The position numbers and the translations under genes are program-made. Source: Bacteroidales bacterium (lineage in GTDB: Bacteria; Bacteroidota; Bacteroidia; Bacteroidales; JAADGE01). Taken from it: a stretch of 64,000 bases of DNA. The stretch covers positions 7,692 to 71,691 of the forward strand of contig JAIORQ010000097.1 of assembly GCA_021108035.1 (NCBI GenBank). The letters are read 5' to 3'. The notes below the pieces were generated by a model. It ran no database searches and was not told the DNA's origin. It saw only the letters and a list, made by a program, of their open reading frames with translations. Below are positions 1 through 64,000 of the stretch, piece after piece; position 1 is the stretch's first letter; each line of letters begins with the position of its first letter.

Positions 1-149
1 TTTTTAAAGTTTTTACCAAAGGTGCATTTTTTCTTTGCCGGACTTATCGTTGCAAACCTTTCGCAGTATTAATATACAGCTTCAAGGTTTGTCGCCTCAA
101 TTCCGACAAAGAAAAAACGCATGAATAATGCAGGCTATACAAGTTTCAT

Positions 150-2579
150 TCAAAAATCAAACCTGTAACTGACCGACGGAATAATCGGAAATAAACTGTA
201 TTGAAATAATGCCCTGTCCCCGTTATCATCTCTGCCGAATCTTAAGAAAAAGGGATTTTTTCTGTTATATACATTATATGCCCCAACGCTCCATGTTCGT
301 TTTCCGTGTTTTTTTTGTTTTCTGAAATTCACTCCCAAATCAAATCGGTGATAAGCCGGCATTCTGAAATTGTTTCTTTCTTCAATATGTTCCAATGTTA
401 CTTCTTCAAAATACATTTCACCGTAAAAACTGCTTACAGGTGATAATGCTTGATACCTCTCTAATGCCAGTGTCGTGGCATTTCCTGTTCCGAACACCCA
501 AGTTGCTCCAATATCTATTCTGTCATTAAATTTATGTGTTATTACAATGCCAATATCATGCCTTCTGTCATAAGTATAAGGATACCATTCCCCGAAACTG
601 ATATTGGAAAATTGTCGATCGGTTTTGGATAATGTATAACCTATCCAACCTGTTGTTTTTCCTACATTCTTTTTAATTAACAACTCAATCCCGTATGAAG
701 TTCCTTTACCGTCGGTTTCAATTTTATTTTCCCAAACCCTTTCACTTTCACCTTCTTCCCCAAAGCCCCCGAAAAAGCTTGCTCCTTCCTTATATTCAAT
801 CATATTGCTCATTGTTTTATAATAAGCTTCAATACTGATATCGTAACCGTTTATTGAATATGCTGAACCAAAGGCATACTGAGTTGATTTCTGCGGTTTA
901 ATATTATCTGTTACCGGTATCCACAAATCCGTAGGCATTCCGATTGAAGTATTTGTAAGTAAATGAAGATATTGAGCCATTTCTGTATAAGCTGCTTTTA
1001 CTGACCATTTTGGAGTAATCAAATATCTTGCGGATATTCTTGGTTGATAAGATTGGTATAAAGTATCACTAACGTAAAATCCTGAATAATGAAATCCGAT
1101 ATTAGCTTTAAAGTTTTTAAATATACTGATTTCATCTTCTACATACACTGAATATTCACTTGCATAAATATTTGAATTTCCGAATGTTGTATCTATGTGT
1201 AAATTTTCCTCATTACTGTCGAATTTCATAGCTTGAATACCCGGACTGAACGTATGATAAATATAATTTGCACCAAATTTTATATTATGATTCGGACTTG
1301 GGTTATAATCAAAATCAATTTTTCCGGCATAGTCTTCAATTCCTGAACTGTATCCAAAAGCAAATTCTTCAAATTCATCAGTATTAGTATTAGTTGATTT
1401 CTCACTCATTTCAATTCCGAACTTATAGCGACTGTATGATAATATTACATTTGAAAACAATTTTTTCCCTAAAATATGATTCCATCTGAAAGCAGAAGTA
1501 ATATTTCCCCAATTTAAATTACTTTTAAATTCATCTTTGTACTCTTCCCAAGCATCCTCAATATTTGCATATGCTTTATCTTTTCCGGTATAAACACTTA
1601 AGTAAATTCTGTCTTTATCAGAAAATTTATGATTTACTTTAGCATTAATATCCCAAAAATAATATCCGCTTCTTGATTTTGTACCTTCCTCTTGTTTATT
1701 CATATATATTTTTTGAATAGGCCAAGACAAAATATCAATGTAAGTTCTTCGTGCCGAAATTAAGAAAGAGGTTTTATCTTTAATAATCGGGCCTTCAAGC
1801 ATAAACTTGGATGAAATTAATCCTATTGATGCCGTTCCCGAAATCTTTTTTATATTTCCCTCTTTCATTCTGATATCCAAAACTGAAGAAAGTCTTCCTC
1901 CGTATCGAGCAGGAAAACCCCCTTTTGTGATACTGACATCACTAATCGCATCAGCATTGAAAATTGAAAAGAAACCAAACAAATGATTTGCATTATATAC
2001 CGGCACACCGTCAATTAAAATAAGATTTTGATCAGGTCCTCCTCCCCTTACATAAAAGCCGCTTGTTCCTTCAGTTCCCGATTGTATTCCGGGTAACAAT
2101 TGTATAGCTTTTAAAACATCAACTTCTCCGAGTAATGCCGGAATGGTTTTAATAGTTTTAATCGAAATATCAATTTTTCCCATTTCTGTTTTTTCGGCTT
2201 CTGTTTTTCTCCCGAAAATTTCAACTTCCTCAATCTCATTTGCAGCGGTTAATGAAAAAATAATAAGTGTATCTTTTGTAAGATTAAACTCAACAACCTG
2301 TGTAGCATATCCTATGTATGAAGCTGTCAGTTTCACTTTCATATCCGGTACGGTAATACTGTAAAACCCATAGGCATTAGCCATAGTCCCCAAATTGACA
2401 GCATCTGCTATATATACAACAGCTCCTGCAAGTTTTTCTCCTGATTCCGCATTTTCAACATATCCGCTGATGGTATGTTTTTGAGAATACGAAAATAAAT
2501 GAAGCAACAAAATACAAGTTGCCGCTAAAAAATATTTTATCATATACGGTGTTTTAATAATTAGTACTTTTAATTCCAA
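150..2579 (-). CDS. TonB-dependent receptor with N-terminal carboxypeptidase-regulatory-like domain
   Basis: 809-aa ORF. Signal peptide, then a CarbopepD_reg-like segment (HTISGYVENAESGEKLAGAVVY). Plug motifs follow (LPGIQSG, GFYVRGGGPDQNLILIDGVPVYN). Long beta-barrel ends in an aromatic residue (SYRFDF). The true start is probably the internal Met near 2543. Confidence 0.85.
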   Translation of the reverse strand: MELKVLIIKTPYMIKYFLAATCILLLHLFSYSQKHTISGYVENAESGEKLAGAVVYIADAVNLGTMANAYGFYSITVPDMKVKLTASYIGYATQVVEFNLTKDTLIIFSLTAANEIEEVEIFGRKTEAEKTEMGKIDISIKTIKTIPALLGEVDVLKAIQLLPGIQSGTEGTSGFYVRGGGPDQNLILIDGVPVYNANHLFGFFSIFNADAISDVSITKGGFPARYGGRLSSVLDIRMKEGNIKKISGTASIGLISSKFMLEGPIIKDKTSFLISARRTYIDILSWPIQKIYMNKQEEGTKSRSGYYFWDINAKVNHKFSDKDRIYLSVYTGKDKAYANIEDAWEEYKDEFKSNLNWGNITSAFRWNHILGKKLFSNVILSYSRYKFGIEMSEKSTNTNTDEFEEFAFGYSSGIEDYAGKIDFDYNPSPNHNIKFGANYIYHTFSPGIQAMKFDSNEENLHIDTTFGNSNIYASEYSVYVEDEISIFKNFKANIGFHYSGFYVSDTLYQSYQPRISARYLITPKWSVKAAYTEMAQYLHLLTNTSIGMPTDLWIPVTDNIKPQKSTQYAFGSAYSINGYDISIEAYYKTMSNMIEYKEGASFFGGFGEEGESERVWENKIETDGKGTSYGIELLIKKNVGKTTGWIGYTLSKTDRQFSNISFGEWYPYTYDRRHDIGIVITHKFNDRIDIGATWVFGTGNATTLALERYQALSPVSSFYGEMYFEEVTLEHIEERNNFRMPAYHRFDLGVNFRKQKKHGKRTWSVGAYNVYNRKNPFFLRFGRDDNGDRALFQYSLFPIIPSVSYRFDF

Positions 2580-2815
2580 AATAATTCATACACAGTTAAT
2601 TAACGAAACCCTAAAAGGATTATTTTTATAAAATCTTTGTTTTTATACCGGACTCAATAAACAATACGAAACAATTATAAAAGTGATGCAATATTTTTTA
2701 AAGATATCTGTTAAAAAAAAAGTTGCATAAATAAAATTTTAATATGTCATTCAACTTTCTAATTTTGTGAACTCAATAAATATTATAACGTATAAATATT
2801 TAAAAAGTTACCGAT

Positions 2816-3490
2816 ATGAAAAAAATTTTAATACTTGTATTAATATTTGCTTATTCAATAAATGTTAATGCACAAAAAGTAAAGGACATAAAGATGAAAA
2901 CAAGTGAAGATTCATTAAGCTATGCTTTCGGAATCAGTATTGCAAATAATTTGGAAACCCAGAAAGTTGCAAATCTTAATCCGCAGGCTATAGGAAGATC
3001 ATTTCAAGATTATTACAGCAAAGAAGCAAAAATTTCTGTTGAAGATGCAAATAAATTAATCCAAAACTACTTTGAAAAACAAGAAGCTGATAAACATAAA
3101 GAAATTGTTGAAGAAGGAAAGAAATTCTTATCAGAAAACGCGAAAAAAGAGGGTGTCGTAACTCTTGAAAGCGGTTTGCAATATAAAGTTATAAAAGAAG
3201 GAACAGGTAATATACCGACATCAACAGATAAAGTAAAAGTCCATTATGAAGGAAGTTTAATTGACGGAACAAAATTCGACAGCTCTTATGAAAGAGGAGA
3301 ACCGGCTGAATTTGGTGTAACACAAGTAATTATAGGTTGGACAGAAGCATTACAACTTATGAAAGAAGGTTCTGTTTGGACCTTATATATACCGTCTGAT
3401 TTAGCATACGGATCAAGACAAGCGGGTCAGCATATTAAACCTTTCAGCACATTAATATTTAAAGTAGAATTATTATCAATCGTTCAATAA
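2816..3490 (+). CDS. FKBP-type peptidyl-prolyl cis-trans isomerase (secreted, FKBP_N + FKBP_C)
   Basis: Signal peptide. C-terminal FKBP core: VKVHYEGSLIDGTKFDSSYERGEPAEFGVTQVIIGWTEALQLM...YIPSDLAYG. Confidence 0.9.
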   Translation: MKKILILVLIFAYSINVNAQKVKDIKMKTSEDSLSYAFGISIANNLETQKVANLNPQAIGRSFQDYYSKEAKISVEDANKLIQNYFEKQEADKHKEIVEEGKKFLSENAKKEGVVTLESGLQYKVIKEGTGNIPTSTDKVKVHYEGSLIDGTKFDSSYERGEPAEFGVTQVIIGWTEALQLMKEGSVWTLYIPSDLAYGSRQAGQHIKPFSTLIFKVELLSIVQ

Positions 3491-3534
3491 AATAAACATT
3501 TTTTTAATCAAAAACATAACTAAATTATTTAAAA

Positions 3535-4245
3535 ATGAAAAAATTAGCATTATTAATTACAGTATCAGCAATATTTATTACAAGCTGCAAAAATGAAGAA
3601 AAAATTAATTTAAACAATTTCAATGATTCTTTGAGCTACGCAATAGGAAATGATATTGCCGGCAGTTTTAAACAAAGTAAATTAGACAGTTTAGACATTG
3701 ACATTTTAGCAAAAGCAATTAAAGATAATTTTGCAGAAGATTCAAGTGTTATGAGTAACGAAGCCATTAGTCAAATCTTAATGACCTTTTCGCAAAAGAT
3801 GAGAGCTGAAGCTGAAGCTGAAAGAATTGAACAAAATAAAATTCAATTCAAAGACAATTTAGAAACCGGACAAAAATTCTTGGAAGAAAACTCAAAAAAA
3901 GAAGGAGTTATAACTACCGAAAGCGGTCTGCAATATAAAATTATTAAAAAAGGAAAAGGGGAATCGCCTAAATTCACTGATAAAGTTAAAGTTCATTACG
4001 AAGGAACTTTACTTGACGGAACAAAATTTGACAGCTCTTATGACAAAGGTGAACCGGCAGAATTTGGTGTAACACAAGTAATTAAAGGCTGGACAGAGGC
4101 TTTACAATTAATGAAAAAAGGCAGCGAATGGGAATTATACATTCCTTATGATTTAGCATACGGCGACAGAGGAAGCGGCAGTATTAAACCGTTCAGTGCT
4201 CTTATTTTTAAAGTTGAATTAATATCAATTATTGAAACAAAATAA
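3535..4245 (+). CDS. FKBP-type peptidyl-prolyl isomerase lipoprotein (paralog of the upstream gene)
   Basis: Lipobox ITSC. FKBP core: VKVHYEGTLLDGTKFDSSYDKGEPAEFGVTQVIKGWTEALQLM. Confidence 0.9.
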   Translation: MKKLALLITVSAIFITSCKNEEKINLNNFNDSLSYAIGNDIAGSFKQSKLDSLDIDILAKAIKDNFAEDSSVMSNEAISQILMTFSQKMRAEAEAERIEQNKIQFKDNLETGQKFLEENSKKEGVITTESGLQYKIIKKGKGESPKFTDKVKVHYEGTLLDGTKFDSSYDKGEPAEFGVTQVIKGWTEALQLMKKGSEWELYIPYDLAYGDRGSGSIKPFSALIFKVELISIIETK

Positions 4246-4256
4246 TATTATTAACA

Positions 4257-4688
4257 ATGACAACAGGAACAATTTATACTGAAAAAGGAAACATGAAAGT
4301 TGAATTTTATGATAATGATGCTCCGGAAACAGTAGCTAATTTTGTAAAATTATCAAAAGAAGGATTTTATAACGGTTTAACTTTTCACAGAATAATCCCC
4401 GACTTTGTTATTCAAGGCGGATGCCCTGAAGGAACAGGTGTAGGCGGTCCCGGATACAGCATTAAATGTGAAACCAAAGGAGATAAGCAATATCATGACA
4501 GAGGTGTTTTGTCTATGGCACATGCCGGTAAAGATACCGGAGGTTCTCAATTTTTTGTTTGCCATTCAAGAACAAACACATCACATCTTGACGGTGTTCA
4601 TACTTGTTTCGGCAAAGTAACGGAAGGTCTTGAAGTTATTGACCAAATAAAACAAGATGATGAAATAGAGAAAATTATTATAAATTAA
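4257..4688 (+). CDS. Cyclophilin-type peptidyl-prolyl isomerase (cytoplasmic)
   Basis: FHRIIPDFVIQGGCPEGTGVGGPGY ... GGSQFFV motifs. 143 aa, no signal peptide. Confidence 0.9.
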   Translation: MTTGTIYTEKGNMKVEFYDNDAPETVANFVKLSKEGFYNGLTFHRIIPDFVIQGGCPEGTGVGGPGYSIKCETKGDKQYHDRGVLSMAHAGKDTGGSQFFVCHSRTNTSHLDGVHTCFGKVTEGLEVIDQIKQDDEIEKIIIN

Positions 4689-4696
4689 AATATTAA

Positions 4697-4726
4697 ATTG
4701 TTGCATTGCTTGATATTGTTGCATTG
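4697..4726 (+). repeat. Two copies of the 12-mer ATTGTTGCATTG, 18 bp apart (dispersed motif family)
   Basis: Exact 12-mers at 4697-4708 and 4715-4726. A reverse-complement copy lies at 4927-4938 and another copy at 40060-40071. A variant, ATTGTTACATTG, lies at 59076-59087 and 59092-59103. Confidence 0.8.
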
Positions 4727-4784
4727 TTAAAATATCAACATATAACAATAATACAATTTCGTTAATTATTTAAATAAAAAAATG

Positions 4785-4816
4785 AGTCTCAATTATAAAA
4801 TTGGGACTTTTTTTTT
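4785..4816 (+). terminator. Rho-independent terminator downstream of the PPIase operon
   Basis: 10-bp stem AGTCTCAATT/AATTGGGACT with one G-U pair, a 4-nt loop, then a run of 8 T. Confidence 0.7.
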
Positions 4817-4993
4817 AACTTTGGTTCATAAAAGAAACAGGTTTTTGCTTTATGTGAAAAGGCAGACTGATATCAAGAATTCACAAAAGCAATACAGAGT
4901 TACATTGCTGAATTTTTACAATAGAGCAATGCAACAATGCTTTCTTTTCAAATCAATTATTGCAAAAATTACAGTTGAATAAATATCAATATT

Positions 4994-5347
4994 ATGAACA
5001 TAGAAATTGAAGGAAAAATTACTAAAATATTGCCCGAACAAACAGGCGAAGGAAAATTCGGTAAATGGATAAAACAAGAATTTGTAATTGAAACTTTTGA
5101 TCAATACCCTAAAAAAGTTTGTTTTTCGACTTGGGGAGATAAAACAGATGCCTTAAAACAACTAAAAGAAGGAGAATCAGTAATCGTTAGTTTTAATCCG
5201 GAATCAAGAGAATATAATGACAGATGGTACACAGATTTGAGAGCTTGGAAAATTGTAAAATCTGAAAATTTCAAACAAACTGAAGAACCGCCTCCGTTTA
5301 CCGAAGAGGATATTCCGCCTCCGGAAGAAGAGGATATTCCGTTTTAA
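4994..5347 (+). CDS. DUF3127-like OB-fold protein with acidic Pro-rich tail
   Basis: N-terminus MNIEIEGKITKILPEQTGEGKFGKWIKQEFVIET...YNDRWYTDLRAWKI is typical of Bacteroidetes DUF3127. The tail is EEPPPFTEEDIPPPEEEDIPF. Confidence 0.7.
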   Translation: MNIEIEGKITKILPEQTGEGKFGKWIKQEFVIETFDQYPKKVCFSTWGDKTDALKQLKEGESVIVSFNPESREYNDRWYTDLRAWKIVKSENFKQTEEPPPFTEEDIPPPEEEDIPF

Positions 5348-5352
5348 TGGTT

Positions 5353-5406
5353 GAATGAGAGAATGAGAGAATGAGAGAATGAGAGAATGAGAGAATGAGA
5401 GAATGA
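5353..5406. repeat. Microsatellite (GAATGAGA) x 6.75
   Basis: Perfect 8-bp tandem unit read directly from the sequence. It starts 6 nt after the DUF3127 stop and ends 105 nt upstream of the next ATG (5511). Confidence 0.95.
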
Positions 5407-5510
5407 TTGAATAAATAAATATAGCTGTAATACTCCGGTTTTTTAGAAAGTTTTCGAAAAAAGAATGTTCGGAGCAAACTCTCACTGAAAGTAATTCAGC
5501 AAAAAAACAA

Positions 5511-5822
5511 ATGAAAAACTCATTAAATATGAAAACATTACTTACAATATTTGCAAATATCATTTTAATATCATGTTTTTTGATATCATGTAATTCCGAT
5601 GAAGGAAATGTTACGGAAAATGATACAAATCTTAATAAGGTAATTCCGGATACAGCATCTGTAATATCAGACAGCACACAATTGAATGAAACGAATAATA
5701 AAATATCAGTTTCAAAGTATATATGCCCTCAAGGAGATAAAGAAGGTAATTCAGATGAACCGGGAATTTGCCCTGTATGTGAAATGGAATTAATTGAAAA
5801 CCCCGATTATATTAGTAAATAA
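5511..5822 (+). CDS. Small lipoprotein with a heavy-metal-binding (CusB-N/YHS-like) Cys motif
   Basis: Signal peptide and lipobox (LISC). C-terminal YICPQGD...PGICPVCEMEL resembles the CP-x-HP...CP-x-CGM-x-L metal-binding domain. Confidence 0.55.
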   Translation: MKNSLNMKTLLTIFANIILISCFLISCNSDEGNVTENDTNLNKVIPDTASVISDSTQLNETNNKISVSKYICPQGDKEGNSDEPGICPVCEMELIENPDYISK

Positions 5823-5839
5823 CTCTAAAAAATAAAGAA

Positions 5840-5992
5840 ATGCTTTCTGATCTTGAAAATTATATGAAAGAAAAGAACTACGAAAAGATTTCATATTTTC
5901 AAGGACTTATGAGTCATAAACATACACATAATCCTGCATTGTATGAAAGAGTTCAATTTATGAGGTATTTCAGTGCAAAGGACATTATATAA
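5840..5992 (+). pseudogene. C-terminal ~50-aa fragment of a dihydroorotate-dehydrogenase-like protein
   Basis: My translation is MLSDLENYMKEKNYEKISYFQGLMSHKHTHNPALYERVQFMRYFSAKDII. It matches, from memory, the conserved C-terminal end of Bacteroidetes DHOD-like proteins (...F-x-G-x-MS...ERVQFMKYF). The remaining ~280 aa of the gene are absent. Confidence 0.45.
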
Positions 5993-6007
5993 AAAATTAT
6001 TTAACAT

Positions 6008-7567
6008 ATGAAAACCAAGCTTTATTTAATAACTTTTATTTTAGTTGCATTAGTAGTGATTGGATTCGGTTATGCCGGTATGACGCTGTCACTCAATTAT
6101 ATGCAAAAAAAATATATTGAGCTTCAATTAGATATCAATAAGAGGCAAGCTGAAAACATGGCTGTCTTTCTTGAAAATCAAATAGCAAAAGGTGCATCAA
6201 AAAAAGATGTCAGAGAAAATCTTCAATCAGCATTATCAGGTACAGATGCCGACAAAGGGTTCTTATGTATGTTCGACAAATATGATGCTGAAATGATTTG
6301 CCATCCTGATGAAAATATGCTCGGAATGAAACTTCCTGCAAGTATGGAATTTGAAGACACTCAAAACGGAGAGATAAATAAAACTCGAAATATTATATTG
6401 GAAGGATTAGCAACCGGCGGATTGTTCCATAAAGAATCCGGAACTGATATTGCTTATATGGTTCCGGTAAAAGGTACGGGATGGATGATTTCGGCTCATG
6501 AGAATATTGATAATATCAAATCAGAAATTAACAGCCAAAAGGAGATATTTTTATTAGGATTCGCCATTATCAGTATTCTGACTGCAATATTGGCAACTTT
6601 AATGGCCCGTCTTGCAGGAAGAAGATATGAGAAAAAGATTGAAGAACAAAATATCTTACTTGAAAATACAAATGAAGAATTAAAAACAACTAACAATCAG
6701 TTGAATCAGAAAAATAAAGAAATTAGTCTTCAAAAAACAATTATTGAAGATCAACATAATTTTGTAAAGAAACAAAAAGATCAGATTGAAGAACAAAGTG
6801 AACAAATAACGTCAAGTATTCAATATGCAAGCAGAATTCAAAAAGCTTTACTTCCGCCTGAAAATCTTTTTTCCGAAGTTTTTAAAGATTCATTCGTATT
6901 TTACAAACCTCGTGATATAGTCAGCGGCGATTTTTATTGGTTAAAGAAAATAAATAATACAGTTATTTTTGCAGCAGCAGATTCTACAGGACACGGAGTA
7001 CCCGGTGCATTTATGAGTATGTTGGGAATTGCATTTTTAAATGAAATCGTTAGTGAAGATACTCATGATTTTACTTCATGTTCATCATCAATGATTTTAG
7101 ATGATTTAAGAGACCGAATTAAAAATTCATTAAGACAAACCGGAGAAGATGATCAAACCAAAGACGGAATGGATATGGCCTTAGTTATGTTAGATACAAA
7201 TACAAATACTATACAATTTTCGGGAGCATATAATCCGCTGTATATTGTTCGTAATAAGAAATTAACTGAAGTACAAGCTGACAGAATGCCTGTTGGTGTA
7301 TATCTGAAAGACAGTGAACCATTTTCAAATAAAAGAGCTCAACTTCACGAAGGCGATGTTTTATATTTATTCTCTGACGGTTTCTACGATCAATTCGGAG
7401 GAGAATCAGGCAGAAAATTTATGAAAAATAAATTCCGTGAATTAATTGAAGAAATTTCTGACAAAGCTATGAACGAACAAAAACAAATTCTTGAAAATAC
7501 ATTTAATGAATGGAAAGGAGATTATGAACAAGCTGATGATGTATTGGTTGCAGGGATAAAGATTTAG
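6008..7567 (+). CDS. Membrane sensor PP2C/SpoIIE-family protein phosphatase (Cache-like periplasmic domain, TM, coiled coil, PP2C)
   Basis: Two TM segments flank a Cache-like domain, followed by a long coiled coil. SpoIIE motifs: SGDFYW, DSTGHGVPGAFMSMLG, DGMDMAL, LFSDGFYDQFGG, DDVLVAGIKI. Confidence 0.85.
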   Translation: MKTKLYLITFILVALVVIGFGYAGMTLSLNYMQKKYIELQLDINKRQAENMAVFLENQIAKGASKKDVRENLQSALSGTDADKGFLCMFDKYDAEMICHPDENMLGMKLPASMEFEDTQNGEINKTRNIILEGLATGGLFHKESGTDIAYMVPVKGTGWMISAHENIDNIKSEINSQKEIFLLGFAIISILTAILATLMARLAGRRYEKKIEEQNILLENTNEELKTTNNQLNQKNKEISLQKTIIEDQHNFVKKQKDQIEEQSEQITSSIQYASRIQKALLPPENLFSEVFKDSFVFYKPRDIVSGDFYWLKKINNTVIFAAADSTGHGVPGAFMSMLGIAFLNEIVSEDTHDFTSCSSSMILDDLRDRIKNSLRQTGEDDQTKDGMDMALVMLDTNTNTIQFSGAYNPLYIVRNKKLTEVQADRMPVGVYLKDSEPFSNKRAQLHEGDVLYLFSDGFYDQFGGESGRKFMKNKFRELIEEISDKAMNEQKQILENTFNEWKGDYEQADDVLVAGIKI

Positions 7568-7654
7568 AAATGACTGAATTGTATCAAGAATGCAATTATT
7601 ATATTAAAAAAGAGAAGCTAATTCTATAGATTATGCTTCTCTTTCTTAACTTGA

Positions 7655-9835
7655 TTAGTTTTTTAACACTATTACTTTCTTCGTAAAATTATTTACCCTA
7701 ACAAAATAAACACCCTGCTTCAAGCCGGAAACATTGATTTTATGAGTTCTGCTTGTATTGTTTAATTGTTCTGTCAGAACTGTTTTTCCTTGAATATCTA
7801 AAAGTTCAAGTTTTATATTATTTTGTTCTGTATTGCTGTAATCATATGAAATTGTAATAGAATTAGAGACAGGATTTTGCAAAATATTGAAAAACCCGGT
7901 ATTTTCAGTTAATTTATCAATTCCCGCAGGAGGATACGAACTGTTTAATTCAACCGGAATTCCCCATTTCATTAAAATACCTCCTTCATCCCAATTTGCA
8001 CCTTCTTCTTCGTATAAATAACCGTAGATTTTTAACAAAAAATTGGTTAAATAAACATCATTTGCATCATAATCAAAAACAAAATCATGTATCGGATCTA
8101 TAGCTGTAGAATTAGGATTTATCGGATTACCGTTATTATATGCTGCTGTATCATAGACTATTCCGTCAATTCCGCTTACATTGTTCCAAATATTAATATA
8201 ATCTGCATCGCTTGTAAATTGCCCGTATACATTAAACAGCGTTTCTTCACTGTTATTATTAATTTTAACAGCTGCTTCAATTGTTTCATCCGGTTCAAGA
8301 TTCCTATTGCCATTTCCATTGCTGTCAGGGACATCATCATCATCAATTTCTATAAAAAAGGGTAAAGTCTCAAAAAAAGGAATATTAAAATCACCCAACC
8401 AAAAGTTATCTTGGACATTTGAAGCCGTTCCGTATAAAGAAAAAGAATATTGTCCGTTTCCGGGTACATTTTCAGGAAGTTGAATTTCAAATGATTGATC
8501 AGACCATTCATCTCCGCCGGTTGAAATATTACTAAAAGTTACAATTCCGGTTATAACTGAAAGATCGTCATTATGACTAACTAAACTTGCATTAACAGTG
8601 GTAATTTCTTCACCGAATAAATTCAGTATATTAATTTTAAAATTTAAATTATTATCCGGTAAAATTAAATTTTCGGTATTATTTTCAGGCGGTGTAACAC
8701 CCTCGTATAATTCAAATCTACTCAATTCGGCAGGTTTTTCTCTGATTTCAAACAGAACAGAGTCTTTATAATCATCCGGATTTTTTAAGCTTGTGATTTT
8801 TATAATGCATTCAGATGAACTTATATCAGGTACAGTCCATGGAAATATTTCTTCTCCTGAAGGAATACTGTCAGTTAAATCTGTCCAATTTGAACCGTTA
8901 TCACTTGAAAACTCAATTTTAGCATCAGCAATAAAATCACTTTCCCACAGTATGTCAATTTCTCTTCCTTGTTCAACATTTAACCCGTCAGTCGGATAAA
9001 CTAAATTTAATTCAGGATTGCTTTCGACAATACTAACAGAGTAAATATCCACATCGACAATAGGTTTGTCATTCCCGTCAACATCGACATCACCAATTGC
9101 AAGTATTGTATTAATTCCGTCGATTGTTCGTCCGAAAACTGCATAATCATCGTCTAATCCCGGTTCCGGATCAAGTGTAAAATAATATTGCGAACCGGCA
9201 CTATTAGGGTCAGCAGCCCTTGCCATAGCAAGTATTCCGGCAGTATTATGCCTTAAATCCGGATGTATTTCCAAATCAATTGTCCAACCCGGACCGCCTG
9301 ATCCTGTTCCGTTAGGACATCCGTCTTGGATTACAAAATTTTGTACTACTCTGTGAAAAATTAAGTTATAATAAAAACCTCTGTCGGCAAGGTTTATGAA
9401 GTTTTGGACAGTTACCGGTGCTAAATCGCCTCTTAATTCTGCACGAATTTGACCCATTGTTGTATTCCATTCTGCAACAAACAAATTTTGAGATGTTATA
9501 TTAAAAACTGCATCACTTTCATCAGAAATTGTACCACCTACTGCATCAGTTATACGAATCAGACAAATTGCGGACTCAACATCAGGCACATCCCATGAAT
9601 AGTAATCTCCAACGGAATAATTATCTTCAATCAAAACCCAATCACTACCGCCGTTTAAAGAATACTCAAGTTTGAAACTTGCTATACCTGTACTTTCCCA
9701 TGTAATATTATGCGGCGACCAAGTATTGTTCATAAAATGCTCATCTCCGTTTGGGAAAATTATATCTAATGTTTGAGAATTACTGATATTAAAAAAATAA
9801 ATCAGCACGACAAAAAGTAATATAAACTTTTTCAT
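7655..9835 (-). CDS. Secreted multidomain cyclophilin-type PPIase with T9SS C-terminal sorting domain
   Basis: Signal peptide. Cyclophilin core: FHRVVQNFVIQDGCPNGTGSGGPGW...GSQYYF. Ends in a T9SS CTD (LELLDIQGKTV...GVYFVRVNNFTKKVIVLKN). Confidence 0.8.
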   Translation of the reverse strand: MKKFILLFVVLIYFFNISNSQTLDIIFPNGDEHFMNNTWSPHNITWESTGIASFKLEYSLNGGSDWVLIEDNYSVGDYYSWDVPDVESAICLIRITDAVGGTISDESDAVFNITSQNLFVAEWNTTMGQIRAELRGDLAPVTVQNFINLADRGFYYNLIFHRVVQNFVIQDGCPNGTGSGGPGWTIDLEIHPDLRHNTAGILAMARAADPNSAGSQYYFTLDPEPGLDDDYAVFGRTIDGINTILAIGDVDVDGNDKPIVDVDIYSVSIVESNPELNLVYPTDGLNVEQGREIDILWESDFIADAKIEFSSDNGSNWTDLTDSIPSGEEIFPWTVPDISSSECIIKITSLKNPDDYKDSVLFEIREKPAELSRFELYEGVTPPENNTENLILPDNNLNFKINILNLFGEEITTVNASLVSHNDDLSVITGIVTFSNISTGGDEWSDQSFEIQLPENVPGNGQYSFSLYGTASNVQDNFWLGDFNIPFFETLPFFIEIDDDDVPDSNGNGNRNLEPDETIEAAVKINNNSEETLFNVYGQFTSDADYINIWNNVSGIDGIVYDTAAYNNGNPINPNSTAIDPIHDFVFDYDANDVYLTNFLLKIYGYLYEEEGANWDEGGILMKWGIPVELNSSYPPAGIDKLTENTGFFNILQNPVSNSITISYDYSNTEQNNIKLELLDIQGKTVLTEQLNNTSRTHKINVSGLKQGVYFVRVNNFTKKVIVLKN

Positions 9836-10176
9836 ATTTTTAAATTTAATTTATACAAAAGTAATATTTTTATGTTTCTGTAAAGAATAACGGATAAGCA
9901 TTTATAACAATCCAAACTCTTATATTAATATATTTCTTCTTGAGTTTACCGGTCTCCTTTATACACAGCGTTTTTTTTATGCCATGCTGAAAAGGATAAT
10001 TTCATACAGATTACGCAGAATAACACAAAAAAAAATCTGTGAAAACCTGTGAAATCTGTGTGACAGATTAAATATATTCTTTTTAAATGAAAAAACGATT
10101 TTTTAGGGGGACTGCATAATTCAGAAACCATGCTAACTTCCCGGCTGTTCAGGATTTGTAATCCCGGACATGTCTC

Positions 10177-10199
10177 CTTTCGGATTGCAAATCCGAAAG
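10177..10199 (-). terminator. Strong hairpin downstream of the TPR gene
   Basis: CTTTCGGATT-GCA-AATCCGAAAG: 10-bp perfect stem, 37 nt past the stop at 10237. There is no clear U-tract. An alternative 13-bp pairing with GGATTTGTAATCC (10151-10163) is possible. Confidence 0.45.
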
Positions 10200-10236
10200 A
10201 GCTTCATAATGTTAAAGCAGTTAAGAACTAAGCAGG

Positions 10237-11664
10237 TTAGAGACTGTTTTTGAAATCTTTCATTTCTTTCATCAGATAATTTTTAGGTATTTCTTCCATT
10301 GCTTCTTTTATCCATTGTGATTTTCCGTAATAATCAACAACTTTTTGCATATGTGTATATGCTTTATAGTAATTGCCGGATTGAATCTCAAGTTCTGCAA
10401 GTCCTTTTAATGCATCGTAATGCTTATTATTTAACTTTAATACATTTTCAAAATCTTGACGAGCTTCACTGTTTTTTCCTAAACTTTTATAAACATCACC
10501 TCTGAACCATAAATTATATTCACTTTTACCTTCTAATGAAACAGCTTTGTTAATATCACTTATTGCTTCATTATGTTTATGATTTCTCACCAATGCCCAA
10601 GCTCTGTTTATGTATAAGGCTGCATTATTACTTTCAGACAAAATTGCAGAATCATAAGCATTTATTGCATCTTCGTAAAATCCTTGTTGAAGTTTAATAT
10701 CTCCGAGCGTAGTGTATGCAAAAGCCAATTTTTTTATATTTAAAGATGCTTCTATTTCACTTTCTGCCTTTTCTAATGCTCTTTTTCGACCTTGATTTAC
10801 AAGAGCGGTTGAATTTTTATCATCGTATTTTCCGGTTGATGCTAAAGTTGCTCGAATATTTGCTATATAAGCTAAAATTTCTGCTCTTTGGTTTATATTA
10901 AATTCCGTATAATTTTTTGCAATCCTGAAATAATACATTGCTCTATCAAATTCTTTTTTTTCAAATAAAAATTTTCCTTCATCAAAAAAGGATAAGTCAG
11001 TTTCATTAATATTTGTAAGATATTCCTTTGCTTTAATATTTCCTCCGCATGCAGCATTTTTAATATGGTACAATGCTTTATAGCTGAAATCACCGGGATA
11101 AAAACCATTTTGAAAAGCCTCATAAGATTCATAATATCTTTCTTGTTTCAGCCTTAATTCACCCAGAGCATTATTTACATTTTTATCAAACGGCTTTTGT
11201 TTAAAATAAAAAATCAGATATTCTTCTGCTTTTTCAAGATTATTTTTTTTAGCAGCAATTCTGCCGATAATTAAATAGGCTTCATAAAATTCTAAATCAA
11301 GTTCTAATGCTTTTACAGCAGCTGCAATCTTTTTTTCTTGTTCTGAATAAGATTCTTCTGTTGCAATAACTTTCCATGCCTCAACATTGTCGGGATCAAC
11401 TTCTACACACTTATAAAAATCATTTTTACAATTATCCCAACCGTGTTTAAGATTTAATTTTCCTCTTTCGAAATATGCTTGAGTACAGTTTGAATCTTTT
11501 CTTATTGCTTTTTCAAAATATTTAAGAGCTTTTTCTTCATATACACCAAAATCCTTATCGTCAGCCATTTCATTAAGCCCCTTCTCAACAAGTGTTTCCG
11601 CCGAATCACATGCTGTTAATAAGAAAAAAATAATACTTGAAAACATAATAAATTTAAATTTCAT
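10237..11664 (-). CDS. Tetratricopeptide-repeat lipoprotein
   Basis: Lipobox LLTAC. Repeated TPR-like 34-aa helical units occur throughout. Confidence 0.75.
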   Translation of the reverse strand: MKFKFIMFSSIIFFLLTACDSAETLVEKGLNEMADDKDFGVYEEKALKYFEKAIRKDSNCTQAYFERGKLNLKHGWDNCKNDFYKCVEVDPDNVEAWKVIATEESYSEQEKKIAAAVKALELDLEFYEAYLIIGRIAAKKNNLEKAEEYLIFYFKQKPFDKNVNNALGELRLKQERYYESYEAFQNGFYPGDFSYKALYHIKNAACGGNIKAKEYLTNINETDLSFFDEGKFLFEKKEFDRAMYYFRIAKNYTEFNINQRAEILAYIANIRATLASTGKYDDKNSTALVNQGRKRALEKAESEIEASLNIKKLAFAYTTLGDIKLQQGFYEDAINAYDSAILSESNNAALYINRAWALVRNHKHNEAISDINKAVSLEGKSEYNLWFRGDVYKSLGKNSEARQDFENVLKLNNKHYDALKGLAELEIQSGNYYKAYTHMQKVVDYYGKSQWIKEAMEEIPKNYLMKEMKDFKNSL

Positions 11665-11753
11665 TTTTATATTTTTTGAAACAGTAAATATTTGAGCTTA
11701 AATATACAATTTCTATTAATTTTTTTCAGATAAATTCGTAAATTTCGTAAGCT

Positions 11754-13046
11754 TTACACAAGAAACTCTACGACAGCATTTCCGGTTGAATTAATTCCGG
11801 TAATCTTTAAATCTATAATTTCATTGATTAATTCTTTGTTATAAGGAACTTCAACCTTAATGTAGTTTTTAGTAAAACCATACATAGAATTCTTATGCTT
11901 TCCTCCTTCAAACAAAACTTTATGTTCTGAATTAACGAAACGTTTATAAAATGCTTTATGCTTAATATCAGACAATTGATGCAGTTGTTCACTTCTCTTT
12001 TTTATGATATTTCCCGGAACTTTGTCCGGCAAGTGTTCCGCCGGTGTTCCCGGACGAACAGAATATGAAAACACATGTAAAAAAGAAATATTCAGACTTT
12101 CTAAAAAATTATAAGAATCTATAAAATCTTCTTCCGTCTCACCCGGAAAACCTACAATTACATCAATACCCAGAAAGGCATTCGGTATTAATTGATTTAT
12201 TCTTTTAATCTTTTGATGAAACAATGAAGTATTGTAACGCCGTTTCATCAATTTCAAGATTTTATCACTTCCGGATTGTACGGGGATGTGAAAATGCGGT
12301 AAAAATTTCTTGGATTGAACTGTAAATTCAAGAATTTCATCGCTTATTAAATTCGGTTCAATTGAAGATATTCTGTAACGTTCTATTCCTTCAACTTTTT
12401 CCAAAGCTTTTATCAAATCAAAAAATGATTCACCGGTTCCCTTTCCGAAATCACCAATATTAACTCCTGTAAGAATAACTTCTTTAAATCCTTCACTTGC
12501 AATTTTATCGGCTTGCTTAACCGTTTTTTTAACAGTATCACTCCTACTCTTCCCTCTCACACTCGGTATTATACAGTAAGTACACGGATAATCACAACCG
12601 TCTTGCACTTTTAAAAAAGAACGAGTTCTGTCACCTGACGAAAATGCGGCATCAAACCTATTGATCTTATTTGTTTCACAAGAATATACAACTGCATTTT
12701 TCTTTTTTTCTAATGATTTAACATATTTGAAAAAATTGAATTTCTCATTATTACCCAGAACAACATCAACTCCCGGCATCTTTGCAATGTTATCAGCTTC
12801 GTCTTGGGCATAACAACCTGTAACAGCTATAAATGCGTTCGGAGAAATTTTCTTGGCTTTTTTAATGGCTTGTCTGCATTTTTTAACAGCTGTTCCTGTA
12901 ACGGTGCAAGTGTTAATAAGCACAACGTCAGATTTTTCACCAAATTTCACTCTTTCAAAACCTTTTTTCACAAAATCTCTTGCAATTGCAGATGTTTCTG
13001 AAAAATTTAATTTGCAACCAAGTGTATGGAATGAGACTTTTTTCAT
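11754..13046 (-). CDS. mtaB: tRNA (t6A37) methylthiotransferase MtaB (radical SAM)
   Basis: N-terminus MKKVSFHTLGCKLNFSET. Radical-SAM motif CDYPCTYC. C-terminal TRAM-like region. 430 aa. Confidence 0.85.
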   Translation of the reverse strand: MKKVSFHTLGCKLNFSETSAIARDFVKKGFERVKFGEKSDVVLINTCTVTGTAVKKCRQAIKKAKKISPNAFIAVTGCYAQDEADNIAKMPGVDVVLGNNEKFNFFKYVKSLEKKKNAVVYSCETNKINRFDAAFSSGDRTRSFLKVQDGCDYPCTYCIIPSVRGKSRSDTVKKTVKQADKIASEGFKEVILTGVNIGDFGKGTGESFFDLIKALEKVEGIERYRISSIEPNLISDEILEFTVQSKKFLPHFHIPVQSGSDKILKLMKRRYNTSLFHQKIKRINQLIPNAFLGIDVIVGFPGETEEDFIDSYNFLESLNISFLHVFSYSVRPGTPAEHLPDKVPGNIIKKRSEQLHQLSDIKHKAFYKRFVNSEHKVLFEGGKHKNSMYGFTKNYIKVEVPYNKELINEIIDLKITGINSTGNAVVEFLV

Positions 13047-13183
13047 TAAAAAAAATATTCTACAAAATTATTAAAATTTCTTTACAAAAATATACTTGTA
13101 TTTTACATCAAGTAAATCATACACGGAATTGTTAAAAACTAAATAAATAAAGGGTTCAAGACAGCATGATATTTGCAGTTTAC

Positions 13184-13453
13184 TTAAGGCAACCTCTAAT
13201 AATTAAATTGCATCAAGATTTTCAGAGTTTATCACAGACGATGTAAATTTTAGAAGCAATATCGGGATAATGCAAGAAAATTTGAAGAAGTATATGACAA
13301 ACTCTGAAAACCTTTCGGGAACAAATATAATAAACAATCTGACTGCGTTAAATTTTTTTGCAATAACAACGGCTATTCCAAAAAAATTATGCCTTGCATC
13401 TTGTTCATTATATTTGTTTCTTGAAAGAAATTAATTATTAGAGGTTGCCTTAA
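13184..13453. promoter_or_regulatory. 270-bp element bounded by perfect 23-bp inverted repeats (candidate invertible promoter or MITE)
   Basis: TTAAGGCAACCTCTAATAATTAA at 13184-13206 has its exact reverse complement at 13431-13453. A nested 12-bp IR lies at 13219-13230/13299-13310. TATATTTG (matches TAnnTTTG) at 13409-13416 faces the gene at 13466. Confidence 0.6.
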
Positions 13454-13465
13454 AAACGACCTACA

Positions 13466-13879
13466 ATGAAATTATTAAAAACTTTATTACTGATTACGAT
13501 AATTTTTATCTTTTCAGGCTGCTACTTTTTGGATTATGTTATTCCGGAGGAATATTTTGCAGATGAAGAAATAATTCAATATGATTATACTATTATTGAC
13601 AGGTCTCCTGTAATTAACACAGAATATGTTTGGATATCACACACATCCGGAATACAGGGAGGTATAAGCTATTTCTCATCATTAAACAGTGCGGTTAATT
13701 CATTAAGAAGACTTGGTATAACTGTTTACGATTCACAAATTACTCACGGTCCACAAAAACAAGCGATTGGAACTGCCAGCGGAATGCGATACAGTGCAAA
13801 AATTAAAAGTAAAGATATTGATATTGTGTATAACAGCAAGTGGTTTATTTCTCGAAAATTGAATAAAGTAATTGATTGA
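13466..13879 (+). CDS. Lipoprotein, paralog 1 of an uncharacterised CYFLDYVIPEEY family
   Basis: Signal peptide and lipobox (FSGC), then the invariant YFLDYVIPEEYF. Shared motifs: VWISH, FSSL, YDS. Confidence 0.7.
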   Translation: MKLLKTLLLITIIFIFSGCYFLDYVIPEEYFADEEIIQYDYTIIDRSPVINTEYVWISHTSGIQGGISYFSSLNSAVNSLRRLGITVYDSQITHGPQKQAIGTASGMRYSAKIKSKDIDIVYNSKWFISRKLNKVID

Positions 13880-13890
13880 AAGAAGATACA

Positions 13891-14295
13891 ATGAAAACCT
13901 TAAAAATTTTATCCTTAATTTTAATATCATCTGTTTTTTCAAGTTGTTATTTTTTAGATTATGTTATTCCGGAGGAATATATTGTCACTGATGATTATTA
14001 TTTTGAAGCAGAAGATTATTATGGCTATAATCCACAATTTATTTGGATTAGTCACCCTGTAGGAATTCAATGCAGAAACAATTTTTTCAGTTCTTTAGAA
14101 GAAGCCGAGAGATATTTAAATAATAATGAAATTTTTACTTACGATTCATATAAAAAGATTAGTTCACAAAGAAAAAAATGCGGGTTTCCGACAGAATTAA
14201 GATATTATTTTGAAATTATGAATTATGATGTAAGCAAAGCAATTTCACTGGGTTGGTCATCTCCATACAGAAGAAATGATAACAGAGCTTATTAA
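13891..14295 (+). CDS. Lipoprotein, paralog 2 of the CYFLDYVIPEEY family
   Basis: ATG at 13891 (MKTLKILSL...FSSCYFLDYVIPEEY). The ORF-track start at 13876 is a TTG and overlaps the gene 1 stop. Confidence 0.7.
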   Translation: MKTLKILSLILISSVFSSCYFLDYVIPEEYIVTDDYYFEAEDYYGYNPQFIWISHPVGIQCRNNFFSSLEEAERYLNNNEIFTYDSYKKISSQRKKCGFPTELRYYFEIMNYDVSKAISLGWSSPYRRNDNRAY

Positions 14296-14404
14296 ACAAC
14301 TTATCATCATAACCTTATTTTTAGAAACTGAATTTCATAAATAAAGATATTTAATCAAGAATAATAACTCAAGGATAGAAAAATAATAATATAAAAATCA
14401 AGCC

Positions 14405-14782
14405 GTGAAAACTATTAAACTTTTAATTTCAGCATTGATTATAACTTTTTTTTCATCTTGTTATTTTTTGGATTATGTTATTCCGGAGGAATATTTTGCT
14501 GATGACGGCTACAAAATTGAAGATCGATCAAGTTATGTTTGGATTTCCCATCCGGCAGATGTTGAATGTGAAGGGATGTTTTTTCACTCTTTGCAAGGAG
14601 CTGAAAATTATTTAAAAAACAGAGGTATCAGGATATATGATTCTTACGAAAAACACAATGCTTTTAAAACCAAATACAGTAATCCGTATTCATTAATTTA
14701 TTATGTTAAGATTCATAGAAATGTATTAGATTTAGCACATAGATATGGTTGGGCAAAACGTGCATCTGTTGTATCATATTAA
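14405..14782 (+). CDS. Lipoprotein, paralog 3 of the CYFLDYVIPEEY family
   Basis: GTG start. MKTIKLL...FSSCYFLDYVIPEEYFADD. Shares the VWISHP...FF-SL...YL...I-x-YDSY pattern. Confidence 0.65.
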   Translation: MKTIKLLISALIITFFSSCYFLDYVIPEEYFADDGYKIEDRSSYVWISHPADVECEGMFFHSLQGAENYLKNRGIRIYDSYEKHNAFKTKYSNPYSLIYYVKIHRNVLDLAHRYGWAKRASVVSY

Positions 14783-14872
14783 TTATCACAGTATGAAATT
14801 AATAAAATTACTTATAATAGTTTTTATTTTTAACTTTGTAATTATTAATTAGTTATAAAATTTATTCAAATT

Positions 14873-15751
14873 ATGACCTGGAAAGAATTAATTGAATCTC
14901 AAAATGTAAAATATGCAGTTTTAATTATTGCATCTATACTTTTTGCATTTATTACCTCATTTATTATAAGGAAGATAATCACAATTTTTAATAAACGATA
15001 TTCAAAAAAATTGAAAGTTGATTCTACCAACTTATCATTTTTAAAAAATTCAGTCAGTTTTATTTTATATACAGCAGCAGCAATTTATATCTTTTATAAT
15101 ATACCTGCGTTGCATTCACTTGGTACCGGATTATTTGCCGGTGCAGGAATAGCAGCAGTAGTAATCGGTTTTGCCGCTCAAAAAGCATTTTCAAACATTA
15201 TATCCGGTATCTTTATTTTAATTTTTAAACCTTTTAGTGTAGGAGATACTATTGAAATCGGTGAAAAAAGAAAAGGTATTGTTGAAGAGATCACATTAAG
15301 GCATATTATGATCAGAGATTATGAAAACCGCAGGATACTGATTCCAAACAGCATTATCAGTGATGAAACCATTATTAACAGCAGTATTATTGATGAAAAA
15401 ATCAGAGAATTCGTCGAATTTGGTATCAGTTATGATTCTAATGTTGATACAGCTACAAAAATTATAAGGGAAGAAGCCGAAAAACATCCAAATTTTATTG
15501 ATAACAGAAAAAAAGCAGAAAAGAAAAATAAAATTCCGCCGGTAATTATCAGGCTTACAAGTTTAGATGATTTTTCAGTTCAATTAAGAGCATATATTTG
15601 GGTAAAGAATAATGATGCAGGTTTTACACTTAAATGCGATATGCTGAAAACAGTTAAGGAACGTTTTGAAAAAGAAGGAATTGAAATACCGTTTCCGTAC
15701 AGAACTATAGTTTATAAAAATGATTCGGATATTAGCAAAACTCAAAAATAA
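14873..15751 (+). CDS. Mechanosensitive ion channel (MscS family)
   Basis: Three N-terminal TM helices. MscS beta-domain motif: FKPFSVGDTIEIGEKRKGIVEEITLRHIMIRDYENRRILIPNS. Confidence 0.85.
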   Translation: MTWKELIESQNVKYAVLIIASILFAFITSFIIRKIITIFNKRYSKKLKVDSTNLSFLKNSVSFILYTAAAIYIFYNIPALHSLGTGLFAGAGIAAVVIGFAAQKAFSNIISGIFILIFKPFSVGDTIEIGEKRKGIVEEITLRHIMIRDYENRRILIPNSIISDETIINSSIIDEKIREFVEFGISYDSNVDTATKIIREEAEKHPNFIDNRKKAEKKNKIPPVIIRLTSLDDFSVQLRAYIWVKNNDAGFTLKCDMLKTVKERFEKEGIEIPFPYRTIVYKNDSDISKTQK

Positions 15752-15754
15752 AAT

Positions 15755-16168
15755 ATGTTAGAAAAAGCAATTGAAATTGCTGTAAAAGCCCATAAAGGAC
15801 AAAAAGATAAGAGCGGCAAACCATATATCGGACATTTATTAAGAGTTATGCACTCCGGTACTACAGAAGATGAAAAAATATGCGGTGTTCTACATGATTT
15901 GGTTGAAGATACAAACCGGACTTTTGAAGATTTAAAAAATGAAGGTTTTTCAGATACAATTATTGATGCTTTAAAATGTCTTACCAAATTACAAAATGAA
16001 AATTACGATCAATTTATTAACAGAGTATTAAAAAATAAATTAGCCGTTAAAGTTAAACTTAATGATCTTACGGATAATTTGGATGTTAAACGATTGGAAA
16101 AGTTGACTGAAGAGGATATGAAAAGGATTAATAAATATTTGAGGACTTTCAGGCGATTAAATATCTAA
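15755..16168 (+). CDS. Small HD-domain protein (RelA/SpoT-hydrolase-like, possible small alarmone hydrolase)
   Basis: HKGQKDKSGKPYIGHLLRV...GVLHDLVEDT matches the SpoT-type HD hydrolase core. 137 aa. Starts 4 nt after the mscS stop. Confidence 0.65.
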   Translation: MLEKAIEIAVKAHKGQKDKSGKPYIGHLLRVMHSGTTEDEKICGVLHDLVEDTNRTFEDLKNEGFSDTIIDALKCLTKLQNENYDQFINRVLKNKLAVKVKLNDLTDNLDVKRLEKLTEEDMKRINKYLRTFRRLNI

Positions 16169-16170
16169 TA

Positions 16171-16809
16171 TCAAATAAACTTTTTCAAAAGAAGCAAAAA
16201 AGTATCCAAACCGATATGGTATGCACCCAAACTTTTCATATGCGGGGTATAAACTTGAGCATCTATAAGTTCTAATGCAAAATTATCAATAAGATATGCT
16301 AATGCAATTTTGGATGTGTCAGACTCTATACTGAACATAGATTCACCGAAAAATACTTGACCTAACTTAATTCCGTATAAACCACCTGCCAATTCATTTT
16401 TAATATTATAAACTTCAACAGAATATGCATAGCCTAAACGATGCATTTCAATATAGGCATTTTTCATTTCTTCGGTTATCCAAGTTCCGTCTTGTTCTTT
16501 GCGTGTAATTGCTTTACAATTATTGATAACACCTTCAAAATCATGATTTACGGTACAATAATAAATTTGCTTTTCTATTAATTGTTTTAAACTTTTTGAT
16601 TTTTTAAATTTTTTCGGTAACAAAACAAAACGAGGATCGGGTGCATGCCATACAATCGGTTCATCTTCGTTGTACCACGGGAAAATACCGTTTTGATAAG
16701 CTAACAGTAAACGCTCCGGAGATAAATCACCGCCAACTGCAAGTACACCGTCTTCTGCTAATTTCGGATGCGGGAATATTAGTTTATCTGTAAGTCTGAA
16801 AATTGGCAT
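16171..16809 (-). CDS. aat: Leucyl/phenylalanyl-tRNA--protein transferase
   Basis: GIFPWYNEDEPIVWHAPDPRFVL and GESMFS motifs. 212 aa. Confidence 0.85.
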   Translation of the reverse strand: MPIFRLTDKLIFPHPKLAEDGVLAVGGDLSPERLLLAYQNGIFPWYNEDEPIVWHAPDPRFVLLPKKFKKSKSLKQLIEKQIYYCTVNHDFEGVINNCKAITRKEQDGTWITEEMKNAYIEMHRLGYAYSVEVYNIKNELAGGLYGIKLGQVFFGESMFSIESDTSKIALAYLIDNFALELIDAQVYTPHMKSLGAYHIGLDTFLLLLKKFI

Positions 16810-16821
16810 TTACTCCGACTG

Positions 16822-18564
16822 TTATCTGTTAATTATTATCTTTTTAACGGATATTTTATCATCAGAAATGATCTTCAGAAAATATATACCGTTCTTTAAA
16901 CCGGAAATGTTAATTTCAGATGCATTAAAAGTATTTATTAACTTTCCGTTTATTGATATAATTTGAACTTCAGGCAATCCGGTTGAATTAATATAAATTA
17001 TATCGGATGCAGGATTCGGAAAAACAATTAAATCATTTTCATTAATTTCATCTACAGAAACAGGTGAACATCTCCATTCTGCATTCCAGCCTTGATATTC
17101 AGTTGCTCCGTCAGAATAAAACTGAATTGTAATTGCCCCTCCACTCGCAACAATAATTCCCGGACTTGTTGTTCCTGAATATCCACCGATTTTTGGAGCA
17201 TTTATATCTCCACCATCGTAAATCCATAAAGAATCAAAATCCGATTCTAATGAAAAGGATGTAAAATTTAAAGCAAGATAATCAGTATAACTGTCAGGAG
17301 CAATTGTGAATGTATAATCTTCATCACTATAGTGAGACCGAGTGGGACCTCCCATATCATAAAATTCATAGTAGCACGGGGTTTCTGCACAATCTGAAAA
17401 TGTATTTTTAATAAGATCCCACATTTCAGTATATCCGTCATCATAACCTAAAGCCCAAATACCGATTCCGGCAATTCCTTGTTGTTGAACCACATCGTAT
17501 TTATACTTCATTGTAAGTTCATCATCAACCCATGCTTGGTGTGGGTTTCCGTTATTATAATTATAATATGCACTCATGCTGTTTGCATCTGTCTGTTTAT
17601 CAGAATAATACCCGTTTGAATTATTTTTTATTGTTTTAATTGTTCTGGCAACACCACTGCCGGTAGTATTTGCCGGTACATTATCGGAATCTGTTTCCCA
17701 TTCCCAACCATAGTAAGGTAATCCGCAAACCAACTTCTCACGCGGCACACCTTCATGTATATAGTATGCAATTGATCGAGCAATTGTATAATTGAAATTA
17801 TTCATTCTATATAATTGCCCTGTCGGTCCGGCAATATCACTCCCTTTATAATAATAATCATATCCCATAATTATAAAAAGATCAGTATAATCTTTTAATA
17901 TTTGAATATCAAATATATCGCTCCATTCTACAGCATATAATGCAATACTTAATTGTGAACCGGGAATTGCCGCATGCAACTGATTTGATAATTCCGTAAT
18001 AAAATAAGTAAAGTCATTCTTATTATTACTTGACAAGCCTTCAAAATCAATATTTACACCGTTTGCATTTCTAAATTGAACTAATGTCAGCAAACTGTCA
18101 ATTAGATTTTGCTGTGCTGTACTGTTAGCAAAAAAAGCTTCATGATCAGCAAACAAAGTTACACATAAATTAACTCGCACACCGTTTGCTTGGGCTTCAT
18201 CAATAACAGCAGCAGTTTTCCAGCCATTAGATGTTTCAGGATATCCGGTAATATAATCAACTTCATAAGAAAAATATGATAAATCAGAGAGCAAATTCCA
18301 TTGGTAATTATCTTCTAAACCGTTTGACCAATACGGATGCCATCCGAAAACGATACTTTCAAGATTACAATCTTTTGATTTTATCTTTGAAGGTATATTT
18401 TCCGCAGTTGAAAAATCTTTAAATTCATTCGGAAAATTTATTGCCAATGAGTCAAAATATTCTTTTTGATATTTATGAGCAGAATACATGTTATATTCTT
18501 GTCCGAATAAAGAAGTCGACAAAAATAAAATTGTTATAGTAACTAATTTAAATTTATTTTTCAT
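16822..18564 (-). CDS. Secreted GH18-like glycoside hydrolase with CUB-like domain and T9SS CTD
   Basis: GH18 catalytic-region pattern GVNIDFEGL. CUB-like segment (LWIYDGGDINAPKIGGYSG...QGWNAEWRC). T9SS CTD (VFPNPASDIIYI...GIYFLKII). The start overlaps the ppx stop by 1 nt (TGATG). Confidence 0.75.
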   Translation of the reverse strand: MKNKFKLVTITILFLSTSLFGQEYNMYSAHKYQKEYFDSLAINFPNEFKDFSTAENIPSKIKSKDCNLESIVFGWHPYWSNGLEDNYQWNLLSDLSYFSYEVDYITGYPETSNGWKTAAVIDEAQANGVRVNLCVTLFADHEAFFANSTAQQNLIDSLLTLVQFRNANGVNIDFEGLSSNNKNDFTYFITELSNQLHAAIPGSQLSIALYAVEWSDIFDIQILKDYTDLFIIMGYDYYYKGSDIAGPTGQLYRMNNFNYTIARSIAYYIHEGVPREKLVCGLPYYGWEWETDSDNVPANTTGSGVARTIKTIKNNSNGYYSDKQTDANSMSAYYNYNNGNPHQAWVDDELTMKYKYDVVQQQGIAGIGIWALGYDDGYTEMWDLIKNTFSDCAETPCYYEFYDMGGPTRSHYSDEDYTFTIAPDSYTDYLALNFTSFSLESDFDSLWIYDGGDINAPKIGGYSGTTSPGIIVASGGAITIQFYSDGATEYQGWNAEWRCSPVSVDEINENDLIVFPNPASDIIYINSTGLPEVQIISINGKLINTFNASEINISGLKNGIYFLKIISDDKISVKKIIINR

Positions 18565-19475
18565 CAGAATTTTAGTTTTTTTAAACCGTAATCTTTTAAA
18601 AATAATGAGCGAATAATACCGTCGGCTAATCCTGTTTTCGGAACTATAATATGTTCACACCCGGACAATTTAAGAATTCGCATATATAGTCTTAATGCAA
18701 TAACAATTACATCTGCCCTGTCTTCCTTTAGGCTGAATTTCATAATTCGGTCAATATACGATATTTCATTCAGTTGATCATATAATTTATTCATATCATT
18801 AAAAGTAACATTCTTTTTCCCGATCATTTTACTTATTTTATTAATATTACCTCCTGATCCCATCATTTCAATTCCGGGATATTTATGTCTTAATTCAACA
18901 ACTTTATTTTCAAGAGCATCAATTTCAGACTGTTTAACAGTTTTTGTAAGAAAACGTAATGTTCCTGTTTTAAAAGCATTAGCCCAAATTAATTTTTTAT
19001 ATTGAAAAAGTGCAAGTTGTAAACTTCCTCCTCCTAAATCTGCTGAAATATAAAATTTTTTCTTTTTCAGATTTTCTCTGTTAGTAAGATATAATAAATT
19101 AGCTTCTTCATGTCCGTCAATAACATCAATATTAATTCCGGTAATTAATTTTATTTTTTTCAATACATCTTTTTGATTACTTGCACCTCTTACAGCAGAT
19201 GTAGTACAAGCTTTGAATTCTGTAACATTATAATAGTTTAAAATATCTTTAAAAATATCCATAGCTTTTATAAACTCAAATAATTTTTCTTCACCAATAT
19301 ATCCTCCGGAGAAAACATCATTTCCTATTCTTAAAGGTAAGCGTATATAAACTCTCTTCTTAAGAATGTATTTATTATTTTCAGCCGGGTGGAGATCTTT
19401 AATAATTAATCTGGCAGCATTAGATCCTATATCTATACCGGCATATTTTTTTATAAACATATTATAATTGCTCAA
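18564..19475 (-). CDS. Ppx/GppA-family phosphatase (exopolyphosphatase-like)
   Basis: ASKHA-fold N-terminus AGIDIGSNAARLII. The DLGGGS motif appears as ADLGGGSLQL. 303 aa. Confidence 0.8.
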   Translation of the reverse strand: MSNYNMFIKKYAGIDIGSNAARLIIKDLHPAENNKYILKKRVYIRLPLRIGNDVFSGGYIGEEKLFEFIKAMDIFKDILNYYNVTEFKACTTSAVRGASNQKDVLKKIKLITGINIDVIDGHEEANLLYLTNRENLKKKKFYISADLGGGSLQLALFQYKKLIWANAFKTGTLRFLTKTVKQSEIDALENKVVELRHKYPGIEMMGSGGNINKISKMIGKKNVTFNDMNKLYDQLNEISYIDRIMKFSLKEDRADVIVIALRLYMRILKLSGCEHIIVPKTGLADGIIRSLFLKDYGLKKLKF

Positions 19476-19589
19476 TTCAGGTGCTAAAGTAGTAAGGAAG
19501 AGAAGAATTACAAAATTAAATTTTGACTAATTTTTACATCAGCTTACTGTTAAATTAAAGAATTTATGTAATTTTGCATTCCGATTAAA

Positions 19590-19663
19590 GGACCCGTAGC
19601 ATAATTGGATAATGCACTTGACTACGAATCAAGCGATTACAGGTTCGAATCCTGTCGGGTTCA
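19590..19663 (+). tRNA. tRNA-Arg (anticodon ACG)
   Basis: Hand-folded cloverleaf. Acceptor GGACCCG/CGGGTTC. Anticodon stem CTTGA/TCAAG with loop CTACGAA. T-arm ACAGG-TTCGAAT-CCTGT. 74 nt, no encoded CCA. Confidence 0.9.
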
Positions 19664-19674
19664 CATTGATTATT

Positions 19675-19710
19675 AAAGCCTTACAGAAATGTGGGGCTTT
19701 TTTGTTTTTT
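19675..19710 (+). terminator. Rho-independent terminator after tRNA-Arg
   Basis: 10-bp stem AAAGCCTTAC/GTGGGGCTTT with two G-U pairs and a 6-nt loop, followed by TTTGTTTTTT. Confidence 0.7.
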
Positions 19711-19859
19711 GCATTTGCATACTTTTTTATATTTATAATTGTCTTCTTCATATTTTTTTTTTACTTTCCGTAACAAAATTACCATACTTTTTTCGTTAAA
19801 TTTAATATTCATACCTTTGTCATATTCACACATAATTAAATTTAAAGATATGTAATATT

Positions 19860-21029
19860 ATGAAAAGAATATTAACAACTTTTATAATAATTCAATTTAT
19901 GAGTTATAATCTTTACTCACAATCTTTGGATGATCTTTCATTCGGAACTGATGATACTTTTGAAGTTATTACATGGAATATTGAATGGTTTCCGAAGAAC
20001 GGCCAAACTACAATTAACTATGTCTCTCAAATAATTCAAAATCTGGATGCTGATATTTTAGCAATTCAAGAAGTTGATGATACAATACAATTCAGACAAA
20101 TGATTGATAATTTGAACGGATTTGACACTTATTTTGAATCGAGTTGGTTTGCAGGACTTGCATATGTTTATAAGACTAACAGTATTATAATTAATGACAT
20201 ATATGAAATCTATACAAGTTCACAGTATTGGAGTCCTTTTCCAAGGTCTCCTATGGTAATGGAATTGAGCTTTAATGAACAGGATTACATAGTAATAAAT
20301 AACCATTATAAATGCTGCGGTGACGGTTATCTGGATCTGAATAATGAAGATGATGAAGAAACAAGAAGATATATTGCAAGCACTTTACTGAAAGAATACA
20401 TTGACACTTACTTCCCGAATGAAAAAGTCCTTGTTGTCGGTGATCTTAACGATGTGCTGACAGATAATACTTCAAATAATGTTTTTCAGATGTTCATAGA
20501 TGATCCTGATAATTATGAATTTGCAGACATGGGAATAGCAGAAGGAACAAGTTCCGATTGGTCATATCCAAGCTGGCCTTCACATTTGGACCATATATTA
20601 ATTACAAATGAACTGTTCAATGAACTTGAACAAAATGAATCTGATATTATGACCATTAGAATTGACGACTATCTTTCCGGAGGATGGACAACATATGATA
20701 ACAATATTTCTGATCACAGACCGGTAGGAATTAAGTTGGTTCCCGAAAACAGTTCTGCAATAGTTTCAAATACAAACTATGAAACTGAGTTAACAATTTT
20801 TCCTAATCCTTTAAAATTTCAAGCAAATATATTCATAAGCGGTGTTTCTGATAATTCATGTATTGACATTTATGATATAAACGGTAAAATAGTTGAATCT
20901 ATAGAAATACTTGAAGGTCAGAGATCAATTTTTTGGGATGCAAGCGGATTATCTGAAGGTATATATTTCGCAAAACTTGTTTCTGCTAAAGTAGTATTGT
21001 CAACTAAAAAACTGGTATTAATTCACTAA
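19860..21029 (+). CDS. Secreted endonuclease/exonuclease/phosphatase (EEP) family protein with T9SS CTD
   Basis: EEP motifs WNIEWFP, LAIQEV and SDHRPV. CTD: IFPNPLKF...GIYFAKLVS. Confidence 0.8.
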   Translation: MKRILTTFIIIQFMSYNLYSQSLDDLSFGTDDTFEVITWNIEWFPKNGQTTINYVSQIIQNLDADILAIQEVDDTIQFRQMIDNLNGFDTYFESSWFAGLAYVYKTNSIIINDIYEIYTSSQYWSPFPRSPMVMELSFNEQDYIVINNHYKCCGDGYLDLNNEDDEETRRYIASTLLKEYIDTYFPNEKVLVVGDLNDVLTDNTSNNVFQMFIDDPDNYEFADMGIAEGTSSDWSYPSWPSHLDHILITNELFNELEQNESDIMTIRIDDYLSGGWTTYDNNISDHRPVGIKLVPENSSAIVSNTNYETELTIFPNPLKFQANIFISGVSDNSCIDIYDINGKIVESIEILEGQRSIFWDASGLSEGIYFAKLVSAKVVLSTKKLVLIH

Positions 21030-21103
21030 CATACGAACAATTTTACTATAAAATGAAAATCATTGCTTTAGATTTATTAAGGCAGCAAAATTATCAGCAT
21101 TTT

Positions 21104-21226
21104 TTATGAAAATAAAGAATGACCTAAAGGAATATATTTTGAATTATTGCTTAACCATTCATCAATTTTATTCCTTTCAAACATCAACCGTTTTCCTCTT
21201 TTTATGAATAAAATCAGTATGACTGT
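21104..21226 (-). pseudogene. 3' fragment of an excisionase/HTH_17-type DNA-binding gene
   Basis: My translation of the open frame is TVILILFIKRGKRLMFERNKIDEWLSNNSKYIPLGHSLFS*. It matches the conserved C-terminal ...P-x-x-K-x-G-K-R-x-x-F-x-R-x-E-I-D-E-W-L of mobile-element HTH/Xis proteins. There is no start codon and no N-terminal helix. Confidence 0.5.
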
Positions 21227-21261
21227 TTAACCTAATTTTCTCTGTCATTTATTCTATATTT

Positions 21262-21975
21262 TTAATACCTCCACTCCACATGGCTAAAAGGAAGTCGATT
21301 TAATTCTTCTCTGTGGAATCTCCATTTGGGCATAAATTTGTCCATGTATTTTATGAATGTATCGTTATGAGTTCGTTCTAACAAGTGTACTAATTCGTGA
21401 ACGATTATGTATTCCAAACATTCAACAGGTTTTCTTGCAAGTTCAAGGTTTAGCCAAATTCTTTTTGCTTCGATATTACAAGAACCCCATTTTGTTCGCA
21501 TTTTTTTTATTCCGAAATCATTGGTTTTAACTCCGATTACTTTTTCCCACTTTTTAATCATTTCCGGAATTATCTTTTTTAATTCTGCCCGATACCAATC
21601 ATCTAAAACCTGTTTTTTCTTTTCGGTGTTTGTGTTAGGGCGAATATACAATTCAATTTCTTTGTGTTTTAATACAACTTTCGGACTTGAATCTTGCTCT
21701 ATAATTTTCATCAGATAGCTTTCTCCTCTGAAATAGTGAGTTTCTCTTGTGAGATATTCCCTCGGAGTTTCTCGGTTTTGATTTCTTAAGTGTTCTTGTT
21801 GCTTTTTTATCCAACTTAATTTTGAAATTGCAAACACTCGTATTGTATCTAAATCCATTCTGTGAGGTGCAGAAATTTTAACCTTTCCCACAGGCGGATA
21901 AACACTCAAATGAATATTTTTAATATCCTTTTGCTCTACATCAATTATTATTTTTCCTAATTCAATAGTCTGCAT
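21262..21975 (-). CDS. DUF45/YgjP-like (M48-type) zinc metallopeptidase, R-M associated
   Basis: HELVHLLERTHN zinc motif. Overlaps the hsdR stop by 1 nt. This is the usual companion gene of type I hsdR. Confidence 0.8.
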   Translation of the reverse strand: MQTIELGKIIIDVEQKDIKNIHLSVYPPVGKVKISAPHRMDLDTIRVFAISKLSWIKKQQEHLRNQNRETPREYLTRETHYFRGESYLMKIIEQDSSPKVVLKHKEIELYIRPNTNTEKKKQVLDDWYRAELKKIIPEMIKKWEKVIGVKTNDFGIKKMRTKWGSCNIEAKRIWLNLELARKPVECLEYIIVHELVHLLERTHNDTFIKYMDKFMPKWRFHREELNRLPFSHVEWRY

Positions 21976-24900
21976 TAGTATTCCTTTTGCTCACGAATAA
22001 TTTTAAAAATTCGCTCTGTTTCTTCTATATCATTCAATATTTTATAGACAGCTGATTTAATTTCTTGTTCTTTGGGTTTATTTCCTCTCCAACCGTCTCT
22101 TTTTGAAACTTTAACAGCTGCATCAATTTGTATTGCAAGATTTGTATCTTTATTTAAGTTATTATACAGAGCTTTTTGTGCAAAATTTTTGATGATACTC
22201 GGAGTATCATCTGTTTGTCCTTTATTTACTGACTTAACAATCTCTTCTATTTTTTTAAGATATTCTTCATAGCTTACTGCATTTGCTTTTCGTTCTTTAA
22301 TAACTTCCCCCAGTAGTTTTGACATATTCTCAAAGAAAGCCGGGTCAATAAGATGTTCTTTAATAATTTTTCTTCTTACATTATTCTCAATAGTTTCTGC
22401 AACTGCACTTTTATTTGATTTAATTCCGGGTGTCAATCCTTCAATAAAATTATTAATTCCGGTTTTTTCTATTATTTCTAATAAAGATACATCATCAAAA
22501 TGAGATATTTTTTGCGTTTCTTCGGCTTTAATATATGTATCAATTAAATGACGCATATCTGCTTCATAAGTTTTTAAATTTGTTGTTTCTCCGCTTGCAT
22601 TCCGAATTTCTGCTCTTAAATTCAAATAGAAATCAATATCCTTTTTAATATTTCCGATTTCATGCGGACTGTAAATTTCTTCAATTTCATCAGCTATATT
22701 AGCATAGGCACGAATTAAGGAAACAGTTTTTTTATACAATGCTGTTCTTTGTGTTTCTCTCGCTTTTAATTCTTCCGGAATTTCCGTATTTCCGCAGAAA
22801 TAACGAATATATGCCAATGTATCTTTCGGCGGTTCTACCTTCTCACAAAGCAAAGATATTTCTTCAAGTGCATTATCAAGTCTTGCTTTTCCGGCTTCTA
22901 AACGGTCTTTCAGTAATATATCAATATCTTGTTTCTCAAAATTATCATAATCTAAATCCGAAGTATAAACTGCAATTGCATTTTCTACACTTGAAAATAA
23001 ATCCATATAATCTACGATGTAACCGTATTCTTTATCATCTCCGTCAAGGCGGTTTACTCGACAAATTGCCTGAAACAAACCGTGATCTTGCATTTTTTTA
23101 TCAATGTATAGATAGGTACAACTCGGGGCATCAAAACCTGTAAGAAGTTTGGCAACTACAATCAACAATTTCATATTTGCCGGTTCTTTTGTAAACTTTT
23201 GCTTTGCCCAATCTTCGTATGTTTCTGATTTAGATTTACCGGGATGTGCTTTTACATCTTTTAAAATATCTTCATATAAATTATAGATAAATTCTTTTTG
23301 AGTTTCAGTATTTGCTCCTGTATCCTCCTTTGTAATATCTTTACTTGCCGGGTTATAAGATGTTACTATTGCACATCGGTTTTTAAATTCCGTATTTTGA
23401 AATCTGTCATAAAAAACAGATGCTTCATAAATTGATTTTGCTATCAAAATTGCATTCCCTTTTTCAGAACTTATTCTTGGTTTTGTGCCGAAATCAAAAA
23501 TAATATCACTAATAATCCTATCTATACGAGAACGACTGCTTAATACCTTTTGCATAGTCCCCCACTTCTTTTTAAGTACGGATTTTTGATAATCATTTAA
23601 GCCTTTGGTTTTAGCATCAAACCATTGGTCTATTTTAAAGTCTGACCTTAATTTTTGGTCAATATCTCTTGCTTCATACAGTAAGTCCAAAATTACATCG
23701 TCTTCAACTCCTTCATTAAATTTATAGGTATGAATATATTTTCCGAAAACTTCTAAACTGGTTTGTTTGTCTTGTTTTAATAAAGGTGTTCCCGTGAAAC
23801 CGATAAAAACAGCATTGGGAAGCATCGCTTTCATTGTTTGGTGTAATTTACCGCTTTGAGTTCTGTGGCACTCATCTACAAAAATAAAAAGGTCACCGAC
23901 TGCTTTTGACGGCTGACTTTTTAACTCACTTATAAATTTGCTGAAATTTGTAACATCTCTTTTTCCGAATTTGTGAACCAAAGAACAAATTAACCTTGGA
24001 GTTGTTTGCTCCAATTTTCGCATTAAATCTCTTCCGCTGTTTGTTCGATATATTTTTTCATCGGCATCTTTAAATACGCCTTCAATTTGTTTATCTAACT
24101 CATCACGGTCGGTTATTACGGCAACTCTTGCATTGGGATTATTCTCTAAAATCCATTTTGCAAGCATTACCATTACAATACTTTTTCCGCTGCCTTGTGT
24201 ATGCCAAATAATACCGCCCTCGTAACGATTAACATATTTTTGAGCTTCTTTTAAACCAAAATATTGATGTACTCTCGGAAGTTTCTTTACTCCTGCATCA
24301 AAAAGAACAAAATCAAAAATAATTTCAAGAAAACGTTCTTTATCACACATTTTCAAAATATATTTATCCGATAACAAACGACTTGTATCTTCAACATTTT
24401 CTTTCCATTTTAAAAAATACTTTTCGGGTGTTTTTATTGTACCATAACGCACACCTTCGGAATCATTTGCTGCAAAAATATATTGTATGGCGGCAAAAAA
24501 CGGCTGAATATAATCTTCTCTTTGGTTTGTAATACTTTGGCGAATACCTTCTCCTATGTCATTAATGCTTCTTTTTAATTCCAAAACAGCAAGTGCAATT
24601 CCGTTTACATATAAAACAATATCGGGTCTTTTTGTGTTTTCGCCTTTAATGGTAACTTCTTCTGCAATTGCAAAATCATTATCTTTAAAGTTTTTCCAAT
24701 CAATAAGATGAACAGTTTCGGTGTTTTTGCCTGCTTCGGGTTTTACTTTTACGCCGTAACGCAACAATTGATATACATTTTTATTTGTTGTGTAAAGATT
24801 GTCATTAAAGTTTATTGCCGTAGTTTTAAAATCGTAAATTGCTTTATTGATAAGCTGTTGTGAATATCCTTTTCTTTGGAGAAATGCCGACAATAATTCT

Positions 24901-25025
24901 TCCTCAATATTGCTGTTATTTTCTCTGTCTTGCCAATCACCAAGATATTTGTAGCCTAACTCATCTTGAAATAACTTTACAATTCGATTTTGGGTTTTGC
25001 GTTCTACTTGACCGGGTTTGTCCAT
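21975..25025 (-). CDS. hsdR: Type I restriction endonuclease subunit R
   Basis: 1016 aa. N-terminal nuclease region. Helicase motif I is HTQGSGKS and motif II is VDECHRTQ. The C-terminal helical domain is typical of HsdR. Confidence 0.9.
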   Translation of the reverse strand: MDKPGQVERKTQNRIVKLFQDELGYKYLGDWQDRENNSNIEEELLSAFLQRKGYSQQLINKAIYDFKTTAINFNDNLYTTNKNVYQLLRYGVKVKPEAGKNTETVHLIDWKNFKDNDFAIAEEVTIKGENTKRPDIVLYVNGIALAVLELKRSINDIGEGIRQSITNQREDYIQPFFAAIQYIFAANDSEGVRYGTIKTPEKYFLKWKENVEDTSRLLSDKYILKMCDKERFLEIIFDFVLFDAGVKKLPRVHQYFGLKEAQKYVNRYEGGIIWHTQGSGKSIVMVMLAKWILENNPNARVAVITDRDELDKQIEGVFKDADEKIYRTNSGRDLMRKLEQTTPRLICSLVHKFGKRDVTNFSKFISELKSQPSKAVGDLFIFVDECHRTQSGKLHQTMKAMLPNAVFIGFTGTPLLKQDKQTSLEVFGKYIHTYKFNEGVEDDVILDLLYEARDIDQKLRSDFKIDQWFDAKTKGLNDYQKSVLKKKWGTMQKVLSSRSRIDRIISDIIFDFGTKPRISSEKGNAILIAKSIYEASVFYDRFQNTEFKNRCAIVTSYNPASKDITKEDTGANTETQKEFIYNLYEDILKDVKAHPGKSKSETYEDWAKQKFTKEPANMKLLIVVAKLLTGFDAPSCTYLYIDKKMQDHGLFQAICRVNRLDGDDKEYGYIVDYMDLFSSVENAIAVYTSDLDYDNFEKQDIDILLKDRLEAGKARLDNALEEISLLCEKVEPPKDTLAYIRYFCGNTEIPEELKARETQRTALYKKTVSLIRAYANIADEIEEIYSPHEIGNIKKDIDFYLNLRAEIRNASGETTNLKTYEADMRHLIDTYIKAEETQKISHFDDVSLLEIIEKTGINNFIEGLTPGIKSNKSAVAETIENNVRRKIIKEHLIDPAFFENMSKLLGEVIKERKANAVSYEEYLKKIEEIVKSVNKGQTDDTPSIIKNFAQKALYNNLNKDTNLAIQIDAAVKVSKRDGWRGNKPKEQEIKSAVYKILNDIEETERIFKIIREQKEY

Positions 25026-25115
25026 TTGGATTTATTCTTTTGAGTTTCCTTTTAATTGTTCTTTTAAGTTTCTTTCTTTACATGAGCGGTATATATCTAT
25101 TGTTCCCGTTTTTAA

Positions 25116-26129
25116 TTATTGTTTCGGAAACAGTTTTTTTATTTCCTTATCAAAATCACTTTCAAATAAACTGTCTTGAATTATTCTGTATTTTTCAAAT
25201 TCTGTTTCTGCTTTTTCTTTTGCTATTTGGGCTGATATTTTTCCTGCATCTTGTAGTATTGCTCTGTCGTCATATTCTAAAAATAAGTCAAGTCTTTTTG
25301 CCCAATCTTGCATAGTCATAGGAATTTTACGCTTTGCACGTCCTTCGGCTAAATCCAAATAGGCATTAACAATACGTCCGAGAGCTTCAATTTCGTCTTT
25401 TATAAGATAGTTTTTAGCAATTGATACATCTGTTTTTATTATTTTACCGTCGGGGGAGTTTTTCCAAGATGTTAATCCCATTTTTTCTTTTGTGCTGTCA
25501 GCTCTTTTATGAATCAGTCCGGCTGCTGTGTGTCCGTGTATGCCGAAATGGAGTTTGTTTTGCACTTTTGCAAAAAACTCCTTTGTGGTAACAGCATCTT
25601 TATTGTAATCTAAACTTGTAGCATAAATATCGGTTACTTTTTGATAAAATTTACGTTCACTTAATCTAATTTCTCTTATTTCGGAAAGTAATTCTTCAAA
25701 GTAATTTTCGTTTAAAAAAGTTCCGTTTTCAAGTCGTTTTTTATCAATTACAAAGCCTTTAATTGCAAAATTACTCAAAACCTTTGTTGCCCATTGCCTG
25801 AATTGTGTTGCACGCAACGAATTTACACGATAACCTACCGAAATAATTGCATCAAGATTATAAAAATTTGTATTATAATTTTTGCCGTCATCGGCAGTTA
25901 TTCGAAATTTTCGAATAACTGAATTATCATCAGCTTCACCACTTTTAAAAATTTCTTTAAGATGATAATTTACTGTATTAGTGCCTACCTCAAAAAGTTC
26001 TCCCATAAGTTTTTGAGTGAGCCAAATTGTTTCATCTTCGTAGCGGGCTTCTATACTGTTTTTCCCGTCTTGCGAAGTAAATATTAAAAACTCTGCCGTG
26101 CTGTTTCTTATTTGTTTATTTTTTTTCAT
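25116..26129 (-). CDS. rhuM: RhuM-family protein
   Basis: N-terminus NSTAEFLIFTSQDGKNSIEARYEDETIWLTQKLMGELF and ISVGYRVNS...ATQFRQWAT are typical of RhuM. Overlaps the hsdS stop by 4 nt. Confidence 0.8.
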   Translation of the reverse strand: MKKNKQIRNSTAEFLIFTSQDGKNSIEARYEDETIWLTQKLMGELFEVGTNTVNYHLKEIFKSGEADDNSVIRKFRITADDGKNYNTNFYNLDAIISVGYRVNSLRATQFRQWATKVLSNFAIKGFVIDKKRLENGTFLNENYFEELLSEIREIRLSERKFYQKVTDIYATSLDYNKDAVTTKEFFAKVQNKLHFGIHGHTAAGLIHKRADSTKEKMGLTSWKNSPDGKIIKTDVSIAKNYLIKDEIEALGRIVNAYLDLAEGRAKRKIPMTMQDWAKRLDLFLEYDDRAILQDAGKISAQIAKEKAETEFEKYRIIQDSLFESDFDKEIKKLFPKQ

Positions 26130-27376
26130 AGCAAACGTATTTTCCCCGTTAATAACACCTGCATCATTCCCTGTTTTATTTGCCGGTATTTTGTTGTTTT
26201 CTTTTCTAATGCTTCTATTTCTAAATCCATATCGGAAAGGATTTGAGCGATAAGGGTTTGTTCGTTTAATGTAGGTAAGGGGATTTTCAATTGAGCATAT
26301 TCATTTCCATTAATTCCTGGTTGTCCACTTCTCATTGACATTATTTTCACCCAATTCCAATATTTTGTAGATTGTGTAAAATACTTTAAATATTTTGAAT
26401 TTAATTTTTTAGGATTTGGGCTTACTTTAATAAGGAAACCTGCATAAACTAACAATCCATCATTTTTATTGTATAGATAGGTTTTGCCAACACTTGCACC
26501 AGTTCTTGCAAAAACAATTTCGTTTTCTTTTAAATAGAAATCATTACTATTAGTTGCATCAACAGATGCTTTATTTTCATAAATAAAATTTCCATCTTCA
26601 GAAATATCTGTAATTCTTAAATATGTTGGTAAATTTAAATTGTATGACACAGCAGCGGCATTTATTCCGTAAGTTGGTCTATCAAACAAACAATTACCCA
26701 AAGTCCTAAGCTCCCAACCCTCTTTCGGAGTAAGCAATTTTTGCATTGCTCCTTGTTTTATTTTGCGTTTTTTGGCAATTAGTTTTTCAAGGGCTTGTAT
26801 TAATTTATCGGTATCGGACAGGACTTGGGCTATGGCTTTTTGTTCTGGGAGTGGTGGGAGGGGGATTTGGATATTTGCTAATTGTGAAGCACTAATATGA
26901 ACAACAGCATCTCCTTGTCCTTTGCTCGCCTTTTGTTTTTGAACAGTTTTATCATTTAATAAAAATCCTAAAAAAAGTGAATTTACTTTATTTGGTGATA
27001 ATATTACAATATCTCCACCAGCATATGCTTCTACATCTTTTGTATATGCAATACTTTTTCCAATCTCTGATTTTGTTTCACCTGAACCAGCAAACAATAT
27101 ATCTCCAATTTTAAGTTTTTTTGAAGTTAGAGCCACTTCATCTGATATGTAAGAATAAAATTCTTTGATATAATCGTAATGTTTTGTGTATATTTCTCCA
27201 TATCTGACACAAGGTATATAACCACTATTTGATTGGTCTTTTCTTATTCCTTGCCCTTTTGTAAAATTCCCAATACTTCCTAAATTTTTCACCTCCCAAT
27301 CCTCCGGAATAATTCCGATTTCAGTTTGTTTATATCCCTTTAATAAGTTTAGGGTATCAGTTTTTTTTACTTCCAT
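26126..27376 (-). CDS. hsdS: Type I R-M specificity subunit S (two target-recognition domains)
   Basis: Two TRDs are separated by conserved helices: LPPLPEQKAIAQVLSDTDKLIQALEKLIAKKRKIKQGAMQKLLT and LPTLNEQTLIAQILSDMDLEIEALEKK...KQGMMQVLLTGKIRL. Confidence 0.9.
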   Translation of the reverse strand: MEVKKTDTLNLLKGYKQTEIGIIPEDWEVKNLGSIGNFTKGQGIRKDQSNSGYIPCVRYGEIYTKHYDYIKEFYSYISDEVALTSKKLKIGDILFAGSGETKSEIGKSIAYTKDVEAYAGGDIVILSPNKVNSLFLGFLLNDKTVQKQKASKGQGDAVVHISASQLANIQIPLPPLPEQKAIAQVLSDTDKLIQALEKLIAKKRKIKQGAMQKLLTPKEGWELRTLGNCLFDRPTYGINAAAVSYNLNLPTYLRITDISEDGNFIYENKASVDATNSNDFYLKENEIVFARTGASVGKTYLYNKNDGLLVYAGFLIKVSPNPKKLNSKYLKYFTQSTKYWNWVKIMSMRSGQPGINGNEYAQLKIPLPTLNEQTLIAQILSDMDLEIEALEKKTTKYRQIKQGMMQVLLTGKIRLL

Positions 27377-28386
27377 GTCGTTTTGTTAATTTTCTTCTGC
27401 AATTCAGTTAAATTTTTTATTAAATTATCAAAAGACAGGGTTTTACCGTAAATCATGTTTTCTTGCATTTCTTTATAATCATCTTCCCAAAGATGTAATA
27501 CATTATCGGGAGGTATAAATTTTATATTATCCGGTTTTTGCTTTGTGTAATCAACACCCGAAACACGAGCAAATTTACTGCGATGTGCTACGATGGTATT
27601 ATACAAAACAGAATTATTTAATGCCGTTTCTGCAAAGTTTGTATGCATTAATTTTTCAATATCGTACAAATGACGGCTTAAACGTTCTACACGCATTTTT
27701 TCTTTCGGTCGTTGAAATTCTTCGTGTAAAAGGAATATTTTTTCTAAAAAAGTGCGTTCGGGATTTACGGTCGGTACAGTAATCGGTTTATCGGCAAACT
27801 TTCGGTCGGCAAAATATTCTGCCGTAAAAGTTTTAAATGTTTTTGCAGTATATGGTTCTTTCAAAGAACGGCTTCCTACTTCTAATAACACACCGGGTTT
27901 TAAATATGTTTCCGTTTCTGTTAATTTAGGATAATAAATTTCTATTATTACAGGGTCTTGGTCATGGTTTTTTACTTTTCGGTATTTAATATTAACATCT
28001 GAAAAACCGGCATCCGAAAATTTGTTTTTAAGTTCTTCAATAAATGTTGTTGTCATATATTCAAAAGATGTTCTTCTTAATCTCCGAATGTCTCCTTTGC
28101 TTAATTCACCTTTAAAACCGAGATATTCTCTGTTTAGAGCTAAATCAATATCTTCCGAAAAGCGTTCTATTAAATTCCATGCTTTGCTTAAAGATGTTCC
28201 GCCTTTAAAAACTAATTCGGAAGCACATTTCATTGAAAAGACAATTGCCAAAGTATTTACTACCCACCAATCTTTTTCAACAGCTGTAACAGGCAAGCCC
28301 ACTTTTTTGCCTGTTTCAACATAGATGTTACGTTTTGTATCATCAGGCAATTGTAACCACTCTTTTAAATGTTCCGGTTTATTCAT
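27367..28386 (-). CDS. abiEii: AbiEii/AbiGii-family nucleotidyltransferase toxin (type IV TA)
   Basis: FKGGTSLSKAWNLIERFSEDIDL motif. 339 aa. Overlaps abiEi by 8 nt and hsdS by 10 nt. Confidence 0.85.
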   Translation of the reverse strand: MNKPEHLKEWLQLPDDTKRNIYVETGKKVGLPVTAVEKDWWVVNTLAIVFSMKCASELVFKGGTSLSKAWNLIERFSEDIDLALNREYLGFKGELSKGDIRRLRRTSFEYMTTTFIEELKNKFSDAGFSDVNIKYRKVKNHDQDPVIIEIYYPKLTETETYLKPGVLLEVGSRSLKEPYTAKTFKTFTAEYFADRKFADKPITVPTVNPERTFLEKIFLLHEEFQRPKEKMRVERLSRHLYDIEKLMHTNFAETALNNSVLYNTIVAHRSKFARVSGVDYTKQKPDNIKFIPPDNVLHLWEDDYKEMQENMIYGKTLSFDNLIKNLTELQKKINKTTWK

Positions 28387-28984
28387 TTGATTTATCTGTA
28401 TTAAGCAGTTTCCTTATCCAATGCGGAGCTATATTCAAATCATGTTGTAAATGATACGGTTTTTCATTTTTCAGCAAGCCTCTTATCTTTTTCAATTCTT
28501 CGTCTGTAACATTATTTTTACCTATATTACGTAAAGCCTGAACTGCCAATTTGCTGATATTACCGATGTATGCAAGATTTTTTGCACTTGCTTTTTTAAA
28601 GGTTATGATTTGATTGTCTATTTTTATTTTACGTGCAGAAGCATCTGTATAATACACAATATTCATAGGCACTTGCGTTGTAAGTCCCAATTTATACATT
28701 GCATAACTTCCGGTAGGAATAATACGAGCTTTGTCTCTTTTTGCAATCGCAAGAGCAATCTCATCAATACCGGGCAATACAATTCCGATATATTTATCTA
28801 TTTTCGGTCTTGCATACATCCCTCTTGCTACTCTGTATATCTCTTTCGATTTAACCAGTCGTTCCAATGCCTTACTAACGGCTTTTGTATCACCTGTTGA
28901 TGCAAAACTGTCTGTAAAAAACAGCGTGCCCCTCTTGGCTTTTTTAATTTTATTAAACACCTTTATTTCAACACTATCACTCAT
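28379..28984 (-). CDS. abiEi: AbiEi-family antitoxin/transcriptional regulator
   Basis: MSDSVEIKVF...RGTLFFTDSF...AVSKALERLVKSKEIYRVARGMYARPK is typical of the AbiEi/DUF6088 N-terminal wHTH. The start was chosen at the internal Met; the ORF track extends to 29017. Confidence 0.75.
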   Translation of the reverse strand: MSDSVEIKVFNKIKKAKRGTLFFTDSFASTGDTKAVSKALERLVKSKEIYRVARGMYARPKIDKYIGIVLPGIDEIALAIAKRDKARIIPTGSYAMYKLGLTTQVPMNIVYYTDASARKIKIDNQIITFKKASAKNLAYIGNISKLAVQALRNIGKNNVTDEELKKIRGLLKNEKPYHLQHDLNIAPHWIRKLLNTDKSNE

Positions 28985-29038
28985 ATAAATACTATATATT
29001 TGTCGCAAATATAGCAAATATATGCGACATAATTTATT

Positions 29039-31480
29039 TTATAAGCCCATTTTCTTTAAATGCTTTTTAACTGTAAGTTCCAATTCCGATACTTCTTTTT
29101 CTATTTCATGCAAGGGTGTATCATATCGTTCCGAAAGTTCTTTTATTCTGTTTGTTAATCTTTGGCTTATATGCTCTATTTCATTTTTAATACTTGCTTC
29201 TGTGCTTTTCATCCATTTATCATCAAGTACCAATGTTTTTACTTCTGCTTCGGATAATTCAGAATATTTTTCATAAAGTTTATCATCCAAATCTTTTTCT
29301 GCATCTTTAATTTTCTTGTTATAATCTGCAAGTTGTTTTGTTAAATCAAGATATTGTTGCAATATCTCTTTTTCATCGGGTTTATTATCTCCGTATGTTA
29401 CTTCCGGTTCCGCAGCTATTGCCAAATTATCATTCTCAACTTTTACAATTTTTAAACGTTTTGTTACTTCATTTTTATTAATCTTTTCTAATTCTACGAA
29501 ACATCCTTCTTCTCCGCTGTGTTCTTCTTCGACTTCGACAAGCTCAGTCGCCACTTGTTCTTTTTCCGTTTCTAAATCAGCAACAGCCTTTTTTTTATCA
29601 GCAAAATATTTATTTATAACTAAATATTTAGGAACAAGGTCGCAAGTCCAACCTTTATCAATTTGCTTTTTGGCTTTATTTTCAGCAATTATGCGATAAG
29701 TTTCAGCTTTCCAACCGTCATACGAAATCAAATAACAATCGTCTTGCATGCTTTCATTCCAATAATTCATTAAATGTTGAAACATATCATATTTATCAAC
29801 TAATGCCATATCGGAATGCTTTTTCAGAATATTTTCTGAAAGTGTTTGAATTAATTCTTTCGGTTTGTTTCCTTTATCAATAATTTTCAAATATTCTGTA
29901 CTTTCATTTTTCCATTTCTTAAAAATTGTGTCATAATCTTTAATGAATGCCTTAAATTCAGGATGCTCAAAAATGACATCTTTTATCATATCCGTTTTGA
30001 CTTTCAATTCAGAATATTTGCTTTTTTTATCGGTTTTAAATAAAGCACTTTTCAAACTCGGAAATTGTTTCCAAAATTTACTTAAAGCATCAATATCTGC
30101 ATTTGGGATACCACCGTTTAAATGAGCATGTATATCCTGTATGTCTTCCGTTTCTTGGCTGTCGATATATCTCGGAATATTTAAGTTGTATTCGTTTTTC
30201 TCAATTTCATTAACTGATACAATTTTGCTGTATCCGGGAATTTCAATTTCATTGTTAAACACATCCGTAATTTTGCGAATATCCTGTTCTCGCAATCGGT
30301 TTTTGTTTCCGTCTTTGGTAAAACTTTTACCGGCATCAATCATAAAAATTCCTTTACGATTGTGAGCGTTTTCTTTATCTAAAACAATTATTGCAGCAGG
30401 AATACCTGTTCCGTAAAACAAATTAGCCGGCAAACCAATAATTCCTTTAATAAAACCTTTAAGTATAAGGTTTTCTCGAATATCAGCCTCTGCATTTCCT
30501 CTGAATAAAACACCGTGAGGTAAAATAACGGTTCCTTTTCCCTTTCGTTTTAATGAACGTACCATGTGGAGCAAATACGCATAATCACCGTTCTTTGAAG
30601 GCGGTATTCCGTAACCCTCAAAACGATTATATGATTTGTCATCGGGCAATTTAAGACCGTTACTCCAACTTTTATCACTGAAAGGCGGATTTGCAACTAT
30701 AAAATCAAAGGTTTTCAAACTTCCTTTTTCCTCAAAAAGCGGTTTTGCAAGTGTATTCCCTTGTTTTATCACGGCAGTCGGATTATTATGCAATATCATA
30801 TTCATACGAGCCAAACCGGCAGTTGTTGCATCTTTCTCTTGTCCGTATAAAGCAACTTTTCCTGTGGCTTCATCACCTACACGTAAAAGCAAAGAGCCCG
30901 AACCGCAAGTAGGGTCATATACAGTAATATTGGTTTCTTCTTTAACTTTATGAATACCGATAATCTTTGCCATTGTTCTGCTTACTTCCGCAGGCGTATA
31001 AAATTGCCCTTTACTTTTACCGCTTTCGGTTGCAAAATGTCGCATCAAATACTCATAAGCATCTCCGAGTATATCATCTCCTTCCGCTTTATTCTTGCTG
31101 AAATCTAATTCAGGTCTCTCAAATATGGCAATAAGATTTGTTAATCTGTCCACCATTTCTTTACCGTCACCTAACTTTGTAGGGTCATTAAAGTTAGGCA
31201 TATCGGACAGCTTATTTACTTCCGCTGTCGGTGCAATTATTTTCTTATTGATTTGGTCGCCTATATCAGTTTTTCCTTTTAGTGCAACCATATCCTTAAA
31301 ACTTGCACCTTCCGGAATTATGATAGGAGCAAATTCTTGTCCTTCCCATTTATCACTGATGTATTTTAAGAACAGCATTACCAATACATAATCTTTGTAT
31401 TGGCCGGCATCCATTCCGCCTCTTAATTCATCGCAACTTGCCCACAAACTGCTGTATAATTCTGATTTTTTTATTGCCAC
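29039..31480 (-). CDS. hsdM: Type I R-M DNA methyltransferase subunit M with long C-terminal coiled-coil extension
   Basis: GTG start. HsdM_N-like N-terminus (SELYSSLWASCDELRGGMD). Motif I DPTCGSGSLL and motif IV NPPF (IVANPPFSDKSW). About 290 additional C-terminal residues are rich in heptad-like K/E sequence. Confidence 0.9.
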   Translation of the reverse strand: MAIKKSELYSSLWASCDELRGGMDAGQYKDYVLVMLFLKYISDKWEGQEFAPIIIPEGASFKDMVALKGKTDIGDQINKKIIAPTAEVNKLSDMPNFNDPTKLGDGKEMVDRLTNLIAIFERPELDFSKNKAEGDDILGDAYEYLMRHFATESGKSKGQFYTPAEVSRTMAKIIGIHKVKEETNITVYDPTCGSGSLLLRVGDEATGKVALYGQEKDATTAGLARMNMILHNNPTAVIKQGNTLAKPLFEEKGSLKTFDFIVANPPFSDKSWSNGLKLPDDKSYNRFEGYGIPPSKNGDYAYLLHMVRSLKRKGKGTVILPHGVLFRGNAEADIRENLILKGFIKGIIGLPANLFYGTGIPAAIIVLDKENAHNRKGIFMIDAGKSFTKDGNKNRLREQDIRKITDVFNNEIEIPGYSKIVSVNEIEKNEYNLNIPRYIDSQETEDIQDIHAHLNGGIPNADIDALSKFWKQFPSLKSALFKTDKKSKYSELKVKTDMIKDVIFEHPEFKAFIKDYDTIFKKWKNESTEYLKIIDKGNKPKELIQTLSENILKKHSDMALVDKYDMFQHLMNYWNESMQDDCYLISYDGWKAETYRIIAENKAKKQIDKGWTCDLVPKYLVINKYFADKKKAVADLETEKEQVATELVEVEEEHSGEEGCFVELEKINKNEVTKRLKIVKVENDNLAIAAEPEVTYGDNKPDEKEILQQYLDLTKQLADYNKKIKDAEKDLDDKLYEKYSELSEAEVKTLVLDDKWMKSTEASIKNEIEHISQRLTNRIKELSERYDTPLHEIEKEVSELELTVKKHLKKMGL

Positions 31481-31806
31481 TGTTTACTTTTTATTTTAAG
31501 ACTTCTAATTTAATAATTATAAATTTAATGAATAAAAAAAGCGTAAAAAAAATTACTTACTCTTGGGTGAATGACGCTACCATACGATGTTTTCGTTTGC
31601 TGCAAATCCAAAATGTGCAAATTCTAATACAAAATATCATAAAAGCATTTTTTTTAAAATATGGAAAACAAAAGTAATACTGCCTTTCAAACAAAACTTG
31701 CAGTAAATAAAGATATTTTTTATAAATTTGTTAGATTCTAATATTAATTTTGATCCTAATGAAAAAACAAATATGACGGTTATAACATAAAAGTTTATTG
31801 GAATAA

Positions 31807-31920
31807 AATCAAGATATATCAATGTCGGAACTTAAAGAACTTCTTGAAAATACTATCGAAGACCGGAAAGGAAACGAACCTCAAATTGATGATAATGTTG
31901 TAATCGGTATAAAATTGTAG
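31807..31920 (+). pseudogene. Remnant of the 3' end of a SpoIIE/PP2C phosphatase paralog
   Basis: The translation ...MSELKELLENTIEDRKGNEPQIDDNVVIGIKL* aligns with the C-terminus of the intact gene at 6008-7567 (KQILENTFNEWKGDYEQADDVLVAGIKI; I count 14 of 28 identical). Weaker frame-shifted similarity (LLDSNINFDPNEKTNM vs LFSDGFYDQFGGESGRKFM) may extend the remnant back to about 31727. Confidence 0.6.
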
Positions 31921-32197
31921 AATAATAATACACTATTTGATTCTACCGTTATTTTATAGAAATTTCTTATTCTAAATATAATTATCTATCTGATTTTAAT
32001 GATAAAATGCGATAATGATAAAATGCTTAAATAAAAAAAACAGACAGCAAAACTAATTATAATTAGTATGTGATTTTATGACTTTTTATTACAGCATTTT
32101 CGCATTTAAGCATTAAATCATTAACTTTGGTGTGTTGAACTAAATAAAAATTACCTTTCCGGGTAAAATAACAGTATAACCAAAAAATTAATAAAAC

Positions 32198-32647
32198 ATG
32201 GAACTTTTTGAACAAATTAATGCTGATATTAAAACAGCAATGAAAGCAAAAGAAGCTGACAAACTCGGTGCTTTGAGAGCAATTAAAGCTCAATTATTAT
32301 TGATTAAGACATCCGGCGGCGGTAAAGAAGAAATACCTGAAGAAGAAAGCATAAAAATGTTGCAAAGAATGATAAAACAAAGAAAAGACTCTGCCGAAAT
32401 ATATAAATCTCAAAACAGAGATGATCTTTTTGAAAAAGAAATGAAAGAAGTTTCTTTTATTATGCCGTACCTGCCCAAGCAAATGAATGAAAACGAATTA
32501 ACAGAAGTTATTAAAGATATTATTAAAAAAGTCGGTGCCGAATCTATGAAAGATATGGGCAAAGTAATGGGTTTAGCATCAAAAGAACTCGCAGGTAAAA
32601 CCGAAGGCAGATTAATTGCCGATAAAGTAAAAGAATTGTTGAAATAA
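32198..32647 (+). CDS. GatB/YqeY domain-containing protein
   Basis: MELFEQINADIKTAMKAKEADKLGALRAIKAQLLL... is typical of the YqeY family. 149 aa. Confidence 0.85.
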   Translation: MELFEQINADIKTAMKAKEADKLGALRAIKAQLLLIKTSGGGKEEIPEEESIKMLQRMIKQRKDSAEIYKSQNRDDLFEKEMKEVSFIMPYLPKQMNENELTEVIKDIIKKVGAESMKDMGKVMGLASKELAGKTEGRLIADKVKELLK

Positions 32648-32649
32648 AA

Positions 32650-33546
32650 TTATGATTTCAGACGATCTGTGTTTTTATATCTTGCATTTTCTGATTTGTA
32701 AAACTTATATAAAAGATAATAAATTACAAATTCATTTTGTCTTGGTTTTACAATAAATATTCTGTTAAGCATCATATGGGATTGGCTTATTATAAATTTA
32801 TTAATAGGAACATCCTGTTTATTTTTTGCATTTAATTCTAATATTGAACTAATAATATCTTTAGTGTTTTCACTTTTTAACAATATTAGATTATAAAGTG
32901 AATTCAAATATTTAAGACCTTTCTTTTTGTCAGATAACAGTGAATTTAGAATTGGCCTCAAACTTCTAAACTTCATGTCTAACTGTTTTTTAAATTGTTT
33001 GTTCATAGAAAATTCATAGTCGAAATTTTTTACCAATTCTTCAAACATCAGAGATTTACTGTTTGAAGAAAGGCCAAAATCGCTGAAAAAATTATCTACA
33101 GCCATTATTGCAAACCTCCATCTTAATTCTTCACTGTCTTTTCCTCTTATTAGATTTGCCGTTTCAGAAACCATAATACTGTCATAATAAAAAAGAGTTT
33201 CCGCTTCTTCAATCGTAATTTTGCCGTATCTTTCAATCTCACGCTTATATGTGTCAATTTGAACCGAGAAAATAATTAAATCCTCAAAATATTCACTCAA
33301 ATATTCTTTCATTAATTTTATTACTTCATAAAATAATTCATTATTTATTTGAAATCTTATTCTTAAATGAAACTGAGGATCATGATATCTGATAAAAAAC
33401 CATTTATTAATAATCCCTTTAGCTGTAAGCTCTTTGGTCATCGGCAGGATTATTTTTATTAATATTTCTTCAGCAATTTTCTTACCGGTGTATATTTTAT
33501 AAAATAACCATTCCTCTCCAATCAAAAAGTTTCTTTTGAGCGTCAT
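32650..33546 (-). CDS. Split LanB, elimination-domain protein (SpaB_C / thiopeptide-type bacteriocin biosynthesis domain)
   Basis: 298 aa. WFFIRYHDPQFHLRIRF matches the hallmark FF-x-RY-x-D...HLRLR motif of LanB C-terminal/TIGR03891 proteins. Begins 6 nt downstream of the glutamylation-domain gene. Confidence 0.8.
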   Translation of the reverse strand: MTLKRNFLIGEEWLFYKIYTGKKIAEEILIKIILPMTKELTAKGIINKWFFIRYHDPQFHLRIRFQINNELFYEVIKLMKEYLSEYFEDLIIFSVQIDTYKREIERYGKITIEEAETLFYYDSIMVSETANLIRGKDSEELRWRFAIMAVDNFFSDFGLSSNSKSLMFEELVKNFDYEFSMNKQFKKQLDMKFRSLRPILNSLLSDKKKGLKYLNSLYNLILLKSENTKDIISSILELNAKNKQDVPINKFIISQSHMMLNRIFIVKPRQNEFVIYYLLYKFYKSENARYKNTDRLKS

Positions 33547-33552
33547 ATCTTT

Positions 33553-35760
33553 CTAACTTTTATTCTTTTTAAAAGCAAAAATGAATTCATTAGCAAAATA
33601 ATCGTCATTTTCCTTAATAAATGCATTCTTCTTATTAAATAACACTTCTGATAAAAAAAAGATTTGTTTTTTCTTAGCAATTGAAAGAAAGGTTTTAATA
33701 CTTGTTATGTTTTCCAAGTTAAGCGTCAACTCATTTTCTCCTTCCTCAAAATTTACCCAAACCGGAATATTTTTTCGATACCTCCATTTTTTTACTTCAG
33801 CAGATAATTTGTTATCATTATCAATTTTGAATATATATTCAATTTCATCTTTAGAAATCCTCCATTTTGCAGGTGAAAATATTATATTCTTATATTTTAC
33901 TCTCGGAAAAAATTTAAAAGCAGTTTCTATTCCTCCCCAATTAAATTTTATACCTCTTTGTAACTCTTGAAATTGTAAATCACAAAGAAATTGATAAACC
34001 GGCAATTTACTGTTTACATAATTATGTGCGTTACTTAATCGCGGTAAAATTTCTTTATTAAGATTTTTTGATTTTAATATTAAACGATTCTCTTTCACTG
34101 ATATCATTAAATCTTTCGGATAAATTATGTGGTTCCCGGTTACAGAAGGTTTTGCAAGATAGGGGATTTCATAATTTCTTAAAACAGGCCTTAATAAAAC
34201 ATTCCCGATACTGATTTTTGGATTATGCACAATTTCAGCTGTAATTTTATTACGATTTGATTTTTCCTCACTATTTAATATTTCATTTATAAAATCAGAT
34301 ATATCTTCGTTTATATAGCCAAATCTTGAAAACAAATTAGTTGCACTTATTCCGCCTGCCTTCTGTAATAATATTTCAATATTATCATTTGCTTTATAAA
34401 TTTGAACTTTAACAGATAATGTTTCCGGAAAATCATCCCATACAGGTTCATCAGTATTATTAATAATTTCTTCATGAGTCAGAACAATTTCATACTCATT
34501 ATTCTTAACGGCATCAATGTACTTTGCTAATAAAAACTGACTAATACCGGTAATTGATATGTTTGATTTCCTTTTTTCTTTCGGGAAATCAATATTATCT
34601 GTTAAAGGAGATGATATCCCGATATTTTCTTTGTCACTTTTATATCCTATGCCAATTTCTTTATCTAATGCAAACAATAACGGAATTTCAGATTCCCCGT
34701 ATCTTTCGTAAAATTCGTTTCTGAACTTAATTAAATTTATCTCATTGCTTCTTTGTGATAATCTGTTTAAAACATTAATACCTTGCATAATACTGCCGGT
34801 AATATTTTTATTTACTGTAAGATTCTCAGCAGGTTTATATAAATCAACATGAAAAATTCCGGTATCATCATAATCAATATTCAAACTCCTTATTTGATTT
34901 TTTAATTTTTCATATTCAGAAATATCAATTGGAACCGGTTTTGAATTAATACTCTTAACAGAATCTGAAATCTCTGTTATTTCTTTTAAAACCGGATTTT
35001 CAATTTTATATTTACTTAATATTTTAATAATTTGAGTTAAATAATCTTCTCCTGTTGCGACCGGTTCCAGTTCAGAAATTAGAATGTCATTTTCAATTAG
35101 TTCATTAATAAACACTTCAGCTTCATAGGCAGTAATTTCATTATCAACAAGTTCTTCTGTTAAATGTTTTATGTCAATACCATTTTCGGCTGTATCTAAT
35201 ATCCGGTCTAAATAATATGTTTTTTTTACTGCTGCAACATGATGATTAATTTTATCTTTATTTTTTATTTGTTCAATATATCTTATTTTATTACCTGCTT
35301 CGTAAATACTTGAATTAGGGTAAAACTTTATTTTCTTTCTAATATCCTGTAAATTACATAACTGATCAGTTAAAGTTTTAAGGAAATCCATATTTAATCG
35401 CAGATATCTTTTATTCTTCTCTATGAGAGGCAGTTTAATAATATTTTCGTCTGATAATTCACCGATTGAAATTCCTGCAAATAATCCAAAAGGTGTTGAT
35501 CTTGTTGATAAGCGACTAATATATTTTAAAATAGATATCTTTAAGCTTTCTAATTCTTTGCTTTTTGAAAAATCATTCAATTTTTGCAGTTTCGAATATA
35601 AATTATATGAAGCAAAGAACAAAGCCTCTTTAATAACTTGATTATTTATAATCGCCGTAAAGGTTTCATCTGAAATAACTTCCTCTTTAAGTATGTCTTT
35701 CAGATAATTAAAAGGCATTAAGGGAGATCGTAATATGAATTTATTAAAAGCCTGATACAT
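33553..35760 (-). CDS. Split LanB, glutamylation-domain protein (lantibiotic dehydratase N-terminal family)
   Basis: 735 aa. N-terminal FILRSPLMPFNYL and LSTRSTPFGLFAGISIG match conserved Lant_dehydr_N features. Confidence 0.8.
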   Translation of the reverse strand: MYQAFNKFILRSPLMPFNYLKDILKEEVISDETFTAIINNQVIKEALFFASYNLYSKLQKLNDFSKSKELESLKISILKYISRLSTRSTPFGLFAGISIGELSDENIIKLPLIEKNKRYLRLNMDFLKTLTDQLCNLQDIRKKIKFYPNSSIYEAGNKIRYIEQIKNKDKINHHVAAVKKTYYLDRILDTAENGIDIKHLTEELVDNEITAYEAEVFINELIENDILISELEPVATGEDYLTQIIKILSKYKIENPVLKEITEISDSVKSINSKPVPIDISEYEKLKNQIRSLNIDYDDTGIFHVDLYKPAENLTVNKNITGSIMQGINVLNRLSQRSNEINLIKFRNEFYERYGESEIPLLFALDKEIGIGYKSDKENIGISSPLTDNIDFPKEKRKSNISITGISQFLLAKYIDAVKNNEYEIVLTHEEIINNTDEPVWDDFPETLSVKVQIYKANDNIEILLQKAGGISATNLFSRFGYINEDISDFINEILNSEEKSNRNKITAEIVHNPKISIGNVLLRPVLRNYEIPYLAKPSVTGNHIIYPKDLMISVKENRLILKSKNLNKEILPRLSNAHNYVNSKLPVYQFLCDLQFQELQRGIKFNWGGIETAFKFFPRVKYKNIIFSPAKWRISKDEIEYIFKIDNDNKLSAEVKKWRYRKNIPVWVNFEEGENELTLNLENITSIKTFLSIAKKKQIFFLSEVLFNKKNAFIKENDDYFANEFIFAFKKNKS

Positions 35761-35788
35761 AACCTTTAGGAGTTGTAAAATATAAAAA

Positions 35789-35834
35789 ATGCTGTTTAAT
35801 TATAATTTTTATTTAAATCATAACCAAACAGCAT
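35789..35834 (-). terminator. Hairpin plus T-run between the precursor and dehydratase genes (candidate read-through attenuator)
   Basis: On the minus strand, ATGCTGTTT...AAACAGCAT forms a 9-bp stem with a 28-nt AT-rich loop, followed by TTTTTTAT. Confidence 0.4.
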
Positions 35835-35891
35835 AAAAAATATCGACAATAAAAATGTAGATATTGTTAAATACAATCAAAATATATTTTC

Positions 35892-36086
35892 CTATGTAAT
35901 TTCTGTTGTATCAGTTGGATCATTTGTTGTATCACTCGGATCAAACACAATTGTATCACTTGGAGCAAGCACAGTATCAATTTCAGTACCATTTCCGCCT
36001 TTAATTGTATCCAACAGCTTATCATTTAGTGTAAAAACTTCTTCTTTATCTAAAAATAGTTTCGATTTTAAACTTTTATTTTTCAT
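35892..36086 (-). CDS. RiPP precursor peptide (GG-type leader; Cys-free Ser/Thr/Asp-rich core)
   Basis: 64 aa. The leader MKNKSLKSKLFLDKEEVFTLNDKLLDTIKGG carries an FNLD-like FTLND box and ends in GG. The core is NGTEIDTVLAPSDTIVFDPSDTTNDPTDTTEIT. Lies immediately upstream of the split LanB on the same strand. Confidence 0.75.
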   Translation of the reverse strand: MKNKSLKSKLFLDKEEVFTLNDKLLDTIKGGNGTEIDTVLAPSDTIVFDPSDTTNDPTDTTEIT

Positions 36087-36145
36087 TTTGGAGAATTTTA
36101 TGTTAATAATAAGACAAAGTTAAAAAAACATTTTAAAATAAAAAA

Positions 36146-38269
36146 TTAATCATCATACCAACTGATCTCTCTTATAAAAGCATCCGTAAATCCGTCTGCA
36201 TGAACTCTTACGAGATATTTTTCTGCATCTGATTTAAATTTATATTTACCGAATGTATAATGATTTAAATTATCTCTGCCGCTTCTTAACTTAACTTTTC
36301 CCCTGAAATCCTTAAAAAATCTGTGATCCTTTGAAATTCTTCTTTTAAATGCACCTAATTGGATAGTATAAACACCTCTTATGTTACCGTCATCAAGTTC
36401 TGTTACATCCGTATTATCAACAACATCATTAAATGCATAATCTGCACCTGTTTTATCAAGAACTGTAATTACAATATCTTCATTTAATTCAGTATAACTT
36501 AAAAGATCAACAAAGATCATATCTTCAGTCATTCCTTCACCTTTTAAATAATCAATAATATTTTGCTTTCTTTCTTTAAAAAGATTATCATCTGAATTTC
36601 CTGAAGATGATATGTTAATAACAAGATCATTATTATTGTTCATAAAGTCTGAAAGAATATTTAAAAATAAATAATTTTCATTATTCAATTTTGCATCATC
36701 ACCTTCATAATCCAAAGAATAAACTTTGTGTACTTTGCCTCTTTCAATTTTATCTAATTTAAACGACCCCAGATTCTTTTCTGAATTATTATCGTATGGT
36801 GCTGAAAACGTAAATGCTTCAAAAAAATGACCGGCAGCTTCTAAAGCAGTAAAATAATTATCTCCTCTGATTATTCTTGTATTAAAATTTCCGTTGTAAT
36901 CTGTATTTGAATTATAAACAAGTTTTTTGTTACTGATACTGTTGATTTTTACTTTATTTTGAACATCATCTTCATTTACTGCATTCCCTTTAACTAAAAG
37001 ATAAAATAAAGAAGAATCGGCATAATCTACCATATAGATATCTCCTCTACCCTTCCCTTCAGGTCTTTTTGACATGAAATATCCTTTCTTTTTATCACTT
37101 GTAACAAAATAAAAAATATCATCTTCCACAGAGTTAACAGGCATTCCCAAATTATGTGCTTTTTCAAATCTGGTAGGGCTACTGCCTTTTGCACTGAAAA
37201 TATCATAGCCTCCTATAGAATTATGTCCTTTTGAACTGAAATACAATGTTCCGTCTTCGTGTATATAAGGACTTTCTTCATCAAATTTTGTATTGATTTT
37301 TCTGCTCAAAGGTTTTGCTTCTGACCATTTTCCGTCACTGCTTTTTTTCATAAAGTATATATCTTTTCCTCCTCTTCCTCCTGGACGATTACTTGAAAAG
37401 TAAATAATACTTCTCTCTTGATTCATTGAAGCATGGGTTTCATTGTATTTTGAATTAATTGCTTTGAATTTTTCAGGTTTAGACCAAGCATTTCCTGTCA
37501 ACCGGCTACTGTATATATTTCCGTTTTTGTATATCAACATAAAAGTACCGTCTTTTGATGCCCAACAATTTGCCTCATTATCAGCAGAATTTATAGGTTT
37601 GGAATACGGATCAGGTTCTTTATCATTTTCATTATTAATATAAATAAAAAAGATATTTTCGTCAAACTCTCCGTCATCTGTTTTTTTATCATTAAAAAAA
37701 GATGTTTTTTCTTTCGATGTATATAAAAAAATGCCTTGATCTTCAATCAAAAACGGTGAATGTTGTGTAAATTCAGTATTTATACCTTCTCCGGGAGAAC
37801 CAATTTTTACTTTCTTCCTTATCTTAAATTCTTCTATAGCAGCTTCACAAGCCCTTATCTCATTTTGTAAAATAACTGTTGACCTGTATTTTTTGTATGC
37901 TTTATTAATTACCAATTCATTATAAATATCAATTGCTTCATCAAACTTATGATTAACATGATATGCTTTACCTAATAAAAATTTTGCATCAATATATTCT
38001 TCACTTTTATTTTTTTGCTGAAGTAAACTAACGGCTTTTTGAAGAGCAGGAATGGCAAGAGACTGTTTTTCAGGTGTTCTGATATAACACTCACCCAAAT
38101 TCATATGATATTCAGCTTTATCAGGATCTTTTTCAATTAATTTCTCATACATTTCTATTGCTGCCGGAAAATCACCTGCCAATAAAAGTTTTTCGGCTTT
38201 TTTTGCACTTTGACCGAAAATGAGTGTCGTAGTAAATATCAAACTGATAATTAGTAGAATCTTTCTCAT
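36146..38269 (-). CDS. TPR / PD40 beta-propeller / SPOR-domain envelope protein
   Basis: Signal peptide and N-terminal TPRs. PD40-like repeats (IIYFSSNRPGGRGGKDIYF, TLYFSSKGHNSIGGYDIF). C-terminal SPOR-like YTIQLGAFKRR... Confidence 0.7.
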   Translation of the reverse strand: MRKILLIISLIFTTTLIFGQSAKKAEKLLLAGDFPAAIEMYEKLIEKDPDKAEYHMNLGECYIRTPEKQSLAIPALQKAVSLLQQKNKSEEYIDAKFLLGKAYHVNHKFDEAIDIYNELVINKAYKKYRSTVILQNEIRACEAAIEEFKIRKKVKIGSPGEGINTEFTQHSPFLIEDQGIFLYTSKEKTSFFNDKKTDDGEFDENIFFIYINNENDKEPDPYSKPINSADNEANCWASKDGTFMLIYKNGNIYSSRLTGNAWSKPEKFKAINSKYNETHASMNQERSIIYFSSNRPGGRGGKDIYFMKKSSDGKWSEAKPLSRKINTKFDEESPYIHEDGTLYFSSKGHNSIGGYDIFSAKGSSPTRFEKAHNLGMPVNSVEDDIFYFVTSDKKKGYFMSKRPEGKGRGDIYMVDYADSSLFYLLVKGNAVNEDDVQNKVKINSISNKKLVYNSNTDYNGNFNTRIIRGDNYFTALEAAGHFFEAFTFSAPYDNNSEKNLGSFKLDKIERGKVHKVYSLDYEGDDAKLNNENYLFLNILSDFMNNNNDLVINISSSGNSDDNLFKERKQNIIDYLKGEGMTEDMIFVDLLSYTELNEDIVITVLDKTGADYAFNDVVDNTDVTELDDGNIRGVYTIQLGAFKRRISKDHRFFKDFRGKVKLRSGRDNLNHYTFGKYKFKSDAEKYLVRVHADGFTDAFIREISWYDD

Positions 38270-38352
38270 AATAGTTTACTTTTTTTAACAGATATGCAAC
38301 AATCGTGCAAAAATATTTATGCTGAATAATTCTTTTTTATAAGTACTGAATT

Positions 38353-39969
38353 TTAAAATTTTTCATCATACTTTGTCCATAAAAAGTCACCTAATTCCCA
38401 TGCTTTTTGAACAACAGCATTTCCTTGTTTTATAGTGTATTCTGTTAAAAATTTCTTAAGTTCCTTTTTATTCTTGAAATTCATCGCTTTTTTCTCAAAA
38501 TCTGCTTGTGCTTCAAATAAATTTGTTTGCATAGGATTCCAAACAGCATCAACATCATGTCGCATATCACCCCAACGTTGTGCAGTTAAAGTACCAAGCC
38601 TGTTAAAAGCCCACCAAGCAGATTCTCTTGTATATCCTTTAGTTCTGCCGGGTGTTTTATACGATTGAGGTAAATCATTTACACCGCAATAAACCGGAAT
38701 ATAAATTGATGTTGCAATATTATCTTGTGCTAACCAAACAACACCGCCAATTTCATCCGGCAACCAACCTCTGGATTGTGTTATGGTTCCGTACATTGTG
38801 TACCAACGAGCAATGGTTCTTTCTCCCAGAAATCTAATATGACCATCATCTGAAACATGATACCAACCACCGCTTACATTGCTGATATTCAAATGATCAT
38901 AAGGCATAAACGGATTAGCCAAAGGAGAAATGATCTTATTTCCGTTATCATCATAAGTTGTGATATTCCTTGTCATATCATAAGGCGTTCCCTCAAAATA
39001 ATCCTTGAAAACATTAACAACATCCTGCAAACTTATCTTTTTATCAGGTTTTACTGAAAACGGATAATTCTCATCATCAGGGTGTAACTTTAACGACGGA
39101 GCAAATAAATCAAGGGTGCGCCATTCTCTTCTTCTTGCAGCTACTGATGTTCTGCTTTTAGGTGCATAGGTATAACAAAACTCAAAATCTTCTTTATTTC
39201 CGTTCCACCAACCGTTTTCTTCAGCAACTGAATAAATATTCTCTGAAGCCAAAAAATAATCAGAATTATCCAAATCTATCTTTCTGATGCGACTTGCATT
39301 TGCATTTATGGAAACATGATCATCCGGAACACGTTGTGCCACCCAAACAGCACCGGTTTTTCCTTTTCCCGGACCAACGATCTCAAAATGCCAAACTTCT
39401 TTTGTATCAGCTATAGTAAGACACTCTCCAAAATCACTCCAACCATATTTCTTGGTTAATTCATCTGCTGTTTGAATAGCTTGACGAGCTGTTGTACAAC
39501 GCTCAAGCATTAATTGACATAACCTTTGGCAATCAATCAAACATTCATCTGATTGAAGCTCATCTCTGCCTCCGAAAGTAGATTCCCCTATTGCTAATTG
39601 ATGCTCATTCATAGAAGGATAAGCTGTATTTAAAAAAGCATAAGTATGTTTTACTTGCGGAATGTTGCCTATCGGTGTATGTTTATAAGCAGGCATGGCA
39701 AAAGTGTCAGTACTTGTACGCTTATACATACTTGTAACATCTCCTTTCTTATAATCCCTTGCCGGAACAATATCCATCCAAGATCGTGTTTTATGACTGT
39801 CATCGGTATGTGAAGTTATTACAGAACCGTCTGTTGTAGCATTTTTACCTACGGTAATACTTGTGCATCCTTCCGGTACTCCTCCTGCCCAATCGCTTTT
39901 GTCTTGAGAAGACAAATTAGTGCTTAATAGTATAACTATTGAAGCTGATAATATTAATATTTTTTTCAT
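38353..39969 (-). CDS. C69-family dipeptidase (secreted)
   Basis: Signal peptide followed by GCTSITVGKNATTDGSVITSHTDD, the Ntn-type nucleophile Cys context of peptidase C69. 538 aa. Confidence 0.8.
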   Translation of the reverse strand: MKKILILSASIVILLSTNLSSQDKSDWAGGVPEGCTSITVGKNATTDGSVITSHTDDSHKTRSWMDIVPARDYKKGDVTSMYKRTSTDTFAMPAYKHTPIGNIPQVKHTYAFLNTAYPSMNEHQLAIGESTFGGRDELQSDECLIDCQRLCQLMLERCTTARQAIQTADELTKKYGWSDFGECLTIADTKEVWHFEIVGPGKGKTGAVWVAQRVPDDHVSINANASRIRKIDLDNSDYFLASENIYSVAEENGWWNGNKEDFEFCYTYAPKSRTSVAARRREWRTLDLFAPSLKLHPDDENYPFSVKPDKKISLQDVVNVFKDYFEGTPYDMTRNITTYDDNGNKIISPLANPFMPYDHLNISNVSGGWYHVSDDGHIRFLGERTIARWYTMYGTITQSRGWLPDEIGGVVWLAQDNIATSIYIPVYCGVNDLPQSYKTPGRTKGYTRESAWWAFNRLGTLTAQRWGDMRHDVDAVWNPMQTNLFEAQADFEKKAMNFKNKKELKKFLTEYTIKQGNAVVQKAWELGDFLWTKYDEKF

Positions 39970-40059
39970 ATATATAGTGTTTGAAATTTAAAAACAACAA
40001 ATTTAAAATTTTCATTCTATTAATACGAATACAATTTATAGTTTTGCATATTAAAATAC

Positions 40060-40071
40060 ATTGTTGCATTG
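40060..40071 (+). repeat. Copy of the ATTGTTGCATTG motif in a divergent promoter region
   Basis: Exact 12-mer. Followed by related CAATG-rich sequence (AACAATGCAGCAATTTAACAATGAAAC), which is shared with 59120-59145. Confidence 0.7.
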
Positions 40072-40110
40072 ATAAGCAACAGAACAATAAAACAATGCAG
40101 CAATTTAACA

Positions 40111-41148
40111 ATGAAACATATGAAAGCATATTATCTTATAAAAAACGGAAGTTCTGATACAGCATTTGAATTAAGGGATCTTAATTTAAATGATCCCAAC
40201 GATAACGAAGTAATGATTGAGACTGAAGTATTCGGTTTAAACTTTGCCGATGTAATGGCACGTCTCGGATATTACAAAGCTTGTCCGCCGTTGCCGACTG
40301 TGATCGGTTATGATGTTGCAGGAAAAATTATAAAAAAAGGAAAAAATGTAACAGATTTGAAAATAGGACAAAGAGTTACTGCACTCACACGTTTCGGCGG
40401 ATATGCTACGCATGTTAATACAAATCATCACGGAGTTGTTCCTATAAATAATGAAATTGACGCAGCAACGGCAACAGCTTTAGCAACGCAATACTCCACG
40501 GCATATTATGCTGCCGAGTTCAGTATGAGTCTGCAAAAAGGTGAACATGTTTTAATACAAGCAGCTGCAGGAGGAGTCGGGACTGCATTAGTTCAACTGG
40601 CTAAACGTCGAGGCTGCATTGTTTACGGTACTGCCGGATCAGAAGAAAAACTTGAATACTTAAAAAAACAAGGCGTTGATTATCCTATTAATTATATGGA
40701 ACATGATTTTTATGAATACATAAAAAAACAAAGAGGAGAAAAAAGTATAGATGCTGTTTTTGATTCCATCGGCGGAAATTATGTAAAGAAAGGATTAAAA
40801 TTACTTGCTCCCGGGGGAAGACTTGCTATGTACGGTGCTGCTCAAATAGCCGGCGACAGTAATAAAAAAAGTTTATACAGACAATTAAAAACATTATTTA
40901 GTTTCGGAAAATACCGACCTACACAATTCTTTGCACTATCACAATCCTTAATAGGTGTTAACATGCTTCAAATAGGCGATCATAAACCAAATATTTTGAA
41001 AAAATGTATGACTGATGTTGTTAAACTTTATGAAAATAATGAGATTAATCCTGTTGTAAGCAAAATTTTTAATGCAGATGAATTAGCAGAAGCACATAAT
41101 TATCTTCAAAAAAGAAAATCAACAGGAAAACTTGCCGTAAAATGGTAA
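40111..41148 (+). CDS. Zinc-type/MDR-family NAD(P)H quinone oxidoreductase-like dehydrogenase
   Basis: MDR pattern: EVMIETEVFGLNFADVMARLG, and nucleotide-binding AAAGGVGTALVQLAK. Start chosen at MKHMKAYYL. The ORF track begins at 40069 inside repeat sequence. Confidence 0.8.
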   Translation: MKHMKAYYLIKNGSSDTAFELRDLNLNDPNDNEVMIETEVFGLNFADVMARLGYYKACPPLPTVIGYDVAGKIIKKGKNVTDLKIGQRVTALTRFGGYATHVNTNHHGVVPINNEIDAATATALATQYSTAYYAAEFSMSLQKGEHVLIQAAAGGVGTALVQLAKRRGCIVYGTAGSEEKLEYLKKQGVDYPINYMEHDFYEYIKKQRGEKSIDAVFDSIGGNYVKKGLKLLAPGGRLAMYGAAQIAGDSNKKSLYRQLKTLFSFGKYRPTQFFALSQSLIGVNMLQIGDHKPNILKKCMTDVVKLYENNEINPVVSKIFNADELAEAHNYLQKRKSTGKLAVKW

Positions 41149-41306
41149 TACACAGCATAGCTGCAAATAAAAAAACATATAAGTCATAATAGGAAATATA
41201 AGACAACTTATATATGGTATATCTGTCAGTTAAGAATTATTTTTATTGATTGCTTTTCAAATTTAAATATATTTGCACTTATTCAGAAACATTATAAATA
41301 AACATT

Positions 41307-43070
41307 ATGAAATTCATAACAACAGCATTAATTTTATTAGCAAATTTGTCAATTTTTGCTCAAAGTATAACACAAAAAGAGCTGAAAGAACATGTTACTT
41401 ATTTGGCATCAGATGAATTAAAAGGCAGAAAACCCGGAACAGAAGGCGGAAAACTTTCGGCAGAGTATATAAGAAATGAATTTAAAAAATCCGGTTTGAT
41501 ATTACAGGGTGATGACGGTTTCCAATATTTTAATATAGTTACCGGAATTAAACATAAAAGTAATAATCATTTATATATCAATAAATTCAGTTGCAAAGCA
41601 TTGGAAGATAACATTCCTTTTCCTTTTTCCGGAAACGGAACGGTTTCAGCTAAAGCAATTTTTGTAGGATACGGTTTTGATATTAATACTGATAAAATTG
41701 AATGGAATGACTATAAAAATATTGACGTAAAAGGAAAATGGGTTCTTATATTAAGAGGCGATCCGGAAATGAAAAATCGTAACAGTGATTTTATTCCATA
41801 CAGTTCTGATCGTTCCAAAGTAATGACTGCAATAAAAAAAGGTGCTGCCGGAGTTTTAATGGTTTCAGGGGAAACTTTTGACAGAGACGATAAATTAGTC
41901 GAATTAAAATACGGAAGAGGTAATGCTCAAGTTGAAATTCCTGTATTGCATGTCAGCAGACAAGTAGCAGACAGAGTATTAAATAACGACAAGTCAATTA
42001 CAGATTATGAAATACAACTAATTCAAGAGAAAAAAACAAAATCATTTGTAACAAATTCTGTCATAAAAGCAATCGTTAATATTGAATATGTAAAAACACA
42101 GACTCAAAACATAACAGCAATGATACCGGGGAATAATAAAACATTATCGGAAGAATTTATTGTAATTGGTGCTCATTACGATCATCTTGGTTTCGGCGGA
42201 AAAAATTCCGGTTCGAGAATGCCTGACACTATTGCTGTTCATAACGGTGCCGATGATAATGCTTCGGGGATTGCATCAATTCTTGAGATTGCTGAACGGT
42301 TTAAAGACGAAAATATTAGACCCGACAGAAGTATTTTATTTATCGCCTTCGGAGCTGAAGAAAGAGGTTTATTAGGTTCTTCTTATTTTGTAAATAATCC
42401 TTTAATTGATATGAATAATGTTTATGCCATGTTAAATTTAGATATGGTAGGCAGATTAAATGAAGAAAAAACTGTTACAATTTCAGGAACAGGTACGGCA
42501 ATAGAATTTAATTCATTTTTAGATACATATAAAGATAAAACAGATATAAAATTTGCATACTCTCCCGGAGGATACGGTGCATCTGATCATTCATCATTCT
42601 ATTTAAAAGATATACCGGTTCTGTTTTTTAATACAGGGGCACATCAAGATTATCATACACCTTTTGATGATGTTGAAACGTTGAACTTCCCCGGACAGGT
42701 AAATGTTACCAATCTTATTTTTGATATTCTTACTGATCTTGCCGAAAGAAAAATAAATTTGACTTTTCAAACAACAGGAAATCCGAAAAATTCAAGATCA
42801 CACAGCAGAGGTTTTAAAGTTACTTTGGGAATTATGCCCGGATTCGGCGATAACAGTAATAAAGGATTGCGTGTTGACGGAACAAGAAAAGACGGACCTG
42901 CAGAAACAGGAGGAATGAAACGCGGTGATGTTATCACAGCCATAAACGGTGAAAAAATCTCCAATATTTATGATTATATGGAGATTCTCGGCAAATTAGA
43001 AAACGGACAAAGAATTATGGTGGATATTATGCGTGAAGGAAAAAAAGTTGTTTTAGCAATTCAATTGTAA
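41307..43070 (+). CDS. Secreted M28-family aminopeptidase with PA and C-terminal PDZ domains
   Basis: M28 motifs HYDHLG, GADDNASGIASILE, GAEERGLLGS and DHSSF. C-terminal PDZ-like GMKRGDVITAINGEKI. Confidence 0.8.
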   Translation: MKFITTALILLANLSIFAQSITQKELKEHVTYLASDELKGRKPGTEGGKLSAEYIRNEFKKSGLILQGDDGFQYFNIVTGIKHKSNNHLYINKFSCKALEDNIPFPFSGNGTVSAKAIFVGYGFDINTDKIEWNDYKNIDVKGKWVLILRGDPEMKNRNSDFIPYSSDRSKVMTAIKKGAAGVLMVSGETFDRDDKLVELKYGRGNAQVEIPVLHVSRQVADRVLNNDKSITDYEIQLIQEKKTKSFVTNSVIKAIVNIEYVKTQTQNITAMIPGNNKTLSEEFIVIGAHYDHLGFGGKNSGSRMPDTIAVHNGADDNASGIASILEIAERFKDENIRPDRSILFIAFGAEERGLLGSSYFVNNPLIDMNNVYAMLNLDMVGRLNEEKTVTISGTGTAIEFNSFLDTYKDKTDIKFAYSPGGYGASDHSSFYLKDIPVLFFNTGAHQDYHTPFDDVETLNFPGQVNVTNLIFDILTDLAERKINLTFQTTGNPKNSRSHSRGFKVTLGIMPGFGDNSNKGLRVDGTRKDGPAETGGMKRGDVITAINGEKISNIYDYMEILGKLENGQRIMVDIMREGKKVVLAIQL

Positions 43071-43170
43071 ACTTGGCGGCTTACGTGAAAAAATCCTCTT
43101 GCCTGCTTATCAACAGACAGACAAAGATGCAAAGACGCGAAGAAAATAAACAAATAAAACAGAAATTAAA

Positions 43171-44019
43171 ATGAAAGCAAAAAAGATATTATTATGGGTT
43201 TTGGCTTTTGCATTAACACTCGGAGCAGCAAAATATCAACGAATGACAGGTCCGACTTATCCCAAAAAAGAAAAAATCACTTTAAACAATACAGAATATA
43301 ATCTTGAATTTATAAGAAGTCACGGAGGAGATGAAGATGCGTCAATTACTTTAGATATTGATAATAAAGAAGTAAGCGGAAAATTATTTTTTAAGAACTA
43401 TCCGCCGGTTAAAGATGAAGACCGGACAACTGTTGAATTCAGGCATGAAACTGTTAAAGAAAATAATGTAATGATTGCAAATTTGCCCCACCAACCGCCT
43501 GCAGGAAAATTAATGTATTTTATAGAATTATCACATGCCGGAGATACAAAAACATTGTTTAAAGAAAAACCGATTGTTATAAGATTTAAGGGCGGAGTAC
43601 CGGCATATGTTCTTATACCGCATATTATTTTTATGTTCCTTGCTATGTTATCAGCTAATGCCGCCGGGTTATTTGCAGCGTTCAAACTGCCGCAGTTTAA
43701 ACTATACACAAGCATTACGCTGATTTTAATATTAATCGGCGGTATGATTCTCGGACCAATTGTTCAAAAATATGCCTTTTTAGAATTCTGGGCAGGTGTT
43801 CCGTTCGGATGGGATTTAACCGATAATAAATTACTGATAGCTTTCTTGGCTTGGATAACAGCATTTCTGTTTAACAGAAAAAAAGAAAACAGAATTTCAA
43901 CTATAGCTGCGGCACTTGTAACATTAATAATTTTCTCTATTCCTCACAGTATGTTTGGTTCAGAATTAAACAGAGAAACAGGTGAAGTTATTCAAGGATT
44001 TATTCAATTTTGTTTCTAA
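43171..44019 (+). CDS. Hypothetical membrane protein (N-terminal extracytoplasmic domain + 4 TM)
   Basis: Signal/anchor sequence, a ~140-aa soluble segment, then four hydrophobic helices. No family recognised. Confidence 0.6.
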   Translation: MKAKKILLWVLAFALTLGAAKYQRMTGPTYPKKEKITLNNTEYNLEFIRSHGGDEDASITLDIDNKEVSGKLFFKNYPPVKDEDRTTVEFRHETVKENNVMIANLPHQPPAGKLMYFIELSHAGDTKTLFKEKPIVIRFKGGVPAYVLIPHIIFMFLAMLSANAAGLFAAFKLPQFKLYTSITLILILIGGMILGPIVQKYAFLEFWAGVPFGWDLTDNKLLIAFLAWITAFLFNRKKENRISTIAAALVTLIIFSIPHSMFGSELNRETGEVIQGFIQFCF

Positions 44020-44065
44020 TTTCATAAATACCCTAAATCCGCAAGACAGGTCTTTTTTAACAAAA

Positions 44066-44090
44066 CCGTGCCACGCTGAGCGTGGCACGG
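44066..44090. repeat. 25-bp palindrome CCGTGCCACGCTGAGCGTGGCACGG (copy 1; probable terminator hairpin)
   Basis: 11-bp perfect stem and 3-nt loop, 47 nt after the stop at 44019. With its flanks (AACAAA-x-CCGTG...CACGG-x-ATAT) it is a 37-bp repeat also present at 46105-46141. Confidence 0.8.
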
Positions 44091-44100
44091 TATATTATCG

Positions 44101-44307
44101 CAATTCAAACTTGCAGGAAAAAATATACATTATACAAACCCTTCCTGCAATTTGCAGCATATAAATGTACAGCATACAATATACCCCTGCAATTTGCAGG
44201 ACATAAATGTACGGCATACAAACCCCTCCTGTAACTTCAGGCACAATATTGTAACACATACAACACAGCCCTGCAAATTGAACGGGGATATTGTAACATA
44301 AATTAAG
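44101..44307. repeat. Degenerate tandem array, about 5 units of 40-45 bp, each containing a CCTGCAATTTGCAGG-type palindrome
   Basis: Units begin near 44101, 44139, 44184, 44224 and 44269. The best pair is CCTGCAATTTGCAGCATATAAATGTACAGCATACAA vs CCTGCAATTTGCAGGACATAAATGTACGGCATACAA. Outer units are progressively diverged. Confidence 0.75.
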
Positions 44308-44453
44308 AGTACAAAAAATTGAGATGCAAAAACCGAGTGCCTCTATTGATAAAATATCAATACTGTTTATCAAAAAAACAGTACACAAACTACCAAAATA
44401 AAAAAATGTTATTATATTGCGGAAAATTATTTAATAACTTAAAAAATTAAATT

Positions 44454-45143
44454 ATGTTTAATGCACCAAAACTGACAAGATTCAGAAACGATGAACACAT
44501 TCAATTTAACAAAGACATACAGTATGTATGCGAACAAGCAAATCCGGATACACTTAATATAAAAACACAATTTGATATTATGAAAGCCGGAACCGTAAAA
44601 ATGGAAACTGCCTATCTTCAATTACGCGGAAGTGAATTAACAAAAAAACTTGAAGACAAAGACTATATTCGAGACAATTTTATTATAGGAATTGAAAAAA
44701 TTGCCGATGCTTTTACCCATCATTTTAATGAAGAATACACCGAAGCCGGTGAACGTGTATTAACACACATTAAAAAATACGGCAGGTCAATAGCCCGAAT
44801 GAACTACCAAGCAGAAACAACAGCCTTAACAGATTTAATTGATTTTGCAAAGAATGACACAAAACTACAAGCTGCTGTTACATTACTCGGATTAAACGAA
44901 TGGTTTACAAAATTAGAAGAAAGCAATATTGAATTTAACCGCCTGTACATGGTGCGTGTAGATGAAGAAGCCGGCAAACCCAAATTAAACCTGAAAGAAC
45001 TGCGCACAGAATCCATAGCACAATACCGAGAACTCATAAAACATCTCTCGTCTCATGCAGTTGTCAGCCCCTCTGAACTATACGAAAGCACTATTAACAA
45101 ATTTAATGAGTTGATTGATAAATATAATGCTTTGAGGAGGTAA
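44454..45143 (+). CDS. Hypothetical helical protein (Bacteroidetes-type; possibly DUF6261-like, from memory only)
   Basis: 229-aa ORF with no TM and a predicted all-helical composition. The N-terminal TRFRNDEHIQF resembles a conserved Bacteroidetes hypothetical family. Confidence 0.55.
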   Translation: MFNAPKLTRFRNDEHIQFNKDIQYVCEQANPDTLNIKTQFDIMKAGTVKMETAYLQLRGSELTKKLEDKDYIRDNFIIGIEKIADAFTHHFNEEYTEAGERVLTHIKKYGRSIARMNYQAETTALTDLIDFAKNDTKLQAAVTLLGLNEWFTKLEESNIEFNRLYMVRVDEEAGKPKLNLKELRTESIAQYRELIKHLSSHAVVSPSELYESTINKFNELIDKYNALRR

Positions 45144-45163
45144 ACATTATTACAATAACTATT

Positions 45164-45604
45164 ATGAGAAATAAAGAAGAATTATCAGAAACATACGATA
45201 TAAAATCTTGGCAATCTATTCATGTCAGTCAATTATCCTATGTTAGAAATTTGTTTATTATCCTTTCAATAACTTTAATAGGCTTTATTGTTTCCTTATT
45301 ATTTTCTGAAAACACAGAAATATCTGACAATATTAAAACATTAATGAGATACAATGCAGCAACATTTCTTATACCTCTCGGAATTGGAATATGGATAGTA
45401 ATAAATGAATCTAAAAATTTTAGGCTGAAATATAGAGCTTCAAGACTTGTAAAGCGTTATGAAGACTTAAAAAAAAATAAAGATTTTAATAGGACTGAAA
45501 AAAAGTGTACTCGTATTGAGAATTGTAATAAAATACTATTTATTGTACAGTTATGTACTTTCTTTGTTGCATTAATATTATTAATAGTTACGTTATTTAT
45601 ATAA
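45164..45604 (+). CDS. Hypothetical small membrane protein (3 TM)
   Basis: 146-aa ORF with three hydrophobic helices and a basic cytoplasmic loop (RLKYRASRLVKRYEDLKKNK). Starts 20 nt after the upstream gene. Confidence 0.5.
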   Translation: MRNKEELSETYDIKSWQSIHVSQLSYVRNLFIILSITLIGFIVSLLFSENTEISDNIKTLMRYNAATFLIPLGIGIWIVINESKNFRLKYRASRLVKRYEDLKKNKDFNRTEKKCTRIENCNKILFIVQLCTFFVALILLIVTLFI

Positions 45605-45693
45605 TCATAAATTTCAATAATAGACATATAATTAACCTAAAAATAAAAAATGTATAACATTTAATATTATAAATATCAAAAACAATATTTATT

Positions 45694-45981
45694 ATGATAC
45701 CAGGAATAGAACTATTAAAAGAACTTCACTTCGGAGCTATGACATTAAAAGATGGAACATCCATTAATTATGGTGTCATTGAAATTGATAAGGAGAAAGT
45801 TGTTATTTATACAAAAAAAGGGTTGGATGAGATATGGCCTGAAGATATTTCACATGAAAAAAAAAGAAAATCAGATGAGTTACAAGAGATTTTGAAACAA
45901 AAAAATGGGAAACAAGAACTCATTAAGTTAGGATATATTGAGATTATAAGTCTAAATGATATTGAAAAAATAGATTTTTAA
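45694..45981 (+). CDS. Hypothetical small cytoplasmic protein
   Basis: 95-aa ORF in a very AT-rich region. No family recognised. Confidence 0.4.
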   Translation: MIPGIELLKELHFGAMTLKDGTSINYGVIEIDKEKVVIYTKKGLDEIWPEDISHEKKRKSDELQEILKQKNGKQELIKLGYIEIISLNDIEKIDF

Positions 45982-46110
45982 TAGATATTATTAATTTTAC
46001 ATAATAATCAAAACAAAATTTATGACATAATAAAACTAATAAAATATAAGTAGCGTTAGCTTTTATCTGGTATCAGAAAATCGCCAATTATACAACATAA
46101 AATAACAAAT

Positions 46111-46135
46111 CCGTGCCACGCTAAGCGTGGCACGG
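46111..46135. repeat. 25-bp palindrome CCGTGCCACGCTAAGCGTGGCACGG (copy 2; probable bidirectional terminator)
   Basis: The stem is identical to copy 1 and differs only by 1 nt in the loop. Lies 15 nt beyond the stop of the minus-strand giant gene (46150) and 130 nt after the plus-strand ORF that ends at 45981. Confidence 0.8.
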
Positions 46136-46149
46136 CATATAATATTCTC

Positions 46150-49100
46150 CTACTTCTTAACCAATCGCAACATCTTTGTTTGCCCTTTTATTCTAATCAT
46201 CAGAAAATACATTCCTTTTGCAAGATTTGACAAGTCAATACTGAAAGCATTTGTTGTTTCATTAATAAAACTGTATGGTACTTTCTGTCCTGAAATATCA
46301 GTAAATTCAAAAATTGCACCTGAAAGATCAATTGATGATGAAACGGTTATTAAGCTGTTGGTCGGGTTTGGATAAACTTTAAAGTTTGAATTTAAATCAT
46401 AAATTGATTCCTCTTGAGGATGTGCTGTAACACTTGATGTAAAAGTATCGGTACAAGCAGTTTGATAATCTTCGGCAATTAGTGAAATATAATAGATTGA
46501 ATCTGTTTCACCGATATTTGTAAAGGTATAAGTTACAACTTCATTAATATTATATGTAGTTTCAAAATATACATCATTAATATTCCATGAGAACTCATCA
46601 GGCTCTGTCCAACCCGGCCAATAACCGGATGTATTTGTAAAAATCACTTCTTGAGGTGCTGTAAATTCTTCTAAATCAGCCTCAAATTGTGCAATAGGCG
46701 GTAAATTATATGTTAAAGCAACAGTATCCCTTGAACTGCAATATTCATTATATACATGCCATTCAAACAAATTTGTTCCCGGTTGCATATCTGTAATATT
46801 CGTATTCCAAGCTGTATTATTTTCAATTGTTCCTCCGCCTGTTCCTATAACTGTCCAAATACCGGTAGTTCCTTCCGGATGCTCTGCATTCATTTGGTAA
46901 TAATCTTCGCAAAGTGATGCATCATCACCGGCTGATGCAAACAGATAGTCATATATTATCATTACATCATCATAGGAAGAACAACCGTCTTTTGTAATAT
47001 GCCATCTGTAGATGTTAGCACCTAACGAAATATTTCTTACGACAGTTTCAGGATCACTAACATTATCAAATACTCCTCCTCCTGCTAATACTAACCACTC
47101 TTGTAATGTTGCACCGGGTTCATAATGTGCATTCATTTTTGCTGTGTCAATGCAGATAATTTGGTCTTCTCCGGCATATGCATCAAAGCTGTTGTTTGTA
47201 ATCATTACATAATCATAATAACTGCAATATCCCGGTAATAATATTGTCCACTTAAAGCAATTTATTCCCGAGCTTAAATTATATACTTCGGTTATAGTAT
47301 TTGTAGGGCTCACAATAACAGCCATTCCGCCGGCAACTGACCAATATCCTTCCCATCCGGGTAATAGTTCGTTTGCTTCAAGTATTGTATAATCATCACA
47401 AATTACTTGGTCTTCACCTGCATCCGGCAAAAAGATACTATCAGGATAATTATTAAAAACCATTATTTCAGAAGAAGATGAGCAATAACCGTTGGTAACC
47501 GTCCATCTGAAAATATTTTCCTGATAACTCAAATCTGTAACTTGTGTAATATTATTAGTCGGCTCAATAATATTACCGAAACCGGTAACAATTGTCCATA
47601 AACCTGTTTCATCTTCTTCTAAAGGATTTGCAAATAATGTAGCATAATCTGTACAAACAATAATATCTTCACCGGTATATGAATAAACTGAGTTATTTGT
47701 TATTATTAAGGTATCAACAGCTTCACATATACCGTTTGTAAAAGTGCAAGTAAAAACATTATCTCCGAGACAAATATTCGTTAAATAAATCATATTATCA
47801 ACTGTATCTGAAAATGTTGCACAGCCATCAATAAGTTCCCATACTCCTGCATCAGCAGCACCTAAAAATGTACTGTCAGTGCATATTTGACGATCAAGAC
47901 CTACATCACCTGAAATAGAATTATTAGTGATAACAATATCATCATATGTACTGCAAAATGCATTTGAAACAGTCCAACGGAATGTATTTGCTCCTGCTCC
48001 TATTTCATAAACTGTTGTAACGTTATTGGTCGGATTGTCAATTGTACCTTGTGCTCCGAATTCATTTGTCCATAATCCTGTTTCTCCTACTCCCGGTTCA
48101 TTTCCTGTAAGTATATATTCAGTAGTGCAAATTTCAGCATCATCGTCGGCAATTGCCTGTGTCGGTGAGTTATTAGTAATTATAATCGTATCTGAATTTG
48201 AACATCCGTTTCTTGTAATAGTTAACTCTAATTCATTTTCGCCTTGGCACAAATCTACTTCCCACATATTTGTTGTTGTATTCTCTGTTATTGAACCGCA
48301 ACCTGATAAGTAAGTCCATACACCATCTTCTATACCGGACAACTCAATATAATCAGTACATAAAATTTGATTCACACCGGCAGAAACAAATACAGTATTA
48401 TTCGTTATCATCACATAATCATAAAACTCTTCTTCGTCAATAGTAACTGTCCACCGAAATACATTAACACCGACACTTAAATTAGTTACTTTTGTATTAT
48501 AAAGCGTAAGGTTTTCAATTATTCCTGCTCCTCCGATTTTTGTCCAAAATCCCATATACGGATATGGATTTGCTGCTTGCATATAAGTTGAATCAGTGCA
48601 GATTTCTTGATCGGGGCCGGCATAAACAGTGTCTGTTAATATCGTAATAATAACTTCATCATATGAAGAATTTTTCGCAAAGGATATTGTCCATCTTAAA
48701 ATATTATCCCCTGATGATAAATTTGAAACTATTGAATTAGGATCTGTCGGATTTTCAATCACAGCTTCTCCTTCAATAACTGACCAAATACCGCTTGCTC
48801 CCTCAGGTAAAAAGGCATCCAATTGTGTGCTTGTTGCATAGTACGGAAGATACAAATCTTGACCGGCTTCGGCAATCAATTCATTTCTTGTAATTGTAAT
48901 AAAATCTTCACTTGTCGGGCAGATGCCGTTTGTTACTGACCATATAAAAACATTATCACCTATCGGTATATTATTTACCATTGTTGTATAATTTGTTACA
49001 TCATCAAATGTAACTTCAGGAGATGCAACGGACCAAATTCCGTTACCTATCACAGGTTCAACAACTGTTAATTGCAAGAAGTCTTGAAGTATAATTGTGT

Positions 49101-50169
49101 CATTTTGAGGGTTTAAAATAATTGCATCATCAGGTAAGTTATTTGTAATGATTACAGTGTCCGAATTTGTACATCCGTTTCTTGTAACTGTCCAAATAAA
49201 AATATTAGCACCTTGATCAAGGTTATATACTGTGGTTGTATTGAAATTTGATATTTCAATAATTCCGGATCCTTCAATTAAAGTCCAAATTCCAAAACCC
49301 GGGCCGGGATCATCACCAAATAATGTAATACTATCTGAACATACAGTCACATCCGGGCCGGCACTAATAATAAAATCGTTATTTGTAACTGTGATTATAA
49401 TACTATCAGAACAAATCCCGTTACTGACCATCCAACTTAAAGTTGTAGTTTCTCCGTTCGGGACACCGGTGAAGCTTGTGTTAAATAAATTCGGATCCGT
49501 TAAAACGCCGCTGCCTGAAATAACTTTCCATAAACCAATTCCGCCGAATTGACTTGGGTCATTTCCGTTTAAGATAAAATCACCGGTGCATCCGACAATA
49601 TCAGTTGCTATAGCAGTTACGGAACTATTTATTATTTGAACATGATCATAAGCAGAACAACTTCCCAACTCAACTGTCCACCTAAAGATTGTATATCCTA
49701 TCGGTAAACCGGTTATTTCAGTGTTTTCGTCAAAGGAATTAGCAATAATTGCTCCGTTTCCGCTCATGTTTGTCCAATGTCCTGTTCCTTGGAACGGATA
49801 CATTGTTGAAGGTGAAACAGCATTTAATGTTGTGTAACCGGTACAAATAATTTGATCAGATCCGGCCTCTGCTCTCACTTCATTATTTGTAATAGTTACT
49901 TCATCAGATTCTGTATTAACTTGCCAACGATATATATTGATTCCCGGATCAATATCAGTAACAAGTGTATTATAAAAAGTCGGATCTGTAAAAGTTCCTG
50001 AACCTGATATTACTGTCCACAATCCGGAATTCGGTCCGGAATCATTGGCTTGCATATAAGTTGAATCGGTGCAAATTTCTTGATCGGGGCCGGCATTTGC
50101 CTGTGAATAAACTATTTGAAATCCGGAAAAAATAAAGATAAGAACAGATAAGAATAGATTTTTTATCAT
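46150..50169 (-). CDS. Giant secreted repeat protein (~13 Ig-like repeats, PKD-like domain, T9SS CTD)
   Basis: Signal peptide begins at MIKNLFLSVLIFIFSG (the ORF track extends to 50223). Repeated ~90-aa units have the form AG-x-DQ-x-IC-x-D...G-x-W-x-x-I/V-x-G-x-G...N-x-F-x-WTV. A PKD-like segment follows (FEADLEEFTAPQEVIFTNTS). CTD: VYPNPTNSLITV...GMYFLMIRI. Confidence 0.8.
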   Translation of the reverse strand: MIKNLFLSVLIFIFSGFQIVYSQANAGPDQEICTDSTYMQANDSGPNSGLWTVISGSGTFTDPTFYNTLVTDIDPGINIYRWQVNTESDEVTITNNEVRAEAGSDQIICTGYTTLNAVSPSTMYPFQGTGHWTNMSGNGAIIANSFDENTEITGLPIGYTIFRWTVELGSCSAYDHVQIINSSVTAIATDIVGCTGDFILNGNDPSQFGGIGLWKVISGSGVLTDPNLFNTSFTGVPNGETTTLSWMVSNGICSDSIIITVTNNDFIISAGPDVTVCSDSITLFGDDPGPGFGIWTLIEGSGIIEISNFNTTTVYNLDQGANIFIWTVTRNGCTNSDTVIITNNLPDDAIILNPQNDTIILQDFLQLTVVEPVIGNGIWSVASPEVTFDDVTNYTTMVNNIPIGDNVFIWSVTNGICPTSEDFITITRNELIAEAGQDLYLPYYATSTQLDAFLPEGASGIWSVIEGEAVIENPTDPNSIVSNLSSGDNILRWTISFAKNSSYDEVIITILTDTVYAGPDQEICTDSTYMQAANPYPYMGFWTKIGGAGIIENLTLYNTKVTNLSVGVNVFRWTVTIDEEEFYDYVMITNNTVFVSAGVNQILCTDYIELSGIEDGVWTYLSGCGSITENTTTNMWEVDLCQGENELELTITRNGCSNSDTIIITNNSPTQAIADDDAEICTTEYILTGNEPGVGETGLWTNEFGAQGTIDNPTNNVTTVYEIGAGANTFRWTVSNAFCSTYDDIVITNNSISGDVGLDRQICTDSTFLGAADAGVWELIDGCATFSDTVDNMIYLTNICLGDNVFTCTFTNGICEAVDTLIITNNSVYSYTGEDIIVCTDYATLFANPLEEDETGLWTIVTGFGNIIEPTNNITQVTDLSYQENIFRWTVTNGYCSSSSEIMVFNNYPDSIFLPDAGEDQVICDDYTILEANELLPGWEGYWSVAGGMAVIVSPTNTITEVYNLSSGINCFKWTILLPGYCSYYDYVMITNNSFDAYAGEDQIICIDTAKMNAHYEPGATLQEWLVLAGGGVFDNVSDPETVVRNISLGANIYRWHITKDGCSSYDDVMIIYDYLFASAGDDASLCEDYYQMNAEHPEGTTGIWTVIGTGGGTIENNTAWNTNITDMQPGTNLFEWHVYNEYCSSRDTVALTYNLPPIAQFEADLEEFTAPQEVIFTNTSGYWPGWTEPDEFSWNINDVYFETTYNINEVVTYTFTNIGETDSIYYISLIAEDYQTACTDTFTSSVTAHPQEESIYDLNSNFKVYPNPTNSLITVSSSIDLSGAIFEFTDISGQKVPYSFINETTNAFSIDLSNLAKGMYFLMIRIKGQTKMLRLVKK

Positions 50170-50512
50170 TTGATTAATGTTTAAATAATTAAAAAATGAA
50201 AATTGTGTAATAATAAAATACACAATCTACGTTAAAATTTATTTTTTCTTACCTGTTTCATCAGAGACACAAAAAGCCTAAAAAAAGTTGCATAATTGGG
50301 GTATTTTTTTTCTTTTATTTTTAATATCTGTCAAAAATATTCTAATTTAGCGGAATGGCTGTGCCGAATGTTTTAGCACCTGCCTGAAAACTTCAAGTGG
50401 ACTGATGAGTCTTTTCAAGCTTATAGTTATTATTCGACACCTGCCTTGCAATACCGGTTCAGATGTATTATCTTTACATATCAATCTGTTTTTTGTTTAA
50501 ATTTATAACATC

Positions 50513-51946
50513 ATGAAAAAAATATTAATTGTTATCTCAATTATTTTATTGATTGTCTGTTGTAAAAAAGATAATCTTGATAATAATGACACAGTTAAAG
50601 ACTTAACAATATTTTTTGTCAATGATGTTCACGGACAAATAGATAATTTTTCAAAAGTGAAGCATATTATTGATAAGGAGAAACAAGAAACAAATGTTAT
50701 AGTTACATGTGCCGGAGATATTTTTTCCGGAAATCCGATTGTTGATATTTATTCTCCGAAAGGATATCCGATAATACACATTATGAATACAATCGGTTTT
50801 AATATAATGGCAATAGGAAATCATGAGTTTGACTACGGAGAATCAATTTTTGAGGACAGAATGCAACAAGCTGATTTTCCTTGGATTTGTGCTAATGTTG
50901 GCATGGGAAATACCGGTATTCCGAAACCTCCTGAATACAAAACAATTACTGTTGACGGTTTAAAGATTACATTTCTCGGTTTGCTTGAAACCAACGGCAA
51001 AGATGATGCTGTTATCCCTTCCACCCATCCTTGGAAAATTCAAAATTTAATTTTTGAAAGACCTGAAAATATTGTTTCTCAATATTCAAATCTAAAAGAA
51101 CAAGAACAGTCAGATTTATATATTGCTTTAACTCATCTCGGCATATACGAGTATGATGAAAGATTTGATGATTTTAAATTAGCCTCACAATTTCCTTATT
51201 TTGATTTAATAATCGGCGGACACACAAATCAATTATCAGATACTGTTGTTAATAATATTCCTGTACTTATGGCAGGCAAATATCTTAACTACTTGGGAAA
51301 AACCGAGATAAAAGTAAAAAACAAAGCAATTGAATCCATTCATACTGAATTAATTGATTTAAACACATATCAAAATTATGATGTCGATTTAAAAACCGTG
51401 ATTGACGAATATAATAACAGCATGCCTTTTTTAGATGATGTTATAGGATACTCACATCTAAATCATGAAAAGTATAATATCGGATGTTTTTATACTGATG
51501 CTTTCAGAGAATATATGAATGTTGATGTTGCTTTTCAAAATGTCGGCGGTGTTCGAGCCGGTTTGGATGAAGGCGATATAACAAAAAGAGAAATCTATGA
51601 AATTTCCCCGTTTAACAATGGTACGGTAATTTACAGTATGTCAACAGCAGAAATTAAAACCTTTTTGATTGAATCCGATCAAGGATTTTATTATTCCGGA
51701 ATTCAAATTGAACAAGTTGGTGAAAACATTGAAATAAAAGATACAAGCGGAAATATTATTCCGGATAATACTATATTATCAATCGGAATTAATGATTATA
51801 TCCCGGCTGTTTACGACAACTGTTTTCCGGCAAACGGAAATACTCAAATCTTAACGGCTGCCGAAACCCTTATTGCCTATCTGGAAACAATAAACAATCA
51901 GGTAAATTATCCGGTTTGTAATTGTTATTTTAAATATTTAGACTGA
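50513..51946 (+). CDS. Bifunctional metallophosphatase/5'-nucleotidase lipoprotein
   Basis: Lipobox IVCC. Calcineurin-like motifs NDVHGQ, GDIFSGNP and GNHEFD. C-terminal 5'-nucleotidase domain. Confidence 0.8.
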   Translation: MKKILIVISIILLIVCCKKDNLDNNDTVKDLTIFFVNDVHGQIDNFSKVKHIIDKEKQETNVIVTCAGDIFSGNPIVDIYSPKGYPIIHIMNTIGFNIMAIGNHEFDYGESIFEDRMQQADFPWICANVGMGNTGIPKPPEYKTITVDGLKITFLGLLETNGKDDAVIPSTHPWKIQNLIFERPENIVSQYSNLKEQEQSDLYIALTHLGIYEYDERFDDFKLASQFPYFDLIIGGHTNQLSDTVVNNIPVLMAGKYLNYLGKTEIKVKNKAIESIHTELIDLNTYQNYDVDLKTVIDEYNNSMPFLDDVIGYSHLNHEKYNIGCFYTDAFREYMNVDVAFQNVGGVRAGLDEGDITKREIYEISPFNNGTVIYSMSTAEIKTFLIESDQGFYYSGIQIEQVGENIEIKDTSGNIIPDNTILSIGINDYIPAVYDNCFPANGNTQILTAAETLIAYLETINNQVNYPVCNCYFKYLD

Positions 51947-52136
51947 AATATTAAATTTAGGATATAAAGTTACTAATATAAAGAATAAATTTAAAGGGAT
52001 ATATCAACAAACTTTGCTGAAGTTAAATATTCCGGAAAAATTGATAATAAAAACAAATATTGGATATTATATTATAAAATAATACTTTAGCTGAATAAAA
52101 TACACTTGCAACTATAAATCTAATAAACACAAAGTT

Positions 52137-54041
52137 ATGAATACAACTGTTAAGTGGGCTTTAATTGCAATAACATTACTAATATCATTTGGGACATATG
52201 CACAAGTCCCTTCCGACAGCATTTATTACAACAGACTGTTTTATGTATGTAAAGTATGGGGGCATGTAAAATATTACCATACAGAAACAGCAAACGGAAG
52301 TGTATACTGGGATGATGAATTATTAAATGCTGTCAGCGGTATAAAAAATGCTCCTGACAATATTTCATTTAATGATTCTTTAATGCTGATGTTAAACAAT
52401 GCCGGTGAAATGGGAATAAGTTCTGATACATTGCCGGATATTCCTGACAGTTTAAATAACAATAGTGATTATACATGGATTCAAAACCCCGTATTTTCAG
52501 AGTCGGTAAAAGCAATACTTGACACAATTAGAGTTAGATTCAGGCCACAAAGCAATGTTTATGTTTATGAAGCATGGCCGGGCGGAAATCCGACTTTTTA
52601 TACGGATAATTGGTATTATTCAGGAGCAAATTATCCTACAGAGAATAAAAGAATTTTAGCACTGTTCAGATATTGGAATATTATAAATTATTTTTTTCCG
52701 TATAAATATATAACGGATCAAAATTGGGACACTACTTTAGTTGAATTTATACCGCAAATTATTGAAACTCCTGACGAATTATCATACAGTCTGATTTTTA
52801 AGAGATTAACTACCAGAACAAATGATTCTCATGCATTTTTTTATAGTCCGACCTATTGGAACTGGTTAGGAAATAAATATCCTCCTTTCCTTGCAAGATT
52901 TATTGAAAACGAAATGGTAATCACCAAAGTGTTACCACAAATAACTGAGGTTAATGTTGGAGATATTATAAAGGAAATTGACGGGGAGAATATTTATAAT
53001 TTAAGAGATAGTTTAAGAGAATACGCTCATGGCTCTAATGACGTAATTATTGAAAGAGAATTAAATAATATAATTATGCAAGGAGATTATGGAAGTTTTT
53101 CAATTACCGTGGATGATGGCAGTAATATTCATACAGAGTCATTAAACAGAAACAGTTCAAATTATAGTCAATTAAATTCAAATACAAGCCCGGTTTGGAA
53201 AGATACAACAATAAATGAAAATTGCAATTTTGGAATTGTAGATATGGGAAGACTTGAAGTAAATGATATTGAAAATATGTTTAATGATTTGTGGGATACT
53301 GATGCTGTTATTTTTGATATAAGGAATTATCCTAACGGTACGCTATGGGATATAGTTGATTATTTATACACCTCATATATTCATATTGCAAATTTTACAA
53401 CTCCTGATATCACTTATCCTGGTAGATTATATTGGCAGCAAGAGCATATAGGTACCGGAACACCAAACCCATATTCAGGTAACTTGGTAATATTATTTGA
53501 TGAAAGAACGCAAAGTCAGGCAGAATATACATGCATGGGTTTAGAACAGTTTCCTGATGCAATTAAAATAGGAAGCACAACTGCTGCTGCTGACGGGAAT
53601 GTTGCAATGATGTATTTACCGGGAAACATATACACATATGCTACATTTTTGGGGACTTATTATCCTGATTATACACCAACTCAAAGAGTGGGTATAATTC
53701 CGGATTTTGAAGTTCATCCTACGATACTCGGAATTAGGGCAGGGCAAGACGAAGTGATGGATTTTGCACTAAATTGCGATTTTGTCAATGTTAAAAAAAT
53801 CGGAACCACCGGAAACGTAAAATTATATCCTAATCCTGCAAAAGACGAAATAAGATATGACTTAGCAAATGATAATCCGATTTTATTTGAATTATTTGAC
53901 ATACAAGGCCGCAAACTCAAAACAATAAATATTAATTCACCTTCCGGAAGAATTGACATTTCTGAACTTAAGAGTGGTGTATATATTATAAAAATTTTTA
54001 CAAATAAGAGTTCGCAAACTAAATTAATAATCAAGAATTAA
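52137..54041 (+). CDS. Secreted S41-family peptidase with T9SS CTD
   Basis: PDZ-like VGDIIKEIDGENI. S41 catalytic-region pattern ILFDERTQSQAEYTCMGL...IGSTTAAADGNV. CTD: LYPNPAKDEI...GVYIIKIFT. Confidence 0.7.
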   Translation: MNTTVKWALIAITLLISFGTYAQVPSDSIYYNRLFYVCKVWGHVKYYHTETANGSVYWDDELLNAVSGIKNAPDNISFNDSLMLMLNNAGEMGISSDTLPDIPDSLNNNSDYTWIQNPVFSESVKAILDTIRVRFRPQSNVYVYEAWPGGNPTFYTDNWYYSGANYPTENKRILALFRYWNIINYFFPYKYITDQNWDTTLVEFIPQIIETPDELSYSLIFKRLTTRTNDSHAFFYSPTYWNWLGNKYPPFLARFIENEMVITKVLPQITEVNVGDIIKEIDGENIYNLRDSLREYAHGSNDVIIERELNNIIMQGDYGSFSITVDDGSNIHTESLNRNSSNYSQLNSNTSPVWKDTTINENCNFGIVDMGRLEVNDIENMFNDLWDTDAVIFDIRNYPNGTLWDIVDYLYTSYIHIANFTTPDITYPGRLYWQQEHIGTGTPNPYSGNLVILFDERTQSQAEYTCMGLEQFPDAIKIGSTTAAADGNVAMMYLPGNIYTYATFLGTYYPDYTPTQRVGIIPDFEVHPTILGIRAGQDEVMDFALNCDFVNVKKIGTTGNVKLYPNPAKDEIRYDLANDNPILFELFDIQGRKLKTININSPSGRIDISELKSGVYIIKIFTNKSSQTKLIIKN

Positions 54042-54049
54042 GGTTACAT

Positions 54050-54271
54050 TGCCCAATCAATCAAGCAGACGGTATCGCAAATATAAACTTTGCCAAAGTT
54101 TTGAACATTGGCAAAGTTGAAATTAATGACATAACAGGCAAAACAATATTTTAAAAAACATCAATACAACAAAATAAAACAATTGATTTATCTGATTTCG
54201 AGAGTGGTATTTACATTATCAGCATTCAAACAGATAGAAAAATATTTACAAGAAAAGTTGTGAAAGAATAA
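54050..54271 (+). pseudogene. Orphan T9SS C-terminal sorting domain remnant with in-frame stop
   Basis: My translation is CPINQADGIANINFAKVLNIGKVEINDITGKTIF*KTSIQQNKTIDLSDFESGIYIISIQTDRKIFTRKVVKE*. This is a full CTD-like pattern (YPNP-like start, D-x-x-G-K, G-x-Y) with no catalytic gene attached and a TAA at 54152-54154. Confidence 0.6.
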
Positions 54272-54282
54272 GGATGTCAAAT

Positions 54283-54312
54283 TCAGGGTTTCACTCAAAG
54301 TGAAGCCCTGAA
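54283..54312. terminator. Hairpin between convergent genes
   Basis: TTCAGGGTTTCAC-TCAA-GTGAAGCCCTGAA: 13-bp stem with one G-U pair. No strong T-run. Confidence 0.45.
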
Positions 54313-54486
54313 TAATATATGCCGGTAAATATAGAACCTATTATTTTTTTATCAACATAACTAAATTATCTCGTATGAAAAATTTATATTACCCGTTTAA
54401 TCACAGTAACAATGAAGAACAAAAAGGATAAGCTTATATAGTATCTACACTTCTTCAGAACTATACAACTACCTATAAATTAGATA

Positions 54487-55119
54487 CTAATCTTCTTCTT
54501 TAATTCTGTCCGTACCATTATTTTCTATTCGATTATTCTCAAATGTAAAAACCGGGTGGTCGTCAACGGCTTCTAACCATACACCACCGTTTATGTCAGT
54601 ATATGCTCCTACAGAATTATTATGAATATAATTATTTTTAATAAAGATATTAGAGTTGCCCATGTTGTCATGTAAACCTGCAAGTCCGCATCCGTTTAAA
54701 TCGCAGCTCTCTACGGTTATATTGTTTGCATTATCAAACGCTAATACTCTGCCTGAACAATTTTGACCTTCGATTCCTCCCGGTTCAAAATGCTTCATTC
54801 GAATATTTTTTACAACAATATTTTCGCCGCTTATCCACATTACATTACTGTATAATACCTTACAATAGAAATTTACTAGACCTTTCCCTTCAATAATAAT
54901 AAATTTTCCGCTGACAAAAATTTCATTTTCCAAATAATATGTACCTTCATCAATCAGTACATATACATTTTCGCGCTTTTCAGCAAAATATTCAGACGGT
55001 GATTTAACGGCTCTTTCAGCCCCAATGTAAACAGTATCTTTCGGTACAAACTCTATTGCCTGTGAATAAGACAACATACTTATAATCAAACAACCGGAAA
55101 TTAATGTTAATGACTTCAT
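54487..55119 (-). CDS. Secreted right-handed parallel beta-helix repeat protein
   Basis: Signal peptide. Repeated short turns typical of pectate-lyase-fold proteins (NITVESCDLNGCGLAGLHD, IFIKNNYIHNNSVGAY). Confidence 0.65.
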   Translation of the reverse strand: MKSLTLISGCLIISMLSYSQAIEFVPKDTVYIGAERAVKSPSEYFAEKRENVYVLIDEGTYYLENEIFVSGKFIIIEGKGLVNFYCKVLYSNVMWISGENIVVKNIRMKHFEPGGIEGQNCSGRVLAFDNANNITVESCDLNGCGLAGLHDNMGNSNIFIKNNYIHNNSVGAYTDINGGVWLEAVDDHPVFTFENNRIENNGTDRIKEED

Positions 55120-55279
55120 ATAATATAATTTTTGATTAAAAGAATATTTGAAATACTGCTGTTAAAAATATTTATTTTATAATCTAATAACAATTATTAT
55201 TTACAAATATTGTTAATTAATTCGGATTTTTTAAGATTGTTTTAAATTTTGAATATTTGCAAATATAAGAAATCTGAAA

Positions 55280-55495
55280 ATGCATACTTATTCAATTATA
55301 AACGAAATACAAAAATTGTCAATATCTGAACAGATGTATATTGCTGAAACGATTATAAAATCAATGCGAAAATCGGAAAACAATAACCAAATGTTATTTG
55401 CTGCAGAGGAACTTTACAATGAATATAAAACGAACAAAGAATTAACCATATTTACTAATATTGATTTCGACAATTTTTATGAAACAGCAAAATGA
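55280..55495 (+). CDS. Putative antitoxin (addiction-module-component-like)
   Basis: 71 aa. The KLSISEQMYIAETII helix resembles TIGR02574-type antitoxins. Its 3' end overlaps the mazF-like ATG (55479) by 17 nt. Confidence 0.5.
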   Translation: MHTYSIINEIQKLSISEQMYIAETIIKSMRKSENNNQMLFAAEELYNEYKTNKELTIFTNIDFDNFYETAK

Positions 55496-55769
55496 AATTT
55501 GGTCGATAAATCTTGATCCGACAATTGGAGCAGAAATAAAAAAAACTCGCCCGGCAATTATTGTAAACGATAATGCAATCGGGCTGTTACCTTTAAAAAT
55601 AATTGTTCCCATAACTGATTGGAAAGAACAATTTGCTGTTGCTAAAAAGATAATATTTTCAGTCAATAATCTATGCTGGTTGTTTAATCACCCCCAAAAC
55701 AGCAATAGCATCTTTAATAGATTTTATGTCTTGAAAAGTCATGGTGAGTTTATCTTTACGTTCTTTTAA
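55479..55769 (+). pseudogene. PemK/MazF-family toxin gene, 3'-truncated
   Basis: MKQQNEIWSINLDPTIGAEIKKTRPAIIVNDNAIGLLPLKIIVPITDWKEQFAV matches the N-terminal ~55 aa of MazF/PemK. From about 55650 onward the frame reads antisense through the mfd 3' end with no MazF-like sequence. Confidence 0.6.
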
Positions 55770-58700
55770 GGCGGTTTTGTCCGGATATTTTTTCAGAAAT
55801 TCAATAATGGCTGTGAAAACATCCGATTTATAATACATCGACTCTTGATCGGATACTAAATAACACACCATTTTTTTGTTTCGCAGCAATATTTTCTCCA
55901 TGCCGAGCGACATTGCTTTTCTTCTTAAACGAACTGCACTTAATAATTCCAAGCTTGCTTTCGGTATCGTTCCGAAACGGTCTTTTAATTCGGCTTCAAA
56001 TTCTTGTAATTCTTGCTCGTCTTTAATACCGTCTAATTTTCTGTACAGTTTTAAACGCTCTTCATTGTTTTCGATATAGCTTTCCGTAAATCTTACTTCT
56101 AAATCTGTATCTATATGGCAATCATTAACAAACTTGATGTCTTCTGCATTAATTTCATCCGGTGTTTTTTGCTTTTCTTTAAAAAGTTCTTTAAATTCTT
56201 CTTCTCGCAGTTCAAGCATAGCCTCATCCAATATTTTATGATAAGTTTCAAAACCAATATCGGAAATAAAACCGCTTTGTTCGCCGCCGAGCATATTACC
56301 TGCTCCTCTAATATCAAGGTCTTGCATGGCTATATTAAAACCGCTGCCGAGTTCCGAGAATGTTTCAACAGCTCTTAATCGTTGCCTTGCTTCAGGTGTT
56401 AATGCCGACATAGGGGGTGCAAGCAAATAACAAAATGCTTTCTTGTTTGAACGACCTACCCTGCCCCTAAGCTGATGCAAATCACTCAAACCGAAATTCT
56501 GTGCATTATTAATTATGATTGTATTAGCATTCGGAATATCCAAGCCCGATTCAATAATTGTGGTAGCAATCAGAATTCCGTAGTCTTCATTAATAAAACC
56601 GGTCAGTGTTTTTTCCAACTCTCTCGGTTTCATTCTTCCGTGCATCACTGCTGTTCTGACATTAGGATTAAGTCGGTTTATCAATGATTCAATCTCATAT
56701 ATATTATCAATTCGATTATGAATAAAAAATACTTGTCCGTTTCTTCTGTATTCATAATCAACAGCTTCCTTAATTATATTTTTATCAAACCTGTGTAATT
56801 CAGTATGTATCGGATAGCGGTTCGGTGGCGGAGTATTAATAATTGAAAGATCTCTTGCACCCATTAACGAGAATTGTAAAGTTCTCGGAATTGGTGTTGC
56901 TGTTAATGTTAAAGTATCTACATTAATTTTTAATGCTTTAAGTTTTTCCTTAACGGAAACTCCGAACTTTTGCTCCTCATCAATTATCATCAAACCTAAA
57001 TCTTTAAACTTAACATCTTTACTGACAATACGATGCGTGCCTATAATTATATCAATTTCACCTGCTGCCAATCGTTTTAAAGTATCATTTTGTTGAGCAG
57101 TAGTTTTTAATCGACTGATAAAATCGACATTACAAGGAAAATCCTTTAATCGAGATACAAAAGTTTTAAAATGTTGTAATGTTAAAACGGTTGTAGGAAC
57201 CAATATTGCTACTTGCTTATTATCAGCAACAGCTTTAAATGCAGCACGTATTGCAACTTCTGTTTTTCCGAAACCTACATCCCCGCATACTAATCTGTCC
57301 ATAGGAACATCCGATTCCATATCTGTTTTAACAGCTTCGGTTGATTTAGTTTGATCAGGCGTATCTTCATATATAAATGATGACTCTAAAGCATGCTGTA
57401 AATAAGTATCTTGGGCAAATGCAAATCCCTTTTCCTGTTTTCGTTTTGCATAAAGAGCAATTAATTCTCGGGCAATATCTTTTACACGGCTTTTAGTTTT
57501 CTTCTTCATGGTTTGCCATGCCGGTGATCCGAGTTTATAAATCCTCGGTTGCTTGCCTTCTTTGCCTTTATATTTTGATATTTTATGAAGATTATGAATA
57601 TTAACCAGCAAAATATCATTATCCTTATAAACCAAGCGAATTGCTTCTTGCTTATTCCCGCTGTTCTCAATAGTTTGCAAACCTCCAAAACGTCCTATAC
57701 CATGATCGCTGTGTACAACAAAATCTCCGGTTTGCAAACTGTTGATCTCTCTTAAAGTAAGTGTTTCCTTATTCTTATGATAAGCAGCACTTCTTAATAT
57801 AAATTTATGATAACGACCGTAGATTTGATGTTCGGTATAGCAATTTAATTTCAAATCATGATCAATAAATCCCTCATGCATCACACCTTCACAAACAGAA
57901 AAACTATCTCTGATATGTTCCTTTGCATCTGAAATATTAAGTGCAATATTTCATTTAAACGAATAATCTGCTTGTCATTATTTGAAACTACATAATTTTG
58001 ATAAGCTTTATCCTGAAAATCAAGCAATTGATTTGCCAATAATTCAAAATTCTTATTTAGTTGAATATGCTTTGTAATATTAAAATCAAAAAAATTATCT
58101 GCATTAAAAAAAGATGAATTTGAAAACTCAACAGTAGAAAATCTTTTAAAATCTTCAGCAGTTTCTTTTACGGTAATTAGATTTGAATAGTCATCCGTTT
58201 CAGGAATTTGTTTTATCTTATCAAATAACATATTGAAATCATCCGACCAAACCAAAGTATTTTCATTAATAAATTTTAAAAAGGAAGTTTTATTTTTTGC
58301 TGAAGTTTTATTTTGAATATCCGGAACAATTGAGATTTTATTAAACTTTGCTTTTGATAATTGAGAAACTGTGTCAAACGTTCTTATTGAATCTATTTCG
58401 TCATCAAAAAAATCAATTCTGTAAGGGAAGTCATTTGAGAATGAAAAAATATCTACAATGCTTCCTCTAACTGCAAATTGTCCGGGTTCATAAACAAAAT
58501 CAACAATCTCGAAACCGTATTCAATTAACATTTCCTCAACAAAATTAATTGGAACCTCTTCACCCTTTTTCAGTTCAAGTGTGTTTTTTTTAAAGTTCTC
58601 CTTGCTTGAAACTTTCTCAATTAATGCTTCCGGATAACTTACGACAACACAGCAATCCTGAATGTTACTTAAAACCTCGGTTCGCATTATTACACTGCCG

Positions 58701-59008
58701 GCATCAATCTTTGTGTTCTCACTTTTTACAGCAGATCTTTTGTATGAAGACGGGAAAAATAAAATTTCTTTTTTCGGGAATATCTCTTTCAGATCATTTT
58801 GAAAATATGCTGCTTTTTCTTTATCAGAAAGAATAAAAAGATGTGTTTGTTTATTCTTCTTAATAATCGAAGCCGCAAAAAGAGATGATGCTGATGCATG
58901 AAGACCTCGAAGTAAGGCATGAAACTCCTTATTCAATTCAATTAAACTTGAAAGTTCTTTTGAATGAATATGCTCTGAATATCTTCTTGCAATCTCCGGT
59001 AATGTCAA
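55671..59008 (-). pseudogene. mfd: Transcription-repair coupling factor Mfd, interrupted by a single frameshift
   Basis: The N-terminal 375-aa ORF (57881-59008, UvrB-homology region) and the 737-aa ORF (55671-57884; CarD-like domain, helicase motifs GDVGFGKTEV/DEEQKFG, TRCF domain) are the two halves of one gene. Mfd-like sequence switches frame at about 57943-57950. Confidence 0.85.
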
Positions 59009-59075
59009 AGCTGTTTCTTATAAAAAGTGCAAATATAAATTAATTTTGGTTCTTTCTGAATTTGAAAGAGCAACA

Positions 59076-59103
59076 ATTGTTACATTGTTTTATTGTTACA
59101 TTG
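59076..59103 (+). repeat. Two copies of ATTGTTACATTG, 16 bp apart (variant of the dispersed motif)
   Basis: Exact 12-mers at 59076-59087 and 59092-59103. CAATG-rich sequence follows, then a short hairpin plus T-run at 59162-59182. Confidence 0.75.
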
Positions 59104-59199
59104 CTGTTTTTTAACAATTTAGCAATGAAACAATTTAACAATGTTATAGTCATTTTTATTACCGACAATGTCGGCTTTTTTTGAAACTTCCGAAAAAAC

Positions 59200-60075
59200 C
59201 TATCTTATTATTTCATCCAAACATTTTTTTAAACTTTTTTTCCAATCCGGTACAATAACTTTATATACATCTTTTATTTTTGATTTATCCATCAGGCTGA
59301 ATTCAGGTCTTTCAGCAGGTGTCGGAAATTCTTTTGAAGAAACCGGATTAACTTTGCAATTAAATCCTGCATAATTCATTATCTCTTTTGCAAAATCGTA
59401 CCAAGAGCATGATCCTTCATTAGAAAAATGATAAATTCCGTTTTGAAAATAACTACTGTCCTCAATTGAGTTCTGTATAATTAATAAGATTGCAGCGGCA
59501 AGGTCTGCTGCATTTGTGGGAGAACCAATTTGGTCATTTACAACATTAATTTTTTCTTTTTCTCTTCCTAATCTAATCATGGTTTTTACAAAATTATTCC
59601 CGAATACTGAATAAAGCCATGATGTTCTGATAATATTATATTTATATGAATCTGTAATTAATTGCTCACCTTTAAGTTTTGTTCTTCCGTATGCTGTTTT
59701 AGGATTTATTGAATCTCCTTCTGTATATGGTGTCTTTTTAGTTCCGTCAAAAACATAATCAGTTGAAATATGAATCAGCGTTATTTTATAATTAACAGAT
59801 ACAGTTGCAAGATTTTTTACCGCAATTGCGTTTAACATTTCAGCTTTATCTTCTTCTGATTCAGCTTTATCAACATTTGTATATGCAGCACAATTTACAA
59901 TAAAATCAACTTTCTTTTTTGAAAAAAAAAAATGTAAGGAGTTAAGATCAGTTATATCTAATTCATCAATATCAGTAAAGAGATAATTAATCTTCTTTTC
60001 TGAATTATTTTCAGACAGCCTTTTAATTTCACTTCCTAATTGACCTTTTGCACCGGTTATCAGTATTGTAATCAT
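59200..60075 (-). CDS. rfbD: dTDP-4-dehydrorhamnose reductase
   Basis: ILITGAKGQLGSE Rossmann start, STDYVFDG motif, 291 aa. Contains a T11 homopolymer (plus-strand A11 at 59922-59932). Confidence 0.85.
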   Translation of the reverse strand: MITILITGAKGQLGSEIKRLSENNSEKKINYLFTDIDELDITDLNSLHFFFSKKKVDFIVNCAAYTNVDKAESEEDKAEMLNAIAVKNLATVSVNYKITLIHISTDYVFDGTKKTPYTEGDSINPKTAYGRTKLKGEQLITDSYKYNIIRTSWLYSVFGNNFVKTMIRLGREKEKINVVNDQIGSPTNAADLAAAILLIIQNSIEDSSYFQNGIYHFSNEGSCSWYDFAKEIMNYAGFNCKVNPVSSKEFPTPAERPEFSLMDKSKIKDVYKVIVPDWKKSLKKCLDEIIR

Positions 60076-60091
60076 TGGTTCTACTGTTATT

Positions 60092-61123
60092 TTAATGAGA
60101 AATATCCGGTTCTTTCCAACCGTACTTTTTCATAAACTCTTCAGCAGTATTTACCATATTCCTGGAACCTACATAAAAAGGAACACGTTGATGCAATGAT
60201 TCAGGTTTTATATCCATTATCCTTGTGCCGCGACCGTCCGTAGCTTTTCCTCCGGCTTGTTCAATAATCATTGCCATAGGATTACATTCATATAATAGTC
60301 TTAATTTTCCTGAAGGATAACCTGCCGAAATCGGATAAATAAATATTCCGCCCTTTAAAAGATTTCGATGAAAATCAGCTACTAATGATCCGATGTATCT
60401 TGAAGTATATGGCCTTCCGGTCGGAACATCTTTATCCTGACAATATTTAAGATATTGTTTTACACCTTCAGGAAATTTTATATAATTCCCTTCATTAATT
60501 GAATATATTATACCTGAATGAGGGATTAAAATATCAGGATGCGAAAGACAAAATTCTCCGATTGAGGGGTCAAGAGTAAAGCCGTTCACTCCTCGCCCTG
60601 TAGTATAGACCATCATTGTAGAAGATCCGTAGATAATATACCCGGCAGCAACTTGCTTCGTTCCGTCTTGAACAAAATCTTCCAGTGCTGCTTTATGTCC
60701 TACGGGTGAAACACGTCTGAATATTGAAAAAATTGTACCTATCGAAACATTAACATCAATATTTGAAGAACCGTCCAAAGGATCCATTGTTACTATATAT
60801 CTGCCTTGTTTCGGCAGTTCTTCATCAAATGATACAATATCTTTATTCTCTTCAGACGCAATACCACAACATTCGCCACTTGATTTTAAAGAACTAATAA
60901 ACTTCTCATCAGCATAAACATCAAGTTTTTTTTGATCCTCTCCATGCACATTACTTTCACCGATTTCACCCAGTATATCGACCAAACCGGCTTTATTAAC
61001 TTCTCTGTTCACTACTTTAGCTGCAACACTCATATGGGTTAATAATCTTGTGAGTTCCCCTTTTGCATAAGGAAAATCAGCTTGTCGTTCAATAATAAAC
61101 TCGTTTAATGTTGTAACAGACAT
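60092..61123 (-). CDS. fbp: Class 1 fructose-1,6-bisphosphatase
   Basis: N-terminus [45 protein letters not shown], and the GKLRLLYE-type C-terminal motif. Confidence 0.9.
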
Positions 61124-61216
61124 ATTTTCAGTTATTTTTATAAATTTGCATATAATTACGACAAAAATAGACTTTTTTTTACAGAATTAGTTATATTTTT
61201 CTTAACATCTTAATTT

Positions 61217-62488
61217 ATGAAAGTATTTAAATTCGGAGGCGGGATTTTAAGAACACAAAAAGATACCGATCAGCTATTAAAGATACTTGAAAATTATAAG
61301 AACGATAAACTTATAATTGTTGTTTCTGCTTTTAATAAAATTACAAGTAAGTTTGAAACCCTGTTAAATAAATATTTTGAAAATAAACAACTTGATTTAA
61401 CTGTCTGTAATGAAATAAAAGACTATCATTTCAATATGACAAAATCATTATTTGAAAAAAATGACAAAACAGAGATTAACCGGAAAATTAATATACTGTT
61501 TGATGAAATTTATAAAATTTTTCAAAACGGATTAAGTTCTTACTACCATTACGAATACGACAAAATAGTTTCTTACGGTGAATTATTATCATCAACCATA
61601 ATTTTTGAATTATTAAAGATTAACGGTTTTAATTGCATATTTGAAGATATAAGAAATATTATTATAACAGATTCTGAATATACAGAAGCCAAAGTAAATT
61701 GGAAATTATCTGTTGAGAATATTAAAAACAAATGTTCAGGAAATGATTTCACATTTTGTCTCACTCAAGGATTTATTGCTGCGGACGAAAACGGAAATAC
61801 AACCACACTTGGCAGAGAAGGCAGTGATTTCTCGGCTTCTGTTCTTGCATATGCTCTTGATGCAGAAGAAGTTATTTTTTGGAAAGAAGTTGCCGGTATA
61901 TACAATGCCGACCCAACACAAACAAGTGATTATCAGCTACTTCCTAAACTGTCTTATAAAGAATCTGTTGAGCAAGCATTTTACGGAGCTAAAATTTTAC
62001 ATCCAAAAACTATCAAACCTCTTCAGAATAAATCAATACCTATAAAAGTTAAATCCTTTTATAAACCGGCAGAAAACGGGACGGATATTATTGATATTTC
62101 CGATATGAGTCCTGATCTGTATCCCGATGTCCCGATATATATTGTAAAGGACAATCAAATCTTGATCTCGCTTTCGACTTTAGATTTTTCTTTCATTTCT
62201 GAAAATAATCTGGGAAAGATATTTACACTATTATCAAAATACAGAATAAAAGCTAACTTAATACAGTCTTCTGCAATCAGTTTTTCAATTTGTATAACAA
62301 ATAATAAATTTAAAATACCCAACTTAATCAAAGAACTTAAAGAAAATTTCAGTGTTTTATATAATGATGATCTTTCTTTGATCACTATCAGACATTATAA
62401 TGATGAAGCTGTCCGAAAAATGACTTTGGGAAAAAATATATTGCTTCGCCAAAACAGCAGGCATACATCAAGGTTTGTAATAAAATAA
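61217..62488 (+). CDS. Aspartate kinase (monofunctional)
   Basis: MKVFKFGGG kinase N-terminus, TTLGREGSDFSA motif, C-terminal ACT-like region. 423 aa. Confidence 0.8.
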   Translation: MKVFKFGGGILRTQKDTDQLLKILENYKNDKLIIVVSAFNKITSKFETLLNKYFENKQLDLTVCNEIKDYHFNMTKSLFEKNDKTEINRKINILFDEIYKIFQNGLSSYYHYEYDKIVSYGELLSSTIIFELLKINGFNCIFEDIRNIIITDSEYTEAKVNWKLSVENIKNKCSGNDFTFCLTQGFIAADENGNTTTLGREGSDFSASVLAYALDAEEVIFWKEVAGIYNADPTQTSDYQLLPKLSYKESVEQAFYGAKILHPKTIKPLQNKSIPIKVKSFYKPAENGTDIIDISDMSPDLYPDVPIYIVKDNQILISLSTLDFSFISENNLGKIFTLLSKYRIKANLIQSSAISFSICITNNKFKIPNLIKELKENFSVLYNDDLSLITIRHYNDEAVRKMTLGKNILLRQNSRHTSRFVIK

Positions 62489-62553
62489 ATATAAGTTTTT
62501 TTAATTTTTCTTGTACGAAAATTTAATTTATTATACATTTGCATTCTTTTTTA

Positions 62554-62643
<90 letters not shown>

Positions 62644-62648
62644 AGGAT

Positions 62649-62690
62649 AGATTGAAGGAATGGAATGTATTTCTTCAATCTTTTTATTTT
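62649..62690 (+). terminator. Rho-independent terminator after tRNA-Ser
   Basis: 9-bp stem AGATTGAAG/CTTCAATCT followed by TTTTATTTT. Confidence 0.65.
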
Positions 62691-62781
62691 TAGGGCGTTA
62701 GGTTTTTCCCGGTTTAATTATTTCAATTTTTCGGCAAAATGTTTCACTTATGTTTCACTTAACATTTGAACATTTTGTCTT

Positions 62782-63820
62782 ATGAATACGTTAAAATTAT
62801 TTTTAAGGACAGACCAAAAAAATAAAGACGGTTCTCATTCAGTTTGTATTCGTTTAACGATGAAAAGGCGGAAAAAAGATATTTCGCTTCGAATTTATGT
62901 TAAACCAACGGACTGGATGTTTTCTAAAAATCTTGTTAAGAAATCTGACTCTAAATATCTCCGGAAAAATAAACTTATAAAAAAATATACCAACAAAGCT
63001 GAAAGCATTGTTGATGAATGTTTTTTTAATGATGAACAGCTTACTTTTGATGACTTTAAAAACAAACTTCTAAATAAGGAATATAGTGATGCCTCTTTTA
63101 TTGAGTTTGTTAATGATGAGCTTGCAGAAAAAAATTATTCTGCTGAAACATTAAAAACTTATCTTACACAAATTACTAAACTTCAAAGGTTTAAAAAGAA
63201 ATTAGCCTTTTCAGAAAATAACAAAAGGAAAAGGCAACAGAGAGCATTTGAATATTGCAAAATTAAACAAGCTTGAAAAATTGTATTATGAAAATAATTT
63301 AGATAACAGACAATTGAATGTATTACGCTATTTCCTATTTGTTTGCTATACCGGATTGAGATATACTGATATTAAAAATTTAAAATACAGCCATATAAAA
63401 AAGAGATTGTTTATTGAAGGAGAGATTCAATTTATTGAATTGAAAATGCACAAAACAAAGCTTAATGTATCAGTTCCGATAATTGAAAAGGCTAAAAAAT
63501 TGATGCCTAAAAAAGTTGCAAGAAATCATCTTGTTTTCAGAGTTTTATCAAATCAAAAGACTAACCAATATTTAAAGGAGATTATTAAAATAGCCGGAAT
63601 AGAAAAGAATATCACCTTCCATAGTGCCAGACATACGCTTGCAACTACCGGATTAGAAATGGGAATACCTATTAAAGTTGTTTCAAAAATTTTGGGGCAT
63701 ACAGAGATTAAAATGACACAGATTTATGCAAAGGTTAATGACGGATTGAAGTATCGTGAAATGATGAAAAAGGAAGGAATGAGCTACAACCTCAGTCCAA
63801 CAGAGACTTTTACAAATTAA
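62782..63820 (+). pseudogene. Tyrosine-recombinase integrase, split by an internal deletion/frameshift (tRNA-Ser-adjacent)
   Basis: ORF1 (62782-63276) is the Arm/SAM-like N-terminus (LRTDQKNKDGSHSVCIRL). ORF2 (63248-63820) is the catalytic domain (TGLRYTDI, HSARHT, GHTEIKMTQIYAKV). The frames overlap at 63206-63276. About 55 aa of the expected linker/core-binding region are missing. Confidence 0.75.
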
Positions 63821-64000
63821 TAAACACGAATTGAAATTATTCTTAATTTTATTATTTTCATTCGAATAAAATAAACTTTATGATTTTTATCTCACTCTCT
63901 GATTGGACTTTTATAAAATATACACCTCGTGGTAATTTATCAACAGAAAAATTAATGTGCTTTTTATCTAATTGCATATCTGAACTTTGAATAATTTCCC

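Follow-up and report, generated by a model that had tools for sequence, protein, structure and literature searches.

A probable IS5-type MITE inserted at a TTAA before a lipoprotein gene in a Bacteroidales bacterium

The window analysed here, that is, the whole stretch of 64,000 nucleotides, very probably carries a 262-bp non-coding MITE of the IS5 type, inserted at a TTAA 12 bases before the gene that opens a small lipoprotein array (Table 1). The first-pass annotation had favoured another reading, an ON-oriented invertible promoter, and had named a TTAA-ended MITE and a structured RNA as alternatives; it is the MITE that dispersed copies with 4-bp direct duplications and empty orthologous sites bear out.

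Table 1. Positions of the element, its parts and the neighbouring features in the window
Feature	Position	Strand	Evidence or remark
mtaB (tRNA methylthiotransferase)	11754-13046	-	divergent, upstream; TIGR01579 437.6 bits (cutoff 357); Pfam UPF0004 and Radical_SAM
Near-consensus -7 box GATATTTG, likely native lipoprotein promoter	13168-13175	+	conservation in orthologous loci
Left TSD copy, TTAA, 4 bp	13184-13187		single TTAA in empty sites L018, L019 and L020
Element proper (non-autonomous IS5-family MITE, very probable), 262 bp	13188-13449		recurrence at unrelated loci, empty sites, no credible coding capacity
Left TIR, 19 bp, GGCAACCTCTAATAATTAA	13188-13206	+	perfect complement of 13431-13449
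Hairpin H1, imperfect palindrome	13219-13310		base formed by 12-bp nested repeat; repeat search and folding; retained in L017 derivative
Hairpin H2, arms 13320-13358 and 13380-13418	13320-13424		105-bp block, missing from L017 derivative
Candidate box, mirror-image TATATTTG, H2 left arm	13322-13329	-	faces H1 and mtaB
Candidate box TATATTTG, matching the Bacteroidota -7 consensus TAnnTTTG	13409-13416	+	faces lipoprotein gene, 49 nt before ATG
Right TIR, 19 bp	13431-13449	-	pairs with left TIR
Right TSD copy, TTAA	13450-13453		empty-site comparison; direct 4-mers at other copies
Small lipoprotein gene 1 of three-gene paralogous array	13466-13879	+	directly downstream of insertion
Small lipoprotein-like paralogues 2 and 3	13891-14295, 14405-14782		lipobox and following motif shared with gene 1

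The element and its empty orthologous sites

The exact 23-bp inverted repeat reported earlier, TTAAGGCAACCTCTAATAATTAA at 13184-13206 and 13431-13453, was confirmed by a sequence check, and it resolves into the 19-bp TIR and a 4-bp TTAA target-site duplication; the repeat looks 23 bp long because the duplication adjoins the TIR on each side. The TIRs are perfect over 19 bp and continue imperfectly to about 31 bp, and the inverted-repeat pair, with the duplication included, can be followed for 35 nt with a complementarity of 89%. Only two sites in the window match the 23-mer with three or fewer mismatches, and none was found in 100 dinucleotide-preserving shuffles. The internal 54-aa ORF (13270-13434) has no Pfam match, and its apparent homologues are simply further copies of the element. 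A covariance-model scan of the whole window at the Rfam gathering thresholds gave no match in the element region; at E values up to 10, positions 12900-13700 gave chance miRNA and snoRNA matches of 12-20 bits against cutoffs of 43-100. A terminator scan found none.

The flanking genes are as previously described, with MtaB upstream and divergent, lipoprotein-like ORFs downstream and the first ATG at 13466, 12 nt past the right repeat. The mtaB start codon lies 137 nt from the insertion site, and an exact-protein lookup of MtaB returned no record. In all three lipoprotein-like ORFs the lipobox cysteine is followed by YFLDYVIPEEY. The first of them has no Pfam or NCBIfam match, counts just 11 homologues among 5.8 billion proteins and is hypervariable between strains. 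Upstream of the insertion, the box at 13168-13175 is likely to act as the native promoter of this gene, to judge from its conservation: all five orthologous loci, with or without the insertion, keep it as GAWATTTG, and in the empty sites it is located 24 nt upstream of the ATG. The insertion, which adds 266 bp, splits this conserved promoter-like box from the start codon.

Three orthologous mtaB-lipoprotein loci (L018, L019 and L020) are without the element and have a single TTAA, in the context ...ATTTGCAGTTTAC-TTAA-AAAYGACCTACAATG. At the identical point the window and the sister lineage L017 read TTAA-element-TTAA. The spacer between mtaB and the lipoprotein gene measures 153 bp in the empty loci L019 and L020 and 419 bp in the window, and 419 minus 266 is 153, so that the element and one duplication account exactly for the difference between empty and filled orthologues. 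Over the neighbouring 530 nt of mtaB, filled and empty loci are 93-95% identical; therefore, the insertion is a presence/absence polymorphism among close relatives. The form found in L017 is a 165-bp derivative that lacks H2 and retains H1, the former probably lost through slippage at an AA microhomology, and the lipoprotein ORF beyond it is intact. Special purifying selection on the spacer and the element had been suspected from their 96% identity, against 70% at the third codon positions of mtaB. This idea was rejected because mtaB is a mosaic, whose 3' half shows 71-88% identity and whose 5' part shows 90-96%, and the comparable 5' segment is 93-95% identical across filled and empty lineages.

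Dispersed copies and IS5-family partners

A search for further copies and for their target duplications had been proposed earlier, dispersed copies being the result that would speak against an invertible segment, and such copies were found in related assemblies. They are 83-99% identical to the element and lie at unrelated loci (L002, L005, L007, L011, L012, L015, L026, L027 and L031). Three contigs of the MAG Chlorobiota bacterium CSMAG_422 (L002, L005, L007) hold copies that are 92-99% identical to the element, with the repeat cut off by the contig end in two cases, and three contigs of metagenome Ga0255390 (L011, L012, L015) hold copies at 92-97% identity together with a mini-element. A diverged subfamily, at 83-85% identity, occupies three further loci and shows the same five changes in both TIR arms. 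The copies are intergenic and their flanking sequences are unrelated to one another. Four copies are flanked by the direct repeat TTAA/TTAA, L011 by ATAA/ATAA and the L009 mini-element by TTAT/TTAT; the 4-mers are one base off in two further copies and do not match in L011mini and L031/L032. The mini-elements, of 60-118 bp, share the element's termini. Most copies are situated 12-210 nt upstream of a gene start, and they face the downstream gene in either orientation. A terminal 20-mer also matches a Rhodospirillaceae single-cell assembly (L006), a metagenome contig (L008) and a Spirochaetes MAG (L003), with no paired end or transposase in the sequence examined around these matches.

The termini connect the element to IS5-family insertion sequences. 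In L004, GGCAACCTCTAATAATTAA is found 84 nt before a partial transposase ORF, and the element matches that IS end at 19 of 19 positions; the ORF scores 198.9 bits on NF033581 (IS5 family, cutoff 140) and contains DUF772 and DDE_Tnp_1. A full-length transposase, P0020, reaches 287 bits on the same model (cutoff 140). Full-length IS copies are present in L021, L022, L023 and L025, with termini agreeing with those of the element at 17 of 19 positions, and in L024, whose ends are more diverged. Two of them, L021 (1282 bp) and L024 (1273 bp), stand between TTAA and TTAA; L025 is flanked by AACA/TACA, and the 4-mers around L022 and L023, on short metagenomic contigs, do not match. The IS5 group, IS5 itself included, comprises elements of about 1.2 kb that duplicate a 4-bp YTAR target (ISfinder descriptions). 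The partner ISs, of 1.27-1.28 kb and with a 356-aa IS5-family DDE transposase, resemble this group in size, in the single DDE transposase, in termini starting with GG and in the 4-bp TTAA duplications of L021 and L024. The window element differs in being without a transposase, and what it has in common with the partner ISs are the termini alone, of roughly 19 bp; no similarity between them was seen beyond these terminal 19-20 bp. Descent from the partner IS by internal deletion is unsupported, the likeness ending at the termini. The window and its 83-kb contig show a single copy of the element, and no IS5-family transposase was seen in the 64-kb window; hence the multi-copy status and the resident partner are shown solely in related assemblies.

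These observations suggest how the insertion may have arisen. A cognate IS5-family DDE transposase, supplied in trans, would bind the shared termini and mobilise an element that lacks its own transposase gene, and a staggered cut at a TTAA target would leave the 4-bp TTAA duplication. The landing site is the leader of the first lipoprotein gene, between the native promoter-like box and the start codon. The lipoprotein genes are presumably still expressed, either by read-through from the native promoter with a long structured leader or, alternatively, from the element's own outward-facing TATATTTG box.

Internal hairpins, promoter-like boxes and alternative readings

The interior of the element is occupied by two hairpins. 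The nested 12-bp repeat noticed in the first pass, TTTTCAGAGTTT at 13219-13230 and AAACTCTGAAAA at 13299-13310, is present and forms the base of H1. H2, which was absent from that list, has arms of 39 nt each that are 74% complementary. Folding of the region yields -88 kcal/mol (z = -9.8) for the plus strand and -101.5 kcal/mol (z = -14.4) for the minus strand. As RNA, the minus strand has the more stable fold in 7 of 9 copies, an asymmetry too weak to show selection at the RNA level. Across 10 aligned copies, both-sided changes affect 17 base pairs, against 9.8 +/- 1.6 in shuffles (none of 500 reaching 17) and 1-6 pairs in slid controls; seven of the 17 pairs belong to the termini and ten are internal (three in H1, seven in H2). 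Comparison of the copies thus indicates that the two internal hairpins and the termini are maintained by compensatory changes. At the bases of both H2 arms the 10 aligned copies do not vary, the invariant internal blocks are 25-28 nt long, and between subfamilies the internal blocks are conserved equally well or better than the termini. Such conservation is not what one expects of a purely selfish MITE, and the cargo may have a function. An integron attC site or an IS200/IS605-type end had been considered as the source of the hairpins; both ideas were dropped because a DDE IS5-family partner and a 4-bp duplication were found.

The box TATATTTG at 13409-13416, described earlier as a TAnnTTTG match pointing to the lipoprotein gene, stands as a sequence, and, as both arms of H2 contain it, it recurs on the minus strand. 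Both boxes are invariant in 10 of 10 aligned copies. No -33 TTTG was found at the expected distance from the box at 13409-13416, and TAnnTTTG is not enriched in the window, with 112 sites against 111.9 expected by chance; at this frequency the box alone is no evidence for a promoter. A sigma-70 promoter scan gave 6 sites against 4.2 expected, which is uninformative, this being the wrong promoter type for the phylum.

According to the reading that was favoured earlier, a site-specific recombinase would flip the 224-bp segment and so switch the lipoprotein array between ON and OFF, in the manner of the capsule and fimbrial loci of Bacteroides. The size of the segment and the length of the repeats are typical of invertons, the TAnnTTTG box is directed at the lipoprotein gene, and the downstream genes are surface-type lipoproteins whose first member varies so strongly between strains. 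The occurrence of several copies would also be compatible with an inverton, given that a genome can hold more than one member of an inverton family with common repeats, as with the Mpi-controlled promoters of B. fragilis. Such a switch is nevertheless very improbable here. Orthologous loci that retain the single TTAA lack the entire unit, its repeats as well; copies bear direct, non-palindromic duplications (ATAA/ATAA, TTAT/TTAT); and IS5-family insertion sequences end in this repeat. Moreover, the TAnnTTTG motif is at chance frequency, and the lipoprotein ORF of L017 is intact behind a derivative without the box. Within the 64-kb window no recombinase lies near the element: a scan of the 50 ORFs of at least 110 aa yielded, as the sole recombinase-like gene, a split integrase (62782-63820) beside tRNA-Ser, 49 kb away. 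Only one orientation was seen in the window (L016), L001 and L017, a weak test with three assemblies, of which L016 is the window's own 83-kb contig and L001, like L016, is identical to the window and so adds no independent population information. Even slighter is the chance that the region is a stand-alone structured non-coding RNA gene, or a native cis-regulatory leader, that does not move. Its folding is exceptionally stable on both strands and its helices are backed by covariation, but it belongs to no Rfam family even at E up to 10, its outermost helix serves an IS family as terminus, and orthologous loci lack it and many unrelated ones carry it with target duplications; as an exclusive reading, the structured RNA offered in the first pass is contradicted by the empty sites and the dispersed copies.

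A different question, which concerns function and is compatible with a MITE origin, is whether the MITE has been domesticated, its hairpin cargo now regulating the lipoprotein array as an outward promoter, a structured 5' leader or a small RNA. We consider this unlikely, although several observations point towards it. The native -7-like box is cut off from the ATG, yet the lipoprotein ORFs are intact in both carrier lineages; the bases of the H2 arms, which bear the box, do not vary in ten copies that are otherwise 83-99% identical; compensatory changes affect ten internal pairs; most copies precede a gene start by 12-210 nt; and the minus-strand RNA fold is the more stable one in 7 of 9 copies. 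By analogy, outward promoters, experimentally shown or predicted, in BrickBuilt, the Neisseria Correia elements and MITEAba12 would make such a role plausible. However, the box has no -33 TTTG at the expected distance, and L017 keeps its insertion without H2 and therefore without the box. The copies take both orientations relative to the downstream gene, purifying selection and an AT-rich TTAA target would by themselves lead one to expect their intergenic position, and compensatory changes in a palindrome can also reflect templated repair between the arms or a requirement of transposition. A bolder proposal, and a distinctly improbable one, would see here a mobile regulatory cassette: IS5-family transposases would spread a two-hairpin cargo to promoter-proximal TTAA sites in uncultured Bacteroidota and Chlorobiota, the cargo, maintained through compensatory evolution and its invariant 25-28-nt blocks, providing divergent outward promoters and/or structured RNA and controlling, in this locus, the hypervariable lipoprotein array. 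If this were true, recombination between the 23-35-bp repeats might occasionally produce a MITE-based phase variation. Natural strains with and without the insertion before the same lipoprotein array make a direct test of its effect on expression possible.

Comparison with known systems

The invertible promoters of Bacteroides, such as those of the B. fragilis capsule that are flipped by Mpi, are repeat-flanked segments of ~200 bp upstream of surface-structure genes. The present element resembles them in having a Bacteroidota -7-type box inside a repeat-flanked segment. Invertons, however, have no target duplications, are not lacking as an exact unit at orthologous loci and have no repeats in common with ISs that bear a transposase, whereas the element shows all three features. 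A caution for inverton scans is that a MITE placed before a Bacteroidota surface-protein gene can mimic a phase-variation switch, a mimicry aided by the palindromic TTAA duplication, which lengthens the apparent inverted repeat. Comparison of empty and filled sites, together with a check of the flanking 4-mers for direct repeats, distinguishes the MITE from the inverton without reads.

Among MITEs, those of Porphyromonas gingivalis (MITEPgRS/MITE464 and BrickBuilt) have IS5-family-like termini and bidirectional promoter activity (PMC4596501). Like the present element they are found in Bacteroidota, are non-coding and strictly intergenic at tens to hundreds of nt from genes, have TIRs that match IS5-family ISs, and carry promoter elements, candidates only in our case, directed outward both ways (PMC4596501). 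Their termini begin GAGACC, against GGCAACC here, with no sequence relationship; BrickBuilt contains a 23-nt minisatellite instead of two hairpins, and its target duplications are variable or absent, in contrast to the consistent 4-bp TTAA-like ones described here (PMC4596501).

The empty/filled-site test and structured MITEs with compensatory changes have been reviewed (PMC3184786). The bcr1 element of the Bacillus cereus group is, like the present one, a mobile repeat of small size that is dispersed and makes a short direct duplication, and its predicted cruciform-like fold, with two stem-loops and compensatory changes, has the same architecture as H1 and H2 closed by the termini (PMC3184786). 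It differs in its size of about 155 bp, its 5-bp duplications, its Firmicutes hosts, the lack of an identified IS partner and its known transcription (PMC3184786). The Neisseria Correia elements, cyanobacterial Nezha and MITEAba12 share with the element IS-like termini, target duplications and stable hairpins; Nezha was validated through empty and filled orthologous sites (PMC3184786), and Correia elements and MITEAba12 carry outward promoters, either demonstrated by experiment or predicted. They differ in having other IS partners and duplications (9 bp in MITEAba12), a length of about 100-170 bp and a single hairpin. In the family described here the internal hairpins are conserved unusually well, the termini co-evolve and a deletion derivative occurs naturally. 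Together with IS5-family partners, and in uncultured lineages that have been little studied, it is an undescribed family of MITEs, of a kind that is itself already known.

Terminal repeats, dispersed copies and an IS5-family partner

The first-pass annotation had described TTAAGGCAACCTCTAATAATTAA at 13184-13206 with its exact reverse complement at 13431-13453, a nested 12-bp repeat (13219-13230 and 13299-13310), the box TATATTTG at 13409-13416 and a lipoprotein ATG 12 nt beyond the right repeat, and all of these were found as described. With up to three mismatches allowed, the 64-kb window still holds no site of the 23-bp repeat other than these two, no such pair arose in 100 dinucleotide-preserving shuffles, and the pairing extends imperfectly to 35 nt (89%). 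Flanking 4-mers were read just outside GGCAACC...GGTTGCC, with the copies put in common orientation (Table). Since non-palindromic direct 4-mers cannot belong to an inverted repeat, the window 23-mer combines a terminal repeat of 19 bp with a TTAA duplication that is palindromic, which leaves an element proper of 262 bp. Members of the IS5 group duplicate a 4-bp target of YTAR type.

Scanning the species-representative genome collection with a 20-mer of the repeat located three contigs of one MAG, Chlorobiota bacterium CSMAG_422, which carry the whole unit of ~270 bp at 92-99% identity within flanking sequences unrelated to one another. Two of the three contigs terminate inside the unit; assemblers typically break contigs at repeats. 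The metagenome collection contained three further full copies (92-97% identity, on three contigs of sample Ga0255390) and short units of 60, 104 and 118 bp with the same termini, and a spurious 54-aa ORF within the element, used as query, led to three more loci, in other Bacteroidetes assemblies, that carry a more diverged subfamily (83-85% identity). A search for copies and target duplications, of the kind proposed at first pass, returned dispersed copies in other assemblies, several of them with 4-bp direct flanks. The interior of the short units is unrelated or absent, and from the common termini with different interiors it appears that one transposase group mobilises several different MITE families.

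In a Bacteroidales MAG (L004) a transposase ORF, cut by the contig end, follows the identical 19-mer at a distance of 84 nt and has DUF772 and DDE_Tnp_1 domains. Against NCBIfam NF033581 'IS5 family transposase' (cutoff 140) this partial ORF reaches 198.9 bits, and the full-length transposase P0020 reaches 287 bits. Transposase relatives number more than 7,700, mostly of ~356 aa, and many of them are on 1.2-1.7-kb contigs, in keeping with a repeated IS. A full-length IS of 1282 bp (L021) has the termini GGTAACCTCTAAAAATTAA / ...TTTTTAGAGGTTACC, a 17/19 match to the element, and is flanked by TTAA/TTAA, as is an IS of 1273 bp with more diverged termini in a 5.9-Mb genome (L024). The IS of L025 has the termini of L021 and flanks differing by one base, and in two IS on short contigs (L022, L023) the flanking 4-mers do not match. 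No similarity between element and IS was found beyond the termini; hence the element is a MITE sharing just its ends with the IS. Its descent from the IS by internal deletion is unsupported, as the interiors share nothing.

Several loci depart from the simple arrangement. The L007 copy is longer by 37 bp at its left end, where an intact window-type terminus is followed by a degenerate second one like that of the diverged subfamily (GCGGGCTTCTATTAATTA); the end is perhaps hybrid or nested. Contigs L031 and L032 hold the same copy and right flank (a YjeF-type gene) with different left flanks and a matching 4-bp duplication in neither, so that either MITE copies have recombined and rearranged the flanks or the assembly is chimeric at the repeat. 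Exact 20-21-nt terminal-repeat matches in a Spirochaetes MAG, a Rhodospirillaceae single-cell assembly and a metagenome contig had neither paired end nor transposase in the surrounding DNA examined, and may be solo ends or chance matches. The L025 IS adjoins a second, unrelated transposase gene (DUF4372 and DDE_Tnp_1, 410 aa), perhaps a local pile-up of insertion sequences; one study series (ZHAN22-2) supplied both L025 and the orthologous locus L017.

Coordinates of features, with flanking 4-mers of element copies
Feature	Position	Left	Right	Remark
Element, window	13188-13449	TTAA	TTAA
H1	~13219-13310			imperfect hairpin
H2	arms 13320-13358, 13380-13418			imperfect hairpin
L007 copy	3646-3705 (left end)	TTAA	TTAA
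L015 copy		TTAA	TTAA
L027 copy		TTAA	TTAA
L011 copy		ATAA	ATAA
L012 copy		TTAA	TTGA
L031 copy	1415-1684	TTAA	ATAT
L032 copy	1014-1283	TTAT	ATAT
L009 mini-element	204-307	TTAT	TTAT	104 bp, IS5-type termini
L011 mini-element	325-384	TTAC	AAAA	60 bp, IS5-type termini
L014 mini-element	342-459	TATA	TTTA	118 bp, IS5-type termini
Terminal-repeat match, Spirochaetes (L003)	6893-6912
Terminal-repeat match, Rhodospirillaceae (L006)	2052-2071
Terminal-repeat match, metagenome (L008)	2973-2992
IS5-family copy, L025	69-1301
GAWATTTG box	13168-13175
Boxes in mtaB promoter region	13063-13070, 13085-13092			- strand
mtaB	11754-13046; L017 2-1279
Lipoprotein array	13466-14782; L017 1594-2010; L018 1626-1991; L019 690-2068
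56-nt repeats in array	13511-13566, 14450-14505
Type I operon	21975-31480
hsdR	21975-25025
RhuM-family gene	25116-26129			inside type I operon
hsdS	26126-27376
AbiEii/AbiEi-like toxin-antitoxin pair	27367-29017			inside type I operon
hsdM	29039-31480
Split LanB-type dehydratase	32650-35760
Lant_dehydr_C	32650-33546
Lant_dehydr_N	33553-35760
tRNA-Ser(GCT) and integrase	62554-63820
Arm-DNA-bind_5 ORF	62782-63276			part of split integrase
Phage_integrase ORF	63248-63820			part of split integrase

Filled, empty and derivative alleles

Orthologous mtaB-lipoprotein loci of four other assemblies were reached via homologues of the adjacent lipoprotein. Three of them (L018, L019, L020) read ...ATTTGCAGTTTAC-TTAA-AAAYGACCTACAATG, with a single TTAA and no element, and the spacer of L019/L020 is 153 bp, exactly 419 minus 266; in the window and L017 the element lies at the identical point, between two TTAAs. 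Within mtaB, the 530 nt next to the site show 93-95% identity throughout among the window, L017 and L019/L020, and 79% for the outgroup L018. As filled and empty orthologous loci occur at such identity, the insertion is a presence/absence polymorphism among close relatives. Filled and empty sites are the classical proof of transposition and are unexpected for a resident inversion switch.

The sister lineage L017, with the same insertion site and orientation, carries a derivative of 165 bp with 26-bp perfect repeats. It is without a 105-bp block equal to H2 (13320-13424), which every other full copy has, and shows AA microhomology at the junction; the simplest reading would be slippage loss of H2. 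The derivative is also without the TATATTTG box, and the lipoprotein ORF is intact all the same.

The first-pass preference for an ON-oriented invertible promoter serving the lipoprotein genes is not supported, given the empty orthologous sites, the dispersed copies and the IS5-type ends, and no evidence of inversion was found: the three assemblies with the locus all have it the same way round, and a scan of all 50 window ORFs of 110 aa or more gave a single recombinase, the distant split integrase beside tRNA-Ser (62782-63820), and none near the element. Flipping at low frequency, through recombination of the 23-35-bp repeats with each other, is possible. A TTAA-ended MITE, named at first pass as an alternative, is strongly supported by the 4-bp duplications, the empty sites, the dispersed copies and the IS5-family partner. 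The element represents a previously undescribed family of MITEs that occurs, with IS5-family partners, in uncultured Bacteroidota/Chlorobiota, and it is of note for its natural filled, empty and derivative alleles before a hypervariable lipoprotein array.

Flanking genes and candidate promoters

A near-consensus -7 box, GAWATTTG, is conserved in 5/5 orthologous loci, and its position in the empty sites, 24 nt before the ATG, makes it the likely native lipoprotein promoter. The element sits between this box and the ATG, and expression would proceed by read-through across 266 nt of strongly structured leader, or by a start at the outward TATATTTG of the element, 49 nt before the ATG. Other MITEs offer precedents for outward promoters (PMC4596501, PMC6382973, PMC3184786). 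The mtaB promoter region is untouched by the insertion. The TAnnTTTG box alone is uninformative, with 112 occurrences in the window against 111.9 expected, and it appears on both strands of the element because the motif falls in both H2 arms.

The divergent upstream gene is mtaB (TIGR01579, 437.6 bits against a cutoff of 357). Downstream, three paralogous ORFs (125-137 aa) each encode a signal peptide and a lipobox Cys and have the motif CYFLDYVIPEEY in common; they matched no Pfam or NCBIfam family and have only 11 homologues among 5.8 billion proteins. The array, whose lipoproteins all have a near-identical signal peptide plus that motif, thus belongs to a very small uncharacterised family. 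Its first gene is hypervariable among close relatives (the alleles of the window, L019 and L018 agree at <70% of nucleotides), and the second and third are 92-97% identical. The single lipoprotein gene of L017 joins the signal peptide of the first gene to the body of the second, which suggests recombination between repeated 5' ends; the 56-nt repeats of the window array are 89% identical. The mtaB genes of the window and L017 form a mosaic, ~71% identical at the 3' end and increasingly similar towards the 5' end (96%), beside a spacer of 97% identity, which suggests a recombination breakpoint within the gene.

The window, of 31% G+C, belongs to the 83-kb metagenomic contig ERZ26872899 NODE_34, and several of its proteins bear type IX secretion sorting domains; these features place the host in the Bacteroidota/Chlorobiota group. 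Elsewhere in it, a type I restriction-modification operon with genes embedded between its subunits is a compact defence island, a lanthipeptide dehydratase of LanB type, split in two, may mark a class I lanthipeptide or thiopeptide-like cluster, and tRNA-Ser(GCT) is directly followed by a tyrosine integrase in two overlapping ORFs, probably frameshifted and at the edge of an integrated element running off the window.

Conservation of the fold

The termini form the closing stem of a junction with two long imperfect hairpins, H1 and H2. The predicted RNA fold of the 270-nt unit reaches -88 kcal/mol (z = -9.8) on the + strand and -101.5 kcal/mol (z = -14.4) on the - strand, a stability equalled in 0/200 shuffles, and the region matched no Rfam family. 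Among 10 copies of both subfamilies, 94% of the cells in the predicted structure are paired, and 17 pairs have changes on both sides (shuffles 9.8 +/- 1.6, with 0/500 reaching 17; slid controls 1-6), seven of them in the termini and ten in H1 and H2. Both terminal arms of the diverged subfamily read GGGGACTTCTATTAATTCA, and such matching changes are expected if the two ends have to fit a single transposase. The bases of both H2 arms (GGGAACAAATATAATAAACAATCTGACT, TTCATTATATTTGTTTCTTGAAAGAAA) and of the H1 tip vary hardly or not at all. In 7/9 copies the - strand has the more stable fold, a weak hint that the element may be constrained at the RNA level.

The conserved hairpin cargo and the co-evolving termini are of note in this MITE. 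Conserved two-stem folds with compensatory changes have already been described for other bacterial mobile repeats such as bcr1 (PMC3184786); that of the element is notable, not unprecedented.

Follow-up and report, generated by a model that had tools for sequence, protein, structure and literature searches.

A cyclase-less split-LanB operon in a Bacteroidales genome fragment as a candidate source of a linear, acidic, dehydrated peptide

A Bacteroidales genome fragment harbours three minus-strand genes that encode a peptide precursor and the two halves of a lanthipeptide dehydratase, as identified from the list of open reading frames and profile matches (Table 1). The core of this precursor is Cys-free, and no LanC, C39, ABC exporter, YcaO or LanJ-type gene was found in the 64-kb window (the whole stretch of DNA analysed, 64,000 nucleotides) using Pfam and local HMMs. 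What might such an operon make, and is it still working? The three genes and their positions had been proposed in a first-pass annotation, and their identity was confirmed by matches to PF04738, PF14028 and NF038153. LanB_N and LanB_C are separate ORFs, in which a stop codon is followed by a 6-nt gap, as had been claimed for a split LanB. A convergent yqeY gene (PF09424, 2e-43) lies 2 nt from the LanB_C stop, and the gene upstream of the precursor encodes a TPR/PD40 protein that matched the PorE/CHU_0125 OmpA-like models only in part and below the cut-off. Both neighbours agreed with the earlier description, except for a SPOR domain in the TPR/PD40 gene, which was absent from the Pfam output. 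The GC content was 26.6% in the locus and 31.3% in the window, and a defence island adjoins the locus. The host is a T9SS-bearing Bacteroidales.

Table 1. Positions of the operon, its putative regulatory elements and the peptidases of the window.
Feature	Position	Strand	Description
Precursor	35892-36086	-	64 aa ORF; leader plus core
Leader, 31 aa, MKNKSLKSKLFLDKEEVFTLNDKLLDTIKGG	35994..36086	-	Bacteroidota class I type, Gly-Gly end
Core, 33 aa plus stop, NGTEIDTVLAPSDTIVFDPSDTTNDPTDTTEIT	35892..35993	-	Tandem repeat, Cys-free
LanB_N, predicted glutamyl-tRNA-dependent Ser/Thr glutamylation protein	33553..35760	-	735 aa; PF04738
LanB_C, predicted glutamate-elimination (lyase) protein	32650..33546	-	298 aa; PF14028, TIGR03891
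Perfect 20-bp hairpin followed by a T-run	35779..35834	-	Between precursor gene and LanB_N
TAACTTTG, candidate -7 promoter box	36115..36122	-	Matches TAnnTTTG; weak evidence
S41 peptidase with T9SS tail	52137-54041		
M28/PDZ peptidase	41307-43070		
C69 peptidase	38353-39969		

Residues known from mutation to be essential are present in the enzymes. LanB_N matched PF04738 over 645 of 649 profile positions (4.7e-137), as well as NisB, MibB and 9g04, and it keeps equivalents of NisB Y80, R83, R87, T89, D299 and R464. Its PF04738 domain thus has the functional residues of class I enzymes, with the exception of the D121 equivalent, which is Asn, an Asp being present two residues further on (RLDMN changed to RLNMD). 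The HLPESR motif was changed to HNPKIS. LanB_N carries replacements at 14 of the 115 near-invariant positions (those conserved in at least 90% of the relatives), compared to a median of 3 among relatives; this number ties for the highest among the complete family members in the conserved-position alignment. These deviations, including those at the D121 equivalent and at HLPESR, count against activity. Mutation of D121 abolished dehydration in vitro (according to a review), and NisB D121A was nearly wild-type in vivo (PMC4341554).

LanB_C matched the full PF14028 profile (6.9e-62) and TIGR03891 (7.7e-60), so that the profile searches suggested by the first-pass annotation were positive for both enzymes. 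In the profile alignment with 4wd9, its residues R62/R64, E103, R106 and H257 correspond to NisB R784/R786, E823, R826 and H961, the roles of which in elimination have been described (PMC9486935, PMC4341554). The anti-elimination active site is consequently complete at the residue level, comprising the catalytic His/Arg and the Arg pair that binds the gamma-carboxylate; retention of this pair speaks for glutamate having remained the leaving group. Only three deviations, all conservative, were detected at 47 conserved columns, and LanB_C falls together with elimination proteins from lanthipeptide clusters.

The leader of the precursor matched NF038153 lant_leader_L1a (4.3e-6, residues 1-31; 26.8 bits against a cut-off of 22) and a local leader HMM (8e-11). 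Its stretch LFLDKEEVFTL conforms to the leader motif LxLxKx5L of Bacteroidetes class I peptides (PMC7268733), and it ends in GG, which together with the NF038153 match makes it a leader of class I type. By inspection there is no Sec-type signal; the precursor has a GG leader instead. According to the leader HMM, this is the only peptide with a matching leader in the 64 kb.

The core harbours 9 Thr, 2 Ser, 6 Asp and 2 Glu (net charge of approximately -8), and Lys and His are absent. Cys, which lanthionine requires, is missing from both known alleles (0 in 33 aa in the window and 0 in 35 aa in the variant of a second strain). The core is built of tandem units of 7-8 residues, each with D-T-(V/I/T) at its start and, in most cases, P-S/T at its end; Tandem Repeats Finder reported periods 21 and 24 (scores 66 and 73). 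Two P-S-D-T motifs are spaced by exactly 8 residues in both alleles. The repeats coincide with the sequon D-(S/T)-(A/I/L/V/M/T) of Bacteroidota O-glycosylation (PMC8550257, PMC12871550), with four copies in the window allele and five in the variant. All nine D-T motifs of the two alleles conform to it, the next residue being V, I, L or T. Sequon density was 0.12-0.14 per residue, compared to 0.0028 in 184 related cores and 0.0038 in the window proteins, that is, approximately 45-fold over background (Poisson P of 3e-6 and 7e-8, which overstate significance because the repeat units are not independent).

Gene order (PorE-like, precursor, LanBN, LanBC, yqeY) is identical in the second strain (L012/L013 plus L176), and both enzyme ORFs are intact in the two strains. 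The enzymes are under purifying selection: pooled dN/dS was 0.26 (17 synonymous and 19 non-synonymous changes; binomial P of 1.3e-4 against neutrality), measured over a short time span because the lineage is known from two closely related strains only. For LanB_N, dN/dS against the strain variant was 0.13-0.32. Between the strains, 60 of 108 aligned nucleotides of the core are identical (55%), compared to 81 of 93 in the leader and 97-99% in the flanks. The core is thus hypervariable, yet both alleles stayed in frame, kept the GG site, lack Cys and consist of DT repeats.

In the tree, LanB_N nests within a Bacteroidota clade of LanC-linked split-LanB clusters, of which it forms the longest branch, and the split arrangement is common to most of the 170 relatives. 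The closest relatives (43-51% identity) have Cys-rich precursors, including those at 50-51% identity, and LanC adjoins wherever upstream context exists, often plus a C39-ABC exporter. For instance, L174 and L175 are arranged as LanC-LanA-EreA-like-LanBN-LanBC, L094 has a LanA with 6 Cys, and a C39-ABC gene lies downstream in L003. None of the 172 distinct cores of LanC-linked loci is Cys-free (median of 5 Cys), and the core described here is therefore exceptional among them. Consequently, the operon descends from LanC-linked Bacteroidota lanthipeptide clusters, and the independent, undescribed system suggested by the first-pass annotation gives way to a derived member of this clade. As judged by comparison with these relatives, three changes appear confined to this lineage: LanC and the exporter were lost, the core became Cys-free, and the 14 LanB_N positions were replaced.

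Partner genes were searched for in the window, which belongs to a contig of 83 kb from a metagenome-assembled genome. Outside 23.5-45.8 kb, every ORF of 120 aa or more was searched with Pfam; within that interval precomputed Pfam matches were used, and local HMMs for LanC and C39-ABC were run over all six frames. LanC (PF05147) had no match in any frame of the window nor in its Pfam annotation. Likewise, the window contains no second PF14028-type ORF that might be a pyridine synthase (the sole PF14028 ORF bears the elimination residues), no YcaO or other tailoring Pfam family and, in the general Pfam annotation of its ORFs, no linaridin-related match. Peptidases are present (Table 1), none of them of a known lanthipeptide leader protease type. 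The reported absence of a cyclase, protease and exporter from the window was borne out, with the addition of these other peptidases, as was that of YcaO and LanJ.

We propose that the operon is a working, stripped-down descendant of a class I split-LanB cluster that makes a linear, acidic, dehydrated peptide, a reading to which we give about an even chance. A perfect hairpin downstream of the precursor gene, the only terminator-like site in 32400-36400 (RNA fold of -33 kcal/mol, z = -6.1), has stem arms that the strain variant retains. The hairpin resembles a terminator or attenuator by which the ratio of precursor to enzymes would be set, and because of its position the precursor would be transcribed in excess over LanB_N and LanB_C. 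A candidate -7 box lies 28 nt upstream of the precursor ATG, inside the 59-nt intergenic region, and corresponds to what is reportedly the Bacteroidetes promoter box (TAnnTTTG); this motif occurs in the window at chance frequency (112 observed vs. 112 expected). LanB_N would recognise the class I-type leader and transfer glutamate from Glu-tRNA(Glu) to the Thr and Ser side chains of the core, and LanB_C would then produce (Z)-Dhb and Dha by anti-elimination of glutamate. No known Michael-type cross-link could follow, because Cys, Lys and His are all absent from the core, and the product would thus remain linear. It would contain up to 11 dehydro residues in four DT-hydrophobic...P-S repeats and be strongly acidic. 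The leader would be cleaved after Gly-Gly, and export would use a peptidase-containing ABC transporter encoded elsewhere. The lack of a leader protease and an exporter within 64 kb counts against this proposal, as does the Asp that precedes Thr in the repeats, which is said to be a poor context for NisB. A Cys-free core cannot become a lanthipeptide, which makes a dehydrated anionic peptide the obvious product, as the first-pass annotation had it; the loss of LanC and of the exporter also points to a peptide that is probably linear, acidic and dehydrated. The non-Cys cross-link offered as the other option found no support, since there is one PF14028 protein with an elimination active site and no cyclase-type copy. 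From the sequences we infer dehydration itself, the residues modified, processing and export in trans, and the biological role.

Other readings of the same data were considered. Once LanC and the exporter had been deleted, the genes left behind might simply drift, the core being a degenerate LanA from which no modified peptide is made. LanC and LanT are indeed missing, yet present in nearly all relatives, and the long LanB_N branch with its many deviations, the low GC content of the locus and the neighbouring defence island fit such decay. Nevertheless, the enzyme ORFs are intact and under purifying selection in the two strains, the LanB_C active site is fully conserved, and the core, although diverging fast, has retained its frame, GG site, lack of Cys and all nine DT-hydrophobic motifs, which is the opposite of neutral decay. 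A relic is therefore unlikely in our opinion, and the locus appears functional. The enzymes could also mainly serve Cys-containing precursors together with a LanC elsewhere in the genome, with the adjacent peptide as a minor substrate or none. We find this doubtful: the adjacent peptide alone has a matching leader in the 64 kb, was kept with the enzymes in both strains, has a core that evolves like a selected RiPP core, and became Cys-free on the very branch on which the enzyme acquired its unique substitutions. Against these points stand the gene order of the closest relatives, which is fluid given that LanC lies upstream of LanA and not between LanA and LanB, the many Bacteroidota loci with several precursors and more than one LanC, and the restriction of the gene search in this genome to the 64-kb window.

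The sequons suggest a further scenario, in which the sequon Thr is O-glycosylated in the periplasm and LanB modifies only the remaining Ser and Thr (the Ser of P-S and the second Thr of DTT); the secreted peptide would then be both glycosylated and in part dehydrated. The conformity of all the D-T motifs, their density and the T9SS-bearing host agree with it, as do published data on the motif, which is occupied almost completely in non-cytoplasmic proteins and becomes glycosylated when introduced by engineering (PMC8550257, PMC12871550). We consider it improbable, because the P-values are inflated, the leader is of GG type rather than a Sec signal, the GG-leader exporters of relatives have HlyD/AprE-like partners and would bypass the periplasm, cytoplasmic LanB precedes periplasmic steps and may remove the acceptor hydroxyls, and the neighbourhood of the locus yielded no glycosylation genes. 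More broadly, the DT-hydrophobic repeats may exist because they are O-glycosylation sequons, in a multiply O-glycosylated secreted RiPP or in a LanB-made Dhb mimic of the sequon; this is a tentative idea that we hold to be rather unlikely. In the Dhb version, the acceptor Thr would become an electrophilic Dhb, and the mimic could trap or block the O-oligosaccharyltransferase of competing Bacteroidota; to our knowledge, the transferase of this system is still unidentified. The 14 unique LanB_N substitutions would then be an adaptation to accept Thr preceded by Asp. Finally, macrocyclisation without a thioether, through a pyridine ring formed by the two conserved Ser as in pyritides or through an Asp-to-Dhb ester, seems barely credible. 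The constant spacing of the P-S-D-T motifs and the existence of pyritides, a Cys-free, LanC-less family with split LanB, speak for it; however, pyritides require a second PF14028-type [4+2] enzyme, the one PF14028 protein here has elimination residues and groups with lanthipeptide elimination proteins, and other tailoring genes are absent from the window. We know of no precedent for carboxylate addition to Dhb, which counts against the ester.

A linear Dhb/Dha-containing acidic peptide is thus the most likely product judging from the sequence. If the operon is active, it would represent a natural LanB dehydratase used alone, making a linear dehydro-peptide without thioether, azole or pyridine chemistry, and would extend the range of products of lanthipeptide-like clusters; its LanB variant, which would tolerate a preceding Asp at the target Thr, could also serve peptide engineering. 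If inactive, it would be a clean snapshot of a lanthipeptide cluster being dismantled. Through its sequon-like repeats, the operon links a RiPP pathway with the protein O-glycosylation system specific to Bacteroidota.

Among known systems, the Bacteroidota class I split-LanB clusters (pinensin type) share the leader family (LxLxKx5L...GG, NF038153) and the two-protein dehydratase, and LanB_N nests among them; clusters of this kind from Chryseobacterium and Runella have been expressed (PMC9993889). The operon differs from them by the absence of LanC and C39-ABC in 64 kb, the Cys-free core and the LanB_N replacements. Pyritides and thiopeptides (TbtB/TbtC, MroB/MroC) also use a split glutamylation and elimination pair, and pyritides have Cys-free precursors and no LanC. 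By contrast, both need a pyridine synthase of the second PF14028 type, and thiopeptides also YcaO azole-forming enzymes, none of which is encoded in the window; with a single PF14028 ORF bearing elimination residues and no YcaO in the window, this identity was rejected. Linaridins (cypemycin family) resemble the expected product as linear ribosomal peptides whose hallmark is Dhb made from Thr, but they are dehydrated by unrelated enzymes, not by tRNA-dependent LanB, and show no relationship to this precursor in leader or core. Pearlins (PEARL, short LanB) have a LanB-superfamily enzyme, clusters without LanC and peptides without Cys, whereas PEARLs work without an elimination partner and extend the C-terminus of the peptide with amino acids; the intact elimination protein encoded 6 nt downstream of LanB_N led us to reject this identity too. 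LanC-less Flavobacteriia loci (Aquimarina, Tenacibaculum, Winogradskyella, Chryseobacterium sp. SN22) have LanBN-LanBC, lack LanC within 10 kb and encode short precursors containing 0-3 Cys, but they form a separate clade, keep all the canonical LanB_N residues, carry TPR/AraC regulator, S8 peptidase and HlyD/ABC genes, and have cores that are not DT repeats.

The split-LanB locus described in the first-pass annotation was borne out by the ORFs and their family matches, and the two enzymes matched all three models assigned to them (PF04738, PF14028 and TIGR03891). All three ORFs are co-directional, and LanB_C (the elimination protein) starts 6 nt past the stop codon of LanB_N (the glutamylation protein). 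The precursor leader ends in Gly-Gly and contains LFLDKEEVFTL, which fits the LxLxKx5L motif of Bacteroidetes class I precursors exactly (PMC7268733). A Cys-containing ORF in an alternative frame over the core (35867-36025) was rejected, since it is nearly devoid of Ser/Thr and lacks a leader. The upstream flank holds a TPR/PD40 gene whose product resembles both PorE (type IX secretion) and OmpA-like outer-membrane proteins; the SPOR domain previously attributed to the TPR/PD40 gene was absent from the Pfam output. On the other side, yqeY encodes a GatB/YqeY-type domain, related to tRNA-binding modules, and adjoins a Glu-tRNA-dependent dehydratase. This adjacency is probably a coincidence, because yqeY was not seen beside LanB in the relatives. 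The window lies on an 83-kb contig belonging to a Bacteroidales metagenome-assembled genome.

Features of the locus and of the rest of the window
Feature	Position	Strand	Evidence or content
Precursor peptide, 64 aa	35892-36086	-	ORF call; NF038153 (NCBIfam class I lanthipeptide leader model) above cut-off
LanB_N, 735 aa	33553-35760	-	Lant_dehydr_N PF04738, 4.7e-137, nearly full profile
LanB_C, 298 aa	32650-33546	-	Lant_dehydr_C PF14028, 6.9e-62; TIGR03891, 7.7e-60
yqeY	32198-32647	+	Convergent; 2-nt gap to LanB_C stop in both strains
Defence island	21262-31480	-	Type I restriction-modification HsdM, HsdS, HsdR interleaved with DUF6088, AbiEii, RhuM
mfd (transcription-repair coupling factor)	55671-59008	-	Two ORFs overlapping 4 nt: 375 aa, UvrB_inter; 737 aa, CarD_TRCF + DEAD + Helicase_C + TRCF
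Tyrosine integrase	62782-63820	+	Arm-DNA-binding ORF, 164 aa; Phage_integrase catalytic ORF, 190 aa; overlap 29 nt
Five proteins with type IX secretion C-terminal sorting domains	7655-9835, 16822-18564, 19860-21029, 46150-50223, 52137-54041		Cyclophilin, GH18 chitinase-like, nuclease/phosphatase, 1357-aa PKD protein, S41 peptidase
Peptidyl-prolyl isomerase genes	2816-4688	+	Two FKBP-type and one cyclophilin-type, in tandem

No LanC, C39 peptidase, ABC transporter, YcaO or other RiPP tailoring gene was found within the 64-kb window. The absence of these partners, already noted from the sequence, was confirmed because three search routes gave no match: precomputed Pfam annotation (23.5-45.8 kb), Pfam scans of all remaining ORFs (120 aa or longer), and local HMMs built from the LanC and C39-ABC proteins of relatives, run against all six-frame ORFs. 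The window core, NGTEIDTVLAPSDTIVFDPSDTTNDPTDTTEIT, has 33 residues, with 9 Thr, 2 Ser, 6 Asp and 2 Glu and no Cys, Lys or His. The core of the strain variant (a second strain of the same lineage), TDTLLPIDTLITPSDTTEIAPSDTLNVPGDTVITD, is likewise Cys-free.

Approximately 170 related loci were gathered from word-indexed protein matches with contigs, 80 genome loci and 80 metagenome loci. In the great majority of them LanC adjoins LanB_N and LanB_C, often with a C39-ABC exporter, and their precursors share the leader type of the window precursor. In a neighbour-joining tree the window LanB_N falls inside a LanC-linked clade, of which it is the longest branch. LanB_N identity to the four closest relatives (L174, L175, L094 and L003) is 50-51%. 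L174 and L175 have the gene order LanC, LanA, erythromycin-esterase-like gene, LanB_N, LanB_C; L094 has a 6-Cys LanA immediately 5' of LanB_N, and L003 a C39-ABC gene immediately 3'. The esterase-like gene (PF05139; 2230-3456 in L174, 2049-3236 in L175) could have an uncharacterised role in tailoring or immunity. The 51% relative P0004 was seen on a 3.9-kb Logan contig without upstream context. The best match among GTDB representatives was 46% identical. In the JGI metagenomes, a single-protein scan gave no close relatives and a profile scan gave 80 loci, the closest being L094 (50% identity). For the precursor family, a word-indexed search returned only the window's own sequence and one variant, and the only additions from an exhaustive phmmer search of 1.84 billion representatives were spurious repeat proteins. 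Only two strains of the lineage, closely related to each other, are known.

Since the closest relatives carry LanC, a Cys-rich LanA or a C39-ABC gene, the window locus belongs to an ordinary lanthipeptide clade as a derived, reduced form. The gene identities and the partner absence of the first-pass annotation stand, but its candidate for an undescribed system is not an independent one. The same layout was present in the second strain; none of 172 distinct cores from LanC-linked loci was Cys-free (median 5 Cys).

The second strain is known from three short ENA contigs with a gene order identical to that of the window. L012 and L013 run from the end of the PorE-like gene through the precursor into LanB_N, while L176 spans the remaining LanB_N, LanB_C and the end of yqeY. 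DNA identity between the strains was 97-99% in the flanks and 55% in the core-coding stretch. In the enzyme genes, the Nei-Gojobori method counted 17 synonymous differences (572 sites) and 19 non-synonymous differences (2413 sites), giving dN/dS = 0.26 (binomial P = 1.3e-4 against neutrality). The enzymes have been under purifying selection since the lineage-specific changes arose. The interval between the precursor and LanB_N harbours a perfect 20-bp hairpin followed by a T-run (z = -6.1), whose stem arms are kept in the strain variant. A hairpin after the precursor gene is common in lantibiotic operons and keeps precursor transcripts in excess. A Bacteroidetes -7 promoter box is present 5' of the precursor, but little weight was placed on it because the motif occurs at chance frequency in the AT-rich window; a sigma-70 scan gave no signal above background.

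A profile of 30 LanB_C sequences was aligned to NisB (4wd9). LanB_C retains R62/R64 (NisB R784/R786, glutamate gamma-carboxylate binding), the conserved E103 (E823), the catalytic R106 (R826) and the catalytic H257 (H961). This residue set marks anti-eliminating glutamate lyases (PMC9486935), and NisB H961A is dead in vivo (PMC4341554). At the 47 columns with at least 90% conservation among relatives, LanB_C shows only 3 changes, all conservative. LanB_N keeps the equivalents of NisB Y80, R83, R87, T89, D299 and R464, but departs at 14 of 115 such columns (median relative, 3), which puts it joint first among the complete members of the family in that alignment. The substitutions are P52Y, D123N and N125D (RLDMN to RLNMD), Y164Q, Y166K, R171I, Q225D, K300T, Q304H, E355G, L513N, E515K and R517S (HLPESR to HNPKIS), D675E and F706V. 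The closest relatives have the canonical residues at these positions, save scattered changes at 125, 164, 166 and 706, and the other LanC-less clades also keep them, with no convergent substitutions; the set as a whole is thus lineage-specific. D123 is equivalent to NisB D121, a change of which abolished dehydration in vitro according to a review, whereas NisB D121A was almost wild-type in vivo (PMC4341554). D123N was consequently rejected as a decisive sign of LanB_N inactivity. The loss of LanC and exporter, the shift from a Cys-rich to a Cys-free core and the remodelling of LanB_N appear to coincide on one branch. We read these coincident changes, followed by purifying selection, as a functional shift rather than decay, with predicted activity.

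At DNA level the core is a tandem repeat (periods 21 and 24 nt). The units are DTVLAPS / DTIVFDPS / DTTNDPT / DTTEIT in the window and DTLLPI / DTLITPS / DTTEIAPS / DTLNVPG / DTVITD in the variant. Every unit opens with Asp-Thr and has V, I, L or T as its third residue, which exactly matches the sequon D-(S/T)-(A/I/L/V/M/T) of the general protein O-glycosylation system of Bacteroidota (PMC8550257; review PMC12871550). In the window core the sequon Thr are T7, T14, T22 and T29. Sequons per residue were 0.12 in the window core and 0.14 in the variant core, compared to 0.0028 in 184 other cores of the same leader family and 0.0038 in the window's own proteins. The third residue was an allowed one in 27% of D-(S/T)-x triplets of background cores vs. 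9/9 in the two alleles. The Poisson P-values for the enrichment (3e-6 and 7e-8) are overstated, because the repeat units share ancestry and are not independent. The D-T-hydrophobic motif was kept while the alleles differ at almost all other core positions, which shows that the motif is under selection. Three readings may be considered: this LanB might require Asp before its target Thr; the sequon Thr might be glycosylated after export; or LanB might convert the acceptor Thr to Dhb, creating an electrophilic sequon mimic.

We see an even chance of a linear, highly acidic dehydro-peptide as the product. LanB_N would bind the class I leader and glutamylate core Thr/Ser from Glu-tRNA(Glu), and LanB_C would eliminate the glutamate to give (Z)-Dhb and Dha. 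No ring (thioether, lysinoalanine or pyridine) could form, and after cleavage at Gly-Gly a transporter encoded elsewhere would export the peptide. A macrocycle closed without Cys is highly improbable.

It is unlikely that the locus is a relic: the gene order kept in the second strain, the dN/dS of 0.26, the Cys-free variant core and the conserved hairpin all argue against a dead remnant. It is similarly doubtful that the enzymes mainly serve Cys-containing precursors and a LanC encoded elsewhere. A glycosylated peptide would account for the sequon in all repeat units of both alleles, but O-glycosylation is periplasmic and acts on non-cytoplasmic proteins, by a transferase not yet identified (review PMC12871550). 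The precursor has a GG leader instead of a Sec signal, which makes a periplasmic route uncertain. A glycosylated peptide is considered quite unlikely.

LanC-less split-LanB loci also occur in a Flavobacteriia clade and in two Acidobacteriota loci, all phylogenetically apart from the window locus. The eight Flavobacteriia loci (L051, L059, L067, L069, L071, L073, L085 and L079) have no LanC within 10 kb, with LanB_N at approximately 10000-12200 in most. Their layout runs from LanBN and LanBC through a TPR/AraC-type regulator and short precursors (0-3 Cys) to an S8 peptidase, and HlyD and ABC genes lie upstream; no description of this clade was found in the literature searched. The split-LanB pairs of L017 and L018 (Aminicenantes/Acidobacteria metagenome-assembled genomes) have no LanC in the available flanks and no precursor detected by the leader model; LanC is present in their sister locus, L080.

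Elsewhere in the window, the defence island lies just past yqeY, neighbouring the LanB locus, and its genes are followed by a YgjP-like metallopeptidase. The split mfd is a frameshift, a pseudogene or an assembly error. The split integrase, probably frameshifted, marks a mobile element at the window end. An S41 peptidase gene lies immediately 3' of LanB_C in the related locus L006. Isomerase genes similar to those of the window lie just 3' of the lanthipeptide clusters L004 and L008, and may be the trace of a common neighbourhood.

For specialists a LanB without LanC is by itself of little surprise; the locus owes its interest to selection, enzyme remodelling and a sequon-repeat core occurring together. 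No characterised LanA-LanB-only pathway with a Cys-free core was found in a literature search of limited scope. The locus resembles class I lanthipeptide biosynthesis in its dehydration half, and its phylogenetic place is in the Bacteroidota split-LanB group, but LanC and core Cys, both defining features of lanthipeptide clusters, are missing. The locus differs from pyritide and thiopeptide systems in having neither a second PF14028 enzyme nor YcaO, and from the pearlin pathway in having an elimination partner. The expected product would be linear and Dhb-rich like the linaridins, although the window enzymes are unrelated to theirs.

Follow-up and report, generated by a model that had tools for sequence, protein, structure and literature searches.

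A cysteine-free precursor peptide with a P-x-D-T repeat core encoded beside a split LanB in a Bacteroidales bacterium

Results

A three-gene operon encodes a RiPP-type precursor and a split LanB

The 64-kb stretch of Bacteroidales DNA analysed here, which we refer to as the window, carries on its minus strand a small gene whose translation reads MKNKSLKSKLFLDKEEVFTLNDKLLDTIKGG followed by NGTEIDTVLAPSDTIVFDPSDTTNDPTDTTEIT and a stop codon. This gene belongs to a three-gene operon that runs, on the minus strand, in the order precursor, hairpin, LanB-N and LanB-C. The upstream boundary of the operon is formed by a gene for a PorE/CHU_0125-like protein with TPR and PD40 domains, and the downstream boundary by a convergent YqeY gene that adjoins LanB-C. 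The features of the operon outside the core are as follows.

36115..36122, minus strand: TAACTTTG, a match to the -7 promoter consensus TAnnTTTG, 29 nt 5' of the start codon, as weak evidence for a promoter
35892..36086, minus strand: precursor peptide gene, 64 amino acids plus stop codon
35994..36086, minus strand: leader, residues 1-31, matching NF038153, with its Gly-Gly end at 35994-35999
36027-36059, minus strand: LxLxKx5L motif of the leader, residues 10-20 (L10, L12, K14 and L20)
35789..35834, minus strand: 20-bp hairpin with a U-tract, terminator- or attenuator-like, between the precursor gene and LanB-N
33553..35760, minus strand: LanB glutamylation part (Lant_dehydr_N), 735 amino acids, intact (PF04738, E = 5e-137)
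32650..33546, minus strand: LanB elimination part (Lant_dehydr_C / TIGR03891), 298 amino acids, intact (PF14028, E = 7e-62)

Residues 1-31 of the precursor score 26.8 bits against the NCBIfam profile NF038153 (lant_leader_L1a, 'class I lanthipeptide'), for which the curated cut-off is 22 bits. An LxLxKx5L motif followed by Gly-Gly is the arrangement that Walker et al. (PMC7268733) describe for the leaders of class I precursors from Bacteroidetes. Because the leader scores above this cut-off and a split LanB is encoded next to it, the assignment of the ORF at 35892-36086 as a genuine RiPP-type precursor is supported. An earlier, sequence-only reading of this DNA had likened a FTLND stretch in the leader to the FNLD box of other class I leaders. 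The stretch is indeed present, but it forms part of the Bacteroidota LxLxKx5L motif instead. The precursor N-terminus (MKNKSLKSKLFLDKEEVFTLND), as read by eye from the translation, has no hydrophobic h-region and no Sec-type signal. A protein identical to this precursor has been deposited from a metagenome-assembled genome named 'Bacteroidales bacterium' (the assembly with MCD4794915-MCD4794917) under the label 'class I lanthipeptide', and the same allele is also found in another sample (L091).

The hairpin starts 58 nt 3' of the precursor stop codon and is the sole terminator-like match in the region 32000-36600. RNA folding of positions 35765-35900, which include this hairpin, yields -33 kcal/mol (z = -6.9), and none of 200 shuffled sequences was as stable. 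An attenuator at this site would predict more transcript of the precursor than of LanB. Evidence for a promoter is less distinctive. We take TAnnTTTG to be the Bacteroidota -7 promoter consensus, and the match upstream of the precursor is kept in a second strain (see below), as is the hairpin. However, the consensus occurs across the window just as often as expected (112 observed versus 112 expected), and the chance of a right-strand match in the 60-nt spacer is roughly 5%. A scan for sigma-70 promoters was uninformative (31 matches versus 30.7 expected), scans with Rfam and for tRNAs returned nothing relevant, and a megablast search of plasmids with the operon gave no match.

Further RiPP-related genes were sought in the window. 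A Pfam scan, which covered every ORF of at least 280 amino acids in a list of ORFs of at least 110 amino acids (about 10 ORFs of 110-240 amino acids lay outside it), found no LanC, C39-ABC/PCAT, ATP-grasp or YcaO protein. The statement in the sequence-only reading that ATP-grasp enzymes are absent thus holds for every listed ORF of at least 280 amino acids. Custom HMMs for LanC and for C39-ABC transporters found neither among all window ORFs of at least 30 amino acids, and a LanC HMM built from four LanC proteins of neighbouring clades had no match in the 64-kb window even at E = 1e-2. Likewise, no peptidase, exporter or HlyD protein was found within the window. Many T9SS sorting domains occur among the window ORFs, which marks the host as a member of the Bacteroidota.

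The core is an acidic tandem repeat without cysteine or basic residues

The core and the repeat units within it are located as follows.

35895..35993, minus strand: core, residues 32-64, 33 amino acids without Cys, formal charge about -8
35973..35981, minus strand: first unit, I-D-T, then V; I, D and T are the same in the P0002 allele
35952..35963, minus strand: P-S-D-T unit, then I; Ser is encoded by AGT, and by TCT in the other allele
35928..35939, minus strand: P-S-D-T unit, then T, from the translation and the allele comparison
35907..35918, minus strand: P-T-D-T unit, then T; P-G-D-T in the other allele
35904..35973, no strand assigned: tandem DNA repeats with periods of 21 and 24 nt (Tandem Repeats Finder), underlying the 7- and 8-residue peptide repeat

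The sequence-only reading had described a 33-residue core at 35895-35993 that contains 11 Ser or Thr, 6 Asp and 2 Glu residues and is free of Cys, Lys, Arg and His, and our translation and composition count agree with this description (nine Thr, two Ser, six Asp, two Glu, and none of C, K, R or H). Our recount also gave the same four D-T dipeptides and the same succession of PSDT, PSDT and PTDT, which start at residues 42, 50 and 57 and are therefore spaced by 8 and 7 residues. A repeat at the DNA level had been noted as well, and Tandem Repeats Finder reports a period of 21 nt at 35904-35943 (89% matches) and a period of 24 nt at 35927-35973 (86% matches); the four 9-mers quoted in that reading are the reverse complements of xGATACx codons. 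When compared with composition-keeping shuffles, the core is enriched for P.DT (3 observed versus 0.15 expected, p ~2e-4), for [ST]DT (3 versus 0.5, p = 0.008) and for DT (4 versus 1.6, p = 0.03). The core repeat is real and non-random.

The residues that follow each D-T permit a different explanation of the repeat. All four D-T sites of the window core fit the pattern D-(S/T)-(A/I/L/V/M/T) (0.96 expected, p = 0.003), as do all five sites of the P0002 core (1.08 expected, p = 6e-4), and this pattern is given as the Bacteroidota O-glycosylation motif in PMC8550257. The D-T-(T/V/I/L) sites could accordingly be sequons of an exported, mucin-like glycopeptide, with LanB modifying other Ser and Thr residues or nothing at all. 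Two Bacteroidota proteins that match the core profile (P0132 and P0134) carry similar PxDT-hydrophobic repeats, and their C-terminal ends may be type IX secretion sorting tails. However, the general Bacteroidota O-glycosylation system acts in the periplasm, and no hydrophobic Sec-type signal is seen by eye in the peptide. Furthermore, a T, V, I or L residue after D-T is likely by composition (we estimate a chance of ~0.5 per site and ~0.004 jointly, for alleles that are not independent), and the tight linkage with a LanB operon would be left unexplained. We therefore regard glycosylation as a highly improbable role for these sites.

Two alleles of the precursor differ chiefly in the core

A word-indexed search of 5.8 billion clusters retrieved a single relative of the precursor (P0002) besides the protein itself. 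An exhaustive HMMER profile search of 1.8 billion representatives revealed no further precursor with a P-x-D-T core, the other matches to the core profile being unrelated repeat proteins or Cys-containing lanthipeptide precursors, and a scan of JGI metagenomes with leader patterns found no precursor. Only two alleles are known among about 15 billion proteins. The P0002 gene was found on two short ENA contigs whose gene order matches that of the window (end of the PorE-like gene, precursor, LanB-N). The two samples behind these contigs also yielded others that hold the 3' part of LanB-N together with LanB-C and, in L093, YqeY. The P0002 core also lacks Cys and comprises five units: TDT, PIDT, PSDT, PSDT and PGDT.

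Nucleotide identity between the two strains varies strongly along the locus.

End of the upstream gene: 98.4%
Leader: 87%
Core: 63% (the alleles also differ by a 6-nt indel)
LanB-N, first 762 nt: 97.0%
LanB-N, last 1332 nt: 99.2%
LanB-C: 99.8%
YqeY: 98.7%

The stretch directly 3' of the precursor stop codon is also poorly conserved between the strains.

Between the two alleles, dS is 0.43 in the leader (dN/dS 0.2) and 0.74 in the core (dN 0.46), compared with 0.03-0.07 in the flanks. Because of this disparity in dS, the precursor alleles are by this measure far older than the surrounding DNA, and the pattern of identity is what would be expected from the import of an allele or from a long-lived polymorphism centred on the core. 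Despite this divergence, both alleles retain the reading frame, the Gly-Gly end of the leader, the absence of Cys, each P, D and T of the P-x-D-T units, and the first I-D-T. Motif positions are identical in 11 of 11 cases, versus 5 of the 22 other aligned positions (Fisher p about 2e-5). Synonymous differences are seen in the Pro and Ser codons, both between units and between alleles; for example, Ser43 is encoded by AGT in one allele and by TCT in the other, and Ser has therefore been retained through a multi-step codon change. In effect, the two natural alleles amount to a mutational scan in which P, D and T are the positions that matter.

These findings bear on the suggestion in the sequence-only reading that the core contains a repeated modification module. 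To view the repeat as a module for modification or recognition is reasonable, since P-x-D-T is both non-random and precisely what P0002 retains. We give an even chance to the more specific view of the core as a rapidly diversifying cassette whose units are held fixed at P, D and T alone.

The allele comparison also bears on the possibility that the locus is a decaying remnant, in which deletion of LanC and the exporter left the cluster useless, the core drifts as a relic, and LanB has simply escaped disruption so far. Neutral drift cannot give 37% nucleotide divergence in the core next to neighbours that differ by 0.2-3% and at the same time retain the frame and the P, D and T of the motif. 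Values of dN/dS for LanB between the strains are 0.32 in the N-terminal third of LanB-N and 0.10-0.13 elsewhere, and so lie at 0.1-0.3 rather than about 1. In addition, neither strain shows damage to any of the three ORFs or to the hairpin, and LanB-C is essentially unchanged at conserved sites. Judged from this single pairwise comparison, on which the inference of selection rests, LanB is under purifying selection and the data argue against a neutral relic.

Loss of LanC is derived in this lineage, and LanC-less loci occur elsewhere in Bacteroidota

To place the operon among its relatives, 80 genome loci were surveyed with HMMs for LanC, LanB-C, C39-ABC and the leader. A genome scan with a single LanB-N protein as query had given no match, and an alignment query was needed to obtain these loci. 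LanC is encoded within 7 kb in about 64 of the 80, and the cores at such loci are almost always Cys-rich. The nearest LanB-N relatives outside the species (P0004-P0008) are 46-51% identical to the window protein and in all cases have LanC directly upstream. Their loci encode precursors with 4-7 Cys residues and, where the contig permits, a C39-ABC exporter and an HlyD-like protein downstream. The contig that carries the closest LanB-N relative (L001) begins 50 nt before the gene and hence does not include the precursor, but these 50 nt encode the C-terminus of LanC (...DPAWDEILLLS*).

Neighbour joining nests the window LanB-N within a nine-member clade in which each of the eight other proteins is LanC-linked. 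Because of this nesting, and because the nearest LanB relatives (44-51% identity) are LanC-linked and Cys-rich, the absence of LanC, exporter and Cys is, as judged from these relationships, a derived and lineage-specific state and not a trait of the family. The sequence-only reading had proposed to test whether the periodicity and the absence of Cys are conserved across homologous split-LanB loci, and they are not, given that the closest relatives are all LanC-linked and Cys-rich. That reading had also named an outcome that would count against it, namely homologues with ordinary Cys-containing cores of which the present peptide is a decayed copy. Such homologues do exist, whereas decay is unsupported by the allele comparison, and its interpretation is, overall, partly supported. 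P-x-D-T does occur in the Cys-containing cores of homologous loci more often than expected (9 versus 1.65), although this excess comes largely from one family (CPTDTTNNNC).

The composition of the closest relatives, all of which have the order precursor, LanC, LanB-N and LanB-C, most with C39-ABC and HlyD and with Cys-rich cores, is consistent with the view of the operon as a decaying remnant, as is the tiny size of the precursor family. A further point in its favour comes from LanB-N and is taken up below.

Other LanC-less split-LanB loci were found in Chryseobacterium (L071, L075, L085 and L089; precursors with 0-1 Cys) and Aquimarina (L062, L063, L066 and L079; precursors with 0-3 Cys). Their leaders end in Gly-Gly and their cores are rich in Thr, Asp and Pro, as in the example of L075 (DDPVTIPIVFTTVYLPEPSDNTLVTKPTKTGGTDIILSELP). 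Because the LanB-N proteins of these loci fall in other clades and are only ~35-37% identical to that of the window, LanC was lost there independently. These loci also carry extra large neighbour genes, with an ABC transporter at some of them; reading by eye, we take the neighbours to resemble an X-Pro/S15-type peptidase, a TPR plus AraC-type regulator, and a subtilisin-type S8 peptidase. The P-x-D-T tandem repeat is present in none of them. Nevertheless, the use of a split LanB without a cyclase on Cys-poor substrates seems to recur in Bacteroidota. A literature search for LanC-less or Cys-free LanB systems found no precedent in the collection searched, and papers beyond it are possible.

The split LanB is intact and LanB-N has evolved rapidly

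The PF04738 match to LanB-N covers profile positions 2-645 of 649, and the PF14028 match to LanB-C covers positions 1-255 of 255, with a TIGR03891 score of 203 bits for the latter. LanB-N retains Y80, R83, R87, T89, D306 and R479, and differs from its homologues at 5 of 61 highly conserved columns (D123N, Q225D, Q304H, R517S and D675E), where the median for homologues is 2. Of 49 LanB-C columns with a conservation of at least 90%, 46 are retained and three hold conservative changes. A protein that could be taken for a pseudogene, a '529-aa truncated LanB-N' (P0142), was rejected as such, because its truncation is an assembly artefact at the end of a contig, in a sequence with 100% identity to the window.

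Position D123 of LanB-N aligns with Asp121 of NisB. For the D121A variant of NisB, PMC4341554 cites Garg et al. for a lack of activity in vitro, and the variant is nearly wild type in vivo (PMC4341554). Given this in vivo result, D123N need not inactivate LanB-N. The local sequence reads NMD in the window and DMN in homologues, such that the Asp reappears two residues on. For both of these reasons, we rejected D123N as decisive proof that LanB-N is inactive.

Tajima's relative-rate test reveals 149 unique changes in LanB-N of the window lineage versus 59 in its sister (~2.5x, chi-square 39), and a weaker excess for LanB-C (43 versus 26); GC content is alike in the two lineages. Faster evolution of LanB-N after the loss of LanC fits adaptation to a new substrate, the loss of constraints from LanC contacts, or a partly relaxed constraint. 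More broadly, relaxed constraint or altered chemistry could be the cause of both the acceleration and the deviations at conserved columns. The acceleration and the five changed residues, D123N included, also speak for a decaying remnant. When set against the divergence pattern and the constraint on LanB described above, they leave decay as an unlikely, although not a negligible, explanation for the operon.

We also considered that the function of LanB-N has changed, so that stable Glu esters are left on Thr, an Asp cross-link is formed, or cleavage at Asp-Dhb releases short units. Asp directly precedes the conserved Thr in each unit of both alleles, LanB-N is accelerated and carries D123N, Q304H and R517S, and the tandem-repeat layout resembles that of multi-core precursors, all of which are in keeping with altered chemistry. 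Against this, we know of no precedent for the addition of a carboxylate to dehydro residues. Moreover, the elimination subunit is intact and conserved, and elimination therefore arguably still occurs, and the operon is without a protease or additional enzyme. Altered chemistry of this kind appears very unlikely to us.

Discussion

We favour the reading that the three genes form a minimal RiPP operon that works, with LanB dehydrating Thr and Ser without cyclisation, and we hold the case for it to be evenly balanced. The ancestor would have been a typical class I lanthipeptide cluster of Bacteroidota, from which LanC, the C39-ABC/HlyD exporter and the Cys residues of the core disappeared. The LxLxKx5L / Gly-Gly leader would dock the peptide on the split LanB, LanB-N would glutamylate the hydroxyls of Thr (and possibly Ser) with Glu-tRNA(Glu), and LanB-C would eliminate glutamate to give dehydrobutyrine or dehydroalanine. 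No thioether rings would form, because there is neither Cys nor LanC. The predicted product is a linear, strongly acidic peptide with several dehydro residues at positions set by a P-x-D-T-(T/V/I/L) module, and it would be exported, with the leader cut after Gly-Gly, by unlinked functions. We infer that LanB acts on the peptide, which residues are dehydrated, that no other modification occurs, and how processing and export take place.

Several observations count against the minimal-operon reading. The precursor family is tiny, with two known alleles. LanB-N is accelerated and altered at 5 of 61 conserved columns, including the position of NisB D121, and neither a peptidase nor an exporter was found within 64 kb. 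Furthermore, in the nisin literature an acidic residue before Ser or Thr is not known as a context that NisB favours.

A more ambitious proposal is that the P-x-D-T-hydrophobic repeat is the recognition module of a LanB repurposed after cyclase loss, and that the locus represents an undescribed type of RiPP. Its product might be a linear poly-Dhb acidic peptide with Asp-Dhb units that have a reactivity of their own (cleavage into several small units or a new Asp-derived link), or a peptide that keeps its glutamyl esters, and the core would be under diversifying or balancing selection between strains. We consider this full proposal quite unlikely.

Genome mining for lanthipeptides has been anchored on LanC, and Cys-free precursors have been discarded (PMC7268733, methods). 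Because of this starting point, loci such as that in the window would be invisible or mislabelled. The window together with the Chryseobacterium and Aquimarina loci suggests that Bacteroidota repeatedly apply a split LanB to Cys-free substrates. If true, this would imply a reservoir of linear dehydro-peptides. The core studied here is unusual and evidently selected, as far as its two known alleles can indicate, and its chemistry is wholly what we infer; the three-gene operon is compact enough to be tested directly in a heterologous host.

Among known systems, the locus most resembles the Bacteroidota class I split-LanB clusters of the pinensin family. It shares with them an L1a leader, the split into Lant_dehydr_N and Lant_dehydr_C, and the gene order minus the missing genes, and its nearest LanB-N relatives are of that type. 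In contrast to these clusters, it has no LanC, core Cys, C39-ABC or HlyD in 64 kb, and its core is an acidic tandem P-x-D-T repeat with no basic residues. The features of a class I lanthipeptide that we find are a LanB with glutamylation and elimination domains, here on adjacent genes, and a class I leader; LanC was not found in the 64-kb window and core Cys is absent from both alleles. Because these two are missing, the public label 'class I lanthipeptide' is formally wrong, and the locus cannot yield a lanthipeptide, there being by definition no lanthionine. The Chryseobacterium and Aquimarina loci are alike in having LanB-N and LanB-C without LanC, Gly-Gly leaders and Cys-poor cores.

The split LanBs of thiopeptide and goadsporin pathways (TbtB/TbtC and GodF/GodG) make dehydro residues that are not consumed by a LanC cyclase. 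The window locus has a similar two-protein division into glutamylation and elimination, and the 'thiopeptide-type' model TIGR03891 matches its LanB-C. However, no YcaO, dehydrogenase or [4+2] cyclase is present among the scanned ORFs, the leader is of the L1a type, and the window LanB is nearest in sequence to LanC-linked enzymes. With graspetides, the locus shares a core dominated by Thr/Ser and Asp/Glu in repeated motifs. In both alleles the conserved D and T form an adjacent D-T dipeptide. Because the scanned ORFs contain no ATP-grasp enzyme, this is not a graspetide locus; its leader and linked enzymes are of the LanB type. The small LanB proteins of PEARL/pearlin systems have no elimination domain, whereas the window encodes a full and conserved elimination subunit. 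With Bacteroidota O-glycoproteins (PMC8550257) there is resemblance only, in that each D-T of both alleles fits the sequon, whereas a Sec-type signal is missing from the window peptide, whose gene lies with that of a cytoplasmic modification enzyme.

The contrast between a conserved leader and a strongly diverged core in close strains recalls the Nif11 precursors of prochlorosins and 'cyanotins'. Cys-free substrates of lanthipeptide-type enzymes have been noted before, and some Nif11 precursors are without Cys (PMC7268733). The window locus differs from those systems in that it has a split LanB and not a LanM, one precursor at the locus, and a repeat motif that persists inside the variable core.

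PxDT repeats outside the RiPP core

Two Bacteroidota proteins, P0132 and P0134, carry 'FPIDTIIIATDTIISPMGDTLYFPGDTISFP' blocks that alternate with Gly-rich spacers. These blocks match the profile of the RiPP core (E ~1e-4) and have the same PxDT-hydrophobic periodicity. They may be O-glycosylation sequons that occur in clusters, or may instead form a structural repeat. The C-terminal ends of both proteins look like candidate type IX secretion sorting tails, as judged from their sequences.

Split LanB loci without LanC

Among the surveyed loci that encode LanB as separate LanB-N and LanB-C genes, four clusters from Chryseobacterium are without the cyclase LanC.

LanC-less clusters of Chryseobacterium (locus, coordinates)
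L071, 2915-3106
L075, 4194-4621
L085, 4490-4645
L089, 4599-4775

The gene order in these clusters runs from the precursor to a ~740-aa protein and then to LanB-N and LanB-C, and the precursors have a leader of the form EKKLSLKKLQL...GG and contain 0-1 Cys. The ~740-aa protein appears to resemble an X-Pro/S15-type peptidase, and the clusters may constitute an undescribed RiPP group.

Split-LanB loci without LanC are also present in Aquimarina genomes (L062, L063, L066 and L079), where the precursors are located at about 12000-13100. These precursors are short, carry Gly-Gly and contain 0-3 Cys, as exemplified by ALLNLDENDSEDDTWGS from L079. LanB-C is followed in these loci by a ~570-590-aa protein that, judging from the L062 sequence, looks like a TPR region combined with an AraC-type regulator.

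At L005, a related locus with LanC, the region 2322-5212 holds a second short Gly-Gly precursor (MKSKIKSLRLTKLSQKQQKIVKGG...) that lies beside a radical SAM enzyme. This pair is upstream of the lanthipeptide genes, and therefore two RiPP systems are adjacent at this locus.

Contig labels and assembly artefacts

Typical Bacteroidota-style split-LanB clusters were found in MAGs labelled as Thiohalospira sp. (L007 and L021), Clostridia (L013) and Hyphomicrobiales (L080). These non-Bacteroidota labels probably reflect binning errors rather than horizontal transfer. The contig end of L091 (6898-7083) repeats the 187 nt before it in inverted orientation, at 95.7% identity. As a result of this duplication, the protein database contains a LanB-N of 529 aa (P0142) whose truncation is false.

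Other genes of the window

Pfam scans of ORFs revealed a type I restriction-modification island (21262-31480) adjoining the lan operon.

Genes of the restriction-modification island
21262-21975, YgjP-like metallopeptidase
21975-25025, HsdR
25116-26129, RhuM-family gene
26126-27376, HsdS
27367-28386, AbiEii nucleotidyltransferase toxin
28379-29017, DUF6088 protein
29039-31480, HsdM

The RhuM-family, AbiEii and DUF6088 genes are three insertions among the HsdR, HsdS and HsdM genes, and the DUF6088 protein could be an AbiEi-like partner. The ~700-nt gap between HsdM and YqeY (31481-32197) is without an ORF of at least 80 aa, a tRNA or an Rfam match, and could be a junction of the defence island.

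Elsewhere in the window, the transcription-repair coupling factor Mfd (55671-59008, minus strand) appears as two overlapping ORFs. The gene could truly be split, or the break could stem from a frameshift or from an error in sequencing.

ORFs of Mfd
57881-59008, minus strand, 375 aa, UvrB-interaction domain
55671-57884, minus strand, 737 aa, CarD_TRCF, DEAD, Helicase_C and TRCF domains
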